Source: Cyanophora paradoxa CCMP329 (lineage: Eukaryota > Plantae > Glaucophyta). From it: DNA of 64,000 bases. The stretch is taken from assembly GCA_004431415.1 (NCBI GenBank), contig QPMI01000117.1, forward strand, positions 310,001 to 374,000. The letters are read 5' to 3'. A program made the position numbers and the translations under genes. The notes beneath the pieces are model-generated. The model saw nothing but the letters and a program-made list of their open reading frames with translations. It did not search any database and was not told the origin of the DNA. Shown one piece after another: positions 1 to 64,000 of this stretch; position 1 is the stretch's first letter; each line of letters starts with the position of its first letter.

Positions 1-137
1 TAATCCGCGAGGACGCGAGCGGTCGCGATGCTTAACAGGATATCGACGATCGCGAGGCCGCAGACGTGGAAGTGGACGCCGGTGCCGGGGCGGCCGAGGG
101 AGTCGGAGAGGTGGGAGAGGGAGGCTTGCATTTGCAT
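1..137 (-). CDS. Small viral membrane protein, 3' partial (MQMQASLSHLSDSLGRPGTGVHFHVCGLAIVDILLSIATARVLAD...)
   Basis: Hand-translated, not in the ORF track. The G-x-P-x-x-G-V-H...AIVD-x-L-L pattern resembles small membrane proteins of nucleocytoviruses (from memory). Confidence 0.6.
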   Translation of the reverse strand, partial: MQMQASLSHLSDSLGRPGTGVHFHVCGLAIVDILLSIATARVLAD

Positions 138-155
138 GTGATAAAGGAAGACAAT

Positions 156-614
156 TTAGACGTTGTACTTCTCCTGGTACGCCTTTTTGCGGATCCAGAG
201 AGCATTGGGATGTGTTGGGTCATAATTGATGCTATCCGTGTCTGGGATGTACCGGCCCTTTTTCTTGTTTGCCTCATCGCCATCCCAGTTGCTGATTGTC
301 ATACTCTCGGGATCCTCGCCATCCACGGTTATGATGAGAGGCTGATCCTTATTCCATCCTGGGTAATCGGGGATGGTGAGGCGGTATACATCCTCCCCAT
401 CCTTGGTTGTTCGGGAGTAGCGGATGACATGCGGGCGCGCCATTCCCTTGACACCACCGGGAAGGGTAGCCTCGTGTGTCGGGTTGTACCACTTGCCCTC
501 GAGGGGGTGCGCGGTCTTTCCGGTGTCGGAGCTGCTTCCCATGAGCAAGAAGGCAGCACCGACACCGACAACAAGGAGGAGGATAACGAGGATGAGGACA
601 GCAGAGCCGGCCAT
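156..614 (-). CDS. Hypothetical viral protein with N-terminal transmembrane anchor (152 aa)
   Basis: ATG-initiated intronless ORF with hydrophobic stretch AVLILVILLLVVGVGAAFLLM; co-oriented with neighbours. Confidence 0.75.
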   Translation of the reverse strand: MAGSAVLILVILLLVVGVGAAFLLMGSSSDTGKTAHPLEGKWYNPTHEATLPGGVKGMARPHVIRYSRTTKDGEDVYRLTIPDYPGWNKDQPLIITVDGEDPESMTISNWDGDEANKKKGRYIPDTDSINYDPTHPNALWIRKKAYQEKYNV

Positions 615-648
615 GGGTGATACAGAGGATGCAAGAAAAATCTAGGAC

Positions 649-1644
649 CTAAGACCTACCGATGGCAGTGTTCAGGGCATCAAATGCCAGCCGTAAATCG
701 TTTGCCTGTGCATCAGTTACGGCAGTTCCCATCACATAGCCGCCATTGCGATTATCCGACGGTCCGTGTATTTCTTCAGCTTCACCTGCAGTTCCTGTAG
801 CGCTTCCATGGGAGGTGCTTACTGTAACACTCCAATCCGAAGGAGTGGAATTTTGTGTACCAGTTACAAGAGTGCATTCCGACTTATTGCCATTTGCATA
901 GTAATAAACAGGTGTACCCAGAGCTCCCTGCGTCATAAGCATCAATCCGACAACCGGCACTGTTTGATTTGTGTTCATCTGTCCACCCCATCCGCAGCGG
1001 TTTGCCGTATTGTCGGTGAGAATGTAGTGGCGCGACCACTCCAACCCCCTGAATACGCCCATGAGTCGGGTTGCGGTTGGGGGCAAAGAGAGGGCAAATA
1101 CCCCAAAGTGGAGGTTCGATCCATTGGTAGTTATCGAAGAAAGTTTGACCCCTGTGTCAATAAACCCACCCGCAGTTACAGAGACCCGAGTCCCCGTGAT
1201 TCCTTGCAGTCTTCCATAGGTACAAGCTGTCGCACCAGTCCCCAAAGCTCTATTCGTGTCTGCAGTTGCTCCCAAAACCGTATTGATCGGACAGAGAGCA
1301 GTATTGATATCGGCACCACAGAAGGTATTCAACCGCCTGAGTGCACCCCATGTTCCGTTTGCAGAGTTAATGAGCGCGTTCACAAAAGCAATATGCGCAT
1401 CCTCCTCTGTGGCGTTCACTCCCGCCCCTCCGTTCGCCGCTATGGCCGCTTTCCAATCTGCAACTCTCTTGTTCGCAAATGATTGTGTTCCTTTCAAGGT
1501 CGACAGCCTAACGACCCCAGTGGTTGGGGCAGGGTACGTTGAGAACCCCAGCAGTTTCGAAAAGCGGAACTTGCCAGTCAACCCCATCATTTTCTGCAGG
1601 GATGACATGGTGATCTTTGTTGTCCCCACGGTCTGGACAGGCAT
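649..1644 (-). CDS. Putative virion fibre/structural protein (331 aa)
   Basis: Intronless, G/T/N-rich. N-terminus (VQTVGTTKITMSSLQKMMG..FRFSKL) resembles that of the adjacent fibre protein. Confidence 0.7.
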   Translation of the reverse strand: MPVQTVGTTKITMSSLQKMMGLTGKFRFSKLLGFSTYPAPTTGVVRLSTLKGTQSFANKRVADWKAAIAANGGAGVNATEEDAHIAFVNALINSANGTWGALRRLNTFCGADINTALCPINTVLGATADTNRALGTGATACTYGRLQGITGTRVSVTAGGFIDTGVKLSSITTNGSNLHFGVFALSLPPTATRLMGVFRGLEWSRHYILTDNTANRCGWGGQMNTNQTVPVVGLMLMTQGALGTPVYYYANGNKSECTLVTGTQNSTPSDWSVTVSTSHGSATGTAGEAEEIHGPSDNRNGGYVMGTAVTDAQANDLRLAFDALNTAIGRS

Positions 1645-1702
1645 GAGGTCATGAATCAGACAATCAAATTATTTTTACGGCAGACTGGACCATCGTACCG
1701 AG

Positions 1703-4188
1703 TCACCTCACAAAAACCATCACCGGGTTGCTGTTCTTGAAGGTTGGATGGAGTGCTCCTTGTGTGTTGAATCCATTTTCACCCCAAAAAATCCAGGTTG
1801 GATCGTGAACGCTCCCGGGTGATATCCATGGATCTTCAGCGTTTAAATTGCGGTGGTAAATATAGGCATTTGTGTTTCTGTCGGCGGTCCCCATGTTCTG
1901 AGATGACCCAGTCATTGTAACTACTTTTCCAGATTCAATCGGGAACGTAATCTGGGACAACGGGAAATAAAACCAGTACCCGGTTGTTGTCCAAAAAAGG
2001 ATCTCCGTCACAGCAGCCCCACCTTGGAGCGTATAATTTCTCCAATACCCACCTGTTGTCGGTATACTCCCCGTGCTACTATAAGTCCCATGCGAATAGG
2101 ATAACCCACTCCAAGCTACTTTCCCTGTATCGCCAGCGAACATCCCCCCCGTAGATGGCTGGGCCGCGAACGACATCCACCCCCCGTTGGCGGTTGCCAT
2201 GTCGCAGTAGATTCTGGCGATCGAACCGTCCGCGAGACGGAACTTGTAGGTTCCACTGGATGCGGACGTATTCACGCCTTTGAGCTGGACCGCATTTTGC
2301 GAATAGCTGACCATAAGAGGAGACTCCTGAGAAGCCCCCCCCTCTACGCCCCCCGTGACCGGCCTGACTACATAGGTATACGGGGTGACGAACAGCGCCG
2401 TGGTGTGTCCGTGAACGGGCTTGCAACATTATCTCCCACCTTTGTGCCGTTTCGGTAAACGTTGTAGGATTCAACTACCCCAGGGGTATGGGCGGTCCAG
2501 CTAACAGAGACATGAGGGGATGACGGCGATGGCTGAGATACAGAGATGGTTGTGCCGTACTTGTTCAGAAGCCACCCTCGAACCGCCTGAACATCGCCGT
2601 TTGAGAGGGGCTTGTCCCACACCATCAGTTCGCGGAGGTCAAGATTCGAGTGATTCGCGCCATCCGCGCCCCTGCTGATCCGCATCGTGGAGAATGTTCG
2701 GTTCGACATTGTGAACGTTCCCGTGTGGCTCTCACGGTCTTCGCCGTTCCAGATGTCAAAGGTGTTTGGCGCCAATCGCAATGCCACAACCTGCCAGGCC
2801 CCGGTGATCGGCCCGGGATCGGCATTGTCGTAAACCACCGACGATCCTACCATGTAGGCAACGTGGGTGGATGCGGTTGTTGTGCTCCGTCCAAAGCTGA
2901 TCGTGTCAGCCGGGCCTGTATTGGCAAAGTAGAACAGGCGCTCGGCATTCAGAGCGGCGCTGTGGTAGAAACGGATGACCATGATGGCCGTGAACCCCCC
3001 ACTGGTTCCGATGTCAAAGGTGCTGGATCCCAGGCTCAAGGAATTCCCGTAGGTCGTGGATGTGGATCCAGGGACGCCAAAACGCACGTAAGGGAACCGC
3101 TCATCTCTCTTGACCACCGGCAGGGTGCACCCCCCCAAGGAGGCCGCCGTGGCATTTATTGTCGTTCCCGTCACCCCGGTCCACGAACTGATGGTGGCAT
3201 CTGCGTCCGTCGATGTCAGCGTGTCAACCTGCAGCCACACCCGCGGGGCAAACATGGCGTTGTTCTCCGCGACGAGCGAGCGCCGGACTGTAAGGACATC
3301 GGTATCAGAGAGGGGCTTGTCGTAGATAATGAGCTCGCGGAGGTCCATATTTGAATTATTTGAGGGGCTTGCCGATGCACTGCCTCCTATGTACATATTC
3401 GCAAAATTCCGGTTCGGAAGTGTTGCAGGGAGGTTAGTTGTCGTGAATGTCATGGTGTCACTGGTCCATACTTCACATCTACCGGGCTTCCATCGAAGTG
3501 CAAAAATCTGCCATGAGCCCGTGATGGCAACGTCTACCCCAGACGTCGCATAGTACCCCGTATTCCCGTTAGTCATGGCATACAATACCGATGCCAAAGT
3601 ACCATTACGAGCAACAAGCCAGTTATCCGGCCCCCCTGCCGCACCGCTAATGAAATCGAACACTCTCTCGAAATTTTGGACCGGAGTGTTAAATTTAACA
3701 ACATAGAAGGCCGTACACCCCCCAGTCTCGGCCAACATGAAATCATAGCTTTTACCCCCCCCCGCCAGATTGACCCCGTTTCCATTGGACGTGCTTGTCG
3801 AGCTAGGGGTCGGATTCCCGAAACGAACATAGAAGACGCCGTCGTTCTTGATGATCCTGGGCATACCCGCCCCCCCCATGGCGTACGGCGTTCCGTCAAG
3901 TGCATTTGACCCAGGCCACGTGGTGATCGGAGCACCACTTGCAAGCGAACTGTCGATTGCGCTCGCCTTCAACCAGAACCGAGGCTGGACCCGCTGGTTG
4001 TTCGCGCTCACAGTCCCGAAGAACCTCTGCAGCCTGATGGTCTCCCCCCGCTTCGGGATGTTCGGGTTGTTCGCGGCGTACCCCCTTGGTGCATCGCGGT
4101 ACAGCTCGGACATGCGTAATTTTGCCCCCATCTTGTACTCTGCTGCGATATCCGAGAACCTCAGGCACCCCGTGGTCTGCAGCACCAT
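1703..4188 (-). pseudogene. Frameshifted virion fibre/adhesin: N-terminal anchor motif + 2 LamG/ConA-like repeats + FN3 + fibrinogen-like domain (~827 aa if repaired)
   Basis: ORF 2368..4188 has two internal repeats (PRFWLKA/PRVWLQV...ERVFDF/ERLFYF...DLRELII/DLRELMV). Removing 2 nt at ~2402-2408 completes an FN3 (SPFTDTTALFVTPYTYVVRPV..GVEG) and joins in frame to ORF 1703..2314, which carries YCDM...GGW. Confidence 0.75.
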
Positions 4189-4251
4189 CTCGGGCCTTTG
4201 TACACAGCGCACACAAAATTTCGCGGGCCATCGGGGTTTTGCAGATCTAAC

Positions 4252-5562
4252 TCAATCATCCGGGTCCAGCGCGGGGTCGTACATGGGGTGCCCTCTGGGG
4301 TAGCGGCGGGCCGTCGCCTGGTACTCGGAGACGCTCCGGGCCACGGGTCGCGCCAGCCACGCGTACTCCGGCTTGGGCCTCGGGGGCGGCGGGGGTGGGG
4401 GACCCGACGGGGGAAGGGCGGCGGTCGCTGCGGTCACCGGGGGGGCTGCGGGCCCTGCGGTCACTGCGGTCACTGCGGTTTCCGTCGGTTCCGCGGGGGC
4501 CCCCTTGCGCTTCTTCGCCCTCTCGGCCTTTCTCGCCTCCTTCTCGGCCTTGCGCTTGGTCTCGCGCTCGGCCTGTTTTGCGTCCCACTCCTTCTGTTTC
4601 CGCTCCCCGCGTTTTTTGATGGCCTCGGGTGCCGGCTTCCACCACTCAATCAGGTACTGGAGGCCGCGGATGATGCGGTTCGGGCTGGGGTTCTTGGGGT
4701 CGAAAAGGGACCCGTCCACGGCCGCCGCGATGGCATCCACGAGATCCTTGTCCGTCGGGGGCTGCGTCATCCAGAGAGTGTGCACGCGCTCTTTGAAGTT
4801 GCTCAGTGGCACGAGCGGCTTGTTCTCGATCACCGAAAGCCCGCTCAGGTCCCCATCAAACGGGGAGGGCTCATCAAAGATCGGCTGCTTGTTCGGGGGG
4901 CTATCAAAGAAGCGGCGCCAGTTCTCGCCGATGAACCAGGATTTGTGCCAGACAGTAATAATCTCGCGGGACCCATCCAGTAGCCTGGTCAGCGAAGAGC
5001 CCCCAAGCCGCCTGTTGATAACCTGGAAGAGCTTGCAGACCAGCGAGGCCCAACGGAAATCGTCGTGAGAGTGGTTGGTGCAGAGAGGTATGCCGAGGTC
5101 ACGGTGAACCCCGACCACCGCTTGCTGCTTGTTGACGTACTCGGGGATGTCCTTGTCGCGACAGAACCAGAACCGGCACTTCTCCTCCTTGGGGGCCTGG
5201 GGGGTCCTCTTTGCCTTCAGGGTGCAGGAGTGGCACAGCTTGCCACCCGCCCACTTCATTGCCTTGGATACCCGCTTGATCTCCTTCTTGCATTCCGGAT
5301 TCTCGCACACTTTCTTGACCTGCAGGGGTGTGCGAGGCTTTGGGGCCCAGTTGGGGTCAGCGGCTCTCTTCGCATCTCGCCAACACTTTCTGCAGGGCCC
5401 GTCGGGTTCGTTCTTGACCAGTTTGGGCTGGGTCGGACACGACTTGTTGGGACAGGGGAACCGATGAAACCTGTGTTTCTTGTGATCGTACTTTGGGCCG
5501 AACTTGTCCAGCTCATACTCGTCGAACCCCAGCGTGTCCGCCCGGCCCTTCTCGCACTCCAT
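4252..5562 (-). CDS. Cys-rich (multiple CxxC/CxxxxC) basic protein with Lys/Glu coiled coil and Pro-rich tail (436 aa)
   Basis: ATG ORF with CPNKSC, CRKC, CENPEC, CHSC and CRFWFC motifs. Function unknown, possibly nucleic-acid binding. Confidence 0.75.
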   Translation of the reverse strand: MECEKGRADTLGFDEYELDKFGPKYDHKKHRFHRFPCPNKSCPTQPKLVKNEPDGPCRKCWRDAKRAADPNWAPKPRTPLQVKKVCENPECKKEIKRVSKAMKWAGGKLCHSCTLKAKRTPQAPKEEKCRFWFCRDKDIPEYVNKQQAVVGVHRDLGIPLCTNHSHDDFRWASLVCKLFQVINRRLGGSSLTRLLDGSREIITVWHKSWFIGENWRRFFDSPPNKQPIFDEPSPFDGDLSGLSVIENKPLVPLSNFKERVHTLWMTQPPTDKDLVDAIAAAVDGSLFDPKNPSPNRIIRGLQYLIEWWKPAPEAIKKRGERKQKEWDAKQAERETKRKAEKEARKAERAKKRKGAPAEPTETAVTAVTAGPAAPPVTAATAALPPSGPPPPPPPRPKPEYAWLARPVARSVSEYQATARRYPRGHPMYDPALDPDD

Positions 5563-5614
5563 GGTTTGATGTATGGCAACATAAAGACAGGTTGATGTTT
5601 AACGCGCTCGAATA

Positions 5615-6224
5615 TCGACCAGGTGCGATACTCACAAGAGCCAAGTCCGGCCCCCGTGTCTATATAAGTCGATGGGGGGGCGGCACCAGCTTGGGAGAAC
5701 CGCCCCTTGTCGACACACGAGCAGCCCCCAGACAGCGGGGGTACGCGCTCGACGGACCAAGGTTCAGACCCCGGGGCAGCCCGCACTTCGACCAGGTGCG
5801 ATACTCACAAGAGCCAAGTCCGGCCCCCGTGTCTATATAAGTCGATGGGGGGGCGGCACCAGCTTGGGAGAACCGCCCCTTGTCGACACACGAGCAGCCC
5901 CCAGACAGCGGGGGTACGCGCTCGACGGACCAAGGTTCAGACCCCGGGGCAGCCCGCACTTCGACCAGGTGCGATACTCACAAGAGCCAAGTCCGGCCCC
6001 CGTGTCTATATAAGTCGATGGGGGGCGGCACCCGCTTGGGAGAACCGCCCCTTGTCGACACACGAGCAGCCCCCAGACAGCGGGGGTACGCGCTCGACGG
6101 ACCAAGGTTCAGACCCCGGGGCAGCCCGCACTTCGACCAGGTGCGATACTCACAAGAGCCAAGTCCGGCCCCCGTGTCTATATAAGTCGATGGGGGGCGG
6201 CACTGGCTTGGGAGAACCGCCCCT
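5615..6224. repeat. Tandem repeat, 173-bp unit, ~3.5 near-identical copies
   Basis: Units start TCGACCAGGTGCGATACTCACAAG at 5615, 5788, 5961 and 6133. Each contains CTATATAAG. Confidence 0.97.
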
Positions 6225-6287
6225 GCCCGCTACCCGAGCCCACGCAACACAGGCAAAACATCGCAGACAGGTAGGTCGGTATTCGAC

Positions 6288-7004
6288 TTACATATCGGTT
6301 TCATCATCATCGGGGTACATTTCGGGGTACACGTAGCGGATCACGCGGGACCCCGAGAGGGGGGCGGCGGCTCGCTTGAGGCCCTCGCTGATTGCCATAG
6401 AGTACCAACTGCACAGGTGCTCGTGGGATGTCGACGGGATGTTCTCGGCCTCGAGATGGAGAAACACGATGGGCTTCTTGAACTCGAGCGACAGGGCGGC
6501 CACACGAAACTGCTCTATTTCGTCAGGGCCCTTGTTGACCATGATTGCCACGATGCGGTCCGCCGTCTCCCGGAGGAGGGTGGGGCTGCACATGAAGCAC
6601 CGAGGACCGCGAAGGTAGGCGCGTTCGAAGAGGTGGCTTGGTCCAAACGAGGTCCCAGCCCGCACCAACACATCGTGGGCCATGTCTCTGTTTCTAAGGA
6701 AGCCGGTATCCTCTTTGTCGATGCACTTGCTGCACACCGCCTTGTCGTACTTGACGGTGACTGAGCGGCACTCGTGGCATTTGAAGCCGCCCATGCATAT
6801 CACACACGTACCCCCGCCGCACGGGGCGCAGAAGTCGAACCCGGGGACCGCCTTCTCATCGCACCCATTTCGACAGGGCTTGCATCTGCGACAGAAGCTG
6901 GTCTTGGGCGACTCGACGTTCCTCCCACAGCCCACTGCACACTTGGTTCGCTTGTTGGTCCCGGTAGGGGTGAAGAGCACGGCCATCTCCGCCTGGGACA
7001 GCAT
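6288..7004 (-). CDS. Cys-rich Zn-finger protein with possible degenerate endonuclease-like C-terminus
   Basis: First ATG at 7004 (the track start at 7079 is not ATG). Many CxxC pairs. C-terminal RIVAIMVN...E..RV...KPIVFLHL resembles giant-virus Zn-finger/endonuclease proteins without the acidic catalytic residues. Confidence 0.65.
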   Translation of the reverse strand: MLSQAEMAVLFTPTGTNKRTKCAVGCGRNVESPKTSFCRRCKPCRNGCDEKAVPGFDFCAPCGGGTCVICMGGFKCHECRSVTVKYDKAVCSKCIDKEDTGFLRNRDMAHDVLVRAGTSFGPSHLFERAYLRGPRCFMCSPTLLRETADRIVAIMVNKGPDEIEQFRVAALSLEFKKPIVFLHLEAENIPSTSHEHLCSWYSMAISEGLKRAAAPLSGSRVIRYVYPEMYPDDDETDM

Positions 7005-7190
7005 CTCTCTCGGATATCGCCGCTTACATGGTGCAGAGAAGGAAGTTAGGCGCCGTTTAACGCGCTCATATACCGACACGGGGCAAAGAACTCAAGACAC
7101 TGAGCCCCCCCCTGGGACTATACAGTTATAGGGGCGGTGATCATCGGCTTGAGAGTTTCGACACGTGCCAGAGTGTGAGATTATGCGCGC

Positions 7191-8006
7191 TCACATCGGG
7201 AACATCGGGCTGCTCGGGTTCCACCACCCTGCCCCCGCACCCCCGCCGTGGTTCCGCAGCGGCCCGAAAGCGATCACGTAGAGGTACGACAGGATCATCA
7301 GCGTCTCCAGCACGATATCGCGCGCGCCCCTCCGCCTCGCCATGTCCATCGCGGTCCTCGCCAGCTCGGCGCCCCGTGAGCGGGGCCGCACGGGCCCCCC
7401 GAAGCCCCGCGGGCCCCCAAGGCGTGTCCGCAGGAGCACACGGGGGCGCAGGCGGATGCTGCGGGGCTCCGCGGGCCTCGCGGGTCCGAGCTGCTCGGAT
7501 GCGGCGGGGTAGTCGGGGTACGACGCCTCGGAGCCCGTTTCAATCAAGGGGAGGGGCTGTGCGGTCACGAGGGTGTACGCCTCGAAAACCTCCACCAGAT
7601 CCCTGATGATGGATGGGCCCGTTGAACCGCGCGACACGTCAAATGCGAGCGAGGCGTCCAGGTGCGTTAACAGGACCTGCACCCCGTTGGGCCACGCAGG
7701 GTTGCCAAAGTCGACCCGCCCGGTCTCCGCTGCCCCCCGCACGAAACCACCGGGGTCCGACAGTCCCTTGGATTGCATGTAAGCGAGCACCTCGGCCGCC
7801 CCGAAAACCATGAGCCGCGAGAAGGCGTCCAGCACCTGCCCCTCGTTGTTCCTTGCCACCTCCCTCTCGGCCTCCTCTACGGTACCAAACCGCGCGATGC
7901 CCCTGTTGTAGGCCGCCATCGCCTGCGTGTACCTCAATGCATCTCCAAAGTCGTCCACGGAGTACATGTCCTGGAAATCAGGGAAGCCTTGGTTGCGCAA
8001 GGACAT
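7191..8006 (-). CDS. Hypothetical protein with C-terminal GNAT acetyltransferase-like motif
   Basis: VRPRSRGAELARTAMDMARRRGARDIVLET...LY...FG matches the GNAT motif A/B layout. Start at 8006 chosen; 8060 is an alternative. Confidence 0.6.
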   Translation of the reverse strand: MSLRNQGFPDFQDMYSVDDFGDALRYTQAMAAYNRGIARFGTVEEAEREVARNNEGQVLDAFSRLMVFGAAEVLAYMQSKGLSDPGGFVRGAAETGRVDFGNPAWPNGVQVLLTHLDASLAFDVSRGSTGPSIIRDLVEVFEAYTLVTAQPLPLIETGSEASYPDYPAASEQLGPARPAEPRSIRLRPRVLLRTRLGGPRGFGGPVRPRSRGAELARTAMDMARRRGARDIVLETLMILSYLYVIAFGPLRNHGGGAGAGWWNPSSPMFPM

Positions 8007-8126
8007 CCTCTCTTTCACCCAGCCTCTACATTTTCTCTCAGCCGCCCAATTACAGTCCATCTGTAACCACCCGCCAGCCCCGCGTTCAGCACCCGCCGAA
8101 CCTTCTCCCCGCATAGAGTACCAAAA

Positions 8127-8552
8127 ATGGAGCCCTTCCGGTCCGCCGGCGACGTCCATTGCCGCTGCGAGGAGTGCGGGGGCGCCCCTCTCGGCCAGCG
8201 CTGCCCCGGGCCCGAACGCCACTGCAGCATGTGCCTCGACGAGGGCGGCGGCCACGAGCCCCTGGACGCTTTGGGAATCCCGACCGGCCCCGAGTTCCGC
8301 ACGTGCGACTGCGCCCTCTGCGACCAGCGGGGCGTCGGCTACTACCCCGACTGCTGCATCGAGGACGGCAGCGACCCCGAGGCCGTCGTCGAGTGCCCCG
8401 AGTGCATGGTTTGCGAGAAAGGAACCTGGACGCACCGCTGCGTCTGCGATGTCTGCAGCGGGTACTGCAAGGACAGCGCGGGAGGCCCGTGCAGGGTCTG
8501 CGTGTACGGGAACGGATCGCACGTGGACTGGTGCGACGGCCCGTGCGGGTAG
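8127..8552 (+). CDS. Very Cys-rich small metal-binding protein (141 aa)
   Basis: A-rich context CCAAAAATGG and >20 Cys in CxC/CxxC motifs. Confidence 0.7.
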   Translation: MEPFRSAGDVHCRCEECGGAPLGQRCPGPERHCSMCLDEGGGHEPLDALGIPTGPEFRTCDCALCDQRGVGYYPDCCIEDGSDPEAVVECPECMVCEKGTWTHRCVCDVCSGYCKDSAGGPCRVCVYGNGSHVDWCDGPCG

Positions 8553-8687
8553 GTAGGGGGTCCCTTGGCGTGTGTCGAGTATTTGTGCGAGTCTGAGTCA
8601 TTTCAACAAACCCGGGGTTCGACAAAACCTAGTTCTGCCAGACCAAGGTTTCCTAATCCTTCTCGGCGTTCGAGTTGCCAAGATATA

Positions 8688-8987
8688 TTATTTCAGCAAC
8701 CCCTTCAGCTCTTGCATGCCATCCAGGAACGCGCGGATGTCCTGTCTCATCCTTGCTTGGACCGCCAGCCTTTGCATGGGCTCCAGCGGCGCCATCGTGG
8801 CCCGCACGGCCCCTAGCACCATCTGCGCATTGCTGTCCATGACCTCCGTGAGCACGAGCGCCTCCATCCCGAAGAGGGGGTTCGTCCGGGCCCGCGCGGC
8901 CACCCGGGGCATCGTGTGGTATCGGTACTCCCAGTGGGCATCCAAAAACTCGTAGAGGAAGAGGTCGGGGCGTGGGTTCAGGCTCAT
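8688..8987 (-). CDS. Hypothetical helical protein (99 aa)
   Basis: ATG ORF MSLNPRPDLFLYEFL..., divergent from the NblA-like gene with a 46-bp gap. Confidence 0.65.
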   Translation of the reverse strand: MSLNPRPDLFLYEFLDAHWEYRYHTMPRVAARARTNPLFGMEALVLTEVMDSNAQMVLGAVRATMAPLEPMQRLAVQARMRQDIRAFLDGMQELKGLLK

Positions 8988-9033
8988 GGTTGCAGACGGG
9001 GCTAGATTTTTGCGCACCCCTTAAAACAGAGAG

Positions 9034-9300
9034 ATGCCCTTCGTCTCCCCCCTCGCCGTCCGCTGTTCCGCGGGATCCCCCGATACCCCCCCACCCCCCG
9101 GCGGCGGCTACGACCCCGCGCGGCTCTCGATGCACCAGGAGGTGCACCTGCGCCAGTTCACCTTTGACGTTGCGCGCATGGACCGGCCCGCGCTCGAGTC
9201 CCTGGCCGTGAAACTCGCCGAGAACCTCTACAAATCCGCCAACATCGCGCAGGCCCTCCACGAGCGGGGCGGCAACTTCTGGCGCGAGGGGACGGACTGA
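9034..9300 (+). CDS. nblA: NblA-like phycobilisome degradation adaptor with putative plastid transit peptide (88 aa)
   Basis: LSMHQEVHLRQFTFDVARMDRPALESLAVKLAENLYKSANIAQAL aligns without gaps to the NblA consensus as I recall it (LSLEQxFxxRxFxxQVxxMSxxQAxxxLVKLYEQM...YQEL). N-terminal MPFVSP...VRC-S resembles Phe-type transit peptides. Confidence 0.65.
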   Translation: MPFVSPLAVRCSAGSPDTPPPPGGGYDPARLSMHQEVHLRQFTFDVARMDRPALESLAVKLAENLYKSANIAQALHERGGNFWREGTD

Positions 9301-9336
9301 GCTGCCCTACCCCCACCCTTTTGCTTTTCGTGGATC

Positions 9337-9898
9337 TCAGCAAGCCGCTATCATTTCATTCATAGGCTCGAGAAACTGCGAGGGGCTGAAGGGGGTATCG
9401 GGGACGTAGCTGGGGTAGAAGGGGAGAGGGGTAGAGACGCAAAAGGCCGGGGGGGTAGGTGCCGGCGTCGGAGGCAGGAAGGGGGTACAGGGGATAGGAG
9501 AGGGGGCGGGGGCGGGAGCGGGGGCGGCCTCCGGGGCGGGCTCCGGGTCCTCGTCCACGAGCGTCTTCCTCACCCGCACCGGCACAAAGGGGACGCGCGG
9601 GGCCTCAAGGGCCTGGCGCTGGCCCGTCCGCGGATCGTAGAGGTACCACGCCACGACGCTCGGGGCCAGCTCCTCCGCGCGGACCTCCCAGGGCGCCACC
9701 GCCTCGTAGGCCACGCACTCGCCGCGGGGGCCCCAGAGGGTCCACATGTACCACTTGTACTCGACCGGCGCAGGAGAGTGGGCGCGGGCCTGAGTTAAAG
9801 TTAGGGGATGGATGGGCAACAGGAGGCGTAGGGGCGCGCACCATATCCATGAGGCCGCTCTCAAAGTCCTCGAAGGCGACGGAAGCGGCAGAGGCCAT
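9337..9898 (-). CDS. Spliced viral hypothetical protein (exons 9898-9842, 9789-9337); Trp-rich core, Pro-rich tail
   Basis: A 52-nt intron at 9841-9790 (GTGCGC...CTAAC...TCAG) joins MASAASVAFEDFESGLMDM in frame to ARAHSPAPVEYKWYMWTLW... Confidence 0.75.
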
Positions 9899-9985
9899 TT
9901 GAAGATGCCTGGAACGAATTCGGGCTGCTTGGAGAATGTGAGGCTGAATGCGATCCGACTCGGGTGTCTATGGGATCCTAGGGTA

Positions 9986-10306
9986 TTAGGAGCCTCGGCC
10001 CGAGGAGCCTAGGAGCCACGGCCCGAGGCGCCTAGGAGCCCGAAAAAAAACAATCATTGGTCCGTCACCGGGGCGTGAGTCACATGTGGTAAGTGCGGCA
10101 CGTGGGTTGCGTGAGTCACGTACGGTAAGCGCGTCACGTGCGTCACCCGAGTCCCGTGCGTCACGCGGGTCAGCTGAGTCACGTGCGGGGGGGGTACGTG
10201 GCCGCCTAGGCAATAATGGGCCGAAATTTCGCCGATAATTGTTTTTTTTCAGGCTCCTAGGCTCCTCGGGCGGTGGCTCCTAGCATCCTCGGCCCGAGGC
10301 TCCTAA
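9986..10306. promoter_or_regulatory. 69-bp inverted repeat (9986-10054 / 10238-10306) enclosing an AP-1/G-box cluster; bidirectional enhancer or origin-like element
   Basis: Arms match 63/69. Spacer has TGAGTCA at 10076, 10112 and 10175, and CACGTG at 10099, 10135 and 10180. Lies between divergent ATGs at 9898 and 10416. Confidence 0.8.
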
Positions 10307-10415
10307 GACCCCCCGCGGACCACAAAACCGGCGCCGGCCCCCAGTCTGGCTCACTCTTGCCTGCCCCAAATTTACGCCGCGCCGCTTCCGAGTCGCTTCC
10401 CTTTGCCGTATAACC

Positions 10416-11304
10416 ATGTCGGACTCTGTCTCCCCCGCCGCCGCCTCCCGCGTCATTGATATCATCGACCTCACCGAGTGCCCCTCCGACGACGAGAAGG
10501 GGCTCGGGCCTGCCATGGCCCTCCCCCGCTCCCGCTCTACCCCCGCGGCGGCCTCCTCTTCCGCCTCTGCCTCCTCTGCCTCCTCTGCCTCCCTTATCCC
10601 CTCCGGCCCCGGAATCGATCCGGAGTTTCCCTTCGAGAAGGAGCCGCCCTGCGACATGAAGGAGAACGCCGAGGTCCGCCGTTTCCCTCTGTCTCACGCA
10701 AGCCCCTCTGCCTCTATCTCACGCGAGCCCTTACGCAGCTCTACATGGCCTGGCTCAAGTTCCGCTGCCCCCACCGGACCGCGACGATCGAAGCGGTCGC
10801 CAAGGAGCTCGGCGAGATGACCGAGGAGGCGCGGCAGGCCACCTTTGCCTTCGTGGACGGGAGGCGCCCCGCCCTTATCGAGGAGGTCGAGGCCATCGTG
10901 ACCGCCGCCGAGGCCGCCTCGATCGTCGTCAAGATGGAGAAGGAGCTCAGCCCGCCCGCTTCGCCCCCCGCCCCCACCGCTGACCCTGAGGTGAGCCCCT
11001 TTGCCTCTACCCTTGCGCCCCCCTCTGAGCCCGTACCCCGTAGATCGAGTCGCCCGAGCCCGAGCCCGAGTCGGAGCCCGAGTCGGAGAACTCGGAGCCC
11101 GAGTCGGAGGACGAGAAGGCGGCAAAGAAGGTGGCCAGGAAGGCGGCCAAGGCGGGCAAGAAGGCGCTCAAGGAGTCGTCGCCCACCAAGAGCGCGCTCA
11201 AGGGCCGGTGGTCGCAGAAGCGGAAGGCCTCCGTCACCTTCCCCGCCGGCACCCCCGACTCGCTCTCCGTAGAGGGCAGCCGCCTCCGCCGCCGCCGCCT
11301 GTAG
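10416..11304 (+). CDS. Spliced viral nuclear regulator-like protein, 256 aa (exons 10416-10673, 10739-10990, 11044-11304)
   Basis: Two phase-0 GT-AG introns restore one frame. Contains SIM-like VIDIIDLTECPSDDE, SUMO consensus VKME, acidic EPES repeats and a basic K/R tail. Confidence 0.8.
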
Positions 11305-11952
11305 ATGTATCGAATTCCTGTCTCGGCCACTTATGCGTCAGTGTTTCTCCGATTTTTTTGCAATGGTAAAGTGCCCCAAATCGTCCAATTCACTCTCTCT
11401 CTCGCCTTTGGAGTCCCTTTCCAACACGAGATCGCTTCGGTCGCAATGGGACACACATCTTCATTTCGTCCCAGGTCAAAGATCGGCAGGTGGTTTGCGA
11501 GAAAGCTTTACACGCCACGGATCATACAGAACCAGATCCTTGAACAAACAATGGCAACCTGCGCAATCACCAGGACTTGGGCACCGATTCGCGACCTCAT
11601 AAACATCATCGACTTTGCGCGCATTGGTCCGGTCTGCTTGGACAAGTGGATGCTCTCCGCCATTTCATGTGGCTGTTCGGACATTGTTATGCATCTCTGT
11701 CCGCTGGGCACACGTGCGTCCGGCCTTGACCTGGAGAATGCCTTTGTTTCTCGCACATCCGATCTACAACGCAAGATCACAGAGAGCGAGATCGCCGGAG
11801 AGATGGGTCTCACAGTGTCTTACAGAGAGGATTCATTTCTGGCGGATTGCGTGGAAATGAGGGTGATTGCTGCATGCCTACAGTTATCACAACAGACAGA
11901 GCAGATATGCCGGACCATGTGCCCAAGAGTTAGCCAGTATATTTTCACGTGA
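11305..11952 (+). CDS. Hypothetical viral protein (true start uncertain)
   Basis: Intronless 215-aa ORF of lower GC filling the gap between genes. Confidence 0.55.
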   Translation: MYRIPVSATYASVFLRFFCNGKVPQIVQFTLSLAFGVPFQHEIASVAMGHTSSFRPRSKIGRWFARKLYTPRIIQNQILEQTMATCAITRTWAPIRDLINIIDFARIGPVCLDKWMLSAISCGCSDIVMHLCPLGTRASGLDLENAFVSRTSDLQRKITESEIAGEMGLTVSYREDSFLADCVEMRVIAACLQLSQQTEQICRTMCPRVSQYIFT

Positions 11953-12185
11953 TTCTTTTCGAATCTCTACAGACACCCTCCCTCCGAGCCCTCTGTAGCC
12001 TCCGAGGGGCTCCAGCGGGGCCGCACGCACGCCGCTGACACCGCTGGGTACGACGGACGGGGTTGTAATCGCGGAAGACCGCCACGACCCGCCAAGTCCA
12101 AAAAGGGGCCCGCCCGGATTCGAGGCGGGTGCAAAGTGGGACCCGCGCGCCACCCGGGGCCCGCGTTCACCGAGGCGGGAACAGA

Positions 12186-12941
12186 ATGCCCGCCGAGATC
12201 GCAGCGGCCTTCTCGGCACTGCGCGTGGCATCGCAGGTTCTCCGCGCAGCCCGCCTGGCCGCCCCAGTCATGTCGCTGCTGCTGCGTGCCCTGTCGGGGG
12301 TCCCGGACGAGGCGAAGATCGTGCGCGGGATCAAGGACGCGGACCCGGCCCTCGTCGCCCCCCAGCTCCGCTGCATCCCGCGCCGGCTCCAGCTCCGGGT
12401 CGCGCGGGCCCTCTGCGGCGACCTCGTGTCCTGCGCGTGCATCCCGAGCGAGCACAGGCCGCACCTGCCCGACCTGTCGCTCCTGTCGCTGGGGCTCGCC
12501 GTGGCCGCCGAGACCCGCCTGCCCCGCGCGAGGGCCGTGGTGGACGCGCTGATCGACCTGGGCTACAGGGCGGGCGCGGACTCGGGCGCCAACCTGGCCG
12601 CCGCGGTCCTCCTGGGCTGGCGGGGCGTGGTGCTGCGGTTGGTGGACGAGTGCGGCGTGCCGGTCAACGGGACCCCCGCCGAGTTCGCGACGGGCGTGCA
12701 GACCGTGCGCATCCTCTCGGGTCTGCGGACGACGCGCGCGGCCGACGTGCCCGCAGTGCTGGACTGCGTGGAGGCCCTCGTGTACGGGCGCGGGATGCGG
12801 CTGTGGCTGCCGGAGCTCGAGGGGAACCTGCGCGCCACCACCGACGAGGGCACCCGCGCGCGCCTCTCCCTGATCGCGCGGTCCCCCGAGCTCGTGTACG
12901 GCCCCCGCGATGTCGCATCCGCCCCGACTGAATGGCAGTGA
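12186..12941 (+). CDS. Hypothetical helical protein with weak ankyrin-like segments
   Basis: ATG at 12186, GC3-rich coding pattern, segment VVDALIDLGY...LAAAVLLGWRGVVLRLVDECGVPVN. Confidence 0.65.
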   Translation: MPAEIAAAFSALRVASQVLRAARLAAPVMSLLLRALSGVPDEAKIVRGIKDADPALVAPQLRCIPRRLQLRVARALCGDLVSCACIPSEHRPHLPDLSLLSLGLAVAAETRLPRARAVVDALIDLGYRAGADSGANLAAAVLLGWRGVVLRLVDECGVPVNGTPAEFATGVQTVRILSGLRTTRAADVPAVLDCVEALVYGRGMRLWLPELEGNLRATTDEGTRARLSLIARSPELVYGPRDVASAPTEWQ

Positions 12942-12993
12942 GAGGCGCGTTCCCCTTGTACACTAAGGAATCTGCACCATTTCACGCAAGCCA

Positions 12994-13287
12994 ATGCCTC
13001 CCATCCATGCCCCGCGCCCACTGACGGACGACGAGCGCCGGCACTTGCTTGAGCGCCTGGATCTGCTGGTTACGAGTGTCTGGAACGCAGCGGCCCCGAT
13101 CGCATGGGCCAAGGATACGGTGGGCAGGAGCGTCCACCAGAACCTACAGTACGTCTACTCGAACCTCTCACAGGAGATACTGCCCCTGATCGATGCTATG
13201 CTAGGCACCTGGTATGCCGAGCGGCTCCCTATCTCCCTGATGTCAGCCCGGGTGGATGCTCGGGGCGGCGACTTTAGCGACCTGTGA
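12994..13287 (+). CDS. Hypothetical viral protein (97 aa)
   Basis: ATG ORF with globular composition; last ORF before the GC-rich terminal repeats. Confidence 0.6.
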   Translation: MPPIHAPRPLTDDERRHLLERLDLLVTSVWNAAAPIAWAKDTVGRSVHQNLQYVYSNLSQEILPLIDAMLGTWYAERLPISLMSARVDARGGDFSDL

Positions 13288-13731
13288 TTGCTCCTCTGTC
13301 TGAATACAAATTGCTCGGGCTCTAGAAGGGCTCCGAGGCTCTAGAAGGCCTCGCATACACCCCGCTGACACCGCTGGGTACGACGGACGGGGTTGTAAGC
13401 GCGGAAACCCCCAGAAACCCCCAGAAGGGCCGTACCCCGGCCCCGCTGACGAGAGGGGCCCCCTCCCGGCCCGGGTACGCAGAAGGGCCGCCCCCCGGCC
13501 CTCTTCCGCACAAGGGCCCGCCCCCGGCCCCGCTGACGAGAGGGACCCTTGCCCCCCCTCTCCCCCCCTCCGCCCCCCCGCGGGCCGGCCCTCGTCCCCG
13601 CGCCCCCCCCGCAACCCCCGCAACCCTCTGGGTCCCCGCGGGCCCCATTCGCCGATGCGGTCCCCCGGGCCCATCGCCTCCAATGGGATTTGGGGGGTAG
13701 CGAGAGGGCGGCGGGGGGGTACGCAAAGTGA

Positions 13732-18253
<4,522 letters not shown>

Positions 18254-18995
18254 TTGATCGCAATATTTTAATTGCAAATGTATTTAGTCGACGTCGTAGT
18301 TTTAGACTTGGCATAATTGGATCGATCGACGATAAAGGGATCGAGCAGTAGAGTCAACATTGTTGCAGTTGTTCATGAATTCAAATCAGTAACGTAATCA
18401 TCATCAATGGCGTCACCGGGCCGGGTTGAGCCCCTGCCGACCGAGTGCTGCAGCTGGATGCCGTGGCCCGGCCACCTGCCCCCGGCGATCCGGCGCTCGT
18501 TTTAATTCCCTGATGGCTCCCCCGCGGCCGACTCGACCATCGACTTTCCCCGGAGGGGGCGGGGGGGAGGGGGGGGGAAGGGGGAGGGGAGTGGGGCGGG
18601 CGCAGGGGGCGGGGAGCAGGGGGGAAGGGGGGGGCAGAAGGCAGGGGGGGGGGTGGGGGAGGGGGGGGGCCGGGGGGGGGCGCTTCGTGGGGATTCTGAT
18701 CTGACACGAATTCGACAGATATTTTAATCCTATCCGTTGCCCGCCGGCCCGCGGCTCAATTTAAAACGACCTTATCATACTTAATTTATCATCATTTGTT
18801 TTTGTAAACGATTTCCCATCTTCTCCTTCCTCGATTGAATCGGTGATCTCGAGCCAGGAGGGGCACCGGGGGTAAAAGAGGGGGGGGGGGATCCGGAGAA
18901 GGGGGGGGGGAGGGGGCAGGGGTTTTGTTTTTCGGAACTGATCTGAAAAGGATTACGACAAACATCAAAGAAAACAAGCCGCCCTAGGCCCGCCC

Positions 18996-20690
18996 CTACA
19001 GCTGCCCGCAGTCCTCGATGGTGATCACCTGCGTCGTCTGCCCGCCCCCCGTCCACAGCGCGGGGCGCGGGCCTCGATCTTCTTCACCTGAAGCGCGCGG
19101 GGGCGCGGCTTAGCGGATGGGGTATCGCGGCGAGGGCGTAGGGGTAGGGGGGTACCACGTCCATGCCCTCCACGACCCGGTCGAAGACGACGGGCTTCCT
19201 CTCGGGGCTGCCGGGGGTACGGGGTGTTGGAGAAGTACGAGAATGCGCGCGGGACCGGAGGGGGCGCACTGGGGCTTCGCCTTGAATGCGATGAAGAACT
19301 GAAAGGATTGGGGGGGGGGGGAGGGGAGGGGGGAGGGGGGGGGGAGGGGGAGGGGGGGGGGGGTTCCCGGACCGGAAGAGCGTACCTGAGGGCGTACCCG
19401 AAGAGTGTACCCGGCTGCTCGTGCTTCAGCTTGAAGTTCTCGCTGCTGGAGGGGTACAGCGTTTCAGGGGGTGCTCCGCTGTACCCCCTGTACCCCTGTA
19501 TCGCTTCAGCCCGCGCAGCTGGCGCCAGCATCTGCTCCACGAGGGCTACGAGCTCCAGCCTGGGGGGTACTCCGTCACCTTCCGCCGGCCGCGCCTCGGG
19601 GGGTACGGCGACGCACCGGACAGCGGCGCCGAGGGGCGACGCGCCGCTCGCCGTGCAGCGCGCAAAGTCGGCCCGGGCTGCGGGGCGCGGGTGGGAATGG
19701 AGCGCGGTCCCCCGGGGACGGATCGATCCGCGTACCCATCTGGCCCCTCCTGGTGAGGATCGCTAGGATCGCGGCCTGTGAGGGGTACCCGTCAGTCCCG
19801 AGGCCGCGCGGGCGGGACGGGTACGCGCGCCTGCGCTTCCGCGGTTTCTCTGCGGGCGGGCGGCGGGGCGTCGAGGGCCGGCCGGCGGGCAGGAGGGAGG
19901 GGGGTAGACAAAAATAACAGTGCGCCGGCTCCTGGCGCGCGAAGGCGGCGAGGAGGAGCGGAGCGGAGTGGCGCCGTCGGCGTCGGCGGCGCGCGGGTCG
20001 GCCCCCGCGTCGAGCAGCGCCCCCAAGAGCTCCGGCGCGTCCCCTGCAAACGAAGTCGGGGCGGAGCGGGGCGGGCGGGGCGGGGCGGGGCGGGGCAGGG
20101 CGGACTGTGGCAGGCAAGGCGGAGCTGATGCTTCCCGCCCTCGTCGGCCGCCGCCGCCTCCGCCCGCGCGTTCGAGTACGCGCAGTGGTGCCTGCGCCGC
20201 GCCGCCGCCGCCGCCGAGCGCCGAACAGCGCGCGCCGGTCCGGGAGGGGCGGCGCGGCCGCTCACAGCGCGAGGCATCCGTAGCGGTCGGCGGCGGTGTT
20301 GAGGGCCGCCGCGTGGCGCTCGGCGACGAGCTCCGCCTCCTCCCGAAGCTCCCGCCACGCGCAGACCGCCGCGTGCAGCGGGAGGCCCGCCTCCTGCGCA
20401 GGAGGGCCCTCCGTGTAAGCCCACGTCTCTTTGCCTGGCCGGCGACCCGAGCAGAGTGCGCCGCGCGGAGCCTCCAGGTAGGTGCGGGTTCGCCCTTAGC
20501 TAAGCGCGGCCGGTGCGGCCTTACGACGAACGAGGCCGCGTGTAGGAGAGGACGAGATGCGGCTGCGGAGCGCGGGGGCGCGCGGCGGGCCGGCGCACCG
20601 CGTCTTCGTCTCTCGGGAGGATCTGGCCTTCCGCGCGCGCCCGAACCGCCCGCAGCGCCCTTTCGTACGTCAGGTCGGCGCTCGCCATCC
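18996..20690 (-). pseudogene. Chimeric/decayed gene: ankyrin-repeat fragment followed by a degenerate copy of the cyclophilin 3' exons
   Basis: ELLGALLDAGADPRAADADGATPL (ankyrin), then ENFKLKHEQPGTL, VVFDRVVEGMDVV and VKKIEA. Strongly similar to 48682-49160 but lacks SMANAG and has an 11-nt frameshifting insertion. Confidence 0.65.
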
Positions 20691-21229
20691 TCAGAGGCGC
20701 CGGCGAGCGGTCTGGTCACAGCTCGGAGCTCAATCTGAAGGGGTACCCCGGAACTGATGCTCAGCTTCTAGGCTTCCGGCGCGGAGGCAGGCGCGGGGGC
20801 GCCGTCAGGAAAGCGCCGCTCGTTCGGAGAACAGGATACGCGCTCTTTTGCGGCCGCCTCGATTCGCTCCCGTCGCCAAATTACGAGCGGCGGTTCCTTG
20901 AGCCCTCGACTGTTCATAGCAGCGAAAGCGAGCCGATCCCATCCGATTGCAATCGAGCGCGCGGGCGGAGCGGAGAGCTCGAGACGCGCGACCGCGCGGC
21001 CCCGCGCACGCGAGCGCGGCGGACAGCAAGGTACGAGCGCGTGCACGTGAAACGACGTAGAGAGAGCTGACGATGCCGCGCCGCAGCGACGTCTGCAGCG
21101 CGCAGCTGCAGGGGCCGGCGCCCGCGGCCGCGCGCGGCTGCCTAGGCCTCGGGAGCGCTGCGCCGCGGCCGATCGATACGCATACACATGTACATGTATC
21201 AGCAGCATTAATATTAGAGCGTGCAGCAC

Positions 21230-24200
21230 ATGACCGTCTCCGGCCGCGGCGGCAGCGCCGGCCTTGATCTGCAGCTGGATCCCAGCGGGGGAGCCGCCCA
21301 TACGTCCATAACCGCGAACGCGCGAGCCGCTACCGCCAGCGCTACAGCTAGCAGCTTGAGCTTCAACATCGCTGCACCAGCTTATGCGAATGGAGGAGGT
21401 GCCGGCCGCGGGCCCGTCCGCGTCGCGTCTTCGAAGGATCCGTGCGCGTACGCGTACGGCGCGGCCGCCGGCGCGGGGGCGGGCGCGCACGGCGCGGGCG
21501 TCAGGTGCGAGTCAAGTGATTTAGATGCGGATGGCGGCTTCGCGCGCCCCTCTGGTGGGCGCTGTCACGCGCGGGGCGATGAAGACCTGCCGCCTGTGCG
21601 CATTCTCGCCATCGGTTCGTAAGCGCCTGGCGCCAGCACGCTGCGCGCGCCGCGCGCCGCCTCTAGATCTTGACTTGAGTCAACATTGCAGACGGCGGAG
21701 GAAGTGCGTGTCCCATCCACAGATTATTCACGCCTTGTATTTGCAGAGCCCGCGCTTGCGGCCGGGCATTCTTCTGACAAGCGTCTTTAAATTTAATTTG
21801 CGCAGCCAGGGGCATCATCCCCGCCAAACTCATAGAGTGCGCTTTCGCAGCTTGCCTAAATCAAAGCGCTGCTAATATAACGTCGACGTCCCTTTTCCAG
21901 GTACATCTCACGAAAGACTGGCCGAGTGCGCATACCTGCGCCCATTGATTTAATTAAAAATTATAATTATTCATCAATTGCACTTATATATAGTGCATGC
22001 TAATCGCTCCGGTCCGCAGCCCATACACGAGCTCTTCGACTACGTCGCGGGTATGCGCATGCCTCTTCTTGTATCGACCTGCGCCTTCTTATATCGACCT
22101 TAAGCTTCCATCGACTTTCTCTGCACCTGCAGCTGACGCCCCGGCGCCGGCAGGTTCGAGCATCGGCGGCATCCTCGCGTGCGGCACCTTCGGAGTGAGG
22201 GACGGGCGGCCCCTCATGGACTCGTCCAACCTCGCGAGCGCCCCCGCATCTCCGCCCCCTCAAAAGCTCACGCCCCCTCAGGTCCAGGAGCTGACGGACG
22301 CCATGCAGAGGATCTTCTCCAAGTCCCCCTTCAGCAGGGCCAAGGCAGCCGTGGTTGGGAGCCGCGGGCCTTTCTTGAGCCCCGTGCGTGTGGCTCTAGA
22401 GAGCAGATCCATGGCCAGAGGGCAGCAGCTCACTCGAGGCTTTTGAACCGCTCAGGAACCTTTCGAGAAGCTGCTGGCCGAGCTCGGCAGCGGCGCGCGC
22501 CTCACCGATGTGGCGGCCTTTGTCCTCGTGCGCATTTCTGCCTTCAATTAAAACATATAAAAACATATATAGTAAACATAAAGCGTTCGAGTAAACATAT
22601 ATGCGCAGGTCACCGCCTTCGACATTGAGGAGCGATCCCCTCTCGTCTTCTCGACGGTGCCTCTGCTTTTTCAGAATTCGTACCGCCGCCGCGCTCTTGC
22701 TGAATTCGAAGCCCTGCAGGCCCAAGCGCTCCGCAGCCCCGCGCACAACGTACGACTATGCGACATCGCGTTGGTCTGCAATTTTTATTTATAGCAGATC
22801 TCGCGCACGTCCTCGGCCCCTCTCAATATTAATGCCCCTCGCGCGATTGCACCAGGCCACGTCCGCCGCCCCACTGCTCTTCCCGCCCGCCCGCCTCCAC
22901 ATCCCCGGAATCTACACCCACAAGGATTACGGCACCTTCATCGACGGATGGCTCGTCTCCCTTCCGTTCACAGTTGACATCGCTGCCTGCGCATGTCTCA
23001 CTAAGAAAGGGTTTGCAGGCTGGTTCAGAACAACCCCTCCCTGCTGGCGTACGCAGAAGCGGCGCGGGTTTTCCCAGGTCAGCATGCGCAGATCTAGAGT
23101 CGACGCAGATGCATATGCTTACGTGTACAAGCTCTAGTTCTAGATCACGTTACGCCGCGGGCTGACCTGCCTCTCGGCAGGGCGGAAAGTTCTCCTGCTC
23201 AACCTCGGCACAGGCGACGCCGACGAGCCCCTCTCTTGGGCCGAGACTCGCCAGTGGGGCGCCCTCCGGTGAAGCGCCCGCACCTTTTTTCTGTCGCGAA
23301 ACGCGCTCACATTTCCCGCGCGTGTGCAGCTGGATCGAGCCGCTGTTTCAGTGCATGCTTGGCGGTGCGCCGCGCATTTGCGCATTTCTCAGCTTTCTCA
23401 GCCGCACTCGCAAGCTAAGCCGACGCCGCCACGATCACGACCAGGCGCGAACGAGAGCGCGGCGCTCGCGGCGCGGCAGCTGCTGGGCGACGACTTCCTC
23501 CGCCTCTCCCCGCGCGTCCCCCCGGAAATCGACAGGCGCGCCGGCTGCGGCCGCTAGATTTGGATTAGCGCACTTCTTCTCTCTTACCTGTTCCTTGCAA
23601 CGCATGATATGCAGGATGGCGGACGCGTCGCCAGCGAACCTGACATCGCTCGCGCGCGCCGTTGAAACCCAGGTCATGATCATTCTCGGCCTACCCTCTC
23701 GTGCTCCCGTCCCTCCTGACCATGAGCCGCTCCGGCGTCTCCGTCCGCAGCTGCTGACGGGCGACTCGCTGGCGCGACTCGACGCCTTCGTCGACCGCCT
23801 CGTGGCGGCGTCGGACCACCCGGGGGCCCGCCGCGGCCGGCCCCACGCCGGGCTCCTCCCGCGCGACTTCGCCGTGCAGCCGCGCCGGCCGGCGATGGCG
23901 GCGCAGCCCGTGGCGACCTTGTCGGACGCTGGCGTGTATGGCACCTCGGTCCTGTCCTTCGGTCCGCTCGGCCGAGTCTTAGCTTACGCTTTCTTAATTC
24001 TGACGAGAGCGTTTTCAGAGGACATCTGCTTCTGGGCGAGGCTTCCCAAGTCGGCCGAGGCCGGCTCCAAGCGGCCGCGCGCGGGCACGCAACGGGCCTC
24101 TTCCATCGTTTCCATGGCCCAGAGAACGGGATCCGGAATCCTTCGGTACGCTCCTCGAGTCTTCTGAAGTGTATCTTACGTTTACTATCAAATTCTTGTG

Positions 24201-27200
24201 TTGAGTGGCGAGGGGCGCCGGCAGTACGGCGAGTGAAGCGCTCGGCATCCAGCAGTCCGGCCGTGTGCCGATTCTCCGTGGCGTTTCAGGCTCACTCCGG
24301 GTGCGTCGACACGTAGAAACTCTATGGCCAGCGCCTGCACCTTTAAATCCGATGCTACCCTCCGTTCTCGCCCTTCGCCCCTCCCCCCCACGCCCGCCTC
24401 GTCTCCCCCTCTCATTTCCTACAGCCTCGTACGATGACGCTCATCCTCGGGCCTGCCCTTTCGGGAAAGGTTGGATTTTTCACTTCCATCCATTAATCCT
24501 TGTACTAATTTGTCTCTCGCAGTCCGCTCTGCTAAGAATTCTCGCCAAGCAACACGGCGAGCTCCGCCGGGCTGGCTTTTTGGACGGCAAGGTTTGGTCT
24601 CTTCATATAAACTTCTTGTTTCGTGCTTGAAGTCTATCTTCGGCTTTTAATAAGCTAAAACCATCAGGTGTATCTGGACGGGAAACCGGCAGCGTCTCGT
24701 CCGGACTTCAACCGTCGGGTCATCTTTGTTTCTCAGCTGGACTCGGTGCACTACCCGCAATTGACGGGTACGCTTCACGCTTCGTTCGCCTTTCTCGTAC
24801 GAGGCGCTAGCGCTCACTCTCCCGCTCAGTGGAAGAAACGCTCCGCTTTGCCGCGCGGATGAAGAGGCCGCACGGCAGCGAGCGCGACAGCGGCGACATC
24901 AGGAGTGCCGACGTTCGCGCGATGAATGCGGGGATGGCCATGCACTTAAGCCGGGTGAATCGCATCCTCATATGTATTTTAGTATACATCTGCTGTCGGC
25001 AAACCGCCTCATTTTTACTGATCGCGATGTTTCGGGCACAGGTAAAGGACTCGATTGTGGGCGACCAGGCCGTTCGAGGAATTTCGGGAGGGGAGAAGCG
25101 CCGACTGAGCGTCGCGGTGCAGCTGGCCGCGGTACGTCAGTAAGAGTTTCCTCTAGTAAAAGAGATCAGATTATAATGTCCAATTCCTAGTAAAAGTTTC
25201 AATAGTCGGACCAGAGAGAAGTCCTCTTGACCAGGCGCCGGCCTCGCAGGGCGCCTATTCCGTCATCCTGATGGACCAGCCCACGGATGGCGCGTCTCGC
25301 TTCGCTTCCGCTCAGAGAGAGTTCGATTCTTCCTTTTAATTCCTGGCTCATATATTGTGTGCAGGGCTGGACGCCTCCGCCTCGCTGGAGCTGTGCCGCG
25401 CGCTCCGGGAGCTCTCGTTGACGGGCGCCTCCGTCCTCTGCAGCCTCCTGCAGCCGTCCTGGTGCGCTCGAAATCGGGACCCTTGTTCTTCATTCGAATT
25501 CCGGCCATTCCTGAGTGTCGTCGACGCTGTCCTCGACCAGGGAGCTCTACGAGATGTTCGACCGGCTCATCCTCCTCTCCAACGGCGACTGTCTTTACAA
25601 CGTGCGCTTTGCTCTGAACCTCGACAGGACTTTGAACAAGCATCCGTTCCAACATGAACATCTGCTTCACAGGGTCCCGGGCGACTGGCCCCAGTCGAGC
25701 ACTTCGAGGCGCACGGGTTCACGAACGCCGAGGGGCTTAGCCCCCCCGATTTCCTGGTGTCTGTGGCCGCGAAAGTCGCGGCAGGCGGCGCGGCCGCCCA
25801 CGACCGCCTGCCGCTTCCGGCGTCTCTGCCGTCGGCTCCCAAAGCAGACCCTCCCGATCAAGCCGACATTTCCGACATTTCCGAGGTTCCGCGTGCGAGG
25901 GCGGAGGCCTTCTCAGCTCGGCGCTCACTTTTTCACAGAGCCGCATCGAGCTCAAGCGGCGGTATCCGAGGCCGTGGCACGCACAGGCAAGCTTAATTAT
26001 ATAAGCGAAGCGACCTTGAGCCATTGAGTCAACCGCGGCTGAGCTTGCGGGTCTGTTCGCGCAGATCAGAATCCTGTACGCGAGGTCAAACCAGCTGCTT
26101 TTCCGCAATCCGAAGCCCGCCGTCACGCGATTCGTCGAAACCGCCGTGATTTCGTTCGTCCTTGCCACGCTTTTCTGTAACGTGCGCAGTTCTTGCCGAT
26201 TTGCGTGTGGGCGATTGCCGCGCCTGACGCTCCCCTCCGCCTTGCAGACGCCGGCGACGATGCAGGGGGCCACGAATCGCATCGCCTTTTTCCAAGTCGG
26301 CCATGCTCTGCTTTTCAACGTGTGCTTCAGTTAGCGCTTCCCTGATCGTTGGCGTCGCTTCAGGCCTCCCTCCTGGTGTGGGCGTTCACCGCTTTGAATA
26401 AAATCGAGCCCAACTACGAGCACCGAAGGTGCGAGCGCGAGCTCGAGCCTGCTCTGATCTTCCCTCGGATTTGACTGATGGAGGATGGGAAGGGTGATGC
26501 ACAAGCAGGCGGAGGAGCGCATGTACCGACCCGACTTGGTGCGCCGCGATCGCGAGCGTGCGCAGCGCTCTGCGGCCCGAGCTAACCGACGTCGCAGTGG
26601 GTGATAGCTCACACGCTCTCGGAGATCCCGCGCCTTTTTTGCGAGGTGCCGTTTAATTTGCAGATCCCGTAGCTAGCTATAGGTTTTTAAAACCGTGTGC
26701 GCGACGCGGCCGCCAGGTTCTCCTCTTCTCTCTCATCGTCTACTTCGCCGTGGGCCTTCAGCCCGCCGGCTTCCGCTTCGGTCGATTCCTCCTCGTGATT
26801 TTTCAGGTCCGAGACGACTGCCAGTGTGTGCTTGCTTGCAACGCCATCGCTTATGATCACACGCGACTCCAGATGACGTTGATTGCCGACGCATCGATTC
26901 TGTGCGTTGCTTATAATTAGCCGTTGGACAGCCGTTGATACGTGCATATCTGACATTGGAGAATTTTGCAGATTTCTCTCGCTCTCATTGCCGCGCAAAG
27001 AGATGTGCTCCTCGCTGGCTCCAGTGGTTCCAGCTATCTTTTTTATTTTTGGTGGCTTTCTCGTGCCCAAGACCGCGCTGCCGTCTTGGTCAGTCCTCAT
27101 TTGCTGGCGGCGCTGCTGCCTAAACGTAAGCTGCTGCTGATAGTCTCGTTCAGGTGGGTCTGGGCGCGCTATCTGAGTTTCTATTCGTATCCGCTCGAGG

Positions 27201-30200
27201 CCCTGGCAATAAATGGTGAGCGTCAAGGCGATGCATGTGCAAACTTTTCGATCTGACACGAGCCCCGCCTGCACTTTTTCTCCCGCGGCCACCGCGGCCG
27301 ACAGAGCTTCTAGATATTCCCCTAAGCGATGTTCCGGGCGGGGGCACGGCGGTGCTGGAAGCGTTCGGGTTCCAGGCTTCTGCGGAGTGGTACGGGTACG
27401 CACACCTACCGCATCGTCTCGGCTTTGAATTCGAATCCGCGTCGGATTCGTTCGACGCCGCGCCGCAGGTACAACGTGCTCGTCTCCTTCGCCTACTGGA
27501 TTCTCTGGCTCGTCGCCTCGATCTTGGCGGCCCTCCACGTCCGGTCGAGGCGGCCGTTCTCCTCCGTTCCCGTGTCGACTTCGGAGCCGGCTGCAGCTAA
27601 CACTGCAGCCAGCCCCGGAGGCTCCAAGCGGTCGCTACCGGTATCCTCTAGATCTGCATCTGCGCTGGCGCCCACCATTCCCACTCGAACGGCTACTCGA
27701 AACAGCGAAGCGTCTGCTACCGCAGTGGATCCCTCCGTTCACGTTCACGTGTCCGTGGATGTGGACGTTCTCGGGCCGGCCCCCGTCTCGTCGGCCCTCA
27801 CTTTCGTCGATGTATCGTACTTTGTGCCTGGCGAGCACGAAGGTATATATATTCCGCCGCGTTCCGCTTGAACCGAGACGGCTCGAGCTTGAACGTTTAA
27901 TTTCACTTCCAGGAGAAACGAAGCGGCTCCTGGACAACGTGACGGGGGTCGTGGAGAGCGGGACGCTGACGGCGCTCATGGGCGAGTCCGGTTCGGGAAA
28001 GACGTGCGTATACATGAACCCCTTTGATTTGAATTTGAATTTCGCTGTTTTCAAAACTCTGCTTTGACGGTTGCGGCCGTGGCCATGCCAGCACCCTGCT
28101 GGATGTTCTTGCGAATCGGAAGACCACAGGAAAGGTGCGGTTTGATCTTTCTCTCGCTCGAAATTTGCTTTGATGCTGAAAGAAACCGACGACCAGGTTA
28201 CGGGCGAGATCAAGCTGAACGGGCGGCCCCGCGACGACAGCTTTAAGCGCGTCAGCGGCTACGTCGAGCAGGTGCGCGTCTCACTTCCGAGGCTTCGCAT
28301 CACCCGCCGAATCTAACGCGTGCGCTATCCCTTAGTTTGATCTGCTCTTCCCGACAATGGTATGCTCTTTGCGTAATTAGATGTAATTATAATGGATATT
28401 GGATGTAATCAGATAAGGGCTTAGGCCTCCGCGCTCGCTGACGGGCGCCGCCCAGACGGTGCGCGAGGCGGTCGTGCTGTCGGCCCTCCTGCGCCTGGAC
28501 GCTCGAACGCCCCGGGGGGACAAGATCGCCGCGGTCCGTACGCGTTGCCCTGCCGCGCCGCAGCAGCGCGGCTCCGCTGCGCGAGCCCATTTCATTTAAT
28601 TTCGGCGAGGCTGATCACGAGAGTCGCAGGCGGAGGGCGCACTAAGAGACCTCGACCTCGAGCCGAGCGGCCGCCTGGTCATCGGGACCCTGCAGGTGCA
28701 TCCGCTCAGCTCTAGATCTAGATCTAGGTCTCTGGTGGCCGCGGCCTCTGATGTTTGGTCCCAGGGCGGAGGCATTCCGGTCGAGGTCGGGCCGGGACTG
28801 CGCGTCCATCATAGACGGAGTTCGCCGGCTAAGTACACTGATCATGAGCGCGCGCGCAGATGCGAAAGCGGGTCTGCATCGCCATGGAGCTCGTCCCTCG
28901 ACCGGCCATCCTCTTCCTGGATGAGGTTCGACTCGCTTTTTAGAACAGAAATACAAACGCGTTCAGCTGTAGTACTAGTACTGACTGGGGCGACTTCTCT
29001 ACATTAAACAGCCGACCACCGGGCTGGACTCGACTGCCGCGCTCCGCATCGGACAGGTGGCCTGGAATCGGCGCTGAATTTGATCGCAGAGCACTAGCCC
29101 GCCCGCGTGAAGCCTGCAGCTGACTGCCCGTTGCTCGCAGCTTCTGCGGCGCATCGCCGGCGCCGGACAGGCCACTGTCGCCACGATGCAGTGCGCTTTT
29201 ATAGTTACCTTGTCTGCCCATGTCTGATCCCGATCTGCTGGACGCGCCCCGACCTGCTGTCTTGCTTCGCAGCCAGCCGTCCGGCCAGCTGTTCGGTCTC
29301 TTCGACCGGCTGATCCTACTCAGAAGCGGAGGCGTCCCCATCTACTCCGGTGCGTGCGCGAAGAAAGGATATATAGAAGCCTGGCGAATATATATGTAAT
29401 ATTAGTAGAAGCTCCCGGCTATTCGCGGCCGAATGTTGAAATCGCGACGTCGACTCGCCGCATGCAGGGGAGCTTGGACAGCGTGGCAGCGGATTCTTCG
29501 CGCACCTCGCGACCCTCGGTGCCGCCGGCGCTGCCGCCGTCCGGCCATGCATGGTCCGAAGCTTGTTGTAATTCCCGTGGCGCAGGATTCGAGCTCCCGC
29601 CCTTCAAGAACGCGGCGGACTGGGCCATCGAGATCGCGGGGGGGCGGGCCTTCGAGGCGGGCGCTGGCGCCGGCGCCGGTGCCGGCGCCGCCGCGGAGTG
29701 CGACGCGGACGTCGACGCCGTCGCTGCTTCTTTCCGCGAGGGTCCCCCAGGGCGCCGGCTCCGCGACCGCGTCGCGGCTCTGGACGCGCAGCGTGCGCCA
29801 GCCAGCGCTCCTTCCTTATAATCAAAAGCTTCGCCTTTTTGAAAAGACTGCGTTTCGCAGTGGTCTCCGCGGGGCCCGCCCCCGCGCCGGAACGGCCGCC
29901 GTTCGCCCGCCAGGCGCGCGCGGCCCGCGGCTTCTCGCCCTCGCTCTCCTGTTCGAGCCCTGGGCGTCCGGCCCGCTCAGGTCGCGATTCTCGCGGGGCG
30001 CAAGCTTCGCTGGCTCTGGCGCGAGCGCGAGACCCTCGCCGTCCGCGTCCTCAGGCCCGCGCGCTGTCCCCCATCCATCGACTCTGCCCGCTCCCACATT
30101 GCTGCTCTTGTTGAATACTGCCCCTCCGCAGCAACGTCCTTGTGGCCGTCATCGCCGGTACCGCGTGGTTCGCTTTCGAGGCCTTTAGATCTGGCCTTCG

Positions 30201-31850
30201 GATTCCGTGCCTCCGTGAGCGGCCGGTCACCAGGTACCAGCTGGGGGGGGACCAGCCCGGCGCCCGCCTCCGCCTCTCCGCCCTCTACGCCCTCACGCTC
30301 TACTTCTACTTCCGGTGTCTACTTTGCTTACTTACTTCCGGTTACTTCTGATTATGACCCGCGAAATTTCAGAGCCATGGCCGAGATCACGATGCACTGC
30401 GCCCTCCGTGAGGTCTACTACCGCGAGAAGAGCCAGGGTGAGCGAGCGAGGGGCGCGGGCCGCCCGGCTCGAGTTCGCGGGCTCTGCAGGCAGCTGACGC
30501 CGCGTGCCAGGGATCGTCTCCCCTCTCGTTCAGCAGGTCGCCGCCCTAGATCTACGATCCGGCCTTCGATATCGAAACGTATTAATCGGCCGTCGCGCAG
30601 GTGTCCGACTTCGCGATCAACGCCTCGTTCGCCCTCGCCAACACGGTCCTCTTCTGCGTCATCATGTACCCCCTCGTCGGCTTCCAGCTCTCAGGGTGCG
30701 GAGTATTAAACAATCGCCCTCTAGCTCTCTACCGATAAAAATGATCTGCTGCGTTCACACCTCGCGATCGCCTAAACCTTCTTCGAATTCTGATCTGCTG
30801 CGTTCCACTCCGCCTGATCATGAATGAATTCAGGAACCTGGCGTACGCCCTTCTGGTCTGCTGCGCGTGGACGCTCGCCTGCTCCTCCTTCACGGAGCTC
30901 CTCGCCCTCGCCCTCCCCGTGCGCTTCGCCACTCACCCTCGCCGTCTCGAGCCCGCCCTCACCGCCCCCCACGGCAGATCGCCCCCATGGCGATGTCGGT
31001 GGCGAGCGGCGCCCTCGCCCTCGGCGCCTTCTTCACAGGCTTCATGGTGCGTGAACGCGCGCCCCAAAGAACAATCTGAGAATAATCGAAGCCCCGTCGC
31101 CGTCGTTGCTCGGCGCCTTCGCCGTCTCCGTTCGCCTGAGCGGGCGCGGCGCGCGGCGCCTGCGCAGATGCCGGGGCCCGACATGCCCAGGGCCTACGTC
31201 TGGCTCTACTACCTCCTCTGGTTCCGGTGCGCTACGAATCGCATGTTGATTTTTTCGAATCGCATTAGAGATTTAATTTAGATCTGAGACTAAACCTGGT
31301 CTCGCTCTCGAAATCACGAGTTCGGATCCGGAGCCGGTCTGATCGACGCCCGGCCGCACCGCCAGGTACCCCTTCGAGGGCCTCGCGGCGAGCGAGCTGA
31401 GCGGGCTCGTCTTCTCCGACTGCCCCCCCGCGTGCGCCGGCGTCGCCGAATTGACATCGTGTTCTAGATCTCAAGCCTACAGCTGATAATAATCAAGAGG
31501 GTCGTTCTAGATCTGAAGCCTAATTATATATTACCAAATTCGTTCGAGCTGATCATGAAGGCCCGCGCTCTCCGTGTTTCTCTGATGCTGCCGCAGCCTG
31601 GCCGCCGCCGGGGCCTGCTTCCCCGACGGCGCCGCCCTCCTCGCACGCTACGACCTCCGCCCCGACCGCCAGGTTCGACCCCCGACGGATCGAATTATGT
31701 GGGCGCCAAAATGAACGTCGAGCATGCCTCACGCTCGGCCCCTTTTCATTTGTTCAGTGGGCGAACGTCGGGATCCTGGCGGGGTACTGGCTTGCCTTCG
31801 AGGCGCTCAAGGGCCTCGCCCTGCACCGCATCAACCACCTCCGCCGCTGA
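21230..31850 (+). CDS. Patatin-like phospholipase fused to full-size PDR/ABCG transporter (many exons)
   Basis: Patatin motifs: ILAIDGGG.RG, FDYVAGSSIGG, ATSAAP, FIDG, NNP, LNLGTG. NBD1: GPALSGKS, GISGGEKRR, LMDQPTDGLD. NBD2: GESGSGKT, FLDEPTTGLD. Ends INHLRR-stop at 31850. Confidence 0.85.
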
Positions 31851-32126
31851 CTTTGCTAGTACCAACCGATTATGTATCCCAAATCATTGAATCTTGCAAA
31901 CCTTAATGATTACTCTTTCTCGACTTCGCACGCCTTTTTCTATGGCCAGCCTCGGCCGCCACTCCTCGCCCCTCTTTCCCACGCCCCCTCCCCCCCTCCC
32001 CCTCTCCTCCCCGCCCCCTCTCCCCTGCCCCCGCCCCCTTCCCCTCCCCTCCCCCCGCCCCCCCGCCCCCTTCGCCCCTCCCCTTGCTCCCCCTTCGGTC
32101 GAAAATTCAAGCGAAAATTTGGAGAC

Positions 32127-32965
32127 ATGGAGCGCGGGCGCGATGTCTTCTGCTGCGGCGCACTGGCGCCCTACAAGCCGCAGCGGATCGATCACGAAGC
32201 GAAGTTCGACTCGTTCATGCGCTGGCAGGTCTGAATTCGAATATGCCGCAGTGCCGCCCAGCGGTTGATCGGCATGCGCATATATATGCCGCGCACGCCG
32301 CGCACATTCAGGGGCAGAAAAGCACCAGGCGCTCGTCGCTGGCGGGGGCGGATTTCGTAATCCAAGCCGTGAAGCAGGTGCGCATGCCCTGCGCGGCGCA
32401 TGCAGTGGGGCCGCGCTTGCTCCGCGGCTTGCAATTGGCCTGCTGCCAGGCGGCCGCTGCAGCTGTATATGCAATAATGAGCGCGGCGCATCGCAGAAGA
32501 ATTTCGGGCGGCTCCTTTTCAAGCGCTACTTCCTCCATGAAGGTACGCCCCGTACGCGTTCGCAGCTGCATGCGCCCTCGTTTCGCTCTCTCTAGATCCG
32601 CCCCTCGACGTCGACCGTCGGACTGCAGGCGACGCGTTCCGGGAGGTAACGGAGCGCGACCTCATCCAGTGCAACTACGCAAAGGTCCGCGGCACTGGCA
32701 CCTTCCAGGCCTCTGAGGCTGCGCATGCTCGAGCTCACATTTCTTCTTTCAACAGGTCAACACTTTCAAGAACTTCAAGTGCGCTCCATGCGACTTTTTC
32801 TACGAGCTGAATCTGTACGAGCGCGACCCCGTGAACAAGTGCATGCACCTAATTCTCATTCAAATAAAAAATCACACGCAGCTTAAAACTGATTTCTAAC
32901 GCAGACACCACTTGCGCGCTGACGTTGCGCGTCCCGCAAGCGATATCGATCTGCCGTTCTCTTGA
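32127..32965 (+). CDS. Hypothetical protein, ~6 short exons (MERGRDVFCCG...DIDLPFS)
   Basis: Consistent GT-AG exon chain giving a coherent small protein; no family recognised. Confidence 0.6.
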
Positions 32966-34463
32966 ATCCTCCTCCAAACGTTATTTAACGTTGAGCCGTC
33001 CTAGCTTTAGCCGGACTCCCGCAAACCGCCGACTATACTACAAGCAAACACACGCGCTGCTGGCTTGCCTCGCTCGTGCCTCGGGTCGACGTCGTGGACT
33101 GCATGGACTGGGAAGAGGGAGGACTCCGGGAGGGAGTGGGGGCAGCAGGCTGGGGGCCCGGGGAGGGTGTAGGGGAGGGTGGGGGGCGGGGGTGCGGGGT
33201 GGGCTTGGGGGTTGGGGACGTCGACGGGTAGAAGGGACGGGGTCGGAGGGGGGAGGGAGGGGGGGGGAGGTGTGTGAAGGGGGGGGGGGGGGCGGGGGGA
33301 GGAGCCCGACTGCGCCCACCCCCTCACGGGCTTCGTCACCCTAGGCCTGCCAGGCCACGCAGATCGCGGCCGCCGCGCCCCCCGCCTGATGCGGCCTGGT
33401 GATCGGCGCAGCCTGGTCCGTCCACGCGCGCTACACGCCCCCGCTGCCGGGCAGCGGGGGGGCGGCCCACATCTGGGCGCTCTTTGCTCGCTCAACCTGG
33501 TCACGTGTGCTCGTCGACCTTGCCCGCACGACATACGCCGCGCGCGGGCTCCTCTACAACAATCGACCCTCGTCGTTTGTGACCCCGCCGAGCTCTTTTT
33601 TTAGGGCCGCAGCGTGGGAAGCCCCGCTCGACGGCGCCGCGGCCGTTCCGCTGCCGCGAGCCCGCCCGTGCCAGCCGCGCGCTGAGCCTCTAGATCTGGA
33701 CCGAGGCACGCTTTGTGGCATCCTTCACACTCGAACGCAACGGCAACCGTTGAACAGCGGCGCGCGGCCCGCTCCTATCCCACGACCCCGACTTCGAAGA
33801 CGCCAGCGACGTCGACGCCTCCGCCGCCGACGGGGACGCCTGAACAGCGAGCCGACGCCTACAGGGCCCTCACGAGCCCCCTCTCCTGCTTCCCCCCCTT
33901 CCCCTGTGCATCTTGCCCCCTTCCGTTCAACCTAAAAGCGCCAACGACGTCGACCGCCTTGTAAATACCCCCTGCTTTTATCCACGTCGATCCCTCGAAA
34001 TCGGACTTTCTCCCCGCACCTCCGACATCTTCCCCGGCCCGCACCTTGTATCACAACAACTAGTACTACCTCCGCATGCGCATGCCCACCCCTGTCGCCC
34101 CCCAGCGGGCTTATTATAATTATACACTGGGCAGGCGTGACTCGAATACATGATATATATGCCCCCCGGTGGCTGTCCCCCCAAAACGGTACACGTCTAG
34201 GAAAGCAGATAAGCTTTCTCCAAGAAAAACTTGGGCAGTTATATTAAAAAAATTGCAATTGGAGACCGTCGGACAGCTCTTGCGGACTCGGGACTCCGGG
34301 CCCGGCGGGGAGGCCTCGAGCGCGAGCGGCTTGCCTTTTGAAACTCTGCGACGAGCGCCCAGCTGCAGTCAGAGTCGGCGATGGCTCGGATCCGGAAAAT
34401 TTCGCGTGACACGCGCACCGCATACATATGGCTCTGCCCGAGAATCGGAGCTTGGAGAGAGCT

Positions 34464-35323
34464 CTAGGCAGAGACCTCCGGGGCCCCGCACTCCAGAAGC
34501 TGCGGCGCGCGCGCGGGCCTCGATTCAGCGCGCCGCGACGTCGACGATTGCGCAGGGGGCCCGGGGGTGAAGGCGAGCGGGCGGACCACCGCGGCGGCCT
34601 CGAACTCGGCCTCCAGCCCAGCCTCGTCCATATCCGCCTCAAGCTCGGCTTCGTCGGCACTCACAATCTGCGGGCGCGCGCGGATCCGGAGGCGGGCGGT
34701 CGGGGGGCGGCCTGCACGCCCACAGCCGCAGCACGTGCGCATGCGCGCACCTGAGCGTCCGAGTCGAGCTCCGCCCACTCGGTGTTCTGGGGCCAGTACC
34801 AGTTGCAATCTTTGTCCTTATTGAAGTTGAGCCCGAGCGAGCATCTGGCCTTGTTGAGCTGCTCGGCGCCCGAGTAGGTGTCGTCGTCGGTGCGATCGAT
34901 TTCTCGGCAAATACCCCCGTCGCTTTCGACGGACTGCCAAGCACCGTACACGCCAACGAGCACATTGCACTTAGCTTCCGCTTGATCGAGGTTGTGCGCT
35001 TGAATTGAGAAGCCGAGGTTGTCGCCTGTCGTCCCATGCGTGCGTGAGACACATTACGAAGGAGCGAACCTGGCGTTGCCAAGTTGCACGCGCGCGTACG
35101 TACTTGTGCAGTCGGAATTGCTGTGGCACGTGTAAACGTCTACGGGATTTTTCCAGTCTGAAATACTGATTCTAGGCATCTTGGCCGACGGCTGCGCGCT
35201 GATGAACTTCGGAAGTTCGAAGGGACTGCGAGCGGGAGCGCTAGTTGCGCACTGCGGCAGCTGCTGGTCGAAGCACTGACCGGCGTGTGACCGCGGCGCT
35301 AGCCGCTCTCCAGTCGTCTCCAC
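34464..35323 (-). CDS. Fragment of Cys-containing, probably extracellular protein; 5' part missing at the TE cluster
   Basis: Exon-like segments (YTCHSNSDC; GGICREI...CSLGLNFNKDKDCNWYWP) separated by short introns. Confidence 0.4.
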
Positions 35324-36457
35324 TAGGCTACTATTAATGAATCATTGAATACCGGTATCAGTGCGCTCTCCAATTGCAACTACTAGTACAAGACTCTGAG
35401 AAGGCTCGAGTCCTAGCCTCCTACTAGGCTACTAGGCCTCCCGGAGTCCTAGCTATTGGCCTCGAGCCTCGCTCGAGCGCCGCGGCGTGCAGCCTGGCAG
35501 TGCGGCCAGTGCCGTGCACGTGCCGCAGACGTCGACTGGCCCAGCCTGGGCAGGCCCCAGAGGCCCCCAGTGGCCCGCAGTTTGAATTCCCGACCCCGAC
35601 CGAGTCGCCACGGCGCCCGATAAATATTCGGGTTTGAATTCCCGATCGCGAATCGACATCCCGAATGATGGGCCGAATCCCGAAGGCGGAAAATTGCTGA
35701 GGCGACAAATTGCCGAATTCGCCCCAAATTAACCGGATCCGGAATTGCCGTGGCGATAACTTTAGTAACTTAGTAAATTGCAATTGCCGAATCCAGCTTC
35801 TGCTCTATGGCGGGCTATGAAAATACCTACCCCCAGCAACATTGCCGAGTCGTTACATTGCCGAATTCAGCGTCTCGGCAATTTGCGGCAATTTAAAGAC
35901 CCGGCAAAATTCCGACCGTCGGAGTCGGTCGGACCCCCGGGGCCCGGGGGGCCGGGGCCCGGGGGGCCCGGTGACCCGGTCCCCGGTGACCGGTCCCGCC
36001 CGGAACGCCGCGGCCGGGAACGGTCCGACGGTCCGCGCGGACCGCGCCGCCGGCGCCGCCGCCCGCTTCGAATTCGGGGCCATTTCGGGCCGGCGGCGGC
36101 CCGGCCGGGCCGGCCTCAGGCCGCGGCCCGCGACTCCGGGCCGCGACTCCCGCGACTCCCGGGGCCGCGAGTCAGGCGGCCTGCGCGGCAGGCTGCGCCG
36201 CAGCCTGCGCCGCGCGCCCGGCCGCGGCGGCCTGCGCCGCCGCCGGGCGCCGGCGCCGCGCGCCGCGGCGCCGCCGGCCGCCGCCGCCGCCGCTGCCCGC
36301 CCGCGGCCGGCCCCGAATATTTCAATGATTTTTAAATCGGGATCCCGGGATTCCCGGCCCGGATTCCCGCCCAATTTCCCGGCCCGGGTTCAATCCGATC
36401 CCCCGATTTGAAGCGGCCGGCGCCCGGCCGCGGGCGTGGTCTTGGTACCAAGTTCTA

Positions 36458-36726
36458 CCGTAAAACACGATAATATGACGGTCAAACTTGAAATTTATGT
36501 CGTTATAAACACCGACCCTTCTCTATGCGAAATATGACATCCCCAAATTACGTCGGCACGAAATTTTCAGGCTTGTATAGGGCGGAAAATTTGGGGGGGT
36601 AGCACTAAGCACGCCCTACTATGTCGCCCGGGACTCGCCCCCAAATTATGTCATCATGTCAAGTTTTCGGCGACATAATTTGGGGACGACATAATAAAGT
36701 GCAGACCTTAATATTCTGTTTTACGG
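36458..36726. mobile_element. MITE, TA target duplication (Tc1/mariner-type)
   Basis: TA-CCGTAAAACA...TGTTTTACGG-TA. Internal sequence is homologous to the element at 39620-43968. Confidence 0.85.
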
Positions 36727-37316
36727 TACCAACTCTTTCCTAGTTTTTACTTTCATACTCACCCCTGATTACGATTGGGCCCTCGAACCGGGATCTTCGG
36801 CTACTAGTACGTTTAAGTACCACTCTTAAAAACACGCTATAGGTCCGAGGAGTCTCTGTTCTAAAATTTTTCATCTATGTACCCCCTCAAACGGGGTCTT
36901 AGTACCAACTCTTTCCAAGTTTTTCTTTCCAAGGTCCCAGACTCCCAGAGTCCCAGTCGACGACTCGACGTCCAGCCTGTCAGTGATGGGCACTTTATTA
37001 ATAAGTACTTATAAAAGTTTATTAATAACGTATTAATAATACGTTATTAGTAAGGTCCCGGAACAGCCATTCTTATTAATAACGTTTATTTGTTTGGGGG
37101 GGTACCTACACACACACCATTTCTTGCACTCTTTGACGAATCTGTGCATGCTAGAGCGATATAAAGCAGTTCGTTACACGTCATAAGCAGTTCTGCAGCT
37201 TGATATGATGCTCATAAGCTGATCAGACGGCAGCTCCAGACCATCCAGTACCCCCTAGGTGGCACATTGACCCTTTTATTCGACCCCCAACAGATATAGA
37301 GGGCACTCGCAAAAGT

Positions 37317-37369
37317 CCTACTCCCGGAGTCCTGGACAGGCTGAGCCTGTCCAGGACTCCGGGAGTAGG
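37317..37369. repeat. Perfect 26-bp-arm palindrome
   Basis: CCTACTCCCGGAGTCCTGGACAGGCT-G-AGCCTGTCCAGGACTCCGGGAGTAGG. Confidence 0.9.
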
Positions 37370-38043
37370 GGTCCGGCCGGCCAATGAAAATTAAACTCGG
37401 CATTATGCCATAGTCAAAGTCGCAAAAGTCGGCATTATGCCAATGATAATGCCATGACCATGCCGGCATGGCTAGCCGCCAAGCCGCCGGCATACCTGCC
37501 GGCATGAAGGCATGCGCATAGCCTGGTCCCTGGCCCCCGGCATGAAGGCATGCACCCTGCGCATGCATGCCCGCTCATCTCTAGATCTAGATCTGCAGCG
37601 ACGTCGACCGCGGCCGGCTGCCGCCGCCGCGCTGCGACGCGTGCTGCTGCGCATGCTACGCGTACGTGCGGCGTGCGCTGCGCATGCAGGCACTGCATGC
37701 GGCAGCTGCCTGGCAGCAGGCCTAGGCCGCATGCGCAGGCGCCGCGCCGCGCCGTGCAGGGGGGGCGTGCACTTGCCGGCGCGTGCCGGCGCGTGTCGGC
37801 GCGTACGCGTGCCGCTATGCTCGAGCTCCCCCAGGTGGGGGGGGCCGGCATGCATATGGGGGGGGGGGGCATACCGGCCGGGCAGGCCGGCATGACGGCT
37901 CTGGTTAGAGTCCGGCAGAGCCGGCGGCCGGCATGACAAGCCAAAAGCCGGCATAATGGCATGAGGGTCCAAGCCAAAGCATGACGGCCGCGGCCGGCCG
38001 GCATGGCCCATGATGGCCGGCGGCCGGACGTCGACCGGACCCC
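37368..38043. mobile_element. Putative MITE with GGCAT(G/T)-rich subterminal repeats
   Basis: TA-GGGGTCCGG...CCGGACCCC-TA with many GGCATG/GGCATTATG motifs near both ends. Confidence 0.55.
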
Positions 38044-38691
38044 TATCCGGGAGTCCCGGACCCGGGGGCCGGGACTCCCGGCCCGCCGTCTCCCGGTCCC
38101 CGGAGTCCGGACATCGACTCCGCCTGGAGAGTCCGCCAGGCTCTGTTACTGTAGGAATGCTTTTTTAGCCGATGTTTTAAATTGCCGTAAATTGCCGAGA
38201 GGCCGAATTCGGCAATTTAGACTCACGGCAATTCTCAGGGGGTAGGGCTATAGCTAAACGACTGCTTTTGTATGGCGCCATAGAAAAGATCCAGAGTTTC
38301 GGCAATTTATCGCCACGGCAATTCCGGTTTGGGTCGAATTCGGCAATTTAACTACGCGGCAATTTAAGCATCCCTACAGTAGTACTGTTAGACGTTTGCC
38401 GCCCCCACCGCACCGTGCCCCACGCGATAGACGTGGTCAAAGATTGACGAGCTGTGTAGCGTTACTATGAGGCATTACTATGGTAGCTATAGCGCCCCGT
38501 CTACGACCGGTAATGATGGTTTTAGTTAGACGAATCAACTCACTCGTCTATACGTATACTCGTCTAACTAAGAATCCGTCTAACATTCTCGCCTTACTAA
38601 GTTACCGTATACGCACACTGAGTCCCGGACTCCCCGTCCAGGAGTCCCGGAGGACCCGGACTCCCGGATCGGAGTCCCCGAGACTCCCGAG

Positions 38692-39469
38692 TAGGGCTGT
38701 CGTCAGTCACTGACAGTCACAGTCAGAGGGTCTGACTGACCTCACTGGGTCAGCTTTTGGCTGACTGACGTTTTCTCAGGCCGAAAACCGGATACGCTAG
38801 AGACGGTACTTTCTCAAGTCCCTCAATGCAAAAGAGCTGGTACTTTTTAACGACCGAAGGGGCCATGACATCATTTTTTTGGCACTTGGTCGCTTCGGTC
38901 GTTGGGCCCCTGACGCGGTTGCCATAGTAACCGCGTCAAAATTTTGAGCTCATCGCCTTGGTGACTGTTCGTGGAATCGAGCTCGATTCCAAGTCTCCAC
39001 ATTCCATGCTAGGTCCCGAGTTCGGAAAGAGACTTGGATAACCACCGAATCGGCCGGTATCCGGTTTTCGGCCTCAGTCCCATACAACACCCTGCTGGGA
39101 GCGCGTGCCCCCCTGTGGGCTTTTTCCCATCTAAAGCTGACGTGGGTCGACCAAAAAATGATCTTCTGTCGTCAAAATCTTCAAGAAACCGCCCATGTGC
39201 ATGGTAAGAGGCTAATGGAGTCTGACTTGCGCCTGGCGGGGGCCGAATCTCCTTTTCTCGTACTCTCTGCTCGCATAACGTGCCTGGCCTGATGCTTGGC
39301 AACTTGAATGAAGTAGATAGATCGCGCTTGGGTCAATTCCTGCCATTTCCTGGTCATTTTTCCCGGCTTTTGCACGGTAGCCTGACTGAACCTCGGGTTG
39401 ACTGATTCAGTCACAGTCAGGGGGGCTGACGGACTGGGTCAGCCGGGGGACTGACTGACGACAGCACTA
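38692..39469. mobile_element. Complete non-autonomous hAT element (778 bp)
   Basis: TIRs TAG(G/T)GCTGTCGTCAGTCA, 8-bp TSD CTCCCGAG at 38684-38691 and 39470-39477, subterminal CTGAC/GTCAG motifs. Confidence 0.92.
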
Positions 39470-39706
39470 CTCCCGAGTCCCGACTCCCGAGAGTCTGTTA
39501 AATGTTTGAGTCAGTGTACATGTTTGACACAGAAGCCTGACTCAGTGAACGGCCCTGAAGACGCGTACGGCAGGCGTCGGCAGCCTGGTCCGGCTGGCCG
39601 GGGCCGCCAGGCAGCGCTACCGTGTGACATAAAAATATGGCCGACACTGTGACAGGTTTATATCGTTATAAAACTTGACCCTTCTCTTGGTGAAATATGA
39701 CGGTCC

Positions 39707-42700
39707 TCCAGTTTGCTGATGATACTGTTCCCCTTATTGCCTCCTTTGCGGAATTCCCCATTTGGGACGCTCTCATTAAGAAATTTCAACGGTTAACAGG
39801 GGCGAAAATTAATCTCGAAAAATCGCATATACTACCCATGCACTCAAATTTATCTCTTCCACCTGATTGTCCTTTTGAGCGTATGAAGGTTGATCCTTCT
39901 GAGATTTCCGCAGATGCCAAGATCGCCAAATATCTCGGGTTCCCTCTGGAGCTAGTGCATGACCGGTTTTGGAATAAAAAGACTGCTGCTCTCGTTCTGC
40001 GCGCACAGTCAGTTAACCGGAATCGGATGCCTCTACGCTCTGGTGTTTTACTTGCGTGGGCTGCTATTGTGGGATCACTACATTATCCGCTGTATATTTT
40101 AGAACCGGGAGGTGATCGTTATAAAGCTTGGAGTAATTTAATCCGCAACTTTTCGGGTGTACGCGGCTCCGTATCTACATATGTTACGGCGCTTCCGTTT
40201 AAAGACGGTGGATTAAATTGCCCAGATATTGTTACGTTTTCGCTGGCTTTAAAATCTAAATGGCTTGCCTTCCTTAACGACCCGGCCTGTTCAGCTCCTT
40301 GGAAGGAATATATTCAATACCAAATAGACCGTCAGTTGGCTCCATTCTCTTATGCTAATGTCATTTTGGGGCTTGATGTGTCTGCCATCTTGCCAAGATT
40401 GCATTTGCCACCGCTTTGGCAGATGCTGTTTGAGGCGTGGCGAGATCGTCAAGCCGTTGCATCTCCTACAACCGTGCATCAAATTTTGACCCAGCCTATT
40501 TTTCTTAATCCTTTATATGTTCTTCCTAGTGACATTGCAGCACAGACACATACTGCGTTTGCGAGAGCCGGTGTACAGCGCGTCGCTGACATTTGGGATG
40601 TACAGTTGCACCGATTTCGTGCTCCCCCTGCAATGCTAGTTGATTATACTGCTGCCTTTGATCAAATTTGTCGTGCCCTGCCATCCAGTTGGCTTACAAC
40701 GCTTACTGCTAATGCCGTACCGGAACGTTTCTTATGGTATAAATCGAAAGATGATAAATATGTGTATCTGAGGGGTCCCTCGGGCTTTTTTGTGGCCTTC
40801 CTCTTTTTGAAGGTGAGATTGTCCCACGGGTGTTGGATTTCGTCCCGTGGCCCCGTGGCCGCCCTCCAGATCCGCTCTTGTACCCTGGCGTACCAGCTGG
40901 CCTCTTGCCGCTTCATGTGCTCTCCTCCCAGTATTTTATTTCTTTGCGCAGAGGTTCGCGTCCAATTCTGGTTTCGCTTGGCACGGGTTCGACAGCTACG
41001 CTTTCCTACAGCAATTTTGCTTTCACATTCGATAAGATGCTCACGCTTCAGGGCTTTTCTGTTCGGCGCTTTTACCAGCTCGAGGTACAGCGACTGTGGC
41101 GGGTGCGGAGTAGGGCTAAGATGCCTTCAGAACACTGGGGTCTGGATCTCCCTCTTAATCGCGTGTCTCAGCTCGTCGCCCTTCGTGCCTTTCCTATGCT
41201 GTGGCTCGATGTCCTCTTCCGTCTCCGATATAAGGCTTTCCCATCTTTACAACGGCCGCCGGTCGCGGCTATTTTCTGCCGCGCTTGTAATGATGGGCAG
41301 CATCGTTCAGTGCGGCACGTTTTCTTTGATTGCCCTGTGGTGCAGGGTTTTTGGCGGGCCATGCATGCTGAGCTCACATCCTTAGCAGAGGCTTTGCCCG
41401 AGGACGTGCAGCCCTCTTTACCATTGCCTCCTATTACGTTCTCCGCTATTCTAGATCCACAAGTTCCCGGTGTTGCGGGGACATTGATCACATCTTCTGT
41501 GGATGCCGATTTCTGTGTTCGGTATCTCGGTTATATTTTGGCGGGCATTTACGCAATTTTTCAGCTGTCCCGTGCATATCTCTCACCCGATAATTTACTT
41601 GCTGAGCGGGTACCAGTGTACTCCGTTAATGCTCTGCTAAACCTGTGGAAACGTTTTCTGGATATTCTCGAGATTACGTTGCCTCCTGCTGTCGAGCGCA
41701 TTGAGCTTCTTCGTTTACGGCATTTAGGGGAGGGCTCTGATTACGATGGTTCAAACCCTGAGTCACGTGACCGCCCTAGCCCCCCTCAATCTATTTTTGA
41801 TGCGAGCTTCTTTTCTGTGCGCGGAGCTATCCCTCTACAGCGCTCGGGCCCCCAGCAGTCGCGGTCCCGGGCCCCCTGCAGTCGCTACCCCTAGGCCTGC
41901 TGCTACAGTTAATGGCGTCGGCGTGAATCCTCAAGTTCAGCACATTGCGAGGCCATCTGCTAGCGCTGATACAGCTTCGGTCCCGGCTCCCTCGAGTTCT
42001 CGTTTGAGCTCGTCTGCCGATGCTAGCGCTAGCGCCGCTTCTGCCTCCACATTAATATGCCCTATTTGTGGAAAGAACTTTCAGTCTTCTGCTGATCGTG
42101 ACCGTCATGTTCGGGCTGATAAACATCCTGCTAACGCCCGTGGCGTTCGCCGACCTCGAACCCCCTCTAGTTCAGAGAATCCTCCAGATCCTGTGCCTCC
42201 TGCCCAGCGCCCCCGCCTCCAGTCTCCGGATCCGGCACCCCCAGTGCTTGCTCCAGCTCCTGCAGCTGCGGCTACATATGCCGAGCCCCGTCAGCCTGTT
42301 CCGACTTTGCGACGGATTCGCTCCCCTGCACCCTCACCGTCGCCACCTGCTCAGCGGCTCCGTACTTCCCTGCCCCCCCTAGTCCTTCTCTGATACCTTC
42401 CGTTTCACGAATCCGCCGCCCCGGTCTCCGTCGAATTCAACCTTGCCTCCCGATGCCGATCCGTCCCTGTCCATGTGTCTCGGCGCCTGCGGCTTTCCTC
42501 TCCTGTACCTTCGGCTTCCCCTCTGGCTGTCCCGCCAGATCCACCTCGCCCGCCGGTTCCTGCATGGCCCCTTTGATTCATGATAGTCTTGTATCAATCT
42601 TCGCTTCACCTCAACTTAGTTTACCCTCAGTTGTTTTGCCGTCACCTCCATCAGATGCTTCATCGATGTTAGTTAGGAGCACTGGCCCCCTCCACCTTCC

Positions 42701-43551
42701 AGTTCCTCGTGTATTCCATGCCTTCCCTGTACCTTTGATTCCGTTCCCTTTGTCGTTAGCTCTGCCTCTTCCTCCTCCATCTCTCACTGTTAGCCCTCAG
42801 GCAGTTCCGCCTCTTTATCTTCAGCGACCGTCAGACCGTATAGTTTTTGGCAGCGAGTATTTTGTGTATGGTGACGTTCCTCGTGTGTACCCTTCTCTCT
42901 CTTCTACTTCGCTATATTTGCCTCTCCCGCCTGGTTCAGCCCCATCGTCTGCCTTCCCTGTCACTACTGGCTTGCGTTTCGCCCCTCCTCTTATACTGCC
43001 GATTCCGAGTCTGCACCCGAGCTCTGCCCCTTTCCTCGTGTCGTCCCAGTTCCTCAGATTAGTCTTCAGCCGTCCATTGTTTTACCAACTCTACAATCTC
43101 GATTCCGTTTAGACACTCCGCCAGCTTCGACTTTCCCCTCTAGTGGTGTCCTACGTTTCGCCTCTCCTACTGTTCTACCGCCTTTGCCTCCTGCGACTAC
43201 GTCTTCTAGTTCTGCTGTTAGCTCTGTCTTGTCGTCTTCGTCTAGATCTTCGTCTTCGACTGTAGTTCCTCGTGCTCGTTCTCCTTATTTGCTGCGTCCC
43301 CGTGCTCCTCGTCGTTCTAGTGTGACTAGTACTTCTGCATCGACGCTCTTGAGCTCTTCTACTCCTTCTCCTCGTGCTCGTTCTCCTTATCTTTTGCGTT
43401 CTTCTGATCGTGTCCCTTCTCGTGATCCCTCTTGATTCTGTATATATTTTGTGCTAGTTTACTGTATCTTTGATTTGTGATTGCTTTGTTGTCTTTAATA
43501 TCACTACCTACGGGGGGTTCGCCCCACCGTAGTCTCTCAAAAAAAAAAAAA
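39707..43551 (+). mobile_element. 5'-truncated non-LTR retrotransposon (L1/Tx1-like), frameshifted
   Basis: RT motifs QFADD, KINLEKS, KYLG and LPFKDGGL; CCHC CRAC...HVFFDC; A13 tail at 43539-43551; 15-bp TSD GAAATATGACGGTCC at 39692-39706 and 43552-43566. Confidence 0.93.
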
Positions 43552-43750
43552 GAAATATGACGGTCCCAAATTATGTCGTCATGAAAGTTTCAGGCTTGTA
43601 TGGGACGGTAAATTTAAAATTTGGTGGGCCGGGGTATCACTGAGCGTGCCCTTCTATGACGGTCCCAAATTATGTCGTTATTTCACGTCCGAAGCGACAT
43701 AATTTGATCCCGACATAGTAAAGTGCCCATCATATAATAGACTCATATTA

Positions 43751-43953
43751 CTGTAAATGTAGAAATTTTCGTTGAGACTTAATTTCGAGAAAACCGCGAA
43801 TCCCCCATACTATAATAGAATGGACAGCCGTTAGTACCGCTCTCCATACAAAATTTCAGTTCAAGAGTATCAAATATTCGTCAAACCGCAGGTCTGACCG
43901 TCGGACGATTATAGACGAAATAAAGACGCTGTCGAAGATTCCTACGTTTACAG
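43751..43953. mobile_element. Small MITE with TA TSD
   Basis: TA-CTGTAAATGTAGAAATTTTCG...CGAAGATTCCTACGTTTACAG-TA. Confidence 0.8.
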
Positions 43954-44046
43954 TATTGTGTTACACGGTAGCAGAGTGGCCCTGACTGCGCGAGGTTAAC
44001 GTTGGCCGCGGCCTGCACCCGTCATTTCCGCGCCCTGCCCACGAGA

Positions 44047-45350
44047 ATACACTTACAGTGGCCGCGGATCAGACGAGCTAGCGCGGCAGAGCAACTTGGC
44101 AACGCGTACCGTAGTACGCAGCAGCCTGAGATCTAGAGCATACAGTTTCGTAGTCGACATGCCAGGGGAGACGAGGCTCACCACGTTCTCGAACGCGGAC
44201 TGCACGGGGACCACGACTTCTTCGACCTTTTCGGGGACGTTGACGAACGCAAAGATCACATCAGCTTGCAACAACAGCAATGTGTATGCTTACAAGGCGG
44301 AAGCGACCAAGACGGGAGGCACGACGCAGGTGAAACCTTTGATTTGCAAGTTGCGAAGCACGGGTCGGCGTCGCCGCTCACAACTACCGTCGTGTGCACA
44401 TGCGCATGCGTGTACGTAGGGGTGCACCATGTGGTACGCAGAGCAAAGCGGCGCTTGATCGGGGTGCTTCGTAATTATAAAGCTATATACATGACATGTC
44501 GCAGCACGAACAAGCCCCAGCCTCAGTACACGGTGAAGTTCTTCAAGAATCTCAACTGCACGGACTTCGATTGGTCGATGAGCTTCTATTTTGGTGATAA
44601 CAACAACAACTCAAAGATCGATCTTCTCCATGACGAGGCCCCGCATACTTGCGTGCGCGCATTTCGAACGTCTGCATTCGAATTCGACCATTTCGCGCCG
44701 TCTTCCCAATATTAATTGCAAACCGCGAACTGCTCAGACGAAATTCAAGCACGCGGCGTACACCATCGAACCTACGACCCCTGGCCTATCTGGGGTTGGT
44801 TGGTGCGTTGCGTTACCTATAGACATTCGATGATTCGACCCTCGATCTCACCATCGCGCTCGGTCCCATTTCCATGGCCAGCACGAAATGGTACTTTCTT
44901 GTTTTAAATTTACTGTTTTCTTTAGACATATTTTCTTAACGCGCACGTCGCGATCGCCGTTTTGAAATTGCGCAGTTATGTACGTGCATGCGCAACCAAT
45001 CATGCCTGTTTTAATTTCATCTGCTGATCATATACATCACGTGCAGTCCGATCCTCCGATCGCGTGCAATTTTGGGGCGGGAATGCTCGGCACCCTTATG
45101 TACAGATGTTCTGACGTGCGTTAATTAAAGGCGCTCAACGGCTGGCCAAACTTAAGCCTGTGACAGTATATATACGTCATCTATGTGTCTTATATTAATT
45201 CAATGCGTCATCGATATCGCAGAACGATACTTGTACCCCGAAGTACAAAACTGGCTGTACACGTAGTGTCTGTGATTGCGTCGGCGTAAGCGATACCTAC
45301 ATGGCTTATCCACTTAACTGCGGATCTGGAAAATACTACTCTCTAGGTAG
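44047..45350 (+). CDS. Fragmentary multi-exon gene for a Cys/Thr-rich, probably secreted protein
   Basis: Exon-like pieces TFSNADCTG, ACNNSNVY and KFFKNLNCTD. Start not identified; limits approximate. Confidence 0.4.
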
Positions 45351-48300
45351 GTTCTAAGTTTAATATTTACTACTCTCACTTTTTTTATACGCTCTAGACG
45401 TGTATATATATATATATATATATGATTCTAAGCCTTTCTTACAATTGCAAAATACTTTAATTTCCATCGCGTTCTGATTTTGTGACAACAACAGATGGCT
45501 ATGTTTGCAAAAAAGCCATGTTGGACGAGGACCTCCAAGTCGTCAATATCGATACGACTGTGGTGCGCGATCGCGAGATCTAGATCTGGACCGGAGCCTG
45601 CGCACACACGTAATTTCGAGCCGCTCAGTAACAGAAAACATATGTGCAGGATACCGAGTACGAGGTCGATTTTGAGAGTTTTGAGTTCGAGGAGGCGGCG
45701 ATGGCAGAGGGGTACGAGGAGACGGGTCCGGAGGGTCTCGCGGCTGCTTTTTAGTCTGGTATACGTAGATCTGGTTTTTGAGCAGTCTTGCTGCGATTTA
45801 GTCTGCTTTTAGGAAACATTGGATTTGAAAGGTCTTCGGTGCGATTGCAAATTAATATTGAAACTTGGCACTTCATGCTCTACACATGTGGAACTGCGGT
45901 AGCATGAGGGTTCGAGCCAGGGCTTGCTGTCATATATATATATATATATATAGTGTGCTAGTCCAATTGTGCTCAGCATGCATGCGCAGTTGCCAAGTTG
46001 GCCATGCATAGAAGGGGAAAGGTTGCGAACAGGACCAAGGTCGACCGCGAGTACCGAGGCTCGGCCCGGCGGAGGGCGAGGCCGGGGGCGGCGCCTCATG
46101 CGGCGCAGAGGGCGGCGCAGGCTGCAGCTGCTGCAAGCGAAAAGAGTCAGCTCGGATGGCGGGGAGGGGCGGCGCTCCAGCTGCTTCCCAGCGCACACGC
46201 GATTCTCGAAGGACAACGCCAAGAAGCGCGCCAGCGAGCGTTGCGGCTGGGCAAGGGGAGGGTCCCTCTGGATCCGCCCGCGTGCCCCGATTGCAAGTGT
46301 CGAGCCGGCTACGATCCCGACCAGTGCGTCGAGGGGGCCCAGCTCCCAAGTTCGACTGACGGCGGGACGCGCCTGCGCATGCGCTCGGCTCATCCGCTCC
46401 ATGGCCAGATCCCGCCCTCTGTCCGTGCCCGGCGGCCCGCGACTCAATTTAAAACGGCTTTAAAATACTAGGTCTTCGACTCGCCCCCGCCCCCGCTCGT
46501 CTCAGGAGGTGCAAGGTGGGGTCTAAAGTAGGGACGCTGACAGAATACAACAACTAAGTAACTTCAACGGTAGTAATCATTTGAATGCTCAGCGACTATC
46601 TATACAACTAAGTATAATGCTAGCTATAGGCGTAGGCGGCTAGGCCTGGGCCTGCGCGCGGCCGCCCACCGTGCCTCCGCCCCGCCCGGCGGACCGCACC
46701 GCCGCCCGCACCTCCGCCCCGCGCGCCGGTGCCCGGAGAGCTGCGCCGCCGCCCCGCTCGCCGCGCGCGCCTTCGCCCCGCGCGGCCCCCGCGCCCCGAG
46801 CCGCGCCGCCGCCCACCGCGCCCCGTCCCGCCTGCCGAGCCGCGCCGCCGCCTGCCGCGCAGCTGAGCTGCCGAGCGCGCGTCGCGCCTCCGAGGCTCCG
46901 TCCCGCTTGGCGAGCCGCGCCGACCGTTGCCCGACCGCCCCGCCCGTCATATGCATGGCGCCGGCCTCGCGTCGCGCAGCCGGCCGCTGCGCACTCCCGC
47001 TCGCCGCGCCTGGGCCGGGTTAGCCGAGCATGCGCAGCGGAGGGCGACATGTCCAGCTAGGGCCGCGCGGGCCAGGCGCGGCCGCGGGGACCGTCGGACA
47101 CGGGAGCTCGAGGGCGGTGGCGCGCGCGGCTCGCGCGCCGGCAGAGCGGAGCGCGCGCGCGCGGCGCGACGCGGCGCGCGCGACTCGGCGATTATGCTTA
47201 GCTGCGCTCTGCAAGCAGTGCATGCTGCCGCAGTGCAGTGCAGCTGCAGGCTGGCACATCGCGGTTGCGTGGGCGGCAATTGCAACTACCGTAGTAGTAC
47301 TAGTACGCCGGCAAGTCGTCGGCGCCGCAGCGGCGGCGACAACTCGCCGACAAGGAGCCTTGCGCGGGATACAGCAAAAAGAGACGTCCGGCGGCGCCGG
47401 CCTTATCCACAGCGGGGTACCACAAAAAGACTTATCGCCGACGGACAAAAGACCGACTTGCGAACTGGCCGACTTGGACAGCGTGACAGACAATCCGACG
47501 GGTAGCAAGGGGGGTTTGAGCAGCTGACCCCCCCTTGCAATTTATTTATCATGATTTGCTTTTGTAAACGATTTTCCGTCTTCTCCTTCTTGGGGAGAGG
47601 GGGGCCGGGGGGGGGGGGGGGGGGGGGGGAGCAGCGGTGGAAGCGGGGCTTTTTCGGAACTCTGATCTGAAAGGATTACGACATACGTATATACTAGCAC
47701 GCGGCGGCCTCTGCAGCTGCTCGGGCTCTGACTGGGCCGGCCGCCGGTTGGAAACGGGGTAGAGTAGTGATCATGAGGACCGGTGCCGGCGGCGGCGCGG
47801 CCCGGCGGGGCGCGCACGTGCGGCGCGGGCCCGCGCCTGCCGCAGTCACTGAGTGCGCATGCGCGCGCGCACTGCCGGCGCGGCCCCGCGCCTGCAGCTG
47901 CAGCCTGCAGCTAGCTATAGCGCTGTGCATGCGCAAATCATAGCTAGCCTAGTAGCCTAGTAGCGCTATAGTATGCATGCGCATATGCATGCGCATGCCG
48001 GCGCCGCGCCTGCCAACTGCCGCCGGCCGGCGCGGCGCCGCGCCCGCACTGCCGGCGCCTGCACTGCTAGCGCGCTGGTGACGCCTCGCGCGCAAGTCCA
48101 GCAAGCCGCTAGCCGGAGCTCAGCTATAGCTAGCTACGCTGGCCAGCTAGCGAACCTGTCGGCTAGGTTGACGGCTAAATCGTGCGATTGTACCCAGCAA
48201 AAACTCAAACTCGCAGGAGCTCTTTTTTTCGCGTTCGGTACAACAGGTACTTGATGCGGCCTAGCGCGCCACGCGCTGCTTCCCGAGCGCTGGCATGTAT

Positions 48301-48701
48301 GACATGCTCTGTCGAGCATCGCAAGAGCTTTCTTATGCACTTGGTCCGGCCTCTATACGACCACAGGATCAGGCGCTGCAAGGGATAGTCCAGGAAAGGG
48401 TCCGGTCCTTTTTTCCGCGCAGCATTCCGCTCTTTCCGGGTTCTGACAACAAATTCCGGGCTCTCATGCATGCACTAACACGTGGTTAAGAGCTCGGAGC
48501 TGGATCGGGAGATGAGCAGGACCGTCATTTTGTAAGTTACCGAAAACGGGGGCCCTACCCCGTTTCCAAAATTGAAGAAAACAAGCCGGCCGGGGGAGGG
48601 GGAGGGGGGGGGGGAGGGGGGGGCGTTTCTTGGGGACTCATTAAAAAGAATTCGACACTTATATTCATATTCAATCCCGGCAAGCCGCCCTAGGCCCGCC
48701 C

Positions 48702-50200
48702 CTACAGCTGCCCGCAGTCCTCGATGGTGATCACCTGCGTCGTCTGCCCGCCCCCCGTCCCCAGCGCCTCGATCTTCTTCACCTGCCAAAGGCGGGGGCG
48801 CGGCTTAGCGGAGGGGGTACTGTTGCAAGGGGGAAGGAGGAGGGTGTACCACATCCAGTCCCTCCACGACCCGGCCGAAGACGACGTGCTTCCCGTCGAG
48901 GCTGCGGGGGTACGGGGAGTCGGAAGGGGTACAGGAAAGCGCGGGGACGGAGGGGGCGCACTGGGGCGTCGCCTTGAATGTGATGAAGAACTGAATGGGG
49001 GGAAGGGGCGGGGGGGCGGGGAAGTGAGCAAGGGTACAGGAAATATCCTGCGGCGGCGGCTCGCCTGGCTCCCGTTGGAGTTCTTCCCCGCGTTGGCCAT
49101 CGAGAGCGTACCCGGCTGCTCGTGCTTCAGCTTGAAGTTCTCGCTGCCGGAGGGGTACAGCGATCAGGGCCAGGGGAGAGGTAGGGTACAGCGATCAGCG
49201 CCCGGGGAACCCCCCGCTCATATGAGCGCACTCCTTGAAGGTCTTGCCGTAGATGCTCTCGCCGCCGCTGCCCATGCGCGCCGACCCCGGCGGGCTCGTG
49301 AAATCGCCTCCCTAAGGGGCGTGGGGGTCGTGTAGGCGCGGGGGAAGGAACGGAGCCAGCGCGGCGGGGAGGGCGGGGGTGGGAGATGCTCTCGCCAGCG
49401 CGGCCCGGCGGCGGGAGAGCGCCGATGGGATTCGGATGGAGCCGGCTTCCGCGGGCCCCTAACCCCCTGCTTGAGGCCGGCACCCCGGGCCCTAACCCGC
49501 GCTCTGCCATCGCCCCCCGCGGGCTTCTCGGGTGACCCTATCGGGCCCAGCCATCGAGGGCGCCGGGCCGGGCCAGGCCCCGGGGCGGACCTGTGCCATG
49601 AAGTCCGGGATGACCCTGCGCGCGGCCCCGCGGCGCCTCGTCAGCCGGCGAGCCAAGGGGCGCGGCAGCGCCGCTGGGGCGGCGGCCCTCGCGCGCGCGC
49701 CTGTGGAACGTGCAGCCCTTGAACCTGCGGCGCGGCGCGGGGCGGGCCGCGGCGGCGTTGGAGGGGCGCGCGAGGCGGCGCGCGGGGGGGGCCCCGGGCG
49801 CACCAGAGCGGCTTGCCGGACTTGCCCTTGCCCTTCTCGCCTGCGCGGCGCGCGCGGGGGTCAGGAACGGCGCGGAGAGCGGCCCGCGCGCTCGCTTGTG
49901 CAGCGCGGCGCATGCGCAGCGAGAGGCGGAGCTACGCCCTCGCCCCCGGAAGCTTAGCTAAGCGACCGCAGCTGACGCCTCCAGCGCTCGGGGCGCCTCG
50001 CACCTGTGCAGAGCGCGCGGAAGTTCTCCGCGGTCTTGGGCACCTGCACGCGCGGCGTCGGCGTCGGCCGGCGGGCGATCGAACGAAGGGAAACGGCAGC
50101 GGACCACGTCAGCGAACAGCTCGATCGTGATGCGCCCGAGGGGCGTCCCCGGAGGCGCGGTCACGTCTAGGAAGACGCGCGGGTTCGGCTTGTCGCCCAT
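48702..50200 (-). CDS. Cyclophilin A-type peptidyl-prolyl cis-trans isomerase
   Basis: MGDKPNPRVFLD...GRITIELFADV VPKTAENFRALCTG EKG...FHR VIPDFMAQ GGDFT..GGESIYG..F.DENFKLKH..PGTLSMANAG.NSNGSQ FFIT..HVVFGRVVEG..CGQL. Confidence 0.96.
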
Positions 50201-50273
50201 CGCTGTGCTGCGCGCTGCTTGGATTGTCGCTAGAAGTGCGGATGCTCCTGCTTTGTCGAATTTTGGCTCGAAG

Positions 50274-53200
50274 ATGGACCCAGCGCCGCGGTCTGGACGG
50301 GTACAACAGTAAGCGAGCCTCTCGCCAGCAATGGAGCAGGTGCGCTCGTCTGCTTGCTTGCCACGTTATGGCAGACAGCATAGAGGCTACACGGGGAACA
50401 CGGATCATGCTGCCGCCTGCGCGTGCGGAGAACGCGACGATAGCTGGTTCACGGCCGCGCGACACGCCGCGAAGGCGTAATCGCATTCGAAGCGCCCCGC
50501 GATCGTATTCGAGGGCACGTCTGACCGCCCCGCCCTTCGCAGCTCGCGCCGCTCAACCTGCGCCTCGATGGCGCGGCGATGAAGGCAGCGCAAGTGCTTG
50601 TGAAAGACAAGCTGGCCGAGATGATGTCATCGTACAGCGACGACGTGCTGCCGGCACGCCCGCGCCGCACTCGTTGTGGTTCTAGAACCGCTCTCACGCC
50701 GCGCCCACAGGAGTACATCCTCGTTATGATTGCCAACAACAAGAGCGGATTGCAAGTCGCCGCCGATCTAGACGCGTTTCTCGGGCCGCAGGCCAAGGAC
50801 TTCACAACCTGGTCCGCTCTCCGCAGCCGGTGACTCGGGCGAGCCGCTGACGAACGCCCCCGCCGCGCAGGTTGTGGAGCTCGCTGACAAACCCCGACAT
50901 CCGATCCGCGATCCTCGCCGGCCGCGGTGAGCCCGCGACTCTACTCCGGAGCCCGCATCGCTGACCCCCGCTCAGCGCCCTTCGCGCATACGGGACCGGT
51001 GAACATCCGCCCAACGACGGACGGATCGGCCCCGGGCGGTCCGCAGAAGCAGGAGCAGCCCCTGAACCACGTTTTGAACAACGTGCCTCCGGCCCGCGCG
51101 CCCGGCTCCGGCGGGTCTGCCTCCTCGCTCGCGCGCTGCCGCCGGCGCGCCGACGCTAAGCGCTTCGTCCTCTCAGCTACGACATCGTGGTCAACGCGGA
51201 CGACATGCTGGAGGAAGGGGTGAACTACGAGGAGGAGGAGAGGAAGAAGCGGGAGCGAGAGCGGGAGGCCCGCGACCGGGAGCGGGAGCGCGAGCGGGAG
51301 CGCGAACGCGAGCGCGAGAAGGAGCGCGAGCGCGAGCGGGAACGACGCGAGCGGGAACGTCGCGAGCGTGCGCCTCGTTTCTCTCGCGCTGCTCTCCTCT
51401 TCTTTTCCTTTTCGCTGACCACCCATGCGGCCCGCAGAAGAGCGAGAGCGAGAGCGCGAGCGGGAGCGGGAGAGGGAAAGGGAGCGCGAGAGGTGCCGGC
51501 TCCCGGTCCCTTCCGTTGGGGCGCCTCCTGCAGGCGCGTGACTCGCCTCCCGCCCGTCGCAGGCAGAGGCGGCGGTCCCGCAGCCGCTCGCGGAGCCGGT
51601 GCGCCGTTCGGTTTGCCTTGCTTCGCCCGCGCCCGCGCCTGACGCGACCCGCCGGCAGGGAGAGGCGGAGCCCCGGGCGGAACAACCGCAACCGCAGCCC
51701 GCCGCGGCCGCGCAGCCGCAGCCCGCGCCGGAGCCGCTCCCCGACCCGCAACCGCAGCCCCCGCCGCGCCGACCCGAACGAGCGGTAGCCCCTTCCCCCG
51801 CCCTCCCGCCCGGCGCGCGCGGGTTCGAGGCCGGCGCAGGCGGTTCTACGACGAGCCTGCGGAGGCGGCGCCCGTGCGGGGCCCGTCCTCCGTCGTGCGG
51901 CCGGCGCGAGAGCCGCTGCGGGAGCCGCCCGTCGGCGGCGGCCGCATGCTCATCAACGCCGGTCCGCGTACCCCCCCCCCCCCCCCCCCCCGCCGCGCGG
52001 GTCCCGCGCCGCCCCACTTTACTCACCCCTTCGTCCGGCGCAGTGCGCGTCGCTGCCAAGTCGGCGGAGGAGCTGGGCGGTCATATGGACGAGGGTCCGT
52101 CGCCGCCGCCACAGCCGGCCGGCGGCTCGCGGCGCGGCCGGCGCGGCCGCGGCGCCCCGGCGGTCGAGCCCGAGGTGTGCGGGCCCGCCTCCTACCCTCC
52201 CCGACCCGCCCCGACGCGCCCCGCAGGCGCTGGCGATGGTTCAGCAGCTGCCGGCGCTGATCAGCGACCTGCGCTCGTCGCTGGAGGAGATCCGGGGGCA
52301 GCGCGCGGCCGCCTCGCCGCCGGCGGCGCCCGGCGACGAGGCGGCGGGCGCCGGCGCCGGCGTGACGGACCTGCGGGAGACGCTGCGGCTCAAGAAGGCG
52401 GCGGGGTCGGGCAAGGGCAAGGGCCGGCAGCAGCAGCAGCCGGGCCAGGGCGCCGCCCTCTTCGGCACCGCCGTGCGCGAGCTCGAGGCGCAGGGGCCCT
52501 CCAAGCGCAAGCGCGGCGGCCGCGGCCGCGGCGGCCGCGGCGGGAGCGGCGGGGAGGAGGAGGGGTACGAGGACGAGGAGGAGGAGGCGGCGGCGGCGGC
52601 GGCGGCGGGGGACGCGGTCTTCACGGTGACGCTGGGCGAGGAGGGCGAGCCATACGACGACTACGAGGGCGAGGGCGAGGGCGAGGGCGATGAGGGCCCA
52701 ACGAAGCGTGTACGGTGCGCGCGCGCGGGGGGCGCGCCTCTGATGGGCCGGGCGCCTCTGATGGACCGACCGGACCGGCGGAGCGCAGGTGCGCCTTCTG
52801 GCCCAACTGCGGCAAGGGCGACGCCTGCGCCTTCCACCACCCCTCCAAGCCCTGCCGGTACCGTACTCCCCCTCTCTCCCTCCCCCGGGGGGTACCTGAG
52901 GCTTCGCCCAGGAACTGGCCGGACTGCTCGTTCGGGGACAAGTGCCTGTACCTCCACCCGGCTCCCAGGAGGGGCCCCCCCGCCCCCTGCCGCTACGGCC
53001 CCGCCTGCACGAACCCCGCCTGCACCTTCGCGCACCCGCCCCCGCCCCCGCCCCCGCCCGTCCTGCCCGCCCCGTCCGCCCCGCCGTGCCGCTACGGCCT
53101 CGGCTGCACCAACCCGGCCTGCGCCTTCGCCCACCCGCCGCCCCCCATGGGCCGCGGCTTCGGCCGGGGCGGCCGCGGCGGCCGCGGCGGCGCCGGGGCC

Positions 53201-53595
53201 GTCGTGCACTGCAACCTGTCGCTCCGCAAGGCGCCGAGCGGGGCGCTGGTGGGCCGCCCGGCCCCGGCCCCGGCCCCGGCGGCCGCGCGCGGAGGGGCCT
53301 CCGGCTCCGGCTCCCGCACGTGGGTGAACCCCGCAGTCAAGGCCGCCATGCGCAAGCCCCTCGCCGGCCCCATGCCCGCCCCCGGTCCGCACCCATCCCC
53401 CCCCTTTGGTTTTAGCTTCCCCGTTCATTTGAGATAGATCCTTAGCTTTTCAGCTTGGTTTTAGCCGACAAAGATGCCGCTCCCCTTTCGCCCCGCTTCC
53501 CTGTTGACCCTCCCTCTTTCGCCGCAGCGGAGGCGAGCGCCGAGTCCATCGCGAAGCTCAGCAGCTCTCTCCCTAAGACGCCCCCGCGGGAGTGA
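50274..53595 (+). CDS. Nab2/ZC3H14-like poly(A) RNA-binding protein (PWI-like + RE/RS-rich + tandem CCCH fingers)
   Basis: DDVLPEYILVMIANNKS...LDAFLG...FTTWLW; CAFWPNCGKGDACAFHHP; CRYGPACTNPACTFAHP. Start may be 50579. Confidence 0.8.
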
Positions 53596-54460
53596 GCGGC
53601 GCGCTTCGGGGCGCGGGCGGCTGAGATCAAGCATCTTTGCAGTGTCTGTTCGCTAGTTAAATTTTTGTCGGGCGGAACTGCGGCCCCACATGCAGGCTTC
53701 AGCTTGTCCGAAGTTTGCAGGCGGGGGCCGGGGCTGTGGACGAGACAAGGGCCGGGGCCGAGCGAACTTCACGATCGATCTTCGTGGCCATCGTGCGGCT
53801 GCAGATGGGAATTAGCCATCGTCTCGGGCTGCAGCGAGGGACCGGGCGGCGCGTTTCCGCGCATGTGCGCAGTCGGCTGCTCGCTGATCATGATCAATGA
53901 TCATCGGATCTGTGTCGGACGGCCGGGCGCTGCAGCTTTGCAGACTTGTCTGAACTGAATGAATGAACGCCCTGACACGATTTTTGAATCGATTTTCGAC
54001 ACGATTTTCGATTTTTGAAGCCACCGCGCCGGCGAGCACTCGTTTGCTAGCCGCCCGAGCGCAAGGCTCGCGCTCGTTGCGCAGTTGGCTGTTCCGTGAT
54101 TTGTGTCGGACTCCGCGGCCGGCCCGGCGGGACGGCTTGTCCGAACGGTCTGACACGATTTCATGAGCCTCGAATCGCTTTACTAAAAGTTAGCCTAGAC
54201 GTCCAAATTAGCCTGAAGCCAGCGCCCCGGAGAGCCCTCTCTTGCTCGCGCCCGGCGCTCGGCGACTCGGCGATACTACACAATGCATACTACGCAATCG
54301 TGAGAAGCATGCTCGAGTCTCTGGTCCGACTCTGGAGGAGGCGGGACATCAATGTGCGTCTGCACCATGCATTCAAAGCTAAGCTCGGCGCTGCGCAAAG
54401 AGAGGCGGGCCGGGCAGCGGGGAGGGCCGGGCAGGGGCCAGGGCCCCTCCTAGATTGTAG

Positions 54461-57400
54461 TTACAGCGAGGCCTCTTCTCGCTTGGCCTCAGGCGCCGGC
54501 TGCGGGCTCGGGCTCGAAGCCGCGGGGCTCGGGCCCGCCGCCGGCGCCTCCTTCGCAGCGGACGCGGCCGCCGCCGCCGCCAGGCGGGCCCGCAGCCTCG
54601 CCGCCGCCTCGTCCTGCGACGAACCCGCCGCGTCAGCGAGCGCCGCTGTGCATATACCCGGGCTCAAGCAGCAGAGCCCCAGCCTCCTCCTAGCCTAGCC
54701 TAGCCCTTCTCCTAGCTAGCCTAACCCGCCCTCCCGCCCTACCCCCCTAGCCCTCCCTAGCCCCCCTCCTAGCCTAGCCTCACCTGGCTGATCTCGCCGC
54801 GGTGGAGGGCGCTGAGCGTGGCGCCCGTCTCGCGGTCCCGCTCCAGGATCTTCACCTGCGCGGGGCGGGGGTCAGGCGGGACGGGGCCGGCCGCGCTTCG
54901 AGGGGGCGCGCGCGGGACCCGGAAAGCAATGTGAAGCCCCGAATCGAGGCCGGGCGAGGGGATTCGCTTGGGACGCCGGGCAGAACGCGGCTGAGGCCAC
55001 TATTTGGAGGAAAGGTATGGAGCTATAATTCAAAGCCGGGCGATGTTATTCGCTCAGGTCGTAACTGTCCTAAATCAAAGCCGGGCGAGGGGGCTCGCCC
55101 TGTTGGAGGTCTTCTCGAGCGGGGTGATCTAGAGCGAAACTCTATGACGCCGCAAAGCTCTACAATCCTAAACGCTAAAGCGCGAGAGCGCTTCCTGTAC
55201 AATCCTACTTCTATGAAGACCTAGATCAGAACTCTTATAAAGATCTAAAATCCTAAGTGCTGGAGCGGGAGGGCGGGCGCCTTGCTGGAGGTCTTCTCGA
55301 GGGGGGTGATCTTGTGGGCCCAAAGCAGATCCGCCAGCGCCCGCAGCTGCTTCACGATCTCCGGCTCCTCCCCTGCGCCCCCGCCCGCCCTCAGCCTTCA
55401 GCCTTCAACGGTTAACATATCGGCATGCAATCTCTCTCTGATTCATATATAGTCACGATGTGGAGCAGTCGGAGGGTTCGAGAGCGTAAGCGCACCCTGG
55501 CTCGTGGAGGCGGGGGTACGTGCGGACGCCGGGGTACCGGCGGCGGCGGCCGCCGCGCCCGCGCCTGGCGGCGCTTGCGGCGTGGCCGGTATCGAAGGGG
55601 CCGACGAGGCCGCCGGCGAGGGGGGTACGCCCTCCGCCTCCTTCCGCTTCTGCGGATGGGGGTAAGGGCACGTCCAGGAAGGGGGGTACGGAGCCGAACG
55701 TTCTGGGCCTTGAGGCACTTGTTGCAGAGATGGCGGCCTCCCCTACCCCCCGACGTGGCCTGCGGGGTACCGGTGCCCCTTGAGGGACGAAGAGGGGGGT
55801 ACAGGCGAAGGGCGAACCTGAGCGCCGCAGGTGGCGTGCAGGGCGCGCCCGCAGTTGTCGCACGGGACGGAGGGCGTACCCCCGTCCCGCCGGATGCCCC
55901 CTCCGCAGATCCCGCAGTGGTTCAGCGAGCCGGTCGCTGCGGGGTACGGCGTCACGCGAAGCGTAGGGGGTACGACGACGAAGGCGCCGGGCCGCGCACC
56001 GGTTGTGGTTGTACCCGACGAGGGCGCAGAGGCGGCGGCGGCAGTGGATGTGGCGGTCGTTCGCTCGGCAGAGCTACGGTGACTCTCAGCGGGGCGGAAA
56101 AGGAGGGGGTCGCGGAGTCTAGGGCGCTGCATGTCACCTCTTGCCGCGCGTGATGTGCTTCTGCCAGCGGCGGTACCCGTCCGACGTCTTCCACCGGTAG
56201 TAGTGCTGGATAACGTCGCCGTACCCCTTGCGGCTCCCCGCCTGCCGGCCCGCCGCGCGGTGAGACGGACGAGGACAAGGAAGGAAGGACAATCGTCAAG
56301 GGGCGAGCGAGGACGTCGAGCGAGGAGAACGGAGAGGGGGCGGGCGCGGCGCACGTTCTGGAGGGCGCGGAGGGTGGTCGTGAAGTCGCGCGAGGCGTTC
56401 ACGAAGAGCGTACGGTCGAACTGCTCCCGCTCGTACGCCTGCCACCCGTCCTCTGCAGGCGCCCCCGCGGGGTGAGCCGGCGGGCGGTCGAGAAAGCGAC
56501 GCATCTTCTCGGCAGCTCTCATGGTCACCAGGCAGCTCGAAGGGGCGGGAGGCCAGGAGGGTCCTAGCCACGCTCGGCTCGTACTTTGCCCGGTGCAGCG
56601 TCTGGGAGGCGGCGTTCAGGGGTACGGGACTCGTCGTCCGGGGGGGTACGGGGCGCACGTGGATGGAATGCTCGCGGACGGAAGTGAATCGGTTCATGCC
56701 CATCTGCAACGCGGGTTCGAATCCGGCCGAGGATATATAACGGCGGGGTACGGCGGGGTCGGACCTCGTAGGGCATGCTGTTCTCGAACATGTCCTCGGC
56801 GCGCTGCATGTACGCCTCCACTGGGGGGTACAGCGTCGACGGCGGGGACGGGCGGGCGCGGGGGGGGGTACGAGCGCACGGGCAGCGGGGTCGAGGTGCC
56901 CCGGGAACCAGCAGAGGCGGGGCTTAGAGAAGTCTGAGGGGTACGTTAGTTCAGCAGGGGCGCAGAGGTACCCCACTACCCCGCACCGTTGGGGCTGGTC
57001 TCCGCGGGGTCCGGCCCGTCCTCCTCGGGCGGGGGTACCCCCGGCTTCGGCGAGTCCAGGGGTACCGCGCAATCCGGAACGACCGCCTGGTACCGGGGGC
57101 CGAGGCGGGGCCAGGAGTAGTTCCGGAAAGCTGCGGGGGTACGGGATGGATCAGAGGCGCGGGGGCGGGGGGTGGGGGGGGGAAGGAAGGGCGACGGTGT
57201 GGCGGGGGTACGCACATTCCTCGACCTTCACCTTTTCCTTTGTCTTGGCTACAGGCTGCGGGGAAGTGGGTACGATTAAGAATCCTGCACGGGTAGAGGA
57301 GACGGCCGGGTACGGGGCACCTCGGCCGCCGTCCAATCGTCCTCGACTGGCCTAGGGGGATACGTGAGCGGGCGTAGGGGAGCGCAGGGGGAGGGCGGCG

Positions 57401-58200
57401 CGCCTCCGGCCTCGACGGGAGGTGCGGATAATCATCGTGCTGGAACGAAAGTAGGCCACCGCTCTGCGCATCTTGTCGAGCTGCGGGCCCGACGCCGGCC
57501 TGCGGGCGGGGCGCGGGGTCGGCTCCTCGAGAAACGAAGGAATGGAGGGGACGCGGGGAGAGGGATACCGCGTTCCGGGGGACCGGGCGAGATTCAGGAG
57601 GAAGCCCCGGACCGTGGCCGCGAGGTCTGCGGGGGGGTACGCCCGATCGGCGGGGGGTCGAACCGGGACGGGAGGCGGGGGAGGGGTACCGGCTGCGGCG
57701 GCCTCGCGGGCCTTGCGCGTATCGGGGCTCTCCTCGTCAGAGCTGTACCCGTCGTCGGCGAACGGGCCGCCGCGGCCGCCGTCCCGCTCGCTGTCGTTCT
57801 CGTCCCCGGATCCGTGCTGCTGCCGCAATGCGTCCTGCGCGCGGATCACCTGTCAGGAACGGGGACCGCGCGGGGGTACCGCGGCCTCGCACCATGGCCT
57901 CCCTGACGACGGGGTCGCCCCCCCTCCTCCGCCTCTTGGGCGGCGGCTGCTTCCCCTCCGCCGCCGAGCTGACTCCGGACTCTGAGTGCGCGTCCTCTGC
58001 GCTCTCCCGCGGCTGGGCCGGCGTCGCCTCCGCGCCCTCCTCCGCGCCCGACTCCATGGCGCCGTCATCCCGCGCCGAAATGGTGGGCGAGCCCGTCGCG
58101 AGAACCGAGGGCGAGCCGTCCGCCTGATCGTCGTCCGCGCCCGCCTCGCCCTCCTTCTCCCTCGTCGGGCTGCCGGGCGACCGCCGTGAGCTGCCTTTGC
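54461..58200 (-). CDS. Chromatin regulator with ELM2-SANT and PHD finger
   Basis: PRLGPRYQAVVP (ELM2), W..YEREQFDRTL...YYRWK (SANT), CGICGG...CDNCGRALHATC...CNKC (PHD). 5' end uncertain. Confidence 0.75.
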
Positions 58201-59014
58201 AAGCCGTGCGAACAGCAAGGCAAGGCGTCGCGACCCGGCGAGGGGCGCTCTCCGGGGCAAGGATCCGTGCTAAAGCTATGCAGCGGATACGTTCCGCGCC
58301 GCCGGGGCTCCTCGCTCTGTCTGCGCTCGCGGCGCGAAGCACCTTCCGTCGGCTGGGTCGTCGTCCTGGGTCATCGCCGCGTTTCAGGTGGAGTCGAAGC
58401 TCCCTCCAGACGCCTGCGGCGAGACGCGGGACGCGACGCGGCGGTCAGCGCCGCCCGTCCCTCTCGCGCCATAAATGCGGCGCGATGCGCCCCTCGCGGC
58501 GCTTCGAGCGCACCTCCAACACGTCGTGTGCCAGCAACCGGGGCTTTTGGACCTCAAGGTGCCCAACTTCGGGCCCGATCCCGCCCTTGTTTGAGAGGGG
58601 CAAGGCCTCTTTCCCCTGTACCCCCCTGGCCAACAATTCAAGAAGTAAATGTACGGGCTCGCCCTCCGGATCTTCTGAACCTGCACAATCACCTAAGCTG
58701 GCCTCATTGCCCACTAACGTTAACTGATCATCTGGTCGCCATCGCATGCAAATGCGCATGCATTCCGAAGTTCCAAGCCTGCCGCGCCAGGCCTAGGCTG
58801 CAGCTGGCTTAAGCTTCCTACCCGGCGTAACCAGTAGGCTCATCTTTCGACTTGACACTTTACGGACACCTCAGTTCTATTCCTAGCCGTATTGTCTTGG
58901 TGTGTGCGAATTCCGAAGTTCATTGATAAAAGGCTGCAGCGCTAGCTGGCGAGGCCTAGCTATAGGCCCTGATGCATATGCCGGGCTCCATGATCACGCC
59001 GACGGGGCCTAGGC

Positions 59015-61100
59015 CTAGGCCTCGCACAGGGCGAGGGCGTGGAAGCCGCCGACGGAGACGTCGCGGCAGTGCGCGAGGCCCGGCACCGCCACCGGCCTCC
59101 CGAAGGGCACCTCGGCGCCCCGCGGCGCCCGCTGCGCCTGCACCTGCCGCGCGCCCGCCCCCGCCGAAGGCTGCAGCTGCGCCAGCAGCGCCTTCGCGAG
59201 CCCACCGAAGACGTACACGTTGCCGGCGTCTGCCGGGGGACCAAGGAAGGTTAATTAAGCTTCGAACTCAGAGAAGGGCGGCGATTTGATCCGCGCGCAC
59301 CGGTGACGGCGGCCGTGCTGTAGTACCCGGCGGCGATGCGGACGACGCGCTGGCCCTCCAGCGCCGCCGGAGAGAGACCCGCGACCGGCTTCGGCTCGTA
59401 CACCGAGTACTCGTCCCCGTGGCCCAGCCTGCCCGGCCCGAGATCAGATCAAATTCAGATCAAATCTACTCAGGGGGCTGGCCTGCCGTGCTGGCCCCAG
59501 CCTGGATGGACGAACGAGAGTTTCAGGGGGCGGCGCGCAGGGCGGGGATCCGGAGGTGGCGGCGGGGCGCACCGAACGTGTACACGGTGCCGTCCTCTGG
59601 TTCGAAGGAAGCAGCGGGGTTAGAGGGGGCGAGGGGGGCGGGCGAGGGCGGCGGCGCGAGCGCGAGAGCCCACCGTCCAGGAGGGCCGAGTGGTGCGATC
59701 CGGCCGCCACCTGCGAGAGACGGGGAGAAGCGTGCGGGAATGCTAGCGTCAGAGGGCTGAGGAAGAGAGAGGGACTGCGGGCCGGGGACAGGGCGGCGGG
59801 CCTGGACGATGGGCCTCGGGGCGGGGACCGGGTGCGGCGAGACGAGGCTGTCCGTGTCCGCCACGCTGCCCCCGTGGCCCAGCCGCCCGTACGTCGCTGC
59901 GCCCCGCTCGTGATCGAGGGCGAAAGAAAGAGAAGAAGAGCGGCTTACCCCTCCCCCAGGAGAAAACGGAGCCGTCTGAAGTCGAGGCGAGGACGTGCTC
60001 CGACCCGCACGCGATCGAGGCGACGCGCGCCCCCCCGAGGTCGACCTCCGCCGGCTCGGAGACGAAGCTCGAGTCGCCTGCGCCGAAAAAGCTTGAGGGA
60101 GGGGGAGAGACGGGAGGGGGGTAAGACACGCCTTCCCCCTCGTTCACGATGGGGCGCTGCCGGTACTTGAACAGGTACCTGCGCGGTATTCGTGCGATGA
60201 GACGGTATCCCTAAGGCGGGCGGGCGGGGGGAGGCGACTGGGGGTACGCGCTTCTTGGAGTAGGCGATGACGGGCTGGAGCCTTCCGGCGTAGCGCCGGC
60301 CCCAGAAGAGGACCTGGCCGCCCGCTGTGAGCGCCGCGCTGTGAAAATCGCCGGCTGCGACCTGCCCGCGGGATCAAATCGCGGATCAAAATCGCGGATC
60401 AAATTGCGCGCCTGGACGATGCGGTCCTCGGGGTCGCTGGGGCCGCAGAGGGAGGCGACGGGCGCGGGCGCGGGCCGGTCAGACGAATTTCCGTGCCCCA
60501 GCTTGCCGCTGGAGCCGAGGCCAAACGAGAGGAGGCGCCCCGCGCTCGTGAGCACCTGCCGCGGGCTCGTCCGCCCGCGGGCGCCGAGGCGGAGGGCGGG
60601 CTGCAGGTCCGCGCACGAGCGAGTGATCCATGGCCGAAGAGACCTGAATCACGCGCTCTGCCGCGGGCGCGTCGGGTAGCGCGACGGGCCTGCGGCACGC
60701 GCGGAGCACGTCAGCGCGGCCCGAAGCGACCGCGCGTCTCGAGGCAGGACGTGCCCAGGATCCAGCGGAGGAGACGACGATGGAACCGCCGACTGCGTCC
60801 CGCGCCCCGTAGTCGCCGCCGCGCCGCACGTCCAGATCTAGAGCGCGCCGTCAGCCGTCCACGCGGACGAGTTGACGTAGCTGCCGGTCGCGGAGCCCCG
60901 TCAGCGCTTGGAGAAATGCAAGTCGGCGCTGGATTCACACCCTGCAGCGACACCGGCAACGCGCGCCGGGAAGAGGTTCGCGGCGGCCGGCAAACTTGAG
61001 CGCTCGTCGGCATCGCTGACGCGGCCGAGCTGCCGCTCGCCCCCGCGACCGCAGCTGAAGCACTGCATGGGCGCATGCCGACCCGGCGGACTTGAGGCTG
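59015..61100 (-). CDS. RCC1-repeat (UVR8/RCC1-like) protein, copy 1
   Basis: GRLLSFGLGSSGKLGHG, IACGSEHVLA..DGSVFSWG, RIAAGYYSTAAV, DVSVGGFHALAL. Start approximate. Confidence 0.85.
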
Positions 61101-63037
61101 CCACCGAGCTCGCGATCGAGACGCCGCGCGTGGGCGGGCGGCAGCTGCACGGCCGCCGCAGCGCCAGGGCGTATACGTAGGCAACGAATCGATGAGAAGT
61201 GAACTATCCGACAGCGCCGGCCTTGCGGCCCTTGCCCGCGGGGCGTGGCACGCCGTTTGCGTGCTTGATTCAACTTCAGGCTTGGGCGTCGATTCAACTT
61301 CAGGCTTGCTTTATCTTTGAAGCTAGCTGCATACATAGCGGGCATGCGCACGACACCGAGAGCTGGCTGCAATCGTCGGGAAGCGTGTACCCCGGGCCCA
61401 AAGCCGGGGCCGCCGGGCCTTAGCCGGCTCAATTGAAGCCAATATTCCGGAAAGCGAGGGCTTGGCACTGTTGGCAGCCGCTTGCAAGCGAGGCGCGCGC
61501 AACCGCGCAAACAAACTCGATCAATTGCAAGCCATTTTGGAGGGCCCGCGGCCGCCTCGAGCTCGGTTTTATTCGGAACAAGCACGCGAACATGGCGTCG
61601 CGCACGAAGGGGATCGCAACACTGCGTGAAGCAACTCCTTCGCAGCCGCAGAGCTCAAGGTGCACTCTAGTTCGTTCTCCGCTCCGCTCCACCGCTGACC
61701 ATAATCTTGATTCATGATCAGGCGCACCGGCCGCGGCGGCGCTGCAACGCAGAGCTCAAGGTGCACTGAAGTTTGCCGCTCCGGATCCGCTCCGCCGCCG
61801 ACTGTGATATCGATCTTGATTCAGGCGCACCGGCAGCGCTAGCGCTGCAAGCGGGCGCCGATATTCGCAAGCAGAGGTGCCACATGCGCTTCGTTGCCGC
61901 TCCGTCAACGCGCTCGCAGACCTCGCTTTCTCACTTGCTCGCAGGTGGACGCTCTTGTGGCGGTGGGTCGGGAGCAGGGTCGGGAGGAGGTACTGGTGCG
62001 AAGCTTCGTTTTCCCTGCCGCCTTCAGCTGCGTCTGCTGACCGCTCGTTGACGCGCTGGTGTCGCGCTGGTCTCCACTTCGAAATGCAGGCGCGCTTCTT
62101 TCCATGGACCCGCGCCCTGATCCGATTGTGGCCGTGGAGACCTGACCTGCGGGATTTTCGCTCGAGCAGGCAATAAGCGACCATACAGCGGCCGTTTTCG
62201 CTGGTCTCGCAGCATACTCATCGTTTGCTGGGCATATGTGTGCCTCAATCAGTGAAGAGCCAGTTAGCCCCTGGCCGCGGTTAGGGGTGTATGCCAAGCG
62301 CCTCCAAAGCTTCGCTGTTCTCTGCGGCGCGGAGGCAGTCGAAATCTGGTCTCGAAAGCAATAGCCTATAGCTAGCTAATAGCTATAGTAGCCTATAGCT
62401 AGTAGCGCTAGCGGCAGTATCAGCACATCGCGCCGATGATCATGATGGCTTCAGGATTCAGCAGACTGGCAGCAGTGTGCGTGTTGCTGAACAAATGGCA
62501 TATGCATCCGGATCCAGGCCGCGGGGCGTCGCGCATCATGGCAAGGAGGTGGGTTGCAAGGCCTCGCAGCGCTAGCAGCGCGTTGCTAAGGGTCCAGCTG
62601 CAGCGCGCAATGGACGCGTTAAATTGTAACGAGCAATTTAATTTGCAAGTCCTTGCTGAGCAGGAGTGGCCTTGGGCCTTGGGGCTTGCAATTGAAGGCG
62701 TGAGGGTGGCCGTTCTTTGTTTTTATCATAGTATAATTAAACGGGGCCCCGGGCCCGCAACCGCGCGCGGTTACCGAAGGGAGGGGAAAGGAGAACACGC
62801 TCAAGTGAGAGGGTACAGAATTGTGCCGCAAGGGTACAGATCTTGCGATGAGCGGGATGCGCTAATATAAGCTATAAGCAGTTGGCTGGGCCCGAAGGCG
62901 CCCCAAGCAAGAGCCTCGGAGGGAAGTAAAGCCAATAATCCATCAGGCCGTCGGCACCATTATGAAGAACTGGGCCCAACAAGAAAAGCTGGGTGAGGGA
63001 CCCCCGCGGCCGGGCCTCATGATCACGCGGACGGGGC

Positions 63038-64000
63038 CTAGGCCTCGCACAGGGCGAGGGCGTGGAAGCCGCCGACGGAGACGTCGCGGCAGCGCGCGAG
63101 GCCCGGCACCGCCACCGGCCTCCCGAACGGCACCTCAGCGCCCCGCGGCGCCCGCTGCGCCCGCCGCCCGCCCGCCCCCGCCGCAGGCTGCAGCTGCGCC
63201 AGCAGCGCCTTCGCGAGCCCACCGAAGACGTACACGTTGCCGGCGTCTGCCGGGGGACCAAGGAAGGTTAATTAAGCTTCGAACTCAGAGAAGGGCGGCG
63301 ATTTGATCCGCGCGCACCGGTGACGGCGGCCGTGCTGTAGTACCCGGCGGCGATGCGGACGACGCGCTGGCCCTCGAGGGCCGCCGGAGAGAGCCCCGCG
63401 ACCGGGTTCGGCTCGTACACCGAGTACTCGTCCCCGTGGCCCAGCCTGCCCGATCGAGGTCAGATCAAATTCAGATCAAATCTACTCGGGGGGCTCGCCT
63501 GCCGTGCTGGCCCCAGCCTGGATGGACGAACGAGAGTTTCAGGAGGCGGCGCACAGTGCGGAGATCCGGAGGCGGCGACGGGGCGCACCGAACGTGTAGA
63601 CAGTGCCGTCCTCTAATTTCGAGGAAGAAGCGGGGTTGGAGGGGGCGAGGGGGGCGGGCGAGGGCGGCGGCGCGCGCGAGAGAGAGAGCCCACCGTCCAG
63701 GAGGGCCGAGTGGTGAGATCCGGCCGCCACCTGCGAGAGACGGGGAGAAGCGTGCGGGAATGCTAGCGTCAGAGGGCCGAGGACGAGGCGTCGCGGGCCG
63801 GGGACAGGGCGGCGGGCCTGGACGATGGGCCTCGGGGCGGGGACCGGGTGCGGCGAGACGAGGCTGTCCGCTACGCTGCCCCCGTGGCCCAGCCGCCCGT
63901 ACGTCGCTGCACCCGCTCGTGATCGAGGGCGGAAGAAAGAGAAGGGAAAGAAGAGCGGCGTACCCCTCCCCCAGGAGAAAACGGAGCCGTCTGAAGTCGA
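63038..64000 (-). CDS. RCC1-repeat protein, copy 2 (5' part outside window)
   Basis: Highly similar to 59015-59985 including introns; offset ~4.02 kb. Confidence 0.88.

Follow-up and report, generated by a model that had tools for sequence, protein, structure and literature searches.

The first 13,751 positions of a 64,000-nucleotide stretch of Cyanophora paradoxa DNA (hereafter, the window) are almost certainly the right-hand end of a foreign integrated element, the left part of which lies outside the window. On an overall reading towards which we lean, this is the end of a likely integrated dsDNA virus encoding an NblA-like protein that would be imported into the plastid and tag phycobilisomes for breakdown.

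A foreign element ends near 13.75 kb

The boundary is marked by palindrome content, a signal independent of gene calling. That is, 4-mer and 6-mer palindromes occur at 0.95 and 0.93 of expectation in positions 1-13,745 versus 1.39 and 1.94 in 13,745-64,000 (z 30 and 25). In 500-bp bins, the step falls from the bin that starts at 13,251 to the one that starts at 13,751. An earlier note on this DNA, made from the letters alone, had described an abrupt switch near 13.7 kb, which the step bears out, although the element ends at 13,750/13,751 and not at 13,730. In a coding-density control of the palindrome signal, the element gave 1.30 in non-coding (z 2.0) and 0.90 in coding sequence, and the host side 1.76 in a long exon and 2.94 in the flank. 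The palindrome signal is also missing from transposon-like stretches on the host side, and its absence is therefore a mark of foreign DNA in general, viral or not. GC alone did not mark the switch near 13.75 kb, and a Markov-model scan for the boundary was uninformative. The intron-rich and GC-rich flank to the right fits the published description of the C. paradoxa genome, in which host genes have 9.2 introns each (PMC6704402).

To the left, the compact ORFans of the earlier note are found again: a set of 16 genes covers 78% of positions 1-13,750, and a Pfam match at E<=0.1 was obtained for 3 of the 16 scanned ORFs, over the curated cut-off for only one. Most ORFs are intact, as had also been stated, bar one apparent frameshift near 2,390 that splits a fibre-like gene into ORFs 2368-4188 and 1703-2314. 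The features are as follows.

156..614, minus strand: ORFan, 152 aa, with N-terminal hydrophobic anchor; no match over cut-off
649..1644, minus strand: likely fibre-type ORF, 331 aa; N-terminus weakly like that of the 606-aa ORF (E 0.46)
1703..4188, minus strand: fibre/adhesin-like gene; two LamG domains, FN3-like stretch, fibrinogen-like domain
4252..5562, minus strand: Cys-rich, basic ORFan, 436 aa; no relatives found
5615..6224, no strand: tandem array, 173 bp x 3.5, 99% alike, with TATATAA (self-comparison)
6288..7004, minus strand: Cys-rich ORFan, 238 aa (ORF call, family scans)
7191..8159, minus strand: ORFan of at most 322 aa, with an uncertain start that may lie at 8060 (ORF call, family scans)
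8127..8552, plus strand: Cys-rich ORFan, 141 aa (ORF call, family scans)
8688..8987, minus strand: ORFan, 99 aa, 46 bp from the NblA-like gene and head-to-head with it
9034..9300, plus strand: NblA-like protein, 88 aa; predicted cyanelle transit peptide and helix-loop-helix core
9337..9898, minus strand: gene, 169 aa, predicted 52-nt intron 9790-9841 (GT..CTAAC..CAG; frame joining)
9977..10311, no strand: 80-bp inverted arms (89%) around a 173-bp core, between divergent spliced genes
10416..11304, plus strand: gene, 256 aa, acidic then basic tail; predicted introns 10674-10738 and 10991-11043
11305..11952, plus strand: ORFan, 215 aa (ORF call, family scans)
12186..12941, plus strand: ORFan, 251 aa (ORF call, family scans)
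12994..13287, plus strand: ORFan, 97 aa (ORF call, family scans)
13331..13751, no strand: GC-rich terminal region, then the end common to several loci (repeats, contig flanks)
13751..13855, plus strand: plastid rpoC2 fragment, 105 bp, a nuclear plastid insert at the junction (depth and protein identity)

The fibre-like gene matched PF13385 and NF040941 at 30.5 bits each, both over cut-off; its FN3 label was assigned by eye. The adjacent 331-aa ORF had no family match and gave an unusable fold model (pLDDT 35), and the 436-aa ORF reached at best 0.79 in the Atlas, at low recognition. Weak family rows such as FliL, GrpE, HisG and head scaffolding fell far short of the cut-off and were rejected, and a tRNA scan found none.

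Several non-coding modules are suggestive of regulation. The left part of the 5615..6224 array is homologous to 7055-7150, and the two, each upstream of minus-strand Cys-rich genes, are likely a duplicated promoter. The inverted-arm region at 9977..10311, whose core holds three TGAGTCA and three CACGTG motifs, is predicted to be a bidirectional enhancer or origin. The terminal region contains an 86-bp module recurring at 12000-12084 (85%) as well as 29-bp tandem units. Two predicted introns join the 256-aa frame, the unspliced reading of which has three stops. The spliceosomal introns and bZIP sites invoked in the earlier note exist in the sequence as three predicted GT-AG introns and AP-1/G-box motifs; any regulatory role of these is putative, and the term regulators is not supported for the spliced genes, whose exons found no family match in profile scans. 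No RNA run was among the listed carriers of 6300-15500. In four presumed RNA runs, 0.06 of the words of 6300-15500 were present, and one of these runs had nothing on 13630-16300, which is evidence neither for nor against expression.

The element end recurs at several loci and here abuts plastid DNA

In three DNA runs (X1, X2 and X9), 4, 5 and 5 contigs, respectively, track the window to 13,750/13,751 and then leave into other flanks, indicating that the element has a defined end and that this end occurs at several loci; identical flank letters beyond this end recur in 2019 and 2024 runs. All 16 listed DNA runs, carrying one species label, contain 0.95-0.97 of the words of 6300-15500; one of them may be the source, and the 15 from one year may be one campaign.

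Immediately beyond the end lies the rpoC2 fragment, the translation of which matches C. paradoxa RpoC2 at 34/34 aa and C. biloba at 32/34, versus 25-26/34 for three red-algal-type proteins. Since the piece is identical to C. paradoxa, the host is a phycobilisome-bearing glaucophyte. The plastid filler, the host identity and the NblA-like gene had all been missed by the earlier note.

Another explanation for this arrangement would be an assembly chimera, in which a free or contaminating genome was joined to a host contig via a plastid repeat. The plastid piece at the joint is indeed of high copy number (12x, 165x and 36x the host flank in three runs, continuing AT-rich on both sides), and among the contigs listed none bridges the virus-plastid joint by 31 letters on each side. 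We nonetheless regard a chimera as very improbable: the host contig begins within the plastid piece in 3/3 DNA runs (with an overlap of only 28-30 letters), the left-hand loose end at 13,751, among those listed, is the plastid itself only, and each of the three runs shows the element end attached to further flanks as well. Even were this joint wrong, these other flanks and the 16 DNA runs would still place the element in the organism's DNA.

An NblA-like gene within the element

ORF 9034-9300 is very probably homologous to NblA. Its match to Pfam NblA (PF04485; E 0.014, 16.2 bits) is under the 25-bit gathering cut-off, and we therefore name it NblA-like instead of filing it as a family member; low Pfam scores are likewise reported for cyanophage NblAs that are active (bioRxiv 494369). 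A profile of 11 NblA sequences matched this frame alone among the 972 frames of the window (E 0.004), scoring 13.2 bits as compared to <=3.6 for 2,000 shuffles and 3.9 for the reversed sequence. A profile built on 78 close LMM01-type sequences only proved too narrow (5.0 bits versus 4.2 for the best shuffle). The core is 14/45 identical, gap-free, to the plasmid-borne NblA of Nostoc PCC 7120 but shares only 7-8/45 residues with NblA of the LMM01 and PaV-LD types. Similarity is concentrated in aa 27-54, and the HMM alignments cover helix 1 only, helix 2 being poorly conserved; two MAFFT alignments were left out because helix 2 was misaligned.

Structure prediction from the single sequence gave helices at residues 33-47 and 51-85, with pLDDT 74-85 over aa 31-70 and a core of aa 31-83. 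In the Atlas, the top three clusters were NblA (0.80-0.82, lead level). When the fold was compared with 48,161 chains, NblA structures ranked 1, 4 and 7 and had the highest identities (21-25%), at Z values of only 4.1-4.8, tied with unrelated coiled coils. Foldseek returned nothing at E<=0.001 in PDB or BFVD. Sequence searches for relatives were similarly sparse, with 0/1 candidate confirmed in a word search, two chance tblastn rows in phages and none in plasmids, and no confirmed relative when IMG/VR and JGI metagenomes were scanned for patterns.

The protein begins with a leader of about 26 residues that probably targets the plastid, judging from its composition. Cyanelle leaders carry a Phe in the first 10 residues, a Val-rich start and prolines at 10-20 (PMC4510345); the NblA-like leader has a Phe within the first 10, a cyanelle-type MPFV start and a Pro-rich stretch at 16-22. 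By our own count in Table 1 of that study, an M-x(1-2)-FV start occurs in 14/77 cyanelle proteins; in the window, 3 of 266 first-ATG frames have such a start, one of the three being the NblA-like gene. At <=26 aa, the leader is within the cyanelle range (11-110) and far below its median of 63.

A relative in metagenomic data, P0104 (an ENA contig of 6,064 bp), is 51% identical to the NblA-like protein (E 4e-13) and retains the MPFV..RCS leader, the linker having diverged. It scored 16.5 bits on the NblA profile versus <=7.9 for 2,000 shuffles, and 14.1 bits on Pfam NblA. Moreover, a profile of both cores ranked 10/11 NblAs higher than any of the 971 other frames of the window. P0104 may be cellular. 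The second of the two matches, P0105, was dropped as a repetitive fish protein.

Origin of the element

We consider the element probably viral, as suggested by LamG, fibrinogen-like and FN3-like fibre domains together with dense ORFans. These domains are no lineage markers, which leaves the nucleocytovirus-like structural genes of the earlier note unsupported. Its further judgment that the lineage is not decidable here stands, as the window yielded no recognisable gene for a capsid, polymerase, ATPase, terminase or integrase. Specifically, scans of the 16 ORFs with Pfam, PHROGs and NCBIfam found no double-jelly-roll capsid, A32 ATPase, PolB or VLTF3 before the element leaves the window; no HK97 capsid, terminase, portal or triplex, these collections containing no mirusvirus profiles; and no polinton-like capsid, penton, ATPase, pPolB/helicase or integrase in the terminal 13.75 kb. 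IMG/VR held no relative of four element ORFs or of the NblA-like ORF, and GenBank phages none of two element ORFs. As for the proposed recent integration of a large virus, a recently integrated foreign element with a multi-locus end is retained and the word large is not, size being read solely from the absence of core genes within 13.75 kb.

If viral, the element would more probably belong to a larger virus (nucleocytovirus or mirusvirus). Mirusviruses have a nuclear phase and spliceosomal introns; their HK97 capsid, terminase and portal are not seen here, and a preprint on mirusvirus host range mentions neither Cyanophora nor glaucophytes. A polinton-like lineage is the less likely assignment for a virus, and any other lineage improbable.

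The polinton-like case deserves weighing as a reading of the whole locus, in which an integrase-driven virus of 14-40 kb would have its core genes just left of the window and the NblA-like gene as cargo. The precise end at several loci, which is compatible with terminal inverted repeats and a target-site duplication, and the fibre-like genes at the left edge of the window speak for it, but no core gene is recognised within 13.75 kb of the end. Polinton ends read AG..CT, unlike the end of the element. Polinton-like viruses of C. paradoxa have been catalogued; they too are integrated at several loci and carry fibre genes, and LamG fibres are known from polinton-like viruses as well, including those of cryptophytes (PMC12220804). 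However, in the glaucophyte row of Table S6 of that study (columns as interpreted here), 85 of 156 elements have an rve integrase and 0 have PF13385, which is present in our element; NblA and PF04485 are absent from its main text and two supplements. On balance, we find this reading unlikely. Less likely still is a large non-viral cargo transposon with collected ORFans, carrying the NblA-like gene as an algal nuclear gene. Such a transposon would fit the lack of recognised hallmark genes (Pfam, PHROGs, NCBIfam), the host-sized introns (52-65 nt), the duplicated upstream modules and the existence of nuclear-encoded NblA homologues in red algae (bioRxiv 494369). Yet the element is mostly intronless and 78% coding, against 9.2 introns per host gene, it carries fibre-like domains, and a search of 1.84 billion representatives turned up no close host paralogue of the NblA-like protein, although that collection does contain proteins of this window via EukProt.

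Proposed role of the NblA-like protein

For the favoured reading of a viral element, we envisage that a dsDNA virus integrated into the Cyanophora nuclear genome, and that the element end was captured where a chromosome had broken, with plastid DNA filling the gap. Host machinery would transcribe the element in the nucleus, as the spliceosomal-type introns, TATA and AP-1/G-box motifs suggest. The NblA-like protein may then enter the plastid by the Phe-dependent cyanelle route and, by analogy with cyanobacterial and cyanophage NblA, form dimers, bind phycocyanin and hand over to the Clp protease, such that phycobilisomes would be tagged for breakdown during infection. Action on phycobilisomes is, by this analogy, somewhat better than an even bet.

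NblA from cyanophages (Ma-LMM01, PaV-LD and marine T7-like; PMC12695635, bioRxiv 494369) is the closest comparison, being likewise a small helix-loop-helix protein with the helix-1 pattern L-x3-Q-x3-L-R, as likely viral cargo in a phycobilisome-bearing host; here, in contrast, it would reside in a nucleus-integrated element of a eukaryote and carry a predicted transit peptide. Red-algal Ycf18 and nuclear NblA homologues, as described in bioRxiv 494369, also represent NblA-like proteins of a primary-plastid alga, the nuclear kind of which would need import too. Unlike these host genes, the present one is intronless, from a glaucophyte and inside a foreign element.

The protein could also be an NblA-derived adaptor that retains the conserved helix 1 but has another job, either a decoy protecting phycobilisomes or a sender of other plastid proteins to the Clp protease. 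This would agree with the divergence of helix 2 outside the main region of similarity, with a report that red-algal plastid ycf18 does not drive bleaching (bioRxiv 494369) and with the observation that proteins outside the antenna are cleaved in response to cyanophage NblA as well (PMC12695635). Conversely, the core keeps, gap-free, both the distance to the end of helix 2 and a terminal aromatic residue, and divergent cyanophage NblAs are active (bioRxiv 494369). We judge such a role rather unlikely and favour phycobilisome breakdown.

Endogenous viruses have already been reported in C. paradoxa (PMC12344493), and this likely virus would be a new locus of that kind; the accessible part of that report describes clustered virus-like nuclear genes in the same species as giant endogenous viral elements, and in that part gives no coordinates and does not discuss NblA. 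The new part, on our best reading, would be an NblA-like gene with a cyanelle-type leader in a likely viral element; a literature search found no NblA reported in any virus of eukaryotes. More tentatively, and with somewhat less than even confidence, P0104 may stem from a circulating glaucophyte DNA virus encoding a transit-peptide NblA that enters the plastid and dismantles phycobilisomes.

If true, a virus of eukaryotes would for the first time be seen to carry NblA as an auxiliary gene, one redirected to an organelle, and one end of the genome of a larger virus of glaucophytes would come into view for the first time. Such a gene would offer a handle on phycobilisome dismantling in glaucophytes, and testing would be direct, with a cultured and sequenced host and complementation of an nblA mutant as an established assay. 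In cyanophages, the known carriers of viral NblA, the protein reduces photosynthesis of the host (PMC12695635); the cyanophage bleaching strategy would then span the endosymbiotic boundary, with the host chloroplast being bleached as cyanobacteria are.

An NblA-like gene in the element and its wild relative

The element's ORF 9034-9300 (+) encodes a small protein resembling NblA, the cyanobacterial and cyanophage trigger of phycobilisome breakdown. Its score against Pfam NblA (PF04485), 16.2 bits, is under the cut-off of 25. Using a profile built from 11 cyanobacterial and phage NblAs, we found it to be the sole match among 972 window frames, at 13.2 bits versus a maximum of 3.6 in 2,000 shuffles; a narrow phage NblA profile barely set it apart from shuffles. 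The three nearest Atlas clusters were NblA, as was one (1ojh, E 0.8) of the two rows at E<=10 in a phmmer search of the PDB. The single-sequence model is a helix hairpin, for which comparison with 48,161 chains returned NblA on top, at a Z of only 4.8, with the remaining two NblA entries ranked 4th and 7th. Foldseek gave no matches to this model in PDB or BFVD at E<=0.001, and helix 2 of the core is weakly conserved.

We searched 1.84 billion representatives in full and obtained two matches, one of which was dismissed as spurious. The real one, P0104, is a metagenomic protein of 90 aa on a 6,064-bp ENA contig, 51% identical to the NblA-like protein (31/50 in the core), in which the start MPFV..RCS is kept and the linker has diverged. 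With a profile of the two cores, 10 of the 11 NblAs outscored every one of the 971 other frames (best E 1.3e-5). On a Chroococcidiopsis plasmid (L003:142-465), nblA is directly followed by a chlorophyll a/b-binding (Hli-type) gene.

The leader of at most 26 residues is a predicted cyanelle transit peptide, albeit a short one. Known cyanelle transit peptides have a median length of 63, a Val-rich start, a Pro-rich stretch at 10-20 and, in 49/77, Phe within the first 10 residues (PMC4510345); by our own count from that source, 14 of the 77 proteins start with M-x(1-2)-FV. This start is found in 3 of 266 first-ATG frames of the window; of the element's 60 such frames, the NblA-like gene alone has it.

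The element ends precisely and probably abuts plastid and host DNA

The earlier note had placed an abrupt change of character at ~13.7 kb, which is borne out by a step in palindrome content at about 13,750. The observed-to-expected ratio of palindromic 4-mers is 0.95 within 1-13,745 and 1.39 in the rest of the window; for 6-mers the values are 0.93 and 1.94. This contrast persists in coding and non-coding DNA taken separately; GC is a poor marker of this boundary. The host excess (13750-64000; TATA, ATAT, AATT, GTAC, TTAA, CTAG, TGCA) is usable as a signature to spot foreign inserts in the C. paradoxa genome.

Sixteen DNA runs under a single species label carry 0.95-0.97 of the words of 6300-15500. 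Over the junction (13630-16300), we compared contigs from three of them, X1, X2 and X9; one run guessed to be RNA had no sequence there, which argues neither for nor against expression. Contigs tracking the window to 13,750/13,751 and then entering other sequences numbered four, five and five in X1, X2 and X9, respectively, some of these flanks being letter-identical between 2019 and 2024 runs. The element's end is thus a defined one that recurs at several loci.

The adjoining 13,751-13,855 codes for 34 residues of RpoC2. All 34/34 agree with Cyanophora paradoxa, against 32/34 for C. biloba and 25-26/34 for three proteins of red-algal type, which makes the host a glaucophyte with phycobilisomes. 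In the runs, this piece continues as AT-rich DNA on both sides, and its depth exceeds that of the host flank 12-fold in X1, 165-fold in X2 and 36-fold in X9; the single-copy host contig begins 28-30 letters within it in all three. An assembly chimera at the virus-plastid-host joint is improbable; because no record among those listed bridges the virus-plastid joint by a 31-letter rule, we consider that joint likely to be real rather than proven. Plastid filler at DNA joints is a sign of capture in break repair, and the filler here suggests such an event.

The host flank carries the following features:

13887-16020 (+): intron-rich host gene starting ~30 bp past the plastid piece, resembling a GT4 glycosyltransferase
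19148-19252 and 48842-48946: dispersed 105-bp repeat, 75% alike
21900-31900 (+): ABC transporter-like host gene with many introns (labeled by eye from translations)
35841-38232: inverted arms of 69 bp, 2.25 kb apart, in nested non-autonomous element-like DNA
39694-43400: long ORFs without palindrome excess or Pfam match, which we take to resemble the 3' part of a LINE
51800-53440 (+): Nab2-type zinc-finger host gene (PF14608, E 2e-17)
55400-58500 (-): transposon-like ORFs, including a weak match to a PHD finger
59000-59770 and 63025-63790: duplicated RCC1-repeat gene segment, ~4,020 bp apart, 87-97% identity

The one exon of the 13887-16020 gene that was scanned gave no Pfam match, and the insertion may have cut off its 5' part. 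The intron-rich flank agrees with the Cyanophora genome description (PMC6704402).

Gene content and nature of the element

By our own gene set, 78% of the left part is coding. Among 16 scanned ORFs, one exceeded the Pfam cut-off (LamG) and one the NCBIfam cut-off (fibrinogen-like); the two look like one fibre-type gene, frameshift-split near 2,390. Spliceosomal-type introns, as proposed earlier, were recovered as three predicted GT-AG introns of 52-65 nt connecting frames otherwise closed. Between two spliced genes lies an 80-bp inverted repeat around three TGAGTCA and three CACGTG motifs, and the element also holds a 173-bp array. Two pairs of intergenic modules are homologous:

5595-5700 and 7055-7150
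12000-12084 and 13331-13413

The ORFs alongside are unrelated, a layout that would fit gene gain by cassettes, each behind a copied promoter.

Reading the element as an endogenous large DNA virus, as the earlier note did, holds in part: the defined multi-locus end supports an integrated foreign element, and the fibre-type gene speaks for a virus. Against it, Pfam, PHROGs and NCBIfam scans of the element ORFs picked up no gene for a capsid, a polymerase, packaging or an integrase. Five element ORFs had no relatives in IMG/VR. We infer a viral origin. Both giant endogenous viral elements (PMC12344493) and polinton-like viruses (PMC12220804) are reported in C. paradoxa, making this a new locus of a known kind. 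A polinton-like carrier would fit the precise end; it is disfavored by the lack of core genes over 13.75 kb and by Table S6 of PMC12220804, whose glaucophyte row, as we read its columns, has 156 elements and 0 LamG entries. On these two grounds we lean toward a larger virus; the end itself points toward an integrase-using virus. A cargo transposon carrying a host gene is the other rival to such a virus.

Proposed role of the NblA-like protein

The most likely scheme, in which we infer every step past the sequence evidence, is that upon infection the NblA-like gene would be transcribed in the nucleus and its product imported into the cyanelle. There, by analogy with the NblA dimer described to link phycocyanin and Clp protease (bioRxiv 494369; PMC12695635), it would dimerize and tie the one to the other; alternatively, the protein could act as a decoy adaptor. 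Under phycobilisome breakdown, nitrogen would be freed for virus production and light capture lowered.

We found no NblA in a virus of eukaryotes in the literature covered, including passages of PMC11477984, PMC4810238 and PMC10120064, nor in the main text and two supplements of PMC12220804; most subscription papers lie outside this scope, as do bioRxiv supplements, which (e.g., the 871-sequence NblA list of 494369) may bear on novelty. Passages of bioRxiv 2024.01.18.576163 make no mention of the host, Cyanophora. While the viral NblA strategy itself is already known, an NblA-like gene predicted to be addressed to a plastid, with a relative in the wild, is new.

What the first reader, a model, noticed from the sequence alone, without database searches (positions are those of the whole stretch)
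9034..9300. Virus-encoded, apparently plastid-targeted NblA: a eukaryotic virus may dismantle host phycobilisomes
Seen: an intronless 88-aa ORF inside the viral segment. Residues ~31-75 (LSMHQEVHLRQFTFDVARMDRPALESLAVKLAENLYKSANIAQAL) align ungapped to cyanobacterial NblA as I recall it, with about 13/45 identities including L-S-x-x-Q, R-x-F, V-x-x-M, VKL-x-E and Q-x-L. A ~30-aa extension MPFVSPLAVRCSAGSPD... precedes it. Known: NblA bridges phycobiliproteins to ClpC protease, some cyanophages carry nblA, and glaucophyte/red-algal transit peptides have a Phe near position 3-4. Inference: the virus imports NblA into a phycobilisome-bearing plastid to release amino acids or alter light harvesting. 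I know of no such case in a eukaryotic virus. Caveats: the conserved E-Q-x-F reads H-Q-E-V, the C-terminal Lys is not in register, and the leader is short.
Basis: partly seen in the sequence, partly recalled or inferred. Interest (0 to 1): 0.93.

Follow-up and report, generated by a model that had tools for sequence, protein, structure and literature searches.

The report
Algal virus NblA with plastid tag
A stretch of likely viral DNA in an alga's nuclear genome encodes a distant relative of NblA, the small protein that marks light-harvesting antennae for destruction, and it starts with a leader predicted to be a plastid address tag, so a eukaryotic virus likely reaches into its host's plastid to alter the antenna.

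Summary
The 88-aa ORF is real and is a distant NblA homologue. NblA is its only Pfam hit (E 0.014, below cut-off). It beats 5,000 shuffles against an independent NblA profile. The three solved NblA structures rank 1-3 of 48,161 chains, and a homodimer is predicted (0.65 against 0.01). A single homologue from a metagenome contig keeps both the core (31/51 identical) and the leader head (MPFV...RCS, 7/13). That leader resembles published glaucophyte transit-peptide starts but is short (25 aa against a median of 63). The segment is gene-dense and carries a giant-virus-type membrane-protein gene; no capsid, polymerase or integrase gene lies in the window. The flanking host DNA (about 40 introns of about 85 nt in one gene, GC-rich, about 100 Mb) fits a Cyanophora-like glaucophyte; this is inferred, and no call named the host. 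Against a canonical adaptor: the near-invariant E and F of the N-terminal motif are replaced in both homologues, so it may loosen or shield phycobilisomes rather than recruit ClpC. Import, expression and activity are untested. My paper searches found no NblA in a eukaryotic virus.

The parts
9034..9300 (+). Intronless ORF, 88 aa, NblA-like protein with N-terminal leader (P0001)
9034..9069 (+). Leader head, residues 1-12 (Phe3-Val4, Pro6, V-R-C-S): predicted plastid transit-peptide start; conserved in P0003
   Evidence: compared by eye with Table 1 of PMC4510345
9070..9108 (+). Pro/Gly-rich linker, residues 13-25; not conserved with P0003, no secondary structure in the model
9109..9267 (+). NblA-like helix-loop-helix core, residues 26-78 (helices 33-47 and 51-78); predicted homodimer
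9002..9011 (+). 10-mer CTAGATTTTT 32 nt before the ATG; candidate promoter element of the segment (found post hoc)
   Evidence: only two copies in 64 kb
636..645 (-). Second copy of the same 10-mer, 31 nt before the ATG of ORF 156-614
8688..8987 (-). 99-aa ORF of unknown family, divergent from the NblA-like gene across a 46-nt spacer
3..137 (-). ORF cut by the window edge; homologue of a small membrane protein found on giant-virus contigs
156..614 (-). 152-aa protein with an N-terminal hydrophobic anchor, no family
649..1644 (-). 331-aa ORF, no family; model unusable (pLDDT 35)
1703..2314 (-). Fibrinogen-like YCDxxxxGGGW domain protein
   Evidence: NF040941, 30.5 bits, cut-off 30
2368..4188 (-). 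606-aa protein with two Laminin_G_3 stretches; fibre-like by inference
   Evidence: E 4.8e-7, above cut-off
10416..11304 (+). Gene inside the segment with two predicted host-type spliceosomal introns (10674-10738, 10991-11043)
   Evidence: own prediction
1..13790 (.). Gene-dense, mostly intronless, virus-like segment; left end outside the window, right end approximate
   Evidence: 78% coding over 1-13300
24434..31851 (+). Host ABC-transporter-like gene (family read by eye from its ATP-binding motifs), used to infer host type: 40 predicted introns, mean 84.5 nt

Best explanation
The ORF encodes a distant NblA homologue inside a likely viral segment of the nuclear genome of a likely glaucophyte alga, and its conserved leader is predicted to import it into the plastid, where it would dimerise, bind phycobiliproteins and likely promote dismantling of the phycobilisome during infection. 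Shown: the ORF, the NblA homology, the conserved leader head and the giant-virus-type neighbour. Predicted: the helix-loop-helix fold and the homodimer. Inferred: host lineage, viral status, import through the Phe-dependent Toc/Omp85 route, binding to phycocyanin through the C-terminal helix (L75 = Nostoc L51), and release of nitrogen or lowering of excitation for the virus's benefit. The exposed N-terminal E and F are replaced, so dismantling may work by loosening rods (structural mimicry) or through a co-evolved host ClpC contact rather than the canonical one.
For: Sequence: NblA is the only Pfam hit for both P0001 and P0003. They score 13.5 and 12.7 bits on an independent profile, 0 of 5,000 shuffles each reaching that. 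hhalign gives probability 87% against 7 NblAs and 80.5% against 48. In the ESM Atlas the first three rows are NblA-carrying viral clusters at 0.80-0.82, a lead only. Structure: a template-free model from 2 sequences ranks 1OJH (Z 5.2, rmsd 2.0, 52 aligned), 2Q8V (4.8, 2.4, 52) and 3CS5 (4.4, 1.2, 48) first to third of 48,161. Homodimer of residues 26-84: score 0.65, best of 3 controls 0.01, runs agree in at least 85% of contacts, pLDDT at least 79. The mark was reached by 21 of 30 solved homodimers and 0 of 23 monomers; NblA dimers are solved, so the pass may be from memory. Kept family positions: P28, L31 (98%), S32, Q35 (100%), L39, R40, F42, V46, M49, R51, N70 (67%), L75. K53 is also absent from the functional S-TIP37 NblA (T66; PMC12695635). 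Leader: 7/13 identical to P0003, about as conserved as the core, while the linker is not. The pattern M-x(1,2)-F-[VAIT]-x(1,3)-P fits 4 of 264 window ORFs and 0 of 120 canonical NblAs. About 11 of 77 Cyanophora transit-peptide starts have F-x-x-P (counted by eye), and one begins M-P-S-F-V. Host: 40 predicted introns, mean 84.5 nt, against a published mean of 86 bp, GC 67.6% and 99.94 Mb (PMC6704402); 15 of 16 holding DNA runs have 93-124 Mb of contigs. Virus: ORF 3-137 scores 30.1 bits on a 22-member family profile, best of 3,000 shuffles 9.5. 10 of the 26 contigs carry GVMAG names, and the two checked carry Pox_A22, Erv1, TBP, DUF5754, DUF5771, DVNP.
Against: Below the Pfam cut-off (16.2 against 25 bits); no hit in NCBIfam or PHROGs. 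The model has mean pLDDT 53.5 and the Z-scores lie within about 1 of unrelated helical hairpins (4.3 at rank 4). E10 (100% of 48 NblAs) is H/T and F13 (98%) is V/T in the two homologues; both lie outside the predicted dimer interface, in the N-terminal motif described as the ClpC site (PMC4103541). The cyanophage S-TIP37 NblA keeps them and scores 34 bits on the same profile. K53 is an acidic E77 in P0001. The leader is 25 aa (28 in P0003) against a median of 63, is Pro-rich and Ala-poor, and has one basic residue. No capsid, packaging ATPase, polymerase or integrase gene was found among the segment's ORFs. No call names the host, and the context of P0003 could not be fetched.
Confidence: 0.5

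Rival explanations
1. Decoy or anti-NblA: the protein is imported and binds phycobiliproteins or pairs with the host's NblA, but cannot recruit ClpC, so it protects the antenna and keeps photosynthesis running during infection.
For: Both homologues replace the near-invariant, interface-external E and F of the N-terminal motif but keep the dimer core, N70 and L75; P0003 keeps a basic residue at the K53 position.
Against: Known viral NblAs promote degradation (PMC12695635, passages). The host's own NblA and ClpC sequences are unknown, so the changes may be co-evolved. A ClpC-independent loosening model exists (PMC4103541).
Confidence: 0.2
2. An NblA-derived protein that is not imported or no longer acts on phycobilisomes: the conserved N-terminal 12 residues serve another purpose (another organelle, a degron or a lipidation site), or the host lacks phycobilisomes.
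For: The leader is far shorter than typical; the pattern occurs by chance in 3 of the other 263 window ORFs; nblA also occurs in Prochlorococcus, which lacks phycobilisomes; the host is inferred only.
Against: The leader head is conserved in two diverged homologues, and a Phe-motif leader on a phycobilisome-related fold in a genome with glaucophyte-like statistics is a coherent combination.
Confidence: 0.15
3. It is the host's own nucleus-encoded NblA, or the segment is a host island or non-viral mobile element rather than a virus.
For: No viral hallmark gene in the window; host-like GC3 of 0.90; an intron-bearing gene lies inside the segment; the best pairwise matches are cellular cyanobacterial NblAs, not the three phage NblAs tested.
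Against: The gene is intronless among intronless, densely packed ORFs, in a host with about one intron per 100 coding nt. It shares an upstream 10-mer with another segment gene and neighbours giant-virus-type, fibrinogen-like and laminin-G genes. The sole homologue is an uninterrupted called gene on a 6-kb metagenome contig.
Confidence: 0.1
4. The NblA resemblance is chance or convergence of a short helical hairpin.
For: Sub-threshold scores, low Z, low pLDDT; Foldseek against BFVD gave no match at E 0.001 or better.
Against: Sequence profile, language-model features, fold rank and dimer prediction all point to NblA, for two sequences.
Confidence: 0.05

Closest known systems
Cyanobacterial NblA (Pfam PF04485; Nostoc PCC 7120 1OJH, T. 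vulcanus 2Q8V, S. elongatus 3CS5)
   Same: Predicted helix-loop-helix and homodimer; 13/45 identities to 1OJH; L7, S8, Q11, R16, F18, V22, M25 and L51 equivalents kept.
   Different: E10 and F13 replaced, K53 is E; below the family cut-off; 25-aa N-terminal leader; lies in a eukaryotic nuclear genome.
Cyanophage NblA (Ma-LMM01, S-TIP37; PMC12695635, PMC4103541, bioRxiv 10.1101/2024.07.03.601984, passages read)
   Same: Virus-carried NblA; divergence from canonical NblAs of similar size by pairwise score (best 78 against 79); K53 not kept.
   Different: Those infect bacteria and need no import; they keep L-x-L-E-Q; they are among the weakest pairwise matches (ranks 156-163 of 173 for P0001).
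Red-algal NblA/Ycf18 (PMC4810238, PMC9794624, passages read)
   Same: NblA acting in a eukaryotic, phycobilisome-bearing plastid.
   Different: Plastid-encoded with no transit peptide; no sequence was available to compare.
Phe-motif transit peptides of Cyanophora paradoxa (PMC4510345, Table 1 and results read; PMC2222254, passages)
   Same: Phe at position 3 followed by Val, Pro near the start, prolines around positions 10-20, a V/R/A-type motif.
   Different: Much shorter (25-28 against a median of 63) and Ala-poor.
Endogenous viruses of algae: Polinton-like viruses (156 in glaucophytes by my reading of a Table S6 row of PMC12220804) and endogenous giant viruses
   Same: Dense, mostly intronless ORFs, laminin-G fibre-like protein, integration in an algal genome.
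   Different: No hallmark gene within the window, so the class is unresolved; NblA is not mentioned in that paper or its two supplementary files.

Membership tests
NblA (PF04485) | Score above the curated Pfam cut-off (25 bits) | tested here: not met
   16.2 bits for P0001, 14.1 for P0003; NblA is the only family hit for each
NblA (PF04485) | Short-helix/long-helix fold | tested here: met
   Predicted helices 33-47 and 51-78 (pLDDT 53.5); NblA structures rank 1-3 of 48,161, Z 4.4-5.2
NblA (PF04485) | Dimer formation | tested here: met
   Prediction only: 0.65 against best control 0.01; may reflect memory of solved NblA dimers
NblA (PF04485) | N-terminal L-S/T-L-E-Q-x-F motif (ClpC-binding region) | tested here: not met
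   L, S/T, M/L and Q kept; E (100%) is H/T and F (98%) is V/T
NblA (PF04485) | C-terminal phycobiliprotein-binding residues L51 and K53 | tested here: inconclusive
   L75/E77 in P0001, I/R in P0003; the functional S-TIP37 NblA has L64/T66
NblA (PF04485) | Binds phycobiliproteins and ClpC and causes bleaching | not testable with these tools
   Needs experiment. Filed as NblA-like (homologous), not as a canonical member.
Glaucophyte/rhodophyte Phe-motif transit peptide | Phe in the first 10 residues with Val, followed by prolines | tested here: met
   F3-V4 in both homologues; Pro at 6 or 7 and in the linker
Glaucophyte/rhodophyte Phe-motif transit peptide | Typical length (median 63 aa) | tested here: not met
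   25 and 28 aa; three MAF-starting proteins in the table had N-termini at positions 14-16
Glaucophyte/rhodophyte Phe-motif transit peptide | Cleavage site with V at -3 and A at -1, or R at -1 | tested here: inconclusive
   V-R-C-S and L-R-C-S are conserved at residues 9-12 but fit only loosely
Glaucophyte/rhodophyte Phe-motif transit peptide | Import and processing | not testable with these tools
   No targeting predictor or assay was available
Endogenous Nucleocytoviricota element | Hallmark genes (major capsid protein, A32 ATPase, family B polymerase, VLTF3) | tested here: inconclusive
   None among the ORFs scanned; the segment runs off the window
Endogenous Nucleocytoviricota element | Genes shared with giant viruses | tested here: met
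   1 of 16 segment ORFs (3-137) matches a family on giant-virus contigs; the other 15 matched nothing in 408 kb of those 26 loci
Polinton-like virus | Capsid proteins, packaging ATPase, integrase or recombinase, terminal inverted repeats | tested here: inconclusive
   No such gene in the window; one contig joint (position 1 to 10243, opposite strands, 39 letters) hints at an inverted repeat

The most novel reading that the evidence does not exclude
A family of nucleus-integrating DNA viruses of glaucophyte algae carries its own NblA fitted with a host-type Phe transit peptide and posts it into the plastid to dismantle, or to shield, the phycobilisome: the first eukaryotic virus with an antenna-degradation adaptor, and possibly a pointer to an undescribed nucleus-encoded glaucophyte NblA.
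Probability: 0.65. Interest if true: 0.9.

Novelty: new variant of a known kind. Interest (0 to 1): 0.8.

Why it matters
Viral NblA was recently shown to cut host photosynthesis in marine cyanobacteria. This would extend the strategy across the endosymbiotic divide: a virus outside the plastid that has adopted the host's import code to reach the antenna. It gives an 88-residue protein that can be tested directly (import, phycocyanin binding, bleaching). It offers a natural variant of the conserved N-terminal motif, useful for separating the ClpC-adaptor and structural-mimicry models of NblA. It is also a lead to how glaucophytes degrade phycobilisomes; the genome paper read does not mention nblA.

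Tried and rejected
Homologue searches: the word-indexed search with P0001 found none; with the two-sequence profile, only P0003. The full scan gave 2 hits; P0004 is a repetitive fish protein and was dropped. The family-profile search gave 1,468 hits, of which only the best 120 were listed; none begins with the Phe-leader pattern, and lower-ranked eukaryotic NblAs could not be seen. No related loci for the NblA-like pair in IMG/VR or JGI metagenomes, and no significant match in GenBank phages. Exact-word scans for four other segment ORFs and for the edge ORF alone found nothing; these find close relatives only. No RNA holder listed. Three runs guessed to be RNA had no contig across the ORF; this is not used as evidence on expression. 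Foldseek against BFVD: nothing. The model of ORF 649-1644 was unusable. The Atlas search with the first 75 aa of the laminin-G protein gave scores of 0.77 or less. A weak match of residues 12-42 to an LHCI chain (E 0.51) was rejected as low-complexity. No tRNAs. No tree was built: about 50 columns at 20-30% identity cannot place the origin. The Atlas lead (cyanophage clusters) and pairwise scores (cellular cyanobacteria) disagree on origin; the 120 database NblAs were chosen with a profile that included P0001, which favours them. No complex with phycocyanin or ClpC was folded. Karradt 2008 was not held, so the exact ClpC-contact residues were not checked. No whole genome was held. Reads were laid only on 1-10400, so linkage across the right junction rests on the window's assembly. 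Literature: searches nblA+glaucophyte (9 papers), nblA+viral+eukaryotic virus (5, of which 4 listed), Cyanophora+nblA (5), nblA+giant virus (3), virus-encoded transit peptide (5); by titles and abstract starts none reports NblA in a eukaryotic virus. 'eukaryot' occurs 0 times in PMC12695635. Supplements of that paper and of bioRxiv preprints were not read, and subscription journals are not covered.

Full report
Observation. ORF 9034-9300 (+) gives the 88-aa protein P0001 as stated. Its codon-position GC (0.70/0.51/0.90) is that of a coding frame. A contig of DNA run X2 covers 6174-10025 without a difference, and 16 of 24 listed runs, all labelled organism A, hold 95% or more of the sampled words of 6200-14600.

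Is it NblA? NblA is the only Pfam family hit (E 0.014, 16.2 bits, cut-off 25); NCBIfam and PHROGs give nothing. A scan of 1.84 billion representatives with residues 22-88 gave two hits: P0003 (90 aa, E 2e-11, one 6,064-bp ENA contig) and a repetitive fish protein that I dropped. P0003 also hits only NblA (E 0.068). On a profile of 50 NblAs built without them, they score 13.5 and 12.7 bits; the best of 5,000 shuffles score 8.6 and 7.1. Profile-profile probability is 87% against 7 NblAs and 80.5% against 48. A template-free model from the two sequences is weak (pLDDT 53.5) but has helices 33-47 and 51-78. Among 48,161 solved chains, ranks 1-3 are the three NblA structures (Z 5.2, 4.8, 4.4), with an unrelated chain at 4.3; the rank, not the Z, is the evidence. 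Residues 26-84 are predicted to form a homodimer: score 0.65, best control 0.01, contacts agree at least 85%, pLDDT at least 79; 21 of 30 solved homodimers and 0 of 23 monomers reach the mark, and the pass may be from memory of solved NblAs. ESM Atlas features point to NblA clusters, at lead level only (0.80-0.82). I conclude it is homologous to NblA.

What is kept and lost. Of 48 cyanobacterial NblAs, L7 (98%) and Q11 (100%) are kept, as are P4, S/T8, L15, R16, F18, V22, M25, N46 and L51. E10 (100%) is H or T, and F13 (98%) is V or T, in the two homologues. These two positions are not among the predicted interface residues. [quoted passage not shown] L51 and K53 are the phycobiliprotein-binding residues, and the functional S-TIP37 NblA has T at K53 (PMC12695635, passages), so E77 here is a weaker objection than the lost E and F. 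Two defining features were tested and not met, so I file it as NblA-like, not canonical.

The leader. P0001 has 25 residues and P0003 28 before the core. The first 13 are 7/13 identical (M-P-F-V, R-C-S); the Pro/Gly linker is not conserved; the core is 31/51. In Cyanophora, 49 of 77 transit peptides have Phe in the first 10 residues, Val is enriched there and prolines follow. By eye about 11 of 77 have F-x-x-P, as P0001 does, and one starts M-P-S-F-V. The median length is 63 (PMC4510345, Table 1 and results). The pattern fits 4 of 264 window ORFs including this one and 0 of 120 canonical NblAs. So the head is selected and looks right, but the length is atypical. Import is an inference.

The segment. 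Positions 1 to about 13,790 are 78% coding with mostly intronless ORFs. They include a laminin-G protein and a fibrinogen-like domain protein. The ORF cut by the window edge (3-137) is homologous to a small membrane protein on IMG/VR contigs: 30.1 bits on a profile of 22 members, best of 3,000 shuffles 9.5. 10 of 26 contigs are named giant-virus MAGs, and the two I scanned carry Pox_A22, Erv1, TBP, DUF5754, DUF5771 and DVNP. These contigs were selected with a motif, and none of the other 15 ORFs or any NblA matched their 408 kb. No capsid, ATPase, polymerase or integrase gene was found. A 10-mer occurs only twice in the window, 32 and 31 nt before the starts of the NblA-like gene and ORF 156-614 (post hoc), which ties the gene to the segment. 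One gene of the segment has two predicted spliceosomal introns, which fits a nuclear setting and argues against a phage contaminant. In run X2 the segment's contigs have depth of about 100, against 34-56 for unrelated contigs with short matches; a diverged relative of ORF 4252-5562 lies on a contig of depth 52; and the contig that runs 1,731 nt beyond the window's left end joins position 10243 on the opposite strand over 39 letters. These hint at two identical copies, a family of related elements and an inverted repeat; depth is not a copy number, and the virus class stays open.

The host. No call named it. The ABC-transporter-like gene at 24434-31851 has 40 predicted GT-AG introns of mean 84.5 nt (own prediction). 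The gene-rich host parts are 64-69% GC, and 15 of 16 holding runs total 93-124 Mb of contigs. Cyanophora paradoxa is published at 99.94 Mb, 67.6% GC, mean intron 86 bp, likely haploid, with phycobilisomes (PMC6704402, passages). Polinton-like viruses are reported from glaucophytes (PMC12220804, passages and supplement rows), and viral genes in Cyanophora are enriched for silencing methylation (PMC12344493, passages). I put a glaucophyte host at about 0.85.

Mechanism. Most likely, on infection or reactivation the virus makes the precursor in the cytosol. The Phe head would engage the Omp85/Toc75 translocon (PMC2222254, passages), the leader would be trimmed, and the dimer would bind phycocyanin rods through its long helix and promote their disassembly, freeing nitrogen or lowering excitation, as cyanophage NblA does (0.5). 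The main rival is a decoy that binds the antenna or the host's NblA without recruiting ClpC (0.2). Other rivals: not imported or another function (0.15), host gene or non-viral island (0.1), chance (0.05).

Novelty. NblA is known in cyanobacteria, in cyanophages and in red-algal plastid genomes. My paper searches and the scan's own notes showed no case in a eukaryotic virus or with a transit peptide; 8 of the 40 NblA notes were displayed, all phage or cyanobacterial. Unchecked notes of this scan describe other giant-virus proteins with plastid-type leaders, so plastid targeting by algal viruses is a recurring lead, whereas an antenna-degradation adaptor is not. Verdict: new variant of a known kind, interest 0.8.

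Noticed in passing
window 1-10400, run X2: Segment contigs have uniform depth of about 100 and no differences, against 34-56 for other contigs in the same run; possibly two identical, recently duplicated copies.
   Followed up: no
window 1 and 10243: A contig running 1,731 nt left of the window joins 10243 on the opposite strand; possible terminal inverted repeat, which would leave little room for capsid or polymerase genes.
   Followed up: partly
window 9977-10292: Inverted arms (9977-10017 and 10252-10292) flank a spacer rich in repeated GAGTCAC and CACGTG words between divergent genes; looks like a bidirectional eukaryotic promoter.
   Followed up: no
window 5595-6252: About 3.5 near-identical tandem copies of a 172-173-nt unit upstream of ORF 4252-5562.
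   Followed up: no
window 4252-5562: A 436-aa Cys-rich ORF has a diverged relative elsewhere in the same run (1,430-nt contig, about 80% alike in pieces), so related elements exist.
   Followed up: no
window 10416-11304: Gene with two predicted host-type introns inside the otherwise intronless segment.
   Followed up: partly
window 39697-43550: LINE-like retroelement remnants (weak RVT_1 and zf-RVT hits, poly-A end).
   Followed up: no
window 18975-19480 and 48681-49170; 59002-59854 and 63025-63870: Two pairs of duplicated host or mobile sequences, 29.7 kb and 4.0 kb apart.
   Followed up: no
L192:61-237: Nodularia phage vB_NpeS-2AV2 ORF annotated 'hypothetical' scores 25.7 bits on the NblA profile; nine Nodularia phage records match at this level.
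   Followed up: partly
L161-L190: A small membrane-protein family of about 80 aa on giant-virus contigs has no proper Pfam model.
   Followed up: partly

Follow-up and report, generated by a model that had tools for sequence, protein, structure and literature searches.

Two putatively spliced genes around a mirror-image spacer in a putative endogenous virus of Cyanophora paradoxa: a candidate host-read bidirectional promoter

The window, a stretch of 64 kb from the genome of the glaucophyte alga Cyanophora paradoxa, starts with a gene-dense region in which most open reading frames (ORFs) lack introns. Two genes of this region, here called A and B, are predicted to be spliced; they are transcribed away from each other from a spacer in which two inverted-repeat arms enclose a motif-rich core (Table 1). 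An ORF resembling NblA converges on gene A from its left side.

Table 1. Features of the gene A/gene B locus and its surroundings, in window coordinates
Feature	Position	Strand	Remarks
Gene-dense, mostly intronless region	1..13780		Putatively the right-hand portion of an endogenous DNA virus
NblA-like ORF	9034..9300	+	88 amino acids, intronless; converges on gene A; core at residues ~27-75
Gene A exon 2	9337..9789	-	Aromatic-rich N-terminal half, proline-rich C-terminal half
Gene A intron	9790..9841	-	52 nt; GTGCGC donor, CTAAC branch-like word, CAG acceptor
Gene A exon 1	9842..9898	-	19 codons, acidic-hydrophobic; matches the start of P0005
Decayed mirror flank, gene A side	9930..9980	-	Initiator-like YYANWYY, A at 9939
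Left inverted-repeat arm	9981..10060		Two internally palindromic 23-nt units plus a partial third; A8 tract
Core	10061..10231		171 nt, non-palindromic, motif-rich; predicted shared enhancer
Right inverted-repeat arm	10232..10311		89% complementary to the left arm
Decayed mirror flank, gene B side	10312..10362	+	Initiator-like word, A at 10353
Gene B exon 1	10416..10673	+	SUMO-interacting-like motif with acidic tail at residues 13-27
Gene B intron 1	10674..10738	+	65 nt
Gene B exon 2	10739..10990	+	Predicted four-helix segment, low confidence
Gene B intron 2	10991..11043	+	53 nt
Gene B exon 3	11044..11304	+	Acidic stretch, lysine-rich helix, two NLS-like basic clusters

The region that carries both genes is likely an endogenous DNA virus of C. 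paradoxa. Its right edge is approximate and its left edge lies at or before base 1, outside the window. Fibre proteins with LamG (E 4.8e-07) and fibrinogen-like domains were recognized among the dense ORFs in a domain search. Polinton-like viruses and giant endogenous viral elements have both been described from C. paradoxa (PMC12220804, PMC8502044, PMC12344493), and, as far as the accessible parts of these papers go, the present element shares with them the host, the dense intronless ORFs and the carbohydrate-binding fibre proteins. It differs from them in that searches of the Pfam/NCBIfam type revealed no capsid, ATPase, polymerase or integrase gene within the window. This holds for the double jelly-roll capsid, packaging ATPase and integrase as well as for the HK97-type capsid, terminase and portal, the element seemingly extending beyond the window, with its left end, and hence one of any two terminal inverted repeats, outside it. 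Herpesvirus genes, mirusvirus genes and a replication gene were likewise not found in the window. Because no hallmark virus gene is present there, a viral origin can only be inferred. Genes of viral origin in C. paradoxa tend to be methylated and silent, according to the accessible text of one of these reports (PMC12344493).

Several other observations were made in the window. A single fibre gene with a probable frameshift near 2420, either a mutation or an assembly error, apparently accounts for both the LamG ORF and the ORF of the fibrinogen-like type (1703-4188, minus strand); since this gene looks split, the present viral copy may be decaying. The N-terminus of the fibre gene resembles that of ORF 649-1644 (34%), and no related loci were found for either the LamG ORF or the shared N-terminus. 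A search of a phage collection gave two weak, unrelated matches, and no Rfam match was obtained over 1-15000. The ORFs 8127-8552 (plus strand) and 6288-7004 (minus strand) are cysteine-rich, with many CxxC pairs, and have no family match. The ORF at 11447 has a GC3 of 0.59. Near the inferred right end a non-coding block occurs twice (about 12000-12170 and 13330-13480, some 75 nt nearly identical), the second copy being followed by 29-nt repeats at 13422-13538. Further to the right lie a fragment of a non-LTR retroelement (39697-43550, with weak RVT_1 and zf-RVT matches and a poly-A run near 43540) and a local duplication (around 59000-59770 and 63025-63790, approximately 4020 nt apart and 87-97% identical) of what we take, from reading the sequence, to be an RCC1-like repeat gene.

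The first-pass annotation had placed one intron in gene A and two in gene B (9790-9841, 10674-10738 and 10991-11043). All three have GT-AG ends at exactly these positions and restore the reading frame, which results in spliced open frames of 169 amino acids for gene A and 256 for gene B. The C. paradoxa models P0005 (gene A) and P0001 (gene B) in EukProt, themselves predictions, are identical to the spliced products. Genes of this alga contain 9.2 introns on average with a mean length of 86 nt, according to the part of the genome report that was available (PMC6704402). Splice-site matrices were trained on 26 introns, selected by eye, of the approximately 59 short ones that our parse gave for a PDR-type ABC transporter gene of the host in the same window (24434-31850, plus strand). 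The donor GTGCGC of the gene A intron is the commonest one in this set (8 of 26). The three introns scored 20.1, 18.6 and 17.6, against a leave-one-out median of 17.3 for the 26 host introns, and ranked 5, 23 and 41 among 2427 candidates in 1-13800; these scores alone do not discriminate, because many decoys score equally well. When codon scores were added, a blind spliced parse returned exactly the three introns. The gain in parse score from splicing was 105.6 in gene B and 21.1 in gene A, and at most 12.2 in each of the remaining 13 of 15 ORFs, where it came mostly from trimming frames that were already open. The exons of both genes have a GC3 of 0.79-0.98 and positive codon scores, and eight of the nine reading frames through the introns score negatively for codon use. 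Codon adaptation as such is not special to the pair, as three intronless ORFs have a CAI of 0.72-0.81 versus 0.70 and 0.78 for A and B.

The paralogue of gene B represented by model P0002 (94-95% identical) shares the junction of intron 1. At the position of intron 2, 18 related residues, the last of which is Gln, are read in frame in P0002, which implies, judged from the protein, a 54-nt version of the 53 nt present here. An intron at this position would account well for a length difference of one base that leaves the downstream frame intact; alternatively, one base may have been lost from coding DNA here, since the P0002 model codes through. On these sequence criteria the case for splicing is strong for gene B and moderate for gene A, for which an unspliced frame of 136 amino acids is also present. 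Of 24 runs, 20 contain the stretch, none of them recorded as RNA. Among four of the 24 that were presumed to be RNA and compared with 6300-10540, X21 and X24 have no contig over the genes, and the assembled contigs of X2 and X3 carry unspliced sequence, such contigs marking presence only. Taken together, it is highly probable that the introns of both genes are real. If so, the host spliceosome is needed, and dependence on host Pol II would presumably follow. The survey covered coding introns in the 15 ORFs within the window. The earlier statement that A and B are the only two spliced viral genes fits the window as far as coding introns go, the other 13 ORFs being open without splicing, and does not extend to the whole element, which seems to continue past the left window edge.

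Introns and codon use of a host-like kind would also be seen if A and B had been captured from the host, or if they were viral genes intronised passively while residing for long in an inactive relic, with an ordinary promoter between them that plays no part in a viral programme. The probable frameshift in the fibre-like gene fits a relic. In the accessible parts of the respective papers, introns in endogenous giant viruses are said to have earlier been taken as erosion (10.64898/2026.10.09.758095), and intron-generating transposons are reported to populate integrated viruses in dinoflagellates (PMC12166617). Passive gain, however, would not be expected to cluster all three introns beside the motif-rich element and none in 13 neighbouring ORFs, and the repeat listing contains no repeat between the three introns, so they do not look like copies of each other. 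Capture from the host is countered by the lack of a cellular homologue of either gene among proteins of 0.55-1.75 times the query length. Within these length limits gene A recovered only itself (one match among seven candidates), and gene B only itself and the 94-95% copy (two matches among 34 candidates). Capture or passive intronisation is therefore considered rather improbable.

The composition of the two proteins suggests that they may be nuclear regulators. The product of gene B looks nuclear, with residues 13-27 similar to a SUMO-interacting motif, basic clusters similar to nuclear localisation signals and an acidic tract; the acidic-hydrophobic start of the gene A product may hint at a nuclear regulator too. 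The structure model of the gene B protein has a pLDDT of 54 and no confident fold, a fold search gave no match, the best ESM Atlas score (0.77) yielded nothing usable and the NCBIfam matches were of the low-complexity type only. For gene A, neither a domain or fold match nor related loci elsewhere were found. Profile and fold searches did not reveal a likeness of either protein to herpesvirus immediate-early proteins.

The spacer had originally been described as a palindromic enhancer. That description does not apply to the core, in which, close to the axis, only 3-5 of every 20 nt match their mirror position; it is the arms that mirror each other. With a length of 80 nt and 89% complementarity, they are longer than any other inverted pair in the window. 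Beyond the arms the mirror symmetry, centred on base 10146, extends gap-free over a further 51 nt, with 25 of 51 positions identical, a value reached in 7 of 10000 shuffles and at none of 1696 other offsets. It stops where the two initiator-like words are located, each at 207 nt from the axis. The word at 9939 is the only one in 9899-9975, and the gene B flank contains three in 10317-10415; such words are short, with a base rate of 0.004 per base. Symmetry that ends at initiator-like words is the layout expected of a duplicated back-to-back promoter. The head-to-head arrangement around an inverted repeat, as described before, is real, and so is the repeat; the layout as such is shared with the ORFs 8688-8987 (minus strand) and 9034-9300 (plus strand). 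These form a second divergent pair, 46 nt apart, with a compact, A/T-rich spacer.

The core contains TGAGTCA at 10076, 10112 and 10175, CACGTG at 10099, 10135 and 10180, and GTCAC seven times. In 2000 shuffles these counts were reached 0, 4 and 0 times, respectively, and the cluster is unique among 1120 windows. The three TGAGTCA copies are not independent, because they sit in a tandem repeat of 27-36 nt. AP-1 is the site of Fos and Jun in animals. The words on which the earlier designation AP-1 element was based are indeed present, but in an alga TGAGTCA is better called a GCN4-like bZIP site, and CACGTG a G-box/E-box site.

With approximately 330 nt and terminal inverted repeats of 80 nt, the spacer could also be viewed as a MITE, a small DNA transposon of the non-autonomous kind, whose insertion between two genes would have introduced the motifs. 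Two other contigs of run X3 (6025 and 5383 nt) have 39 nt of an arm at one of their ends. One of them continues with words of the gene B flank (a 10-mer and a 6-mer), which points to a paralogous locus and not to a lone insertion; the other does not. The arm-bearing contigs suggest that related loci may exist elsewhere in the genome. The arm patterns had no match in viral or metagenome contigs. As no target-site duplication was seen by eye at the arm ends, the symmetry extends 50 nt past the arms and there is no second copy in the 64 kb, insertion of a MITE is very improbable.

Other genes of the element are preceded by different words. A 13-nt word, present only at 5597 and 7055 (minus strand) ahead of ORFs 4252-5562 and 6288-7004, is a candidate for a viral promoter class. 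A 10-nt word is found only at 636, upstream of ORF 156-614, and at 9002, in the spacer of the pair 8688-8987/9034-9300. Both words are absent upstream of A and B and, within the 64 kb, outside the element. TATATAA and TATAAG are not found upstream of A or B either; they occur only in a 173-nt repeat and at 2080. This repeat (5615-6224) consists of 3.5 tandem units that are 99% identical, with TATATAA in each unit, and is a candidate origin or enhancer.

From these features we consider the spacer to be, probably, a mirror-duplicated bidirectional promoter of A and B that is read by the host. An inverted duplication would have placed one copy of a proximal promoter on each side of a shared core. 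The TGAGTCA and CACGTG words would be bound by bZIP and bHLH factors of the host, and the A8/T8 tracts would hold the region open. With transcription starting near 9939 and 10353, the leaders would measure about 41 and 63 nt, and both transcripts would be spliced in the nucleus. The palindromic 23-nt units of the arms may be repressor or activator sites, possibly for the product of A or B. That the element's other genes have different upstream words would agree with a staged programme.

Iterated palindromic units and A8 tracts are also what might be expected of a replication origin or genome-resolution site, with the 23-nt units bound by a viral initiator, the A-tracts serving in unwinding and the promoters on either side being of secondary importance. 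Origins can lie between divergent promoters. A DNA hairpin of -113 kcal/mol, a value without a shuffle baseline, is predicted over 9975-10317, and the lytic origins of herpesviruses also act as enhancers, according to the accessible text of one report (PMC12780183). The halt of the symmetry at the initiator-like words is what duplicated promoters would show, no replication gene is present in the window to pair with the element, and the 173-nt tandem repeat is another candidate origin; no origin in the window stood out by base-composition skew. We therefore consider it unlikely that the inverted repeat is mainly an origin, although the roles of origin and promoter are not exclusive.

Herpesvirus immediate-early genes are typically spliced, with a TATA box ahead of the start and products that transactivate later viral genes, and divergent layouts around oriS or oriLyt occur in these viruses; it was with them that the locus had first been compared. 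The likeness, as far as the accessible parts of two reports go, is that a host-factor enhancer rich in motifs adjoins putative regulatory genes while promoters elsewhere are simpler (PMC4893493, PMC12780183). The locus differs in that no herpesvirus homologue was found, the host is an alga and TATATAA and TATAAG are absent upstream of A and B. Herpesvirus immediate-early genes are defined, in the text available, by being transcribed without new protein synthesis (PMC4893493). For this locus, herpesviruses would serve as an analogy only.

The nearest precedent would be the latency genes of punuivirus, a giant endogenous virus of Chlamydomonas, in which, according to the accessible part of its description, introns are present in 61 of 506 genes, and these genes are enriched in the phase that precedes the production of virions, with an odds ratio of 4.96 (10.64898/2026.10.09.758095). 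Latency genes of this type are also characterised by 6mA at the start site. Both are integrated DNA viruses of algae, or putatively so, in which a minority of genes has host-like introns and a separate promoter word is used elsewhere. In the present case introns are predicted in only 2 of 15 ORFs, and the two share a single mirror-duplicated element; that part of the punuivirus report makes no mention of bZIP sites. The likeness concerns introns and promoter words, no sequence kinship having been demonstrated. The chance that A and B are expressed earlier than structural genes, or in latency, is about even. Since the intron genes of punuivirus precede virions, upkeep of latency is as plausible a role as triggering the exit from it. 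That the locus is an actual switch for reactivation of the integrated virus, as had been proposed, is a special case of a host-read bidirectional promoter, and a rather unlikely one. The reading that we favour overall, with a probability of roughly 0.55, is that of a bidirectional host-read promoter driving two spliced genes in an early or latent phase.

The ORF that converges on gene A merits separate treatment. NblA is a protein that dismantles the light-harvesting antennae, the phycobilisomes, by binding phycobiliproteins and setting off their degradation. The only family matched by the ORF was PF04485 of Pfam, with 16.2 bits (E 0.014) for the whole protein and 18.2 bits (E 0.0036) for the core, both below the gathering cut-off of 25 bits. 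In a sequence search of the PDB, NblA (1ojh) was the second of two matches (E 0.8), and it became the first of two (E 0.27) with a two-sequence profile. The structure of the protein was modelled as a helix-loop-helix (pLDDT 83). In a comparison with 48161 chains, NblA structures ranked 1, 3 and 7, with 21-25% identity and Z-scores of 6.1, 5.7 and 5.1, values below 8 being common for helical hairpins and unrelated chains lying within 1 of those of NblA; the top match, 1ojh, aligned over 52 residues with an rmsd of 2.2. A known phage/host pair of NblA proteins scored a Z of 4.4 according to the accessible text of its report (PMC11477984). Foldseek gave no match for the model, and NblA clusters in the ESM Atlas at 0.84 with the core constitute a lead only. 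A homodimer model scored 0.69, compared to 0.02 for the best of three controls, with 89% agreement of contacts and a pLDDT of 78; this mark was passed by 21 of 30 solved pairs and by none of 23 single chains, but the pass may reflect memorisation by the model because a solved NblA structure exists. The metagenomic protein P0006, found by a full HMMER search and missed by a word-index search, is 58% identical over the core and matched NblA only (14.1 bits, E 0.068). It keeps the first four residues with Phe3 as well as Arg-Cys-Ser at 10-12. A second HMMER match, P0007, was dropped as a repetitive fish protein. No related loci were found for the ORF.

These models make it very likely that ORF 9034-9300 is NblA-like, and a viral origin of the ORF is equally so. 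It shares with the NblA proteins of cyanobacteria, phages and red algae (PF04485) a short helix, a loop and a long helix, and the predicted homodimer. It differs from them in its N-terminal extension with Phe3, in its occurrence in a likely eukaryotic virus and in its lack of similarity to NblA of phage Ma-LMM01 in BLASTP. The extension of approximately 26 residues, with a stop codon just upstream, resembles a transit peptide. Cyanelle transit peptides, in the part of their description that was available, typically have an early Phe, within residues 1-10, together with Val, Arg and Ala near the cut and a median length of 63 (PMC4510345), and a nuclear NblA has been described from a red alga, according to similarly accessible text (PMC3594237). 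From its sequence, import of the protein into the plastid seems a reasonably good prospect; for a protein that is viral, plastid-imported and NblA-like at once, the odds are roughly balanced. A report of a eukaryotic virus with NblA was not found in the literature searched, the scope of which excluded most subscription papers. That one virus combines a mirror promoter for its first genes with a neighbouring NblA aimed at the plastid is a more tentative proposition, somewhat less likely than not, and one that would be unlikely if an actual reactivation switch is included.

How endogenous viruses of protists control their own expression is largely open, and the present element of 430 nt, which has predicted start sites and discrete motifs and resides in a culturable alga, makes the question testable. 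A mirror-duplicated promoter would be an unusual way to co-regulate two genes. In annotation practice, endogenous small viruses are taken as intron-free, as was done, according to its accessible text, in a large survey (PMC10120064). If its product is imported, the NblA-like gene would carry a strategy of cyanophages, the dismantling of phycobilisomes, across primary endosymbiosis into a eukaryotic virus.
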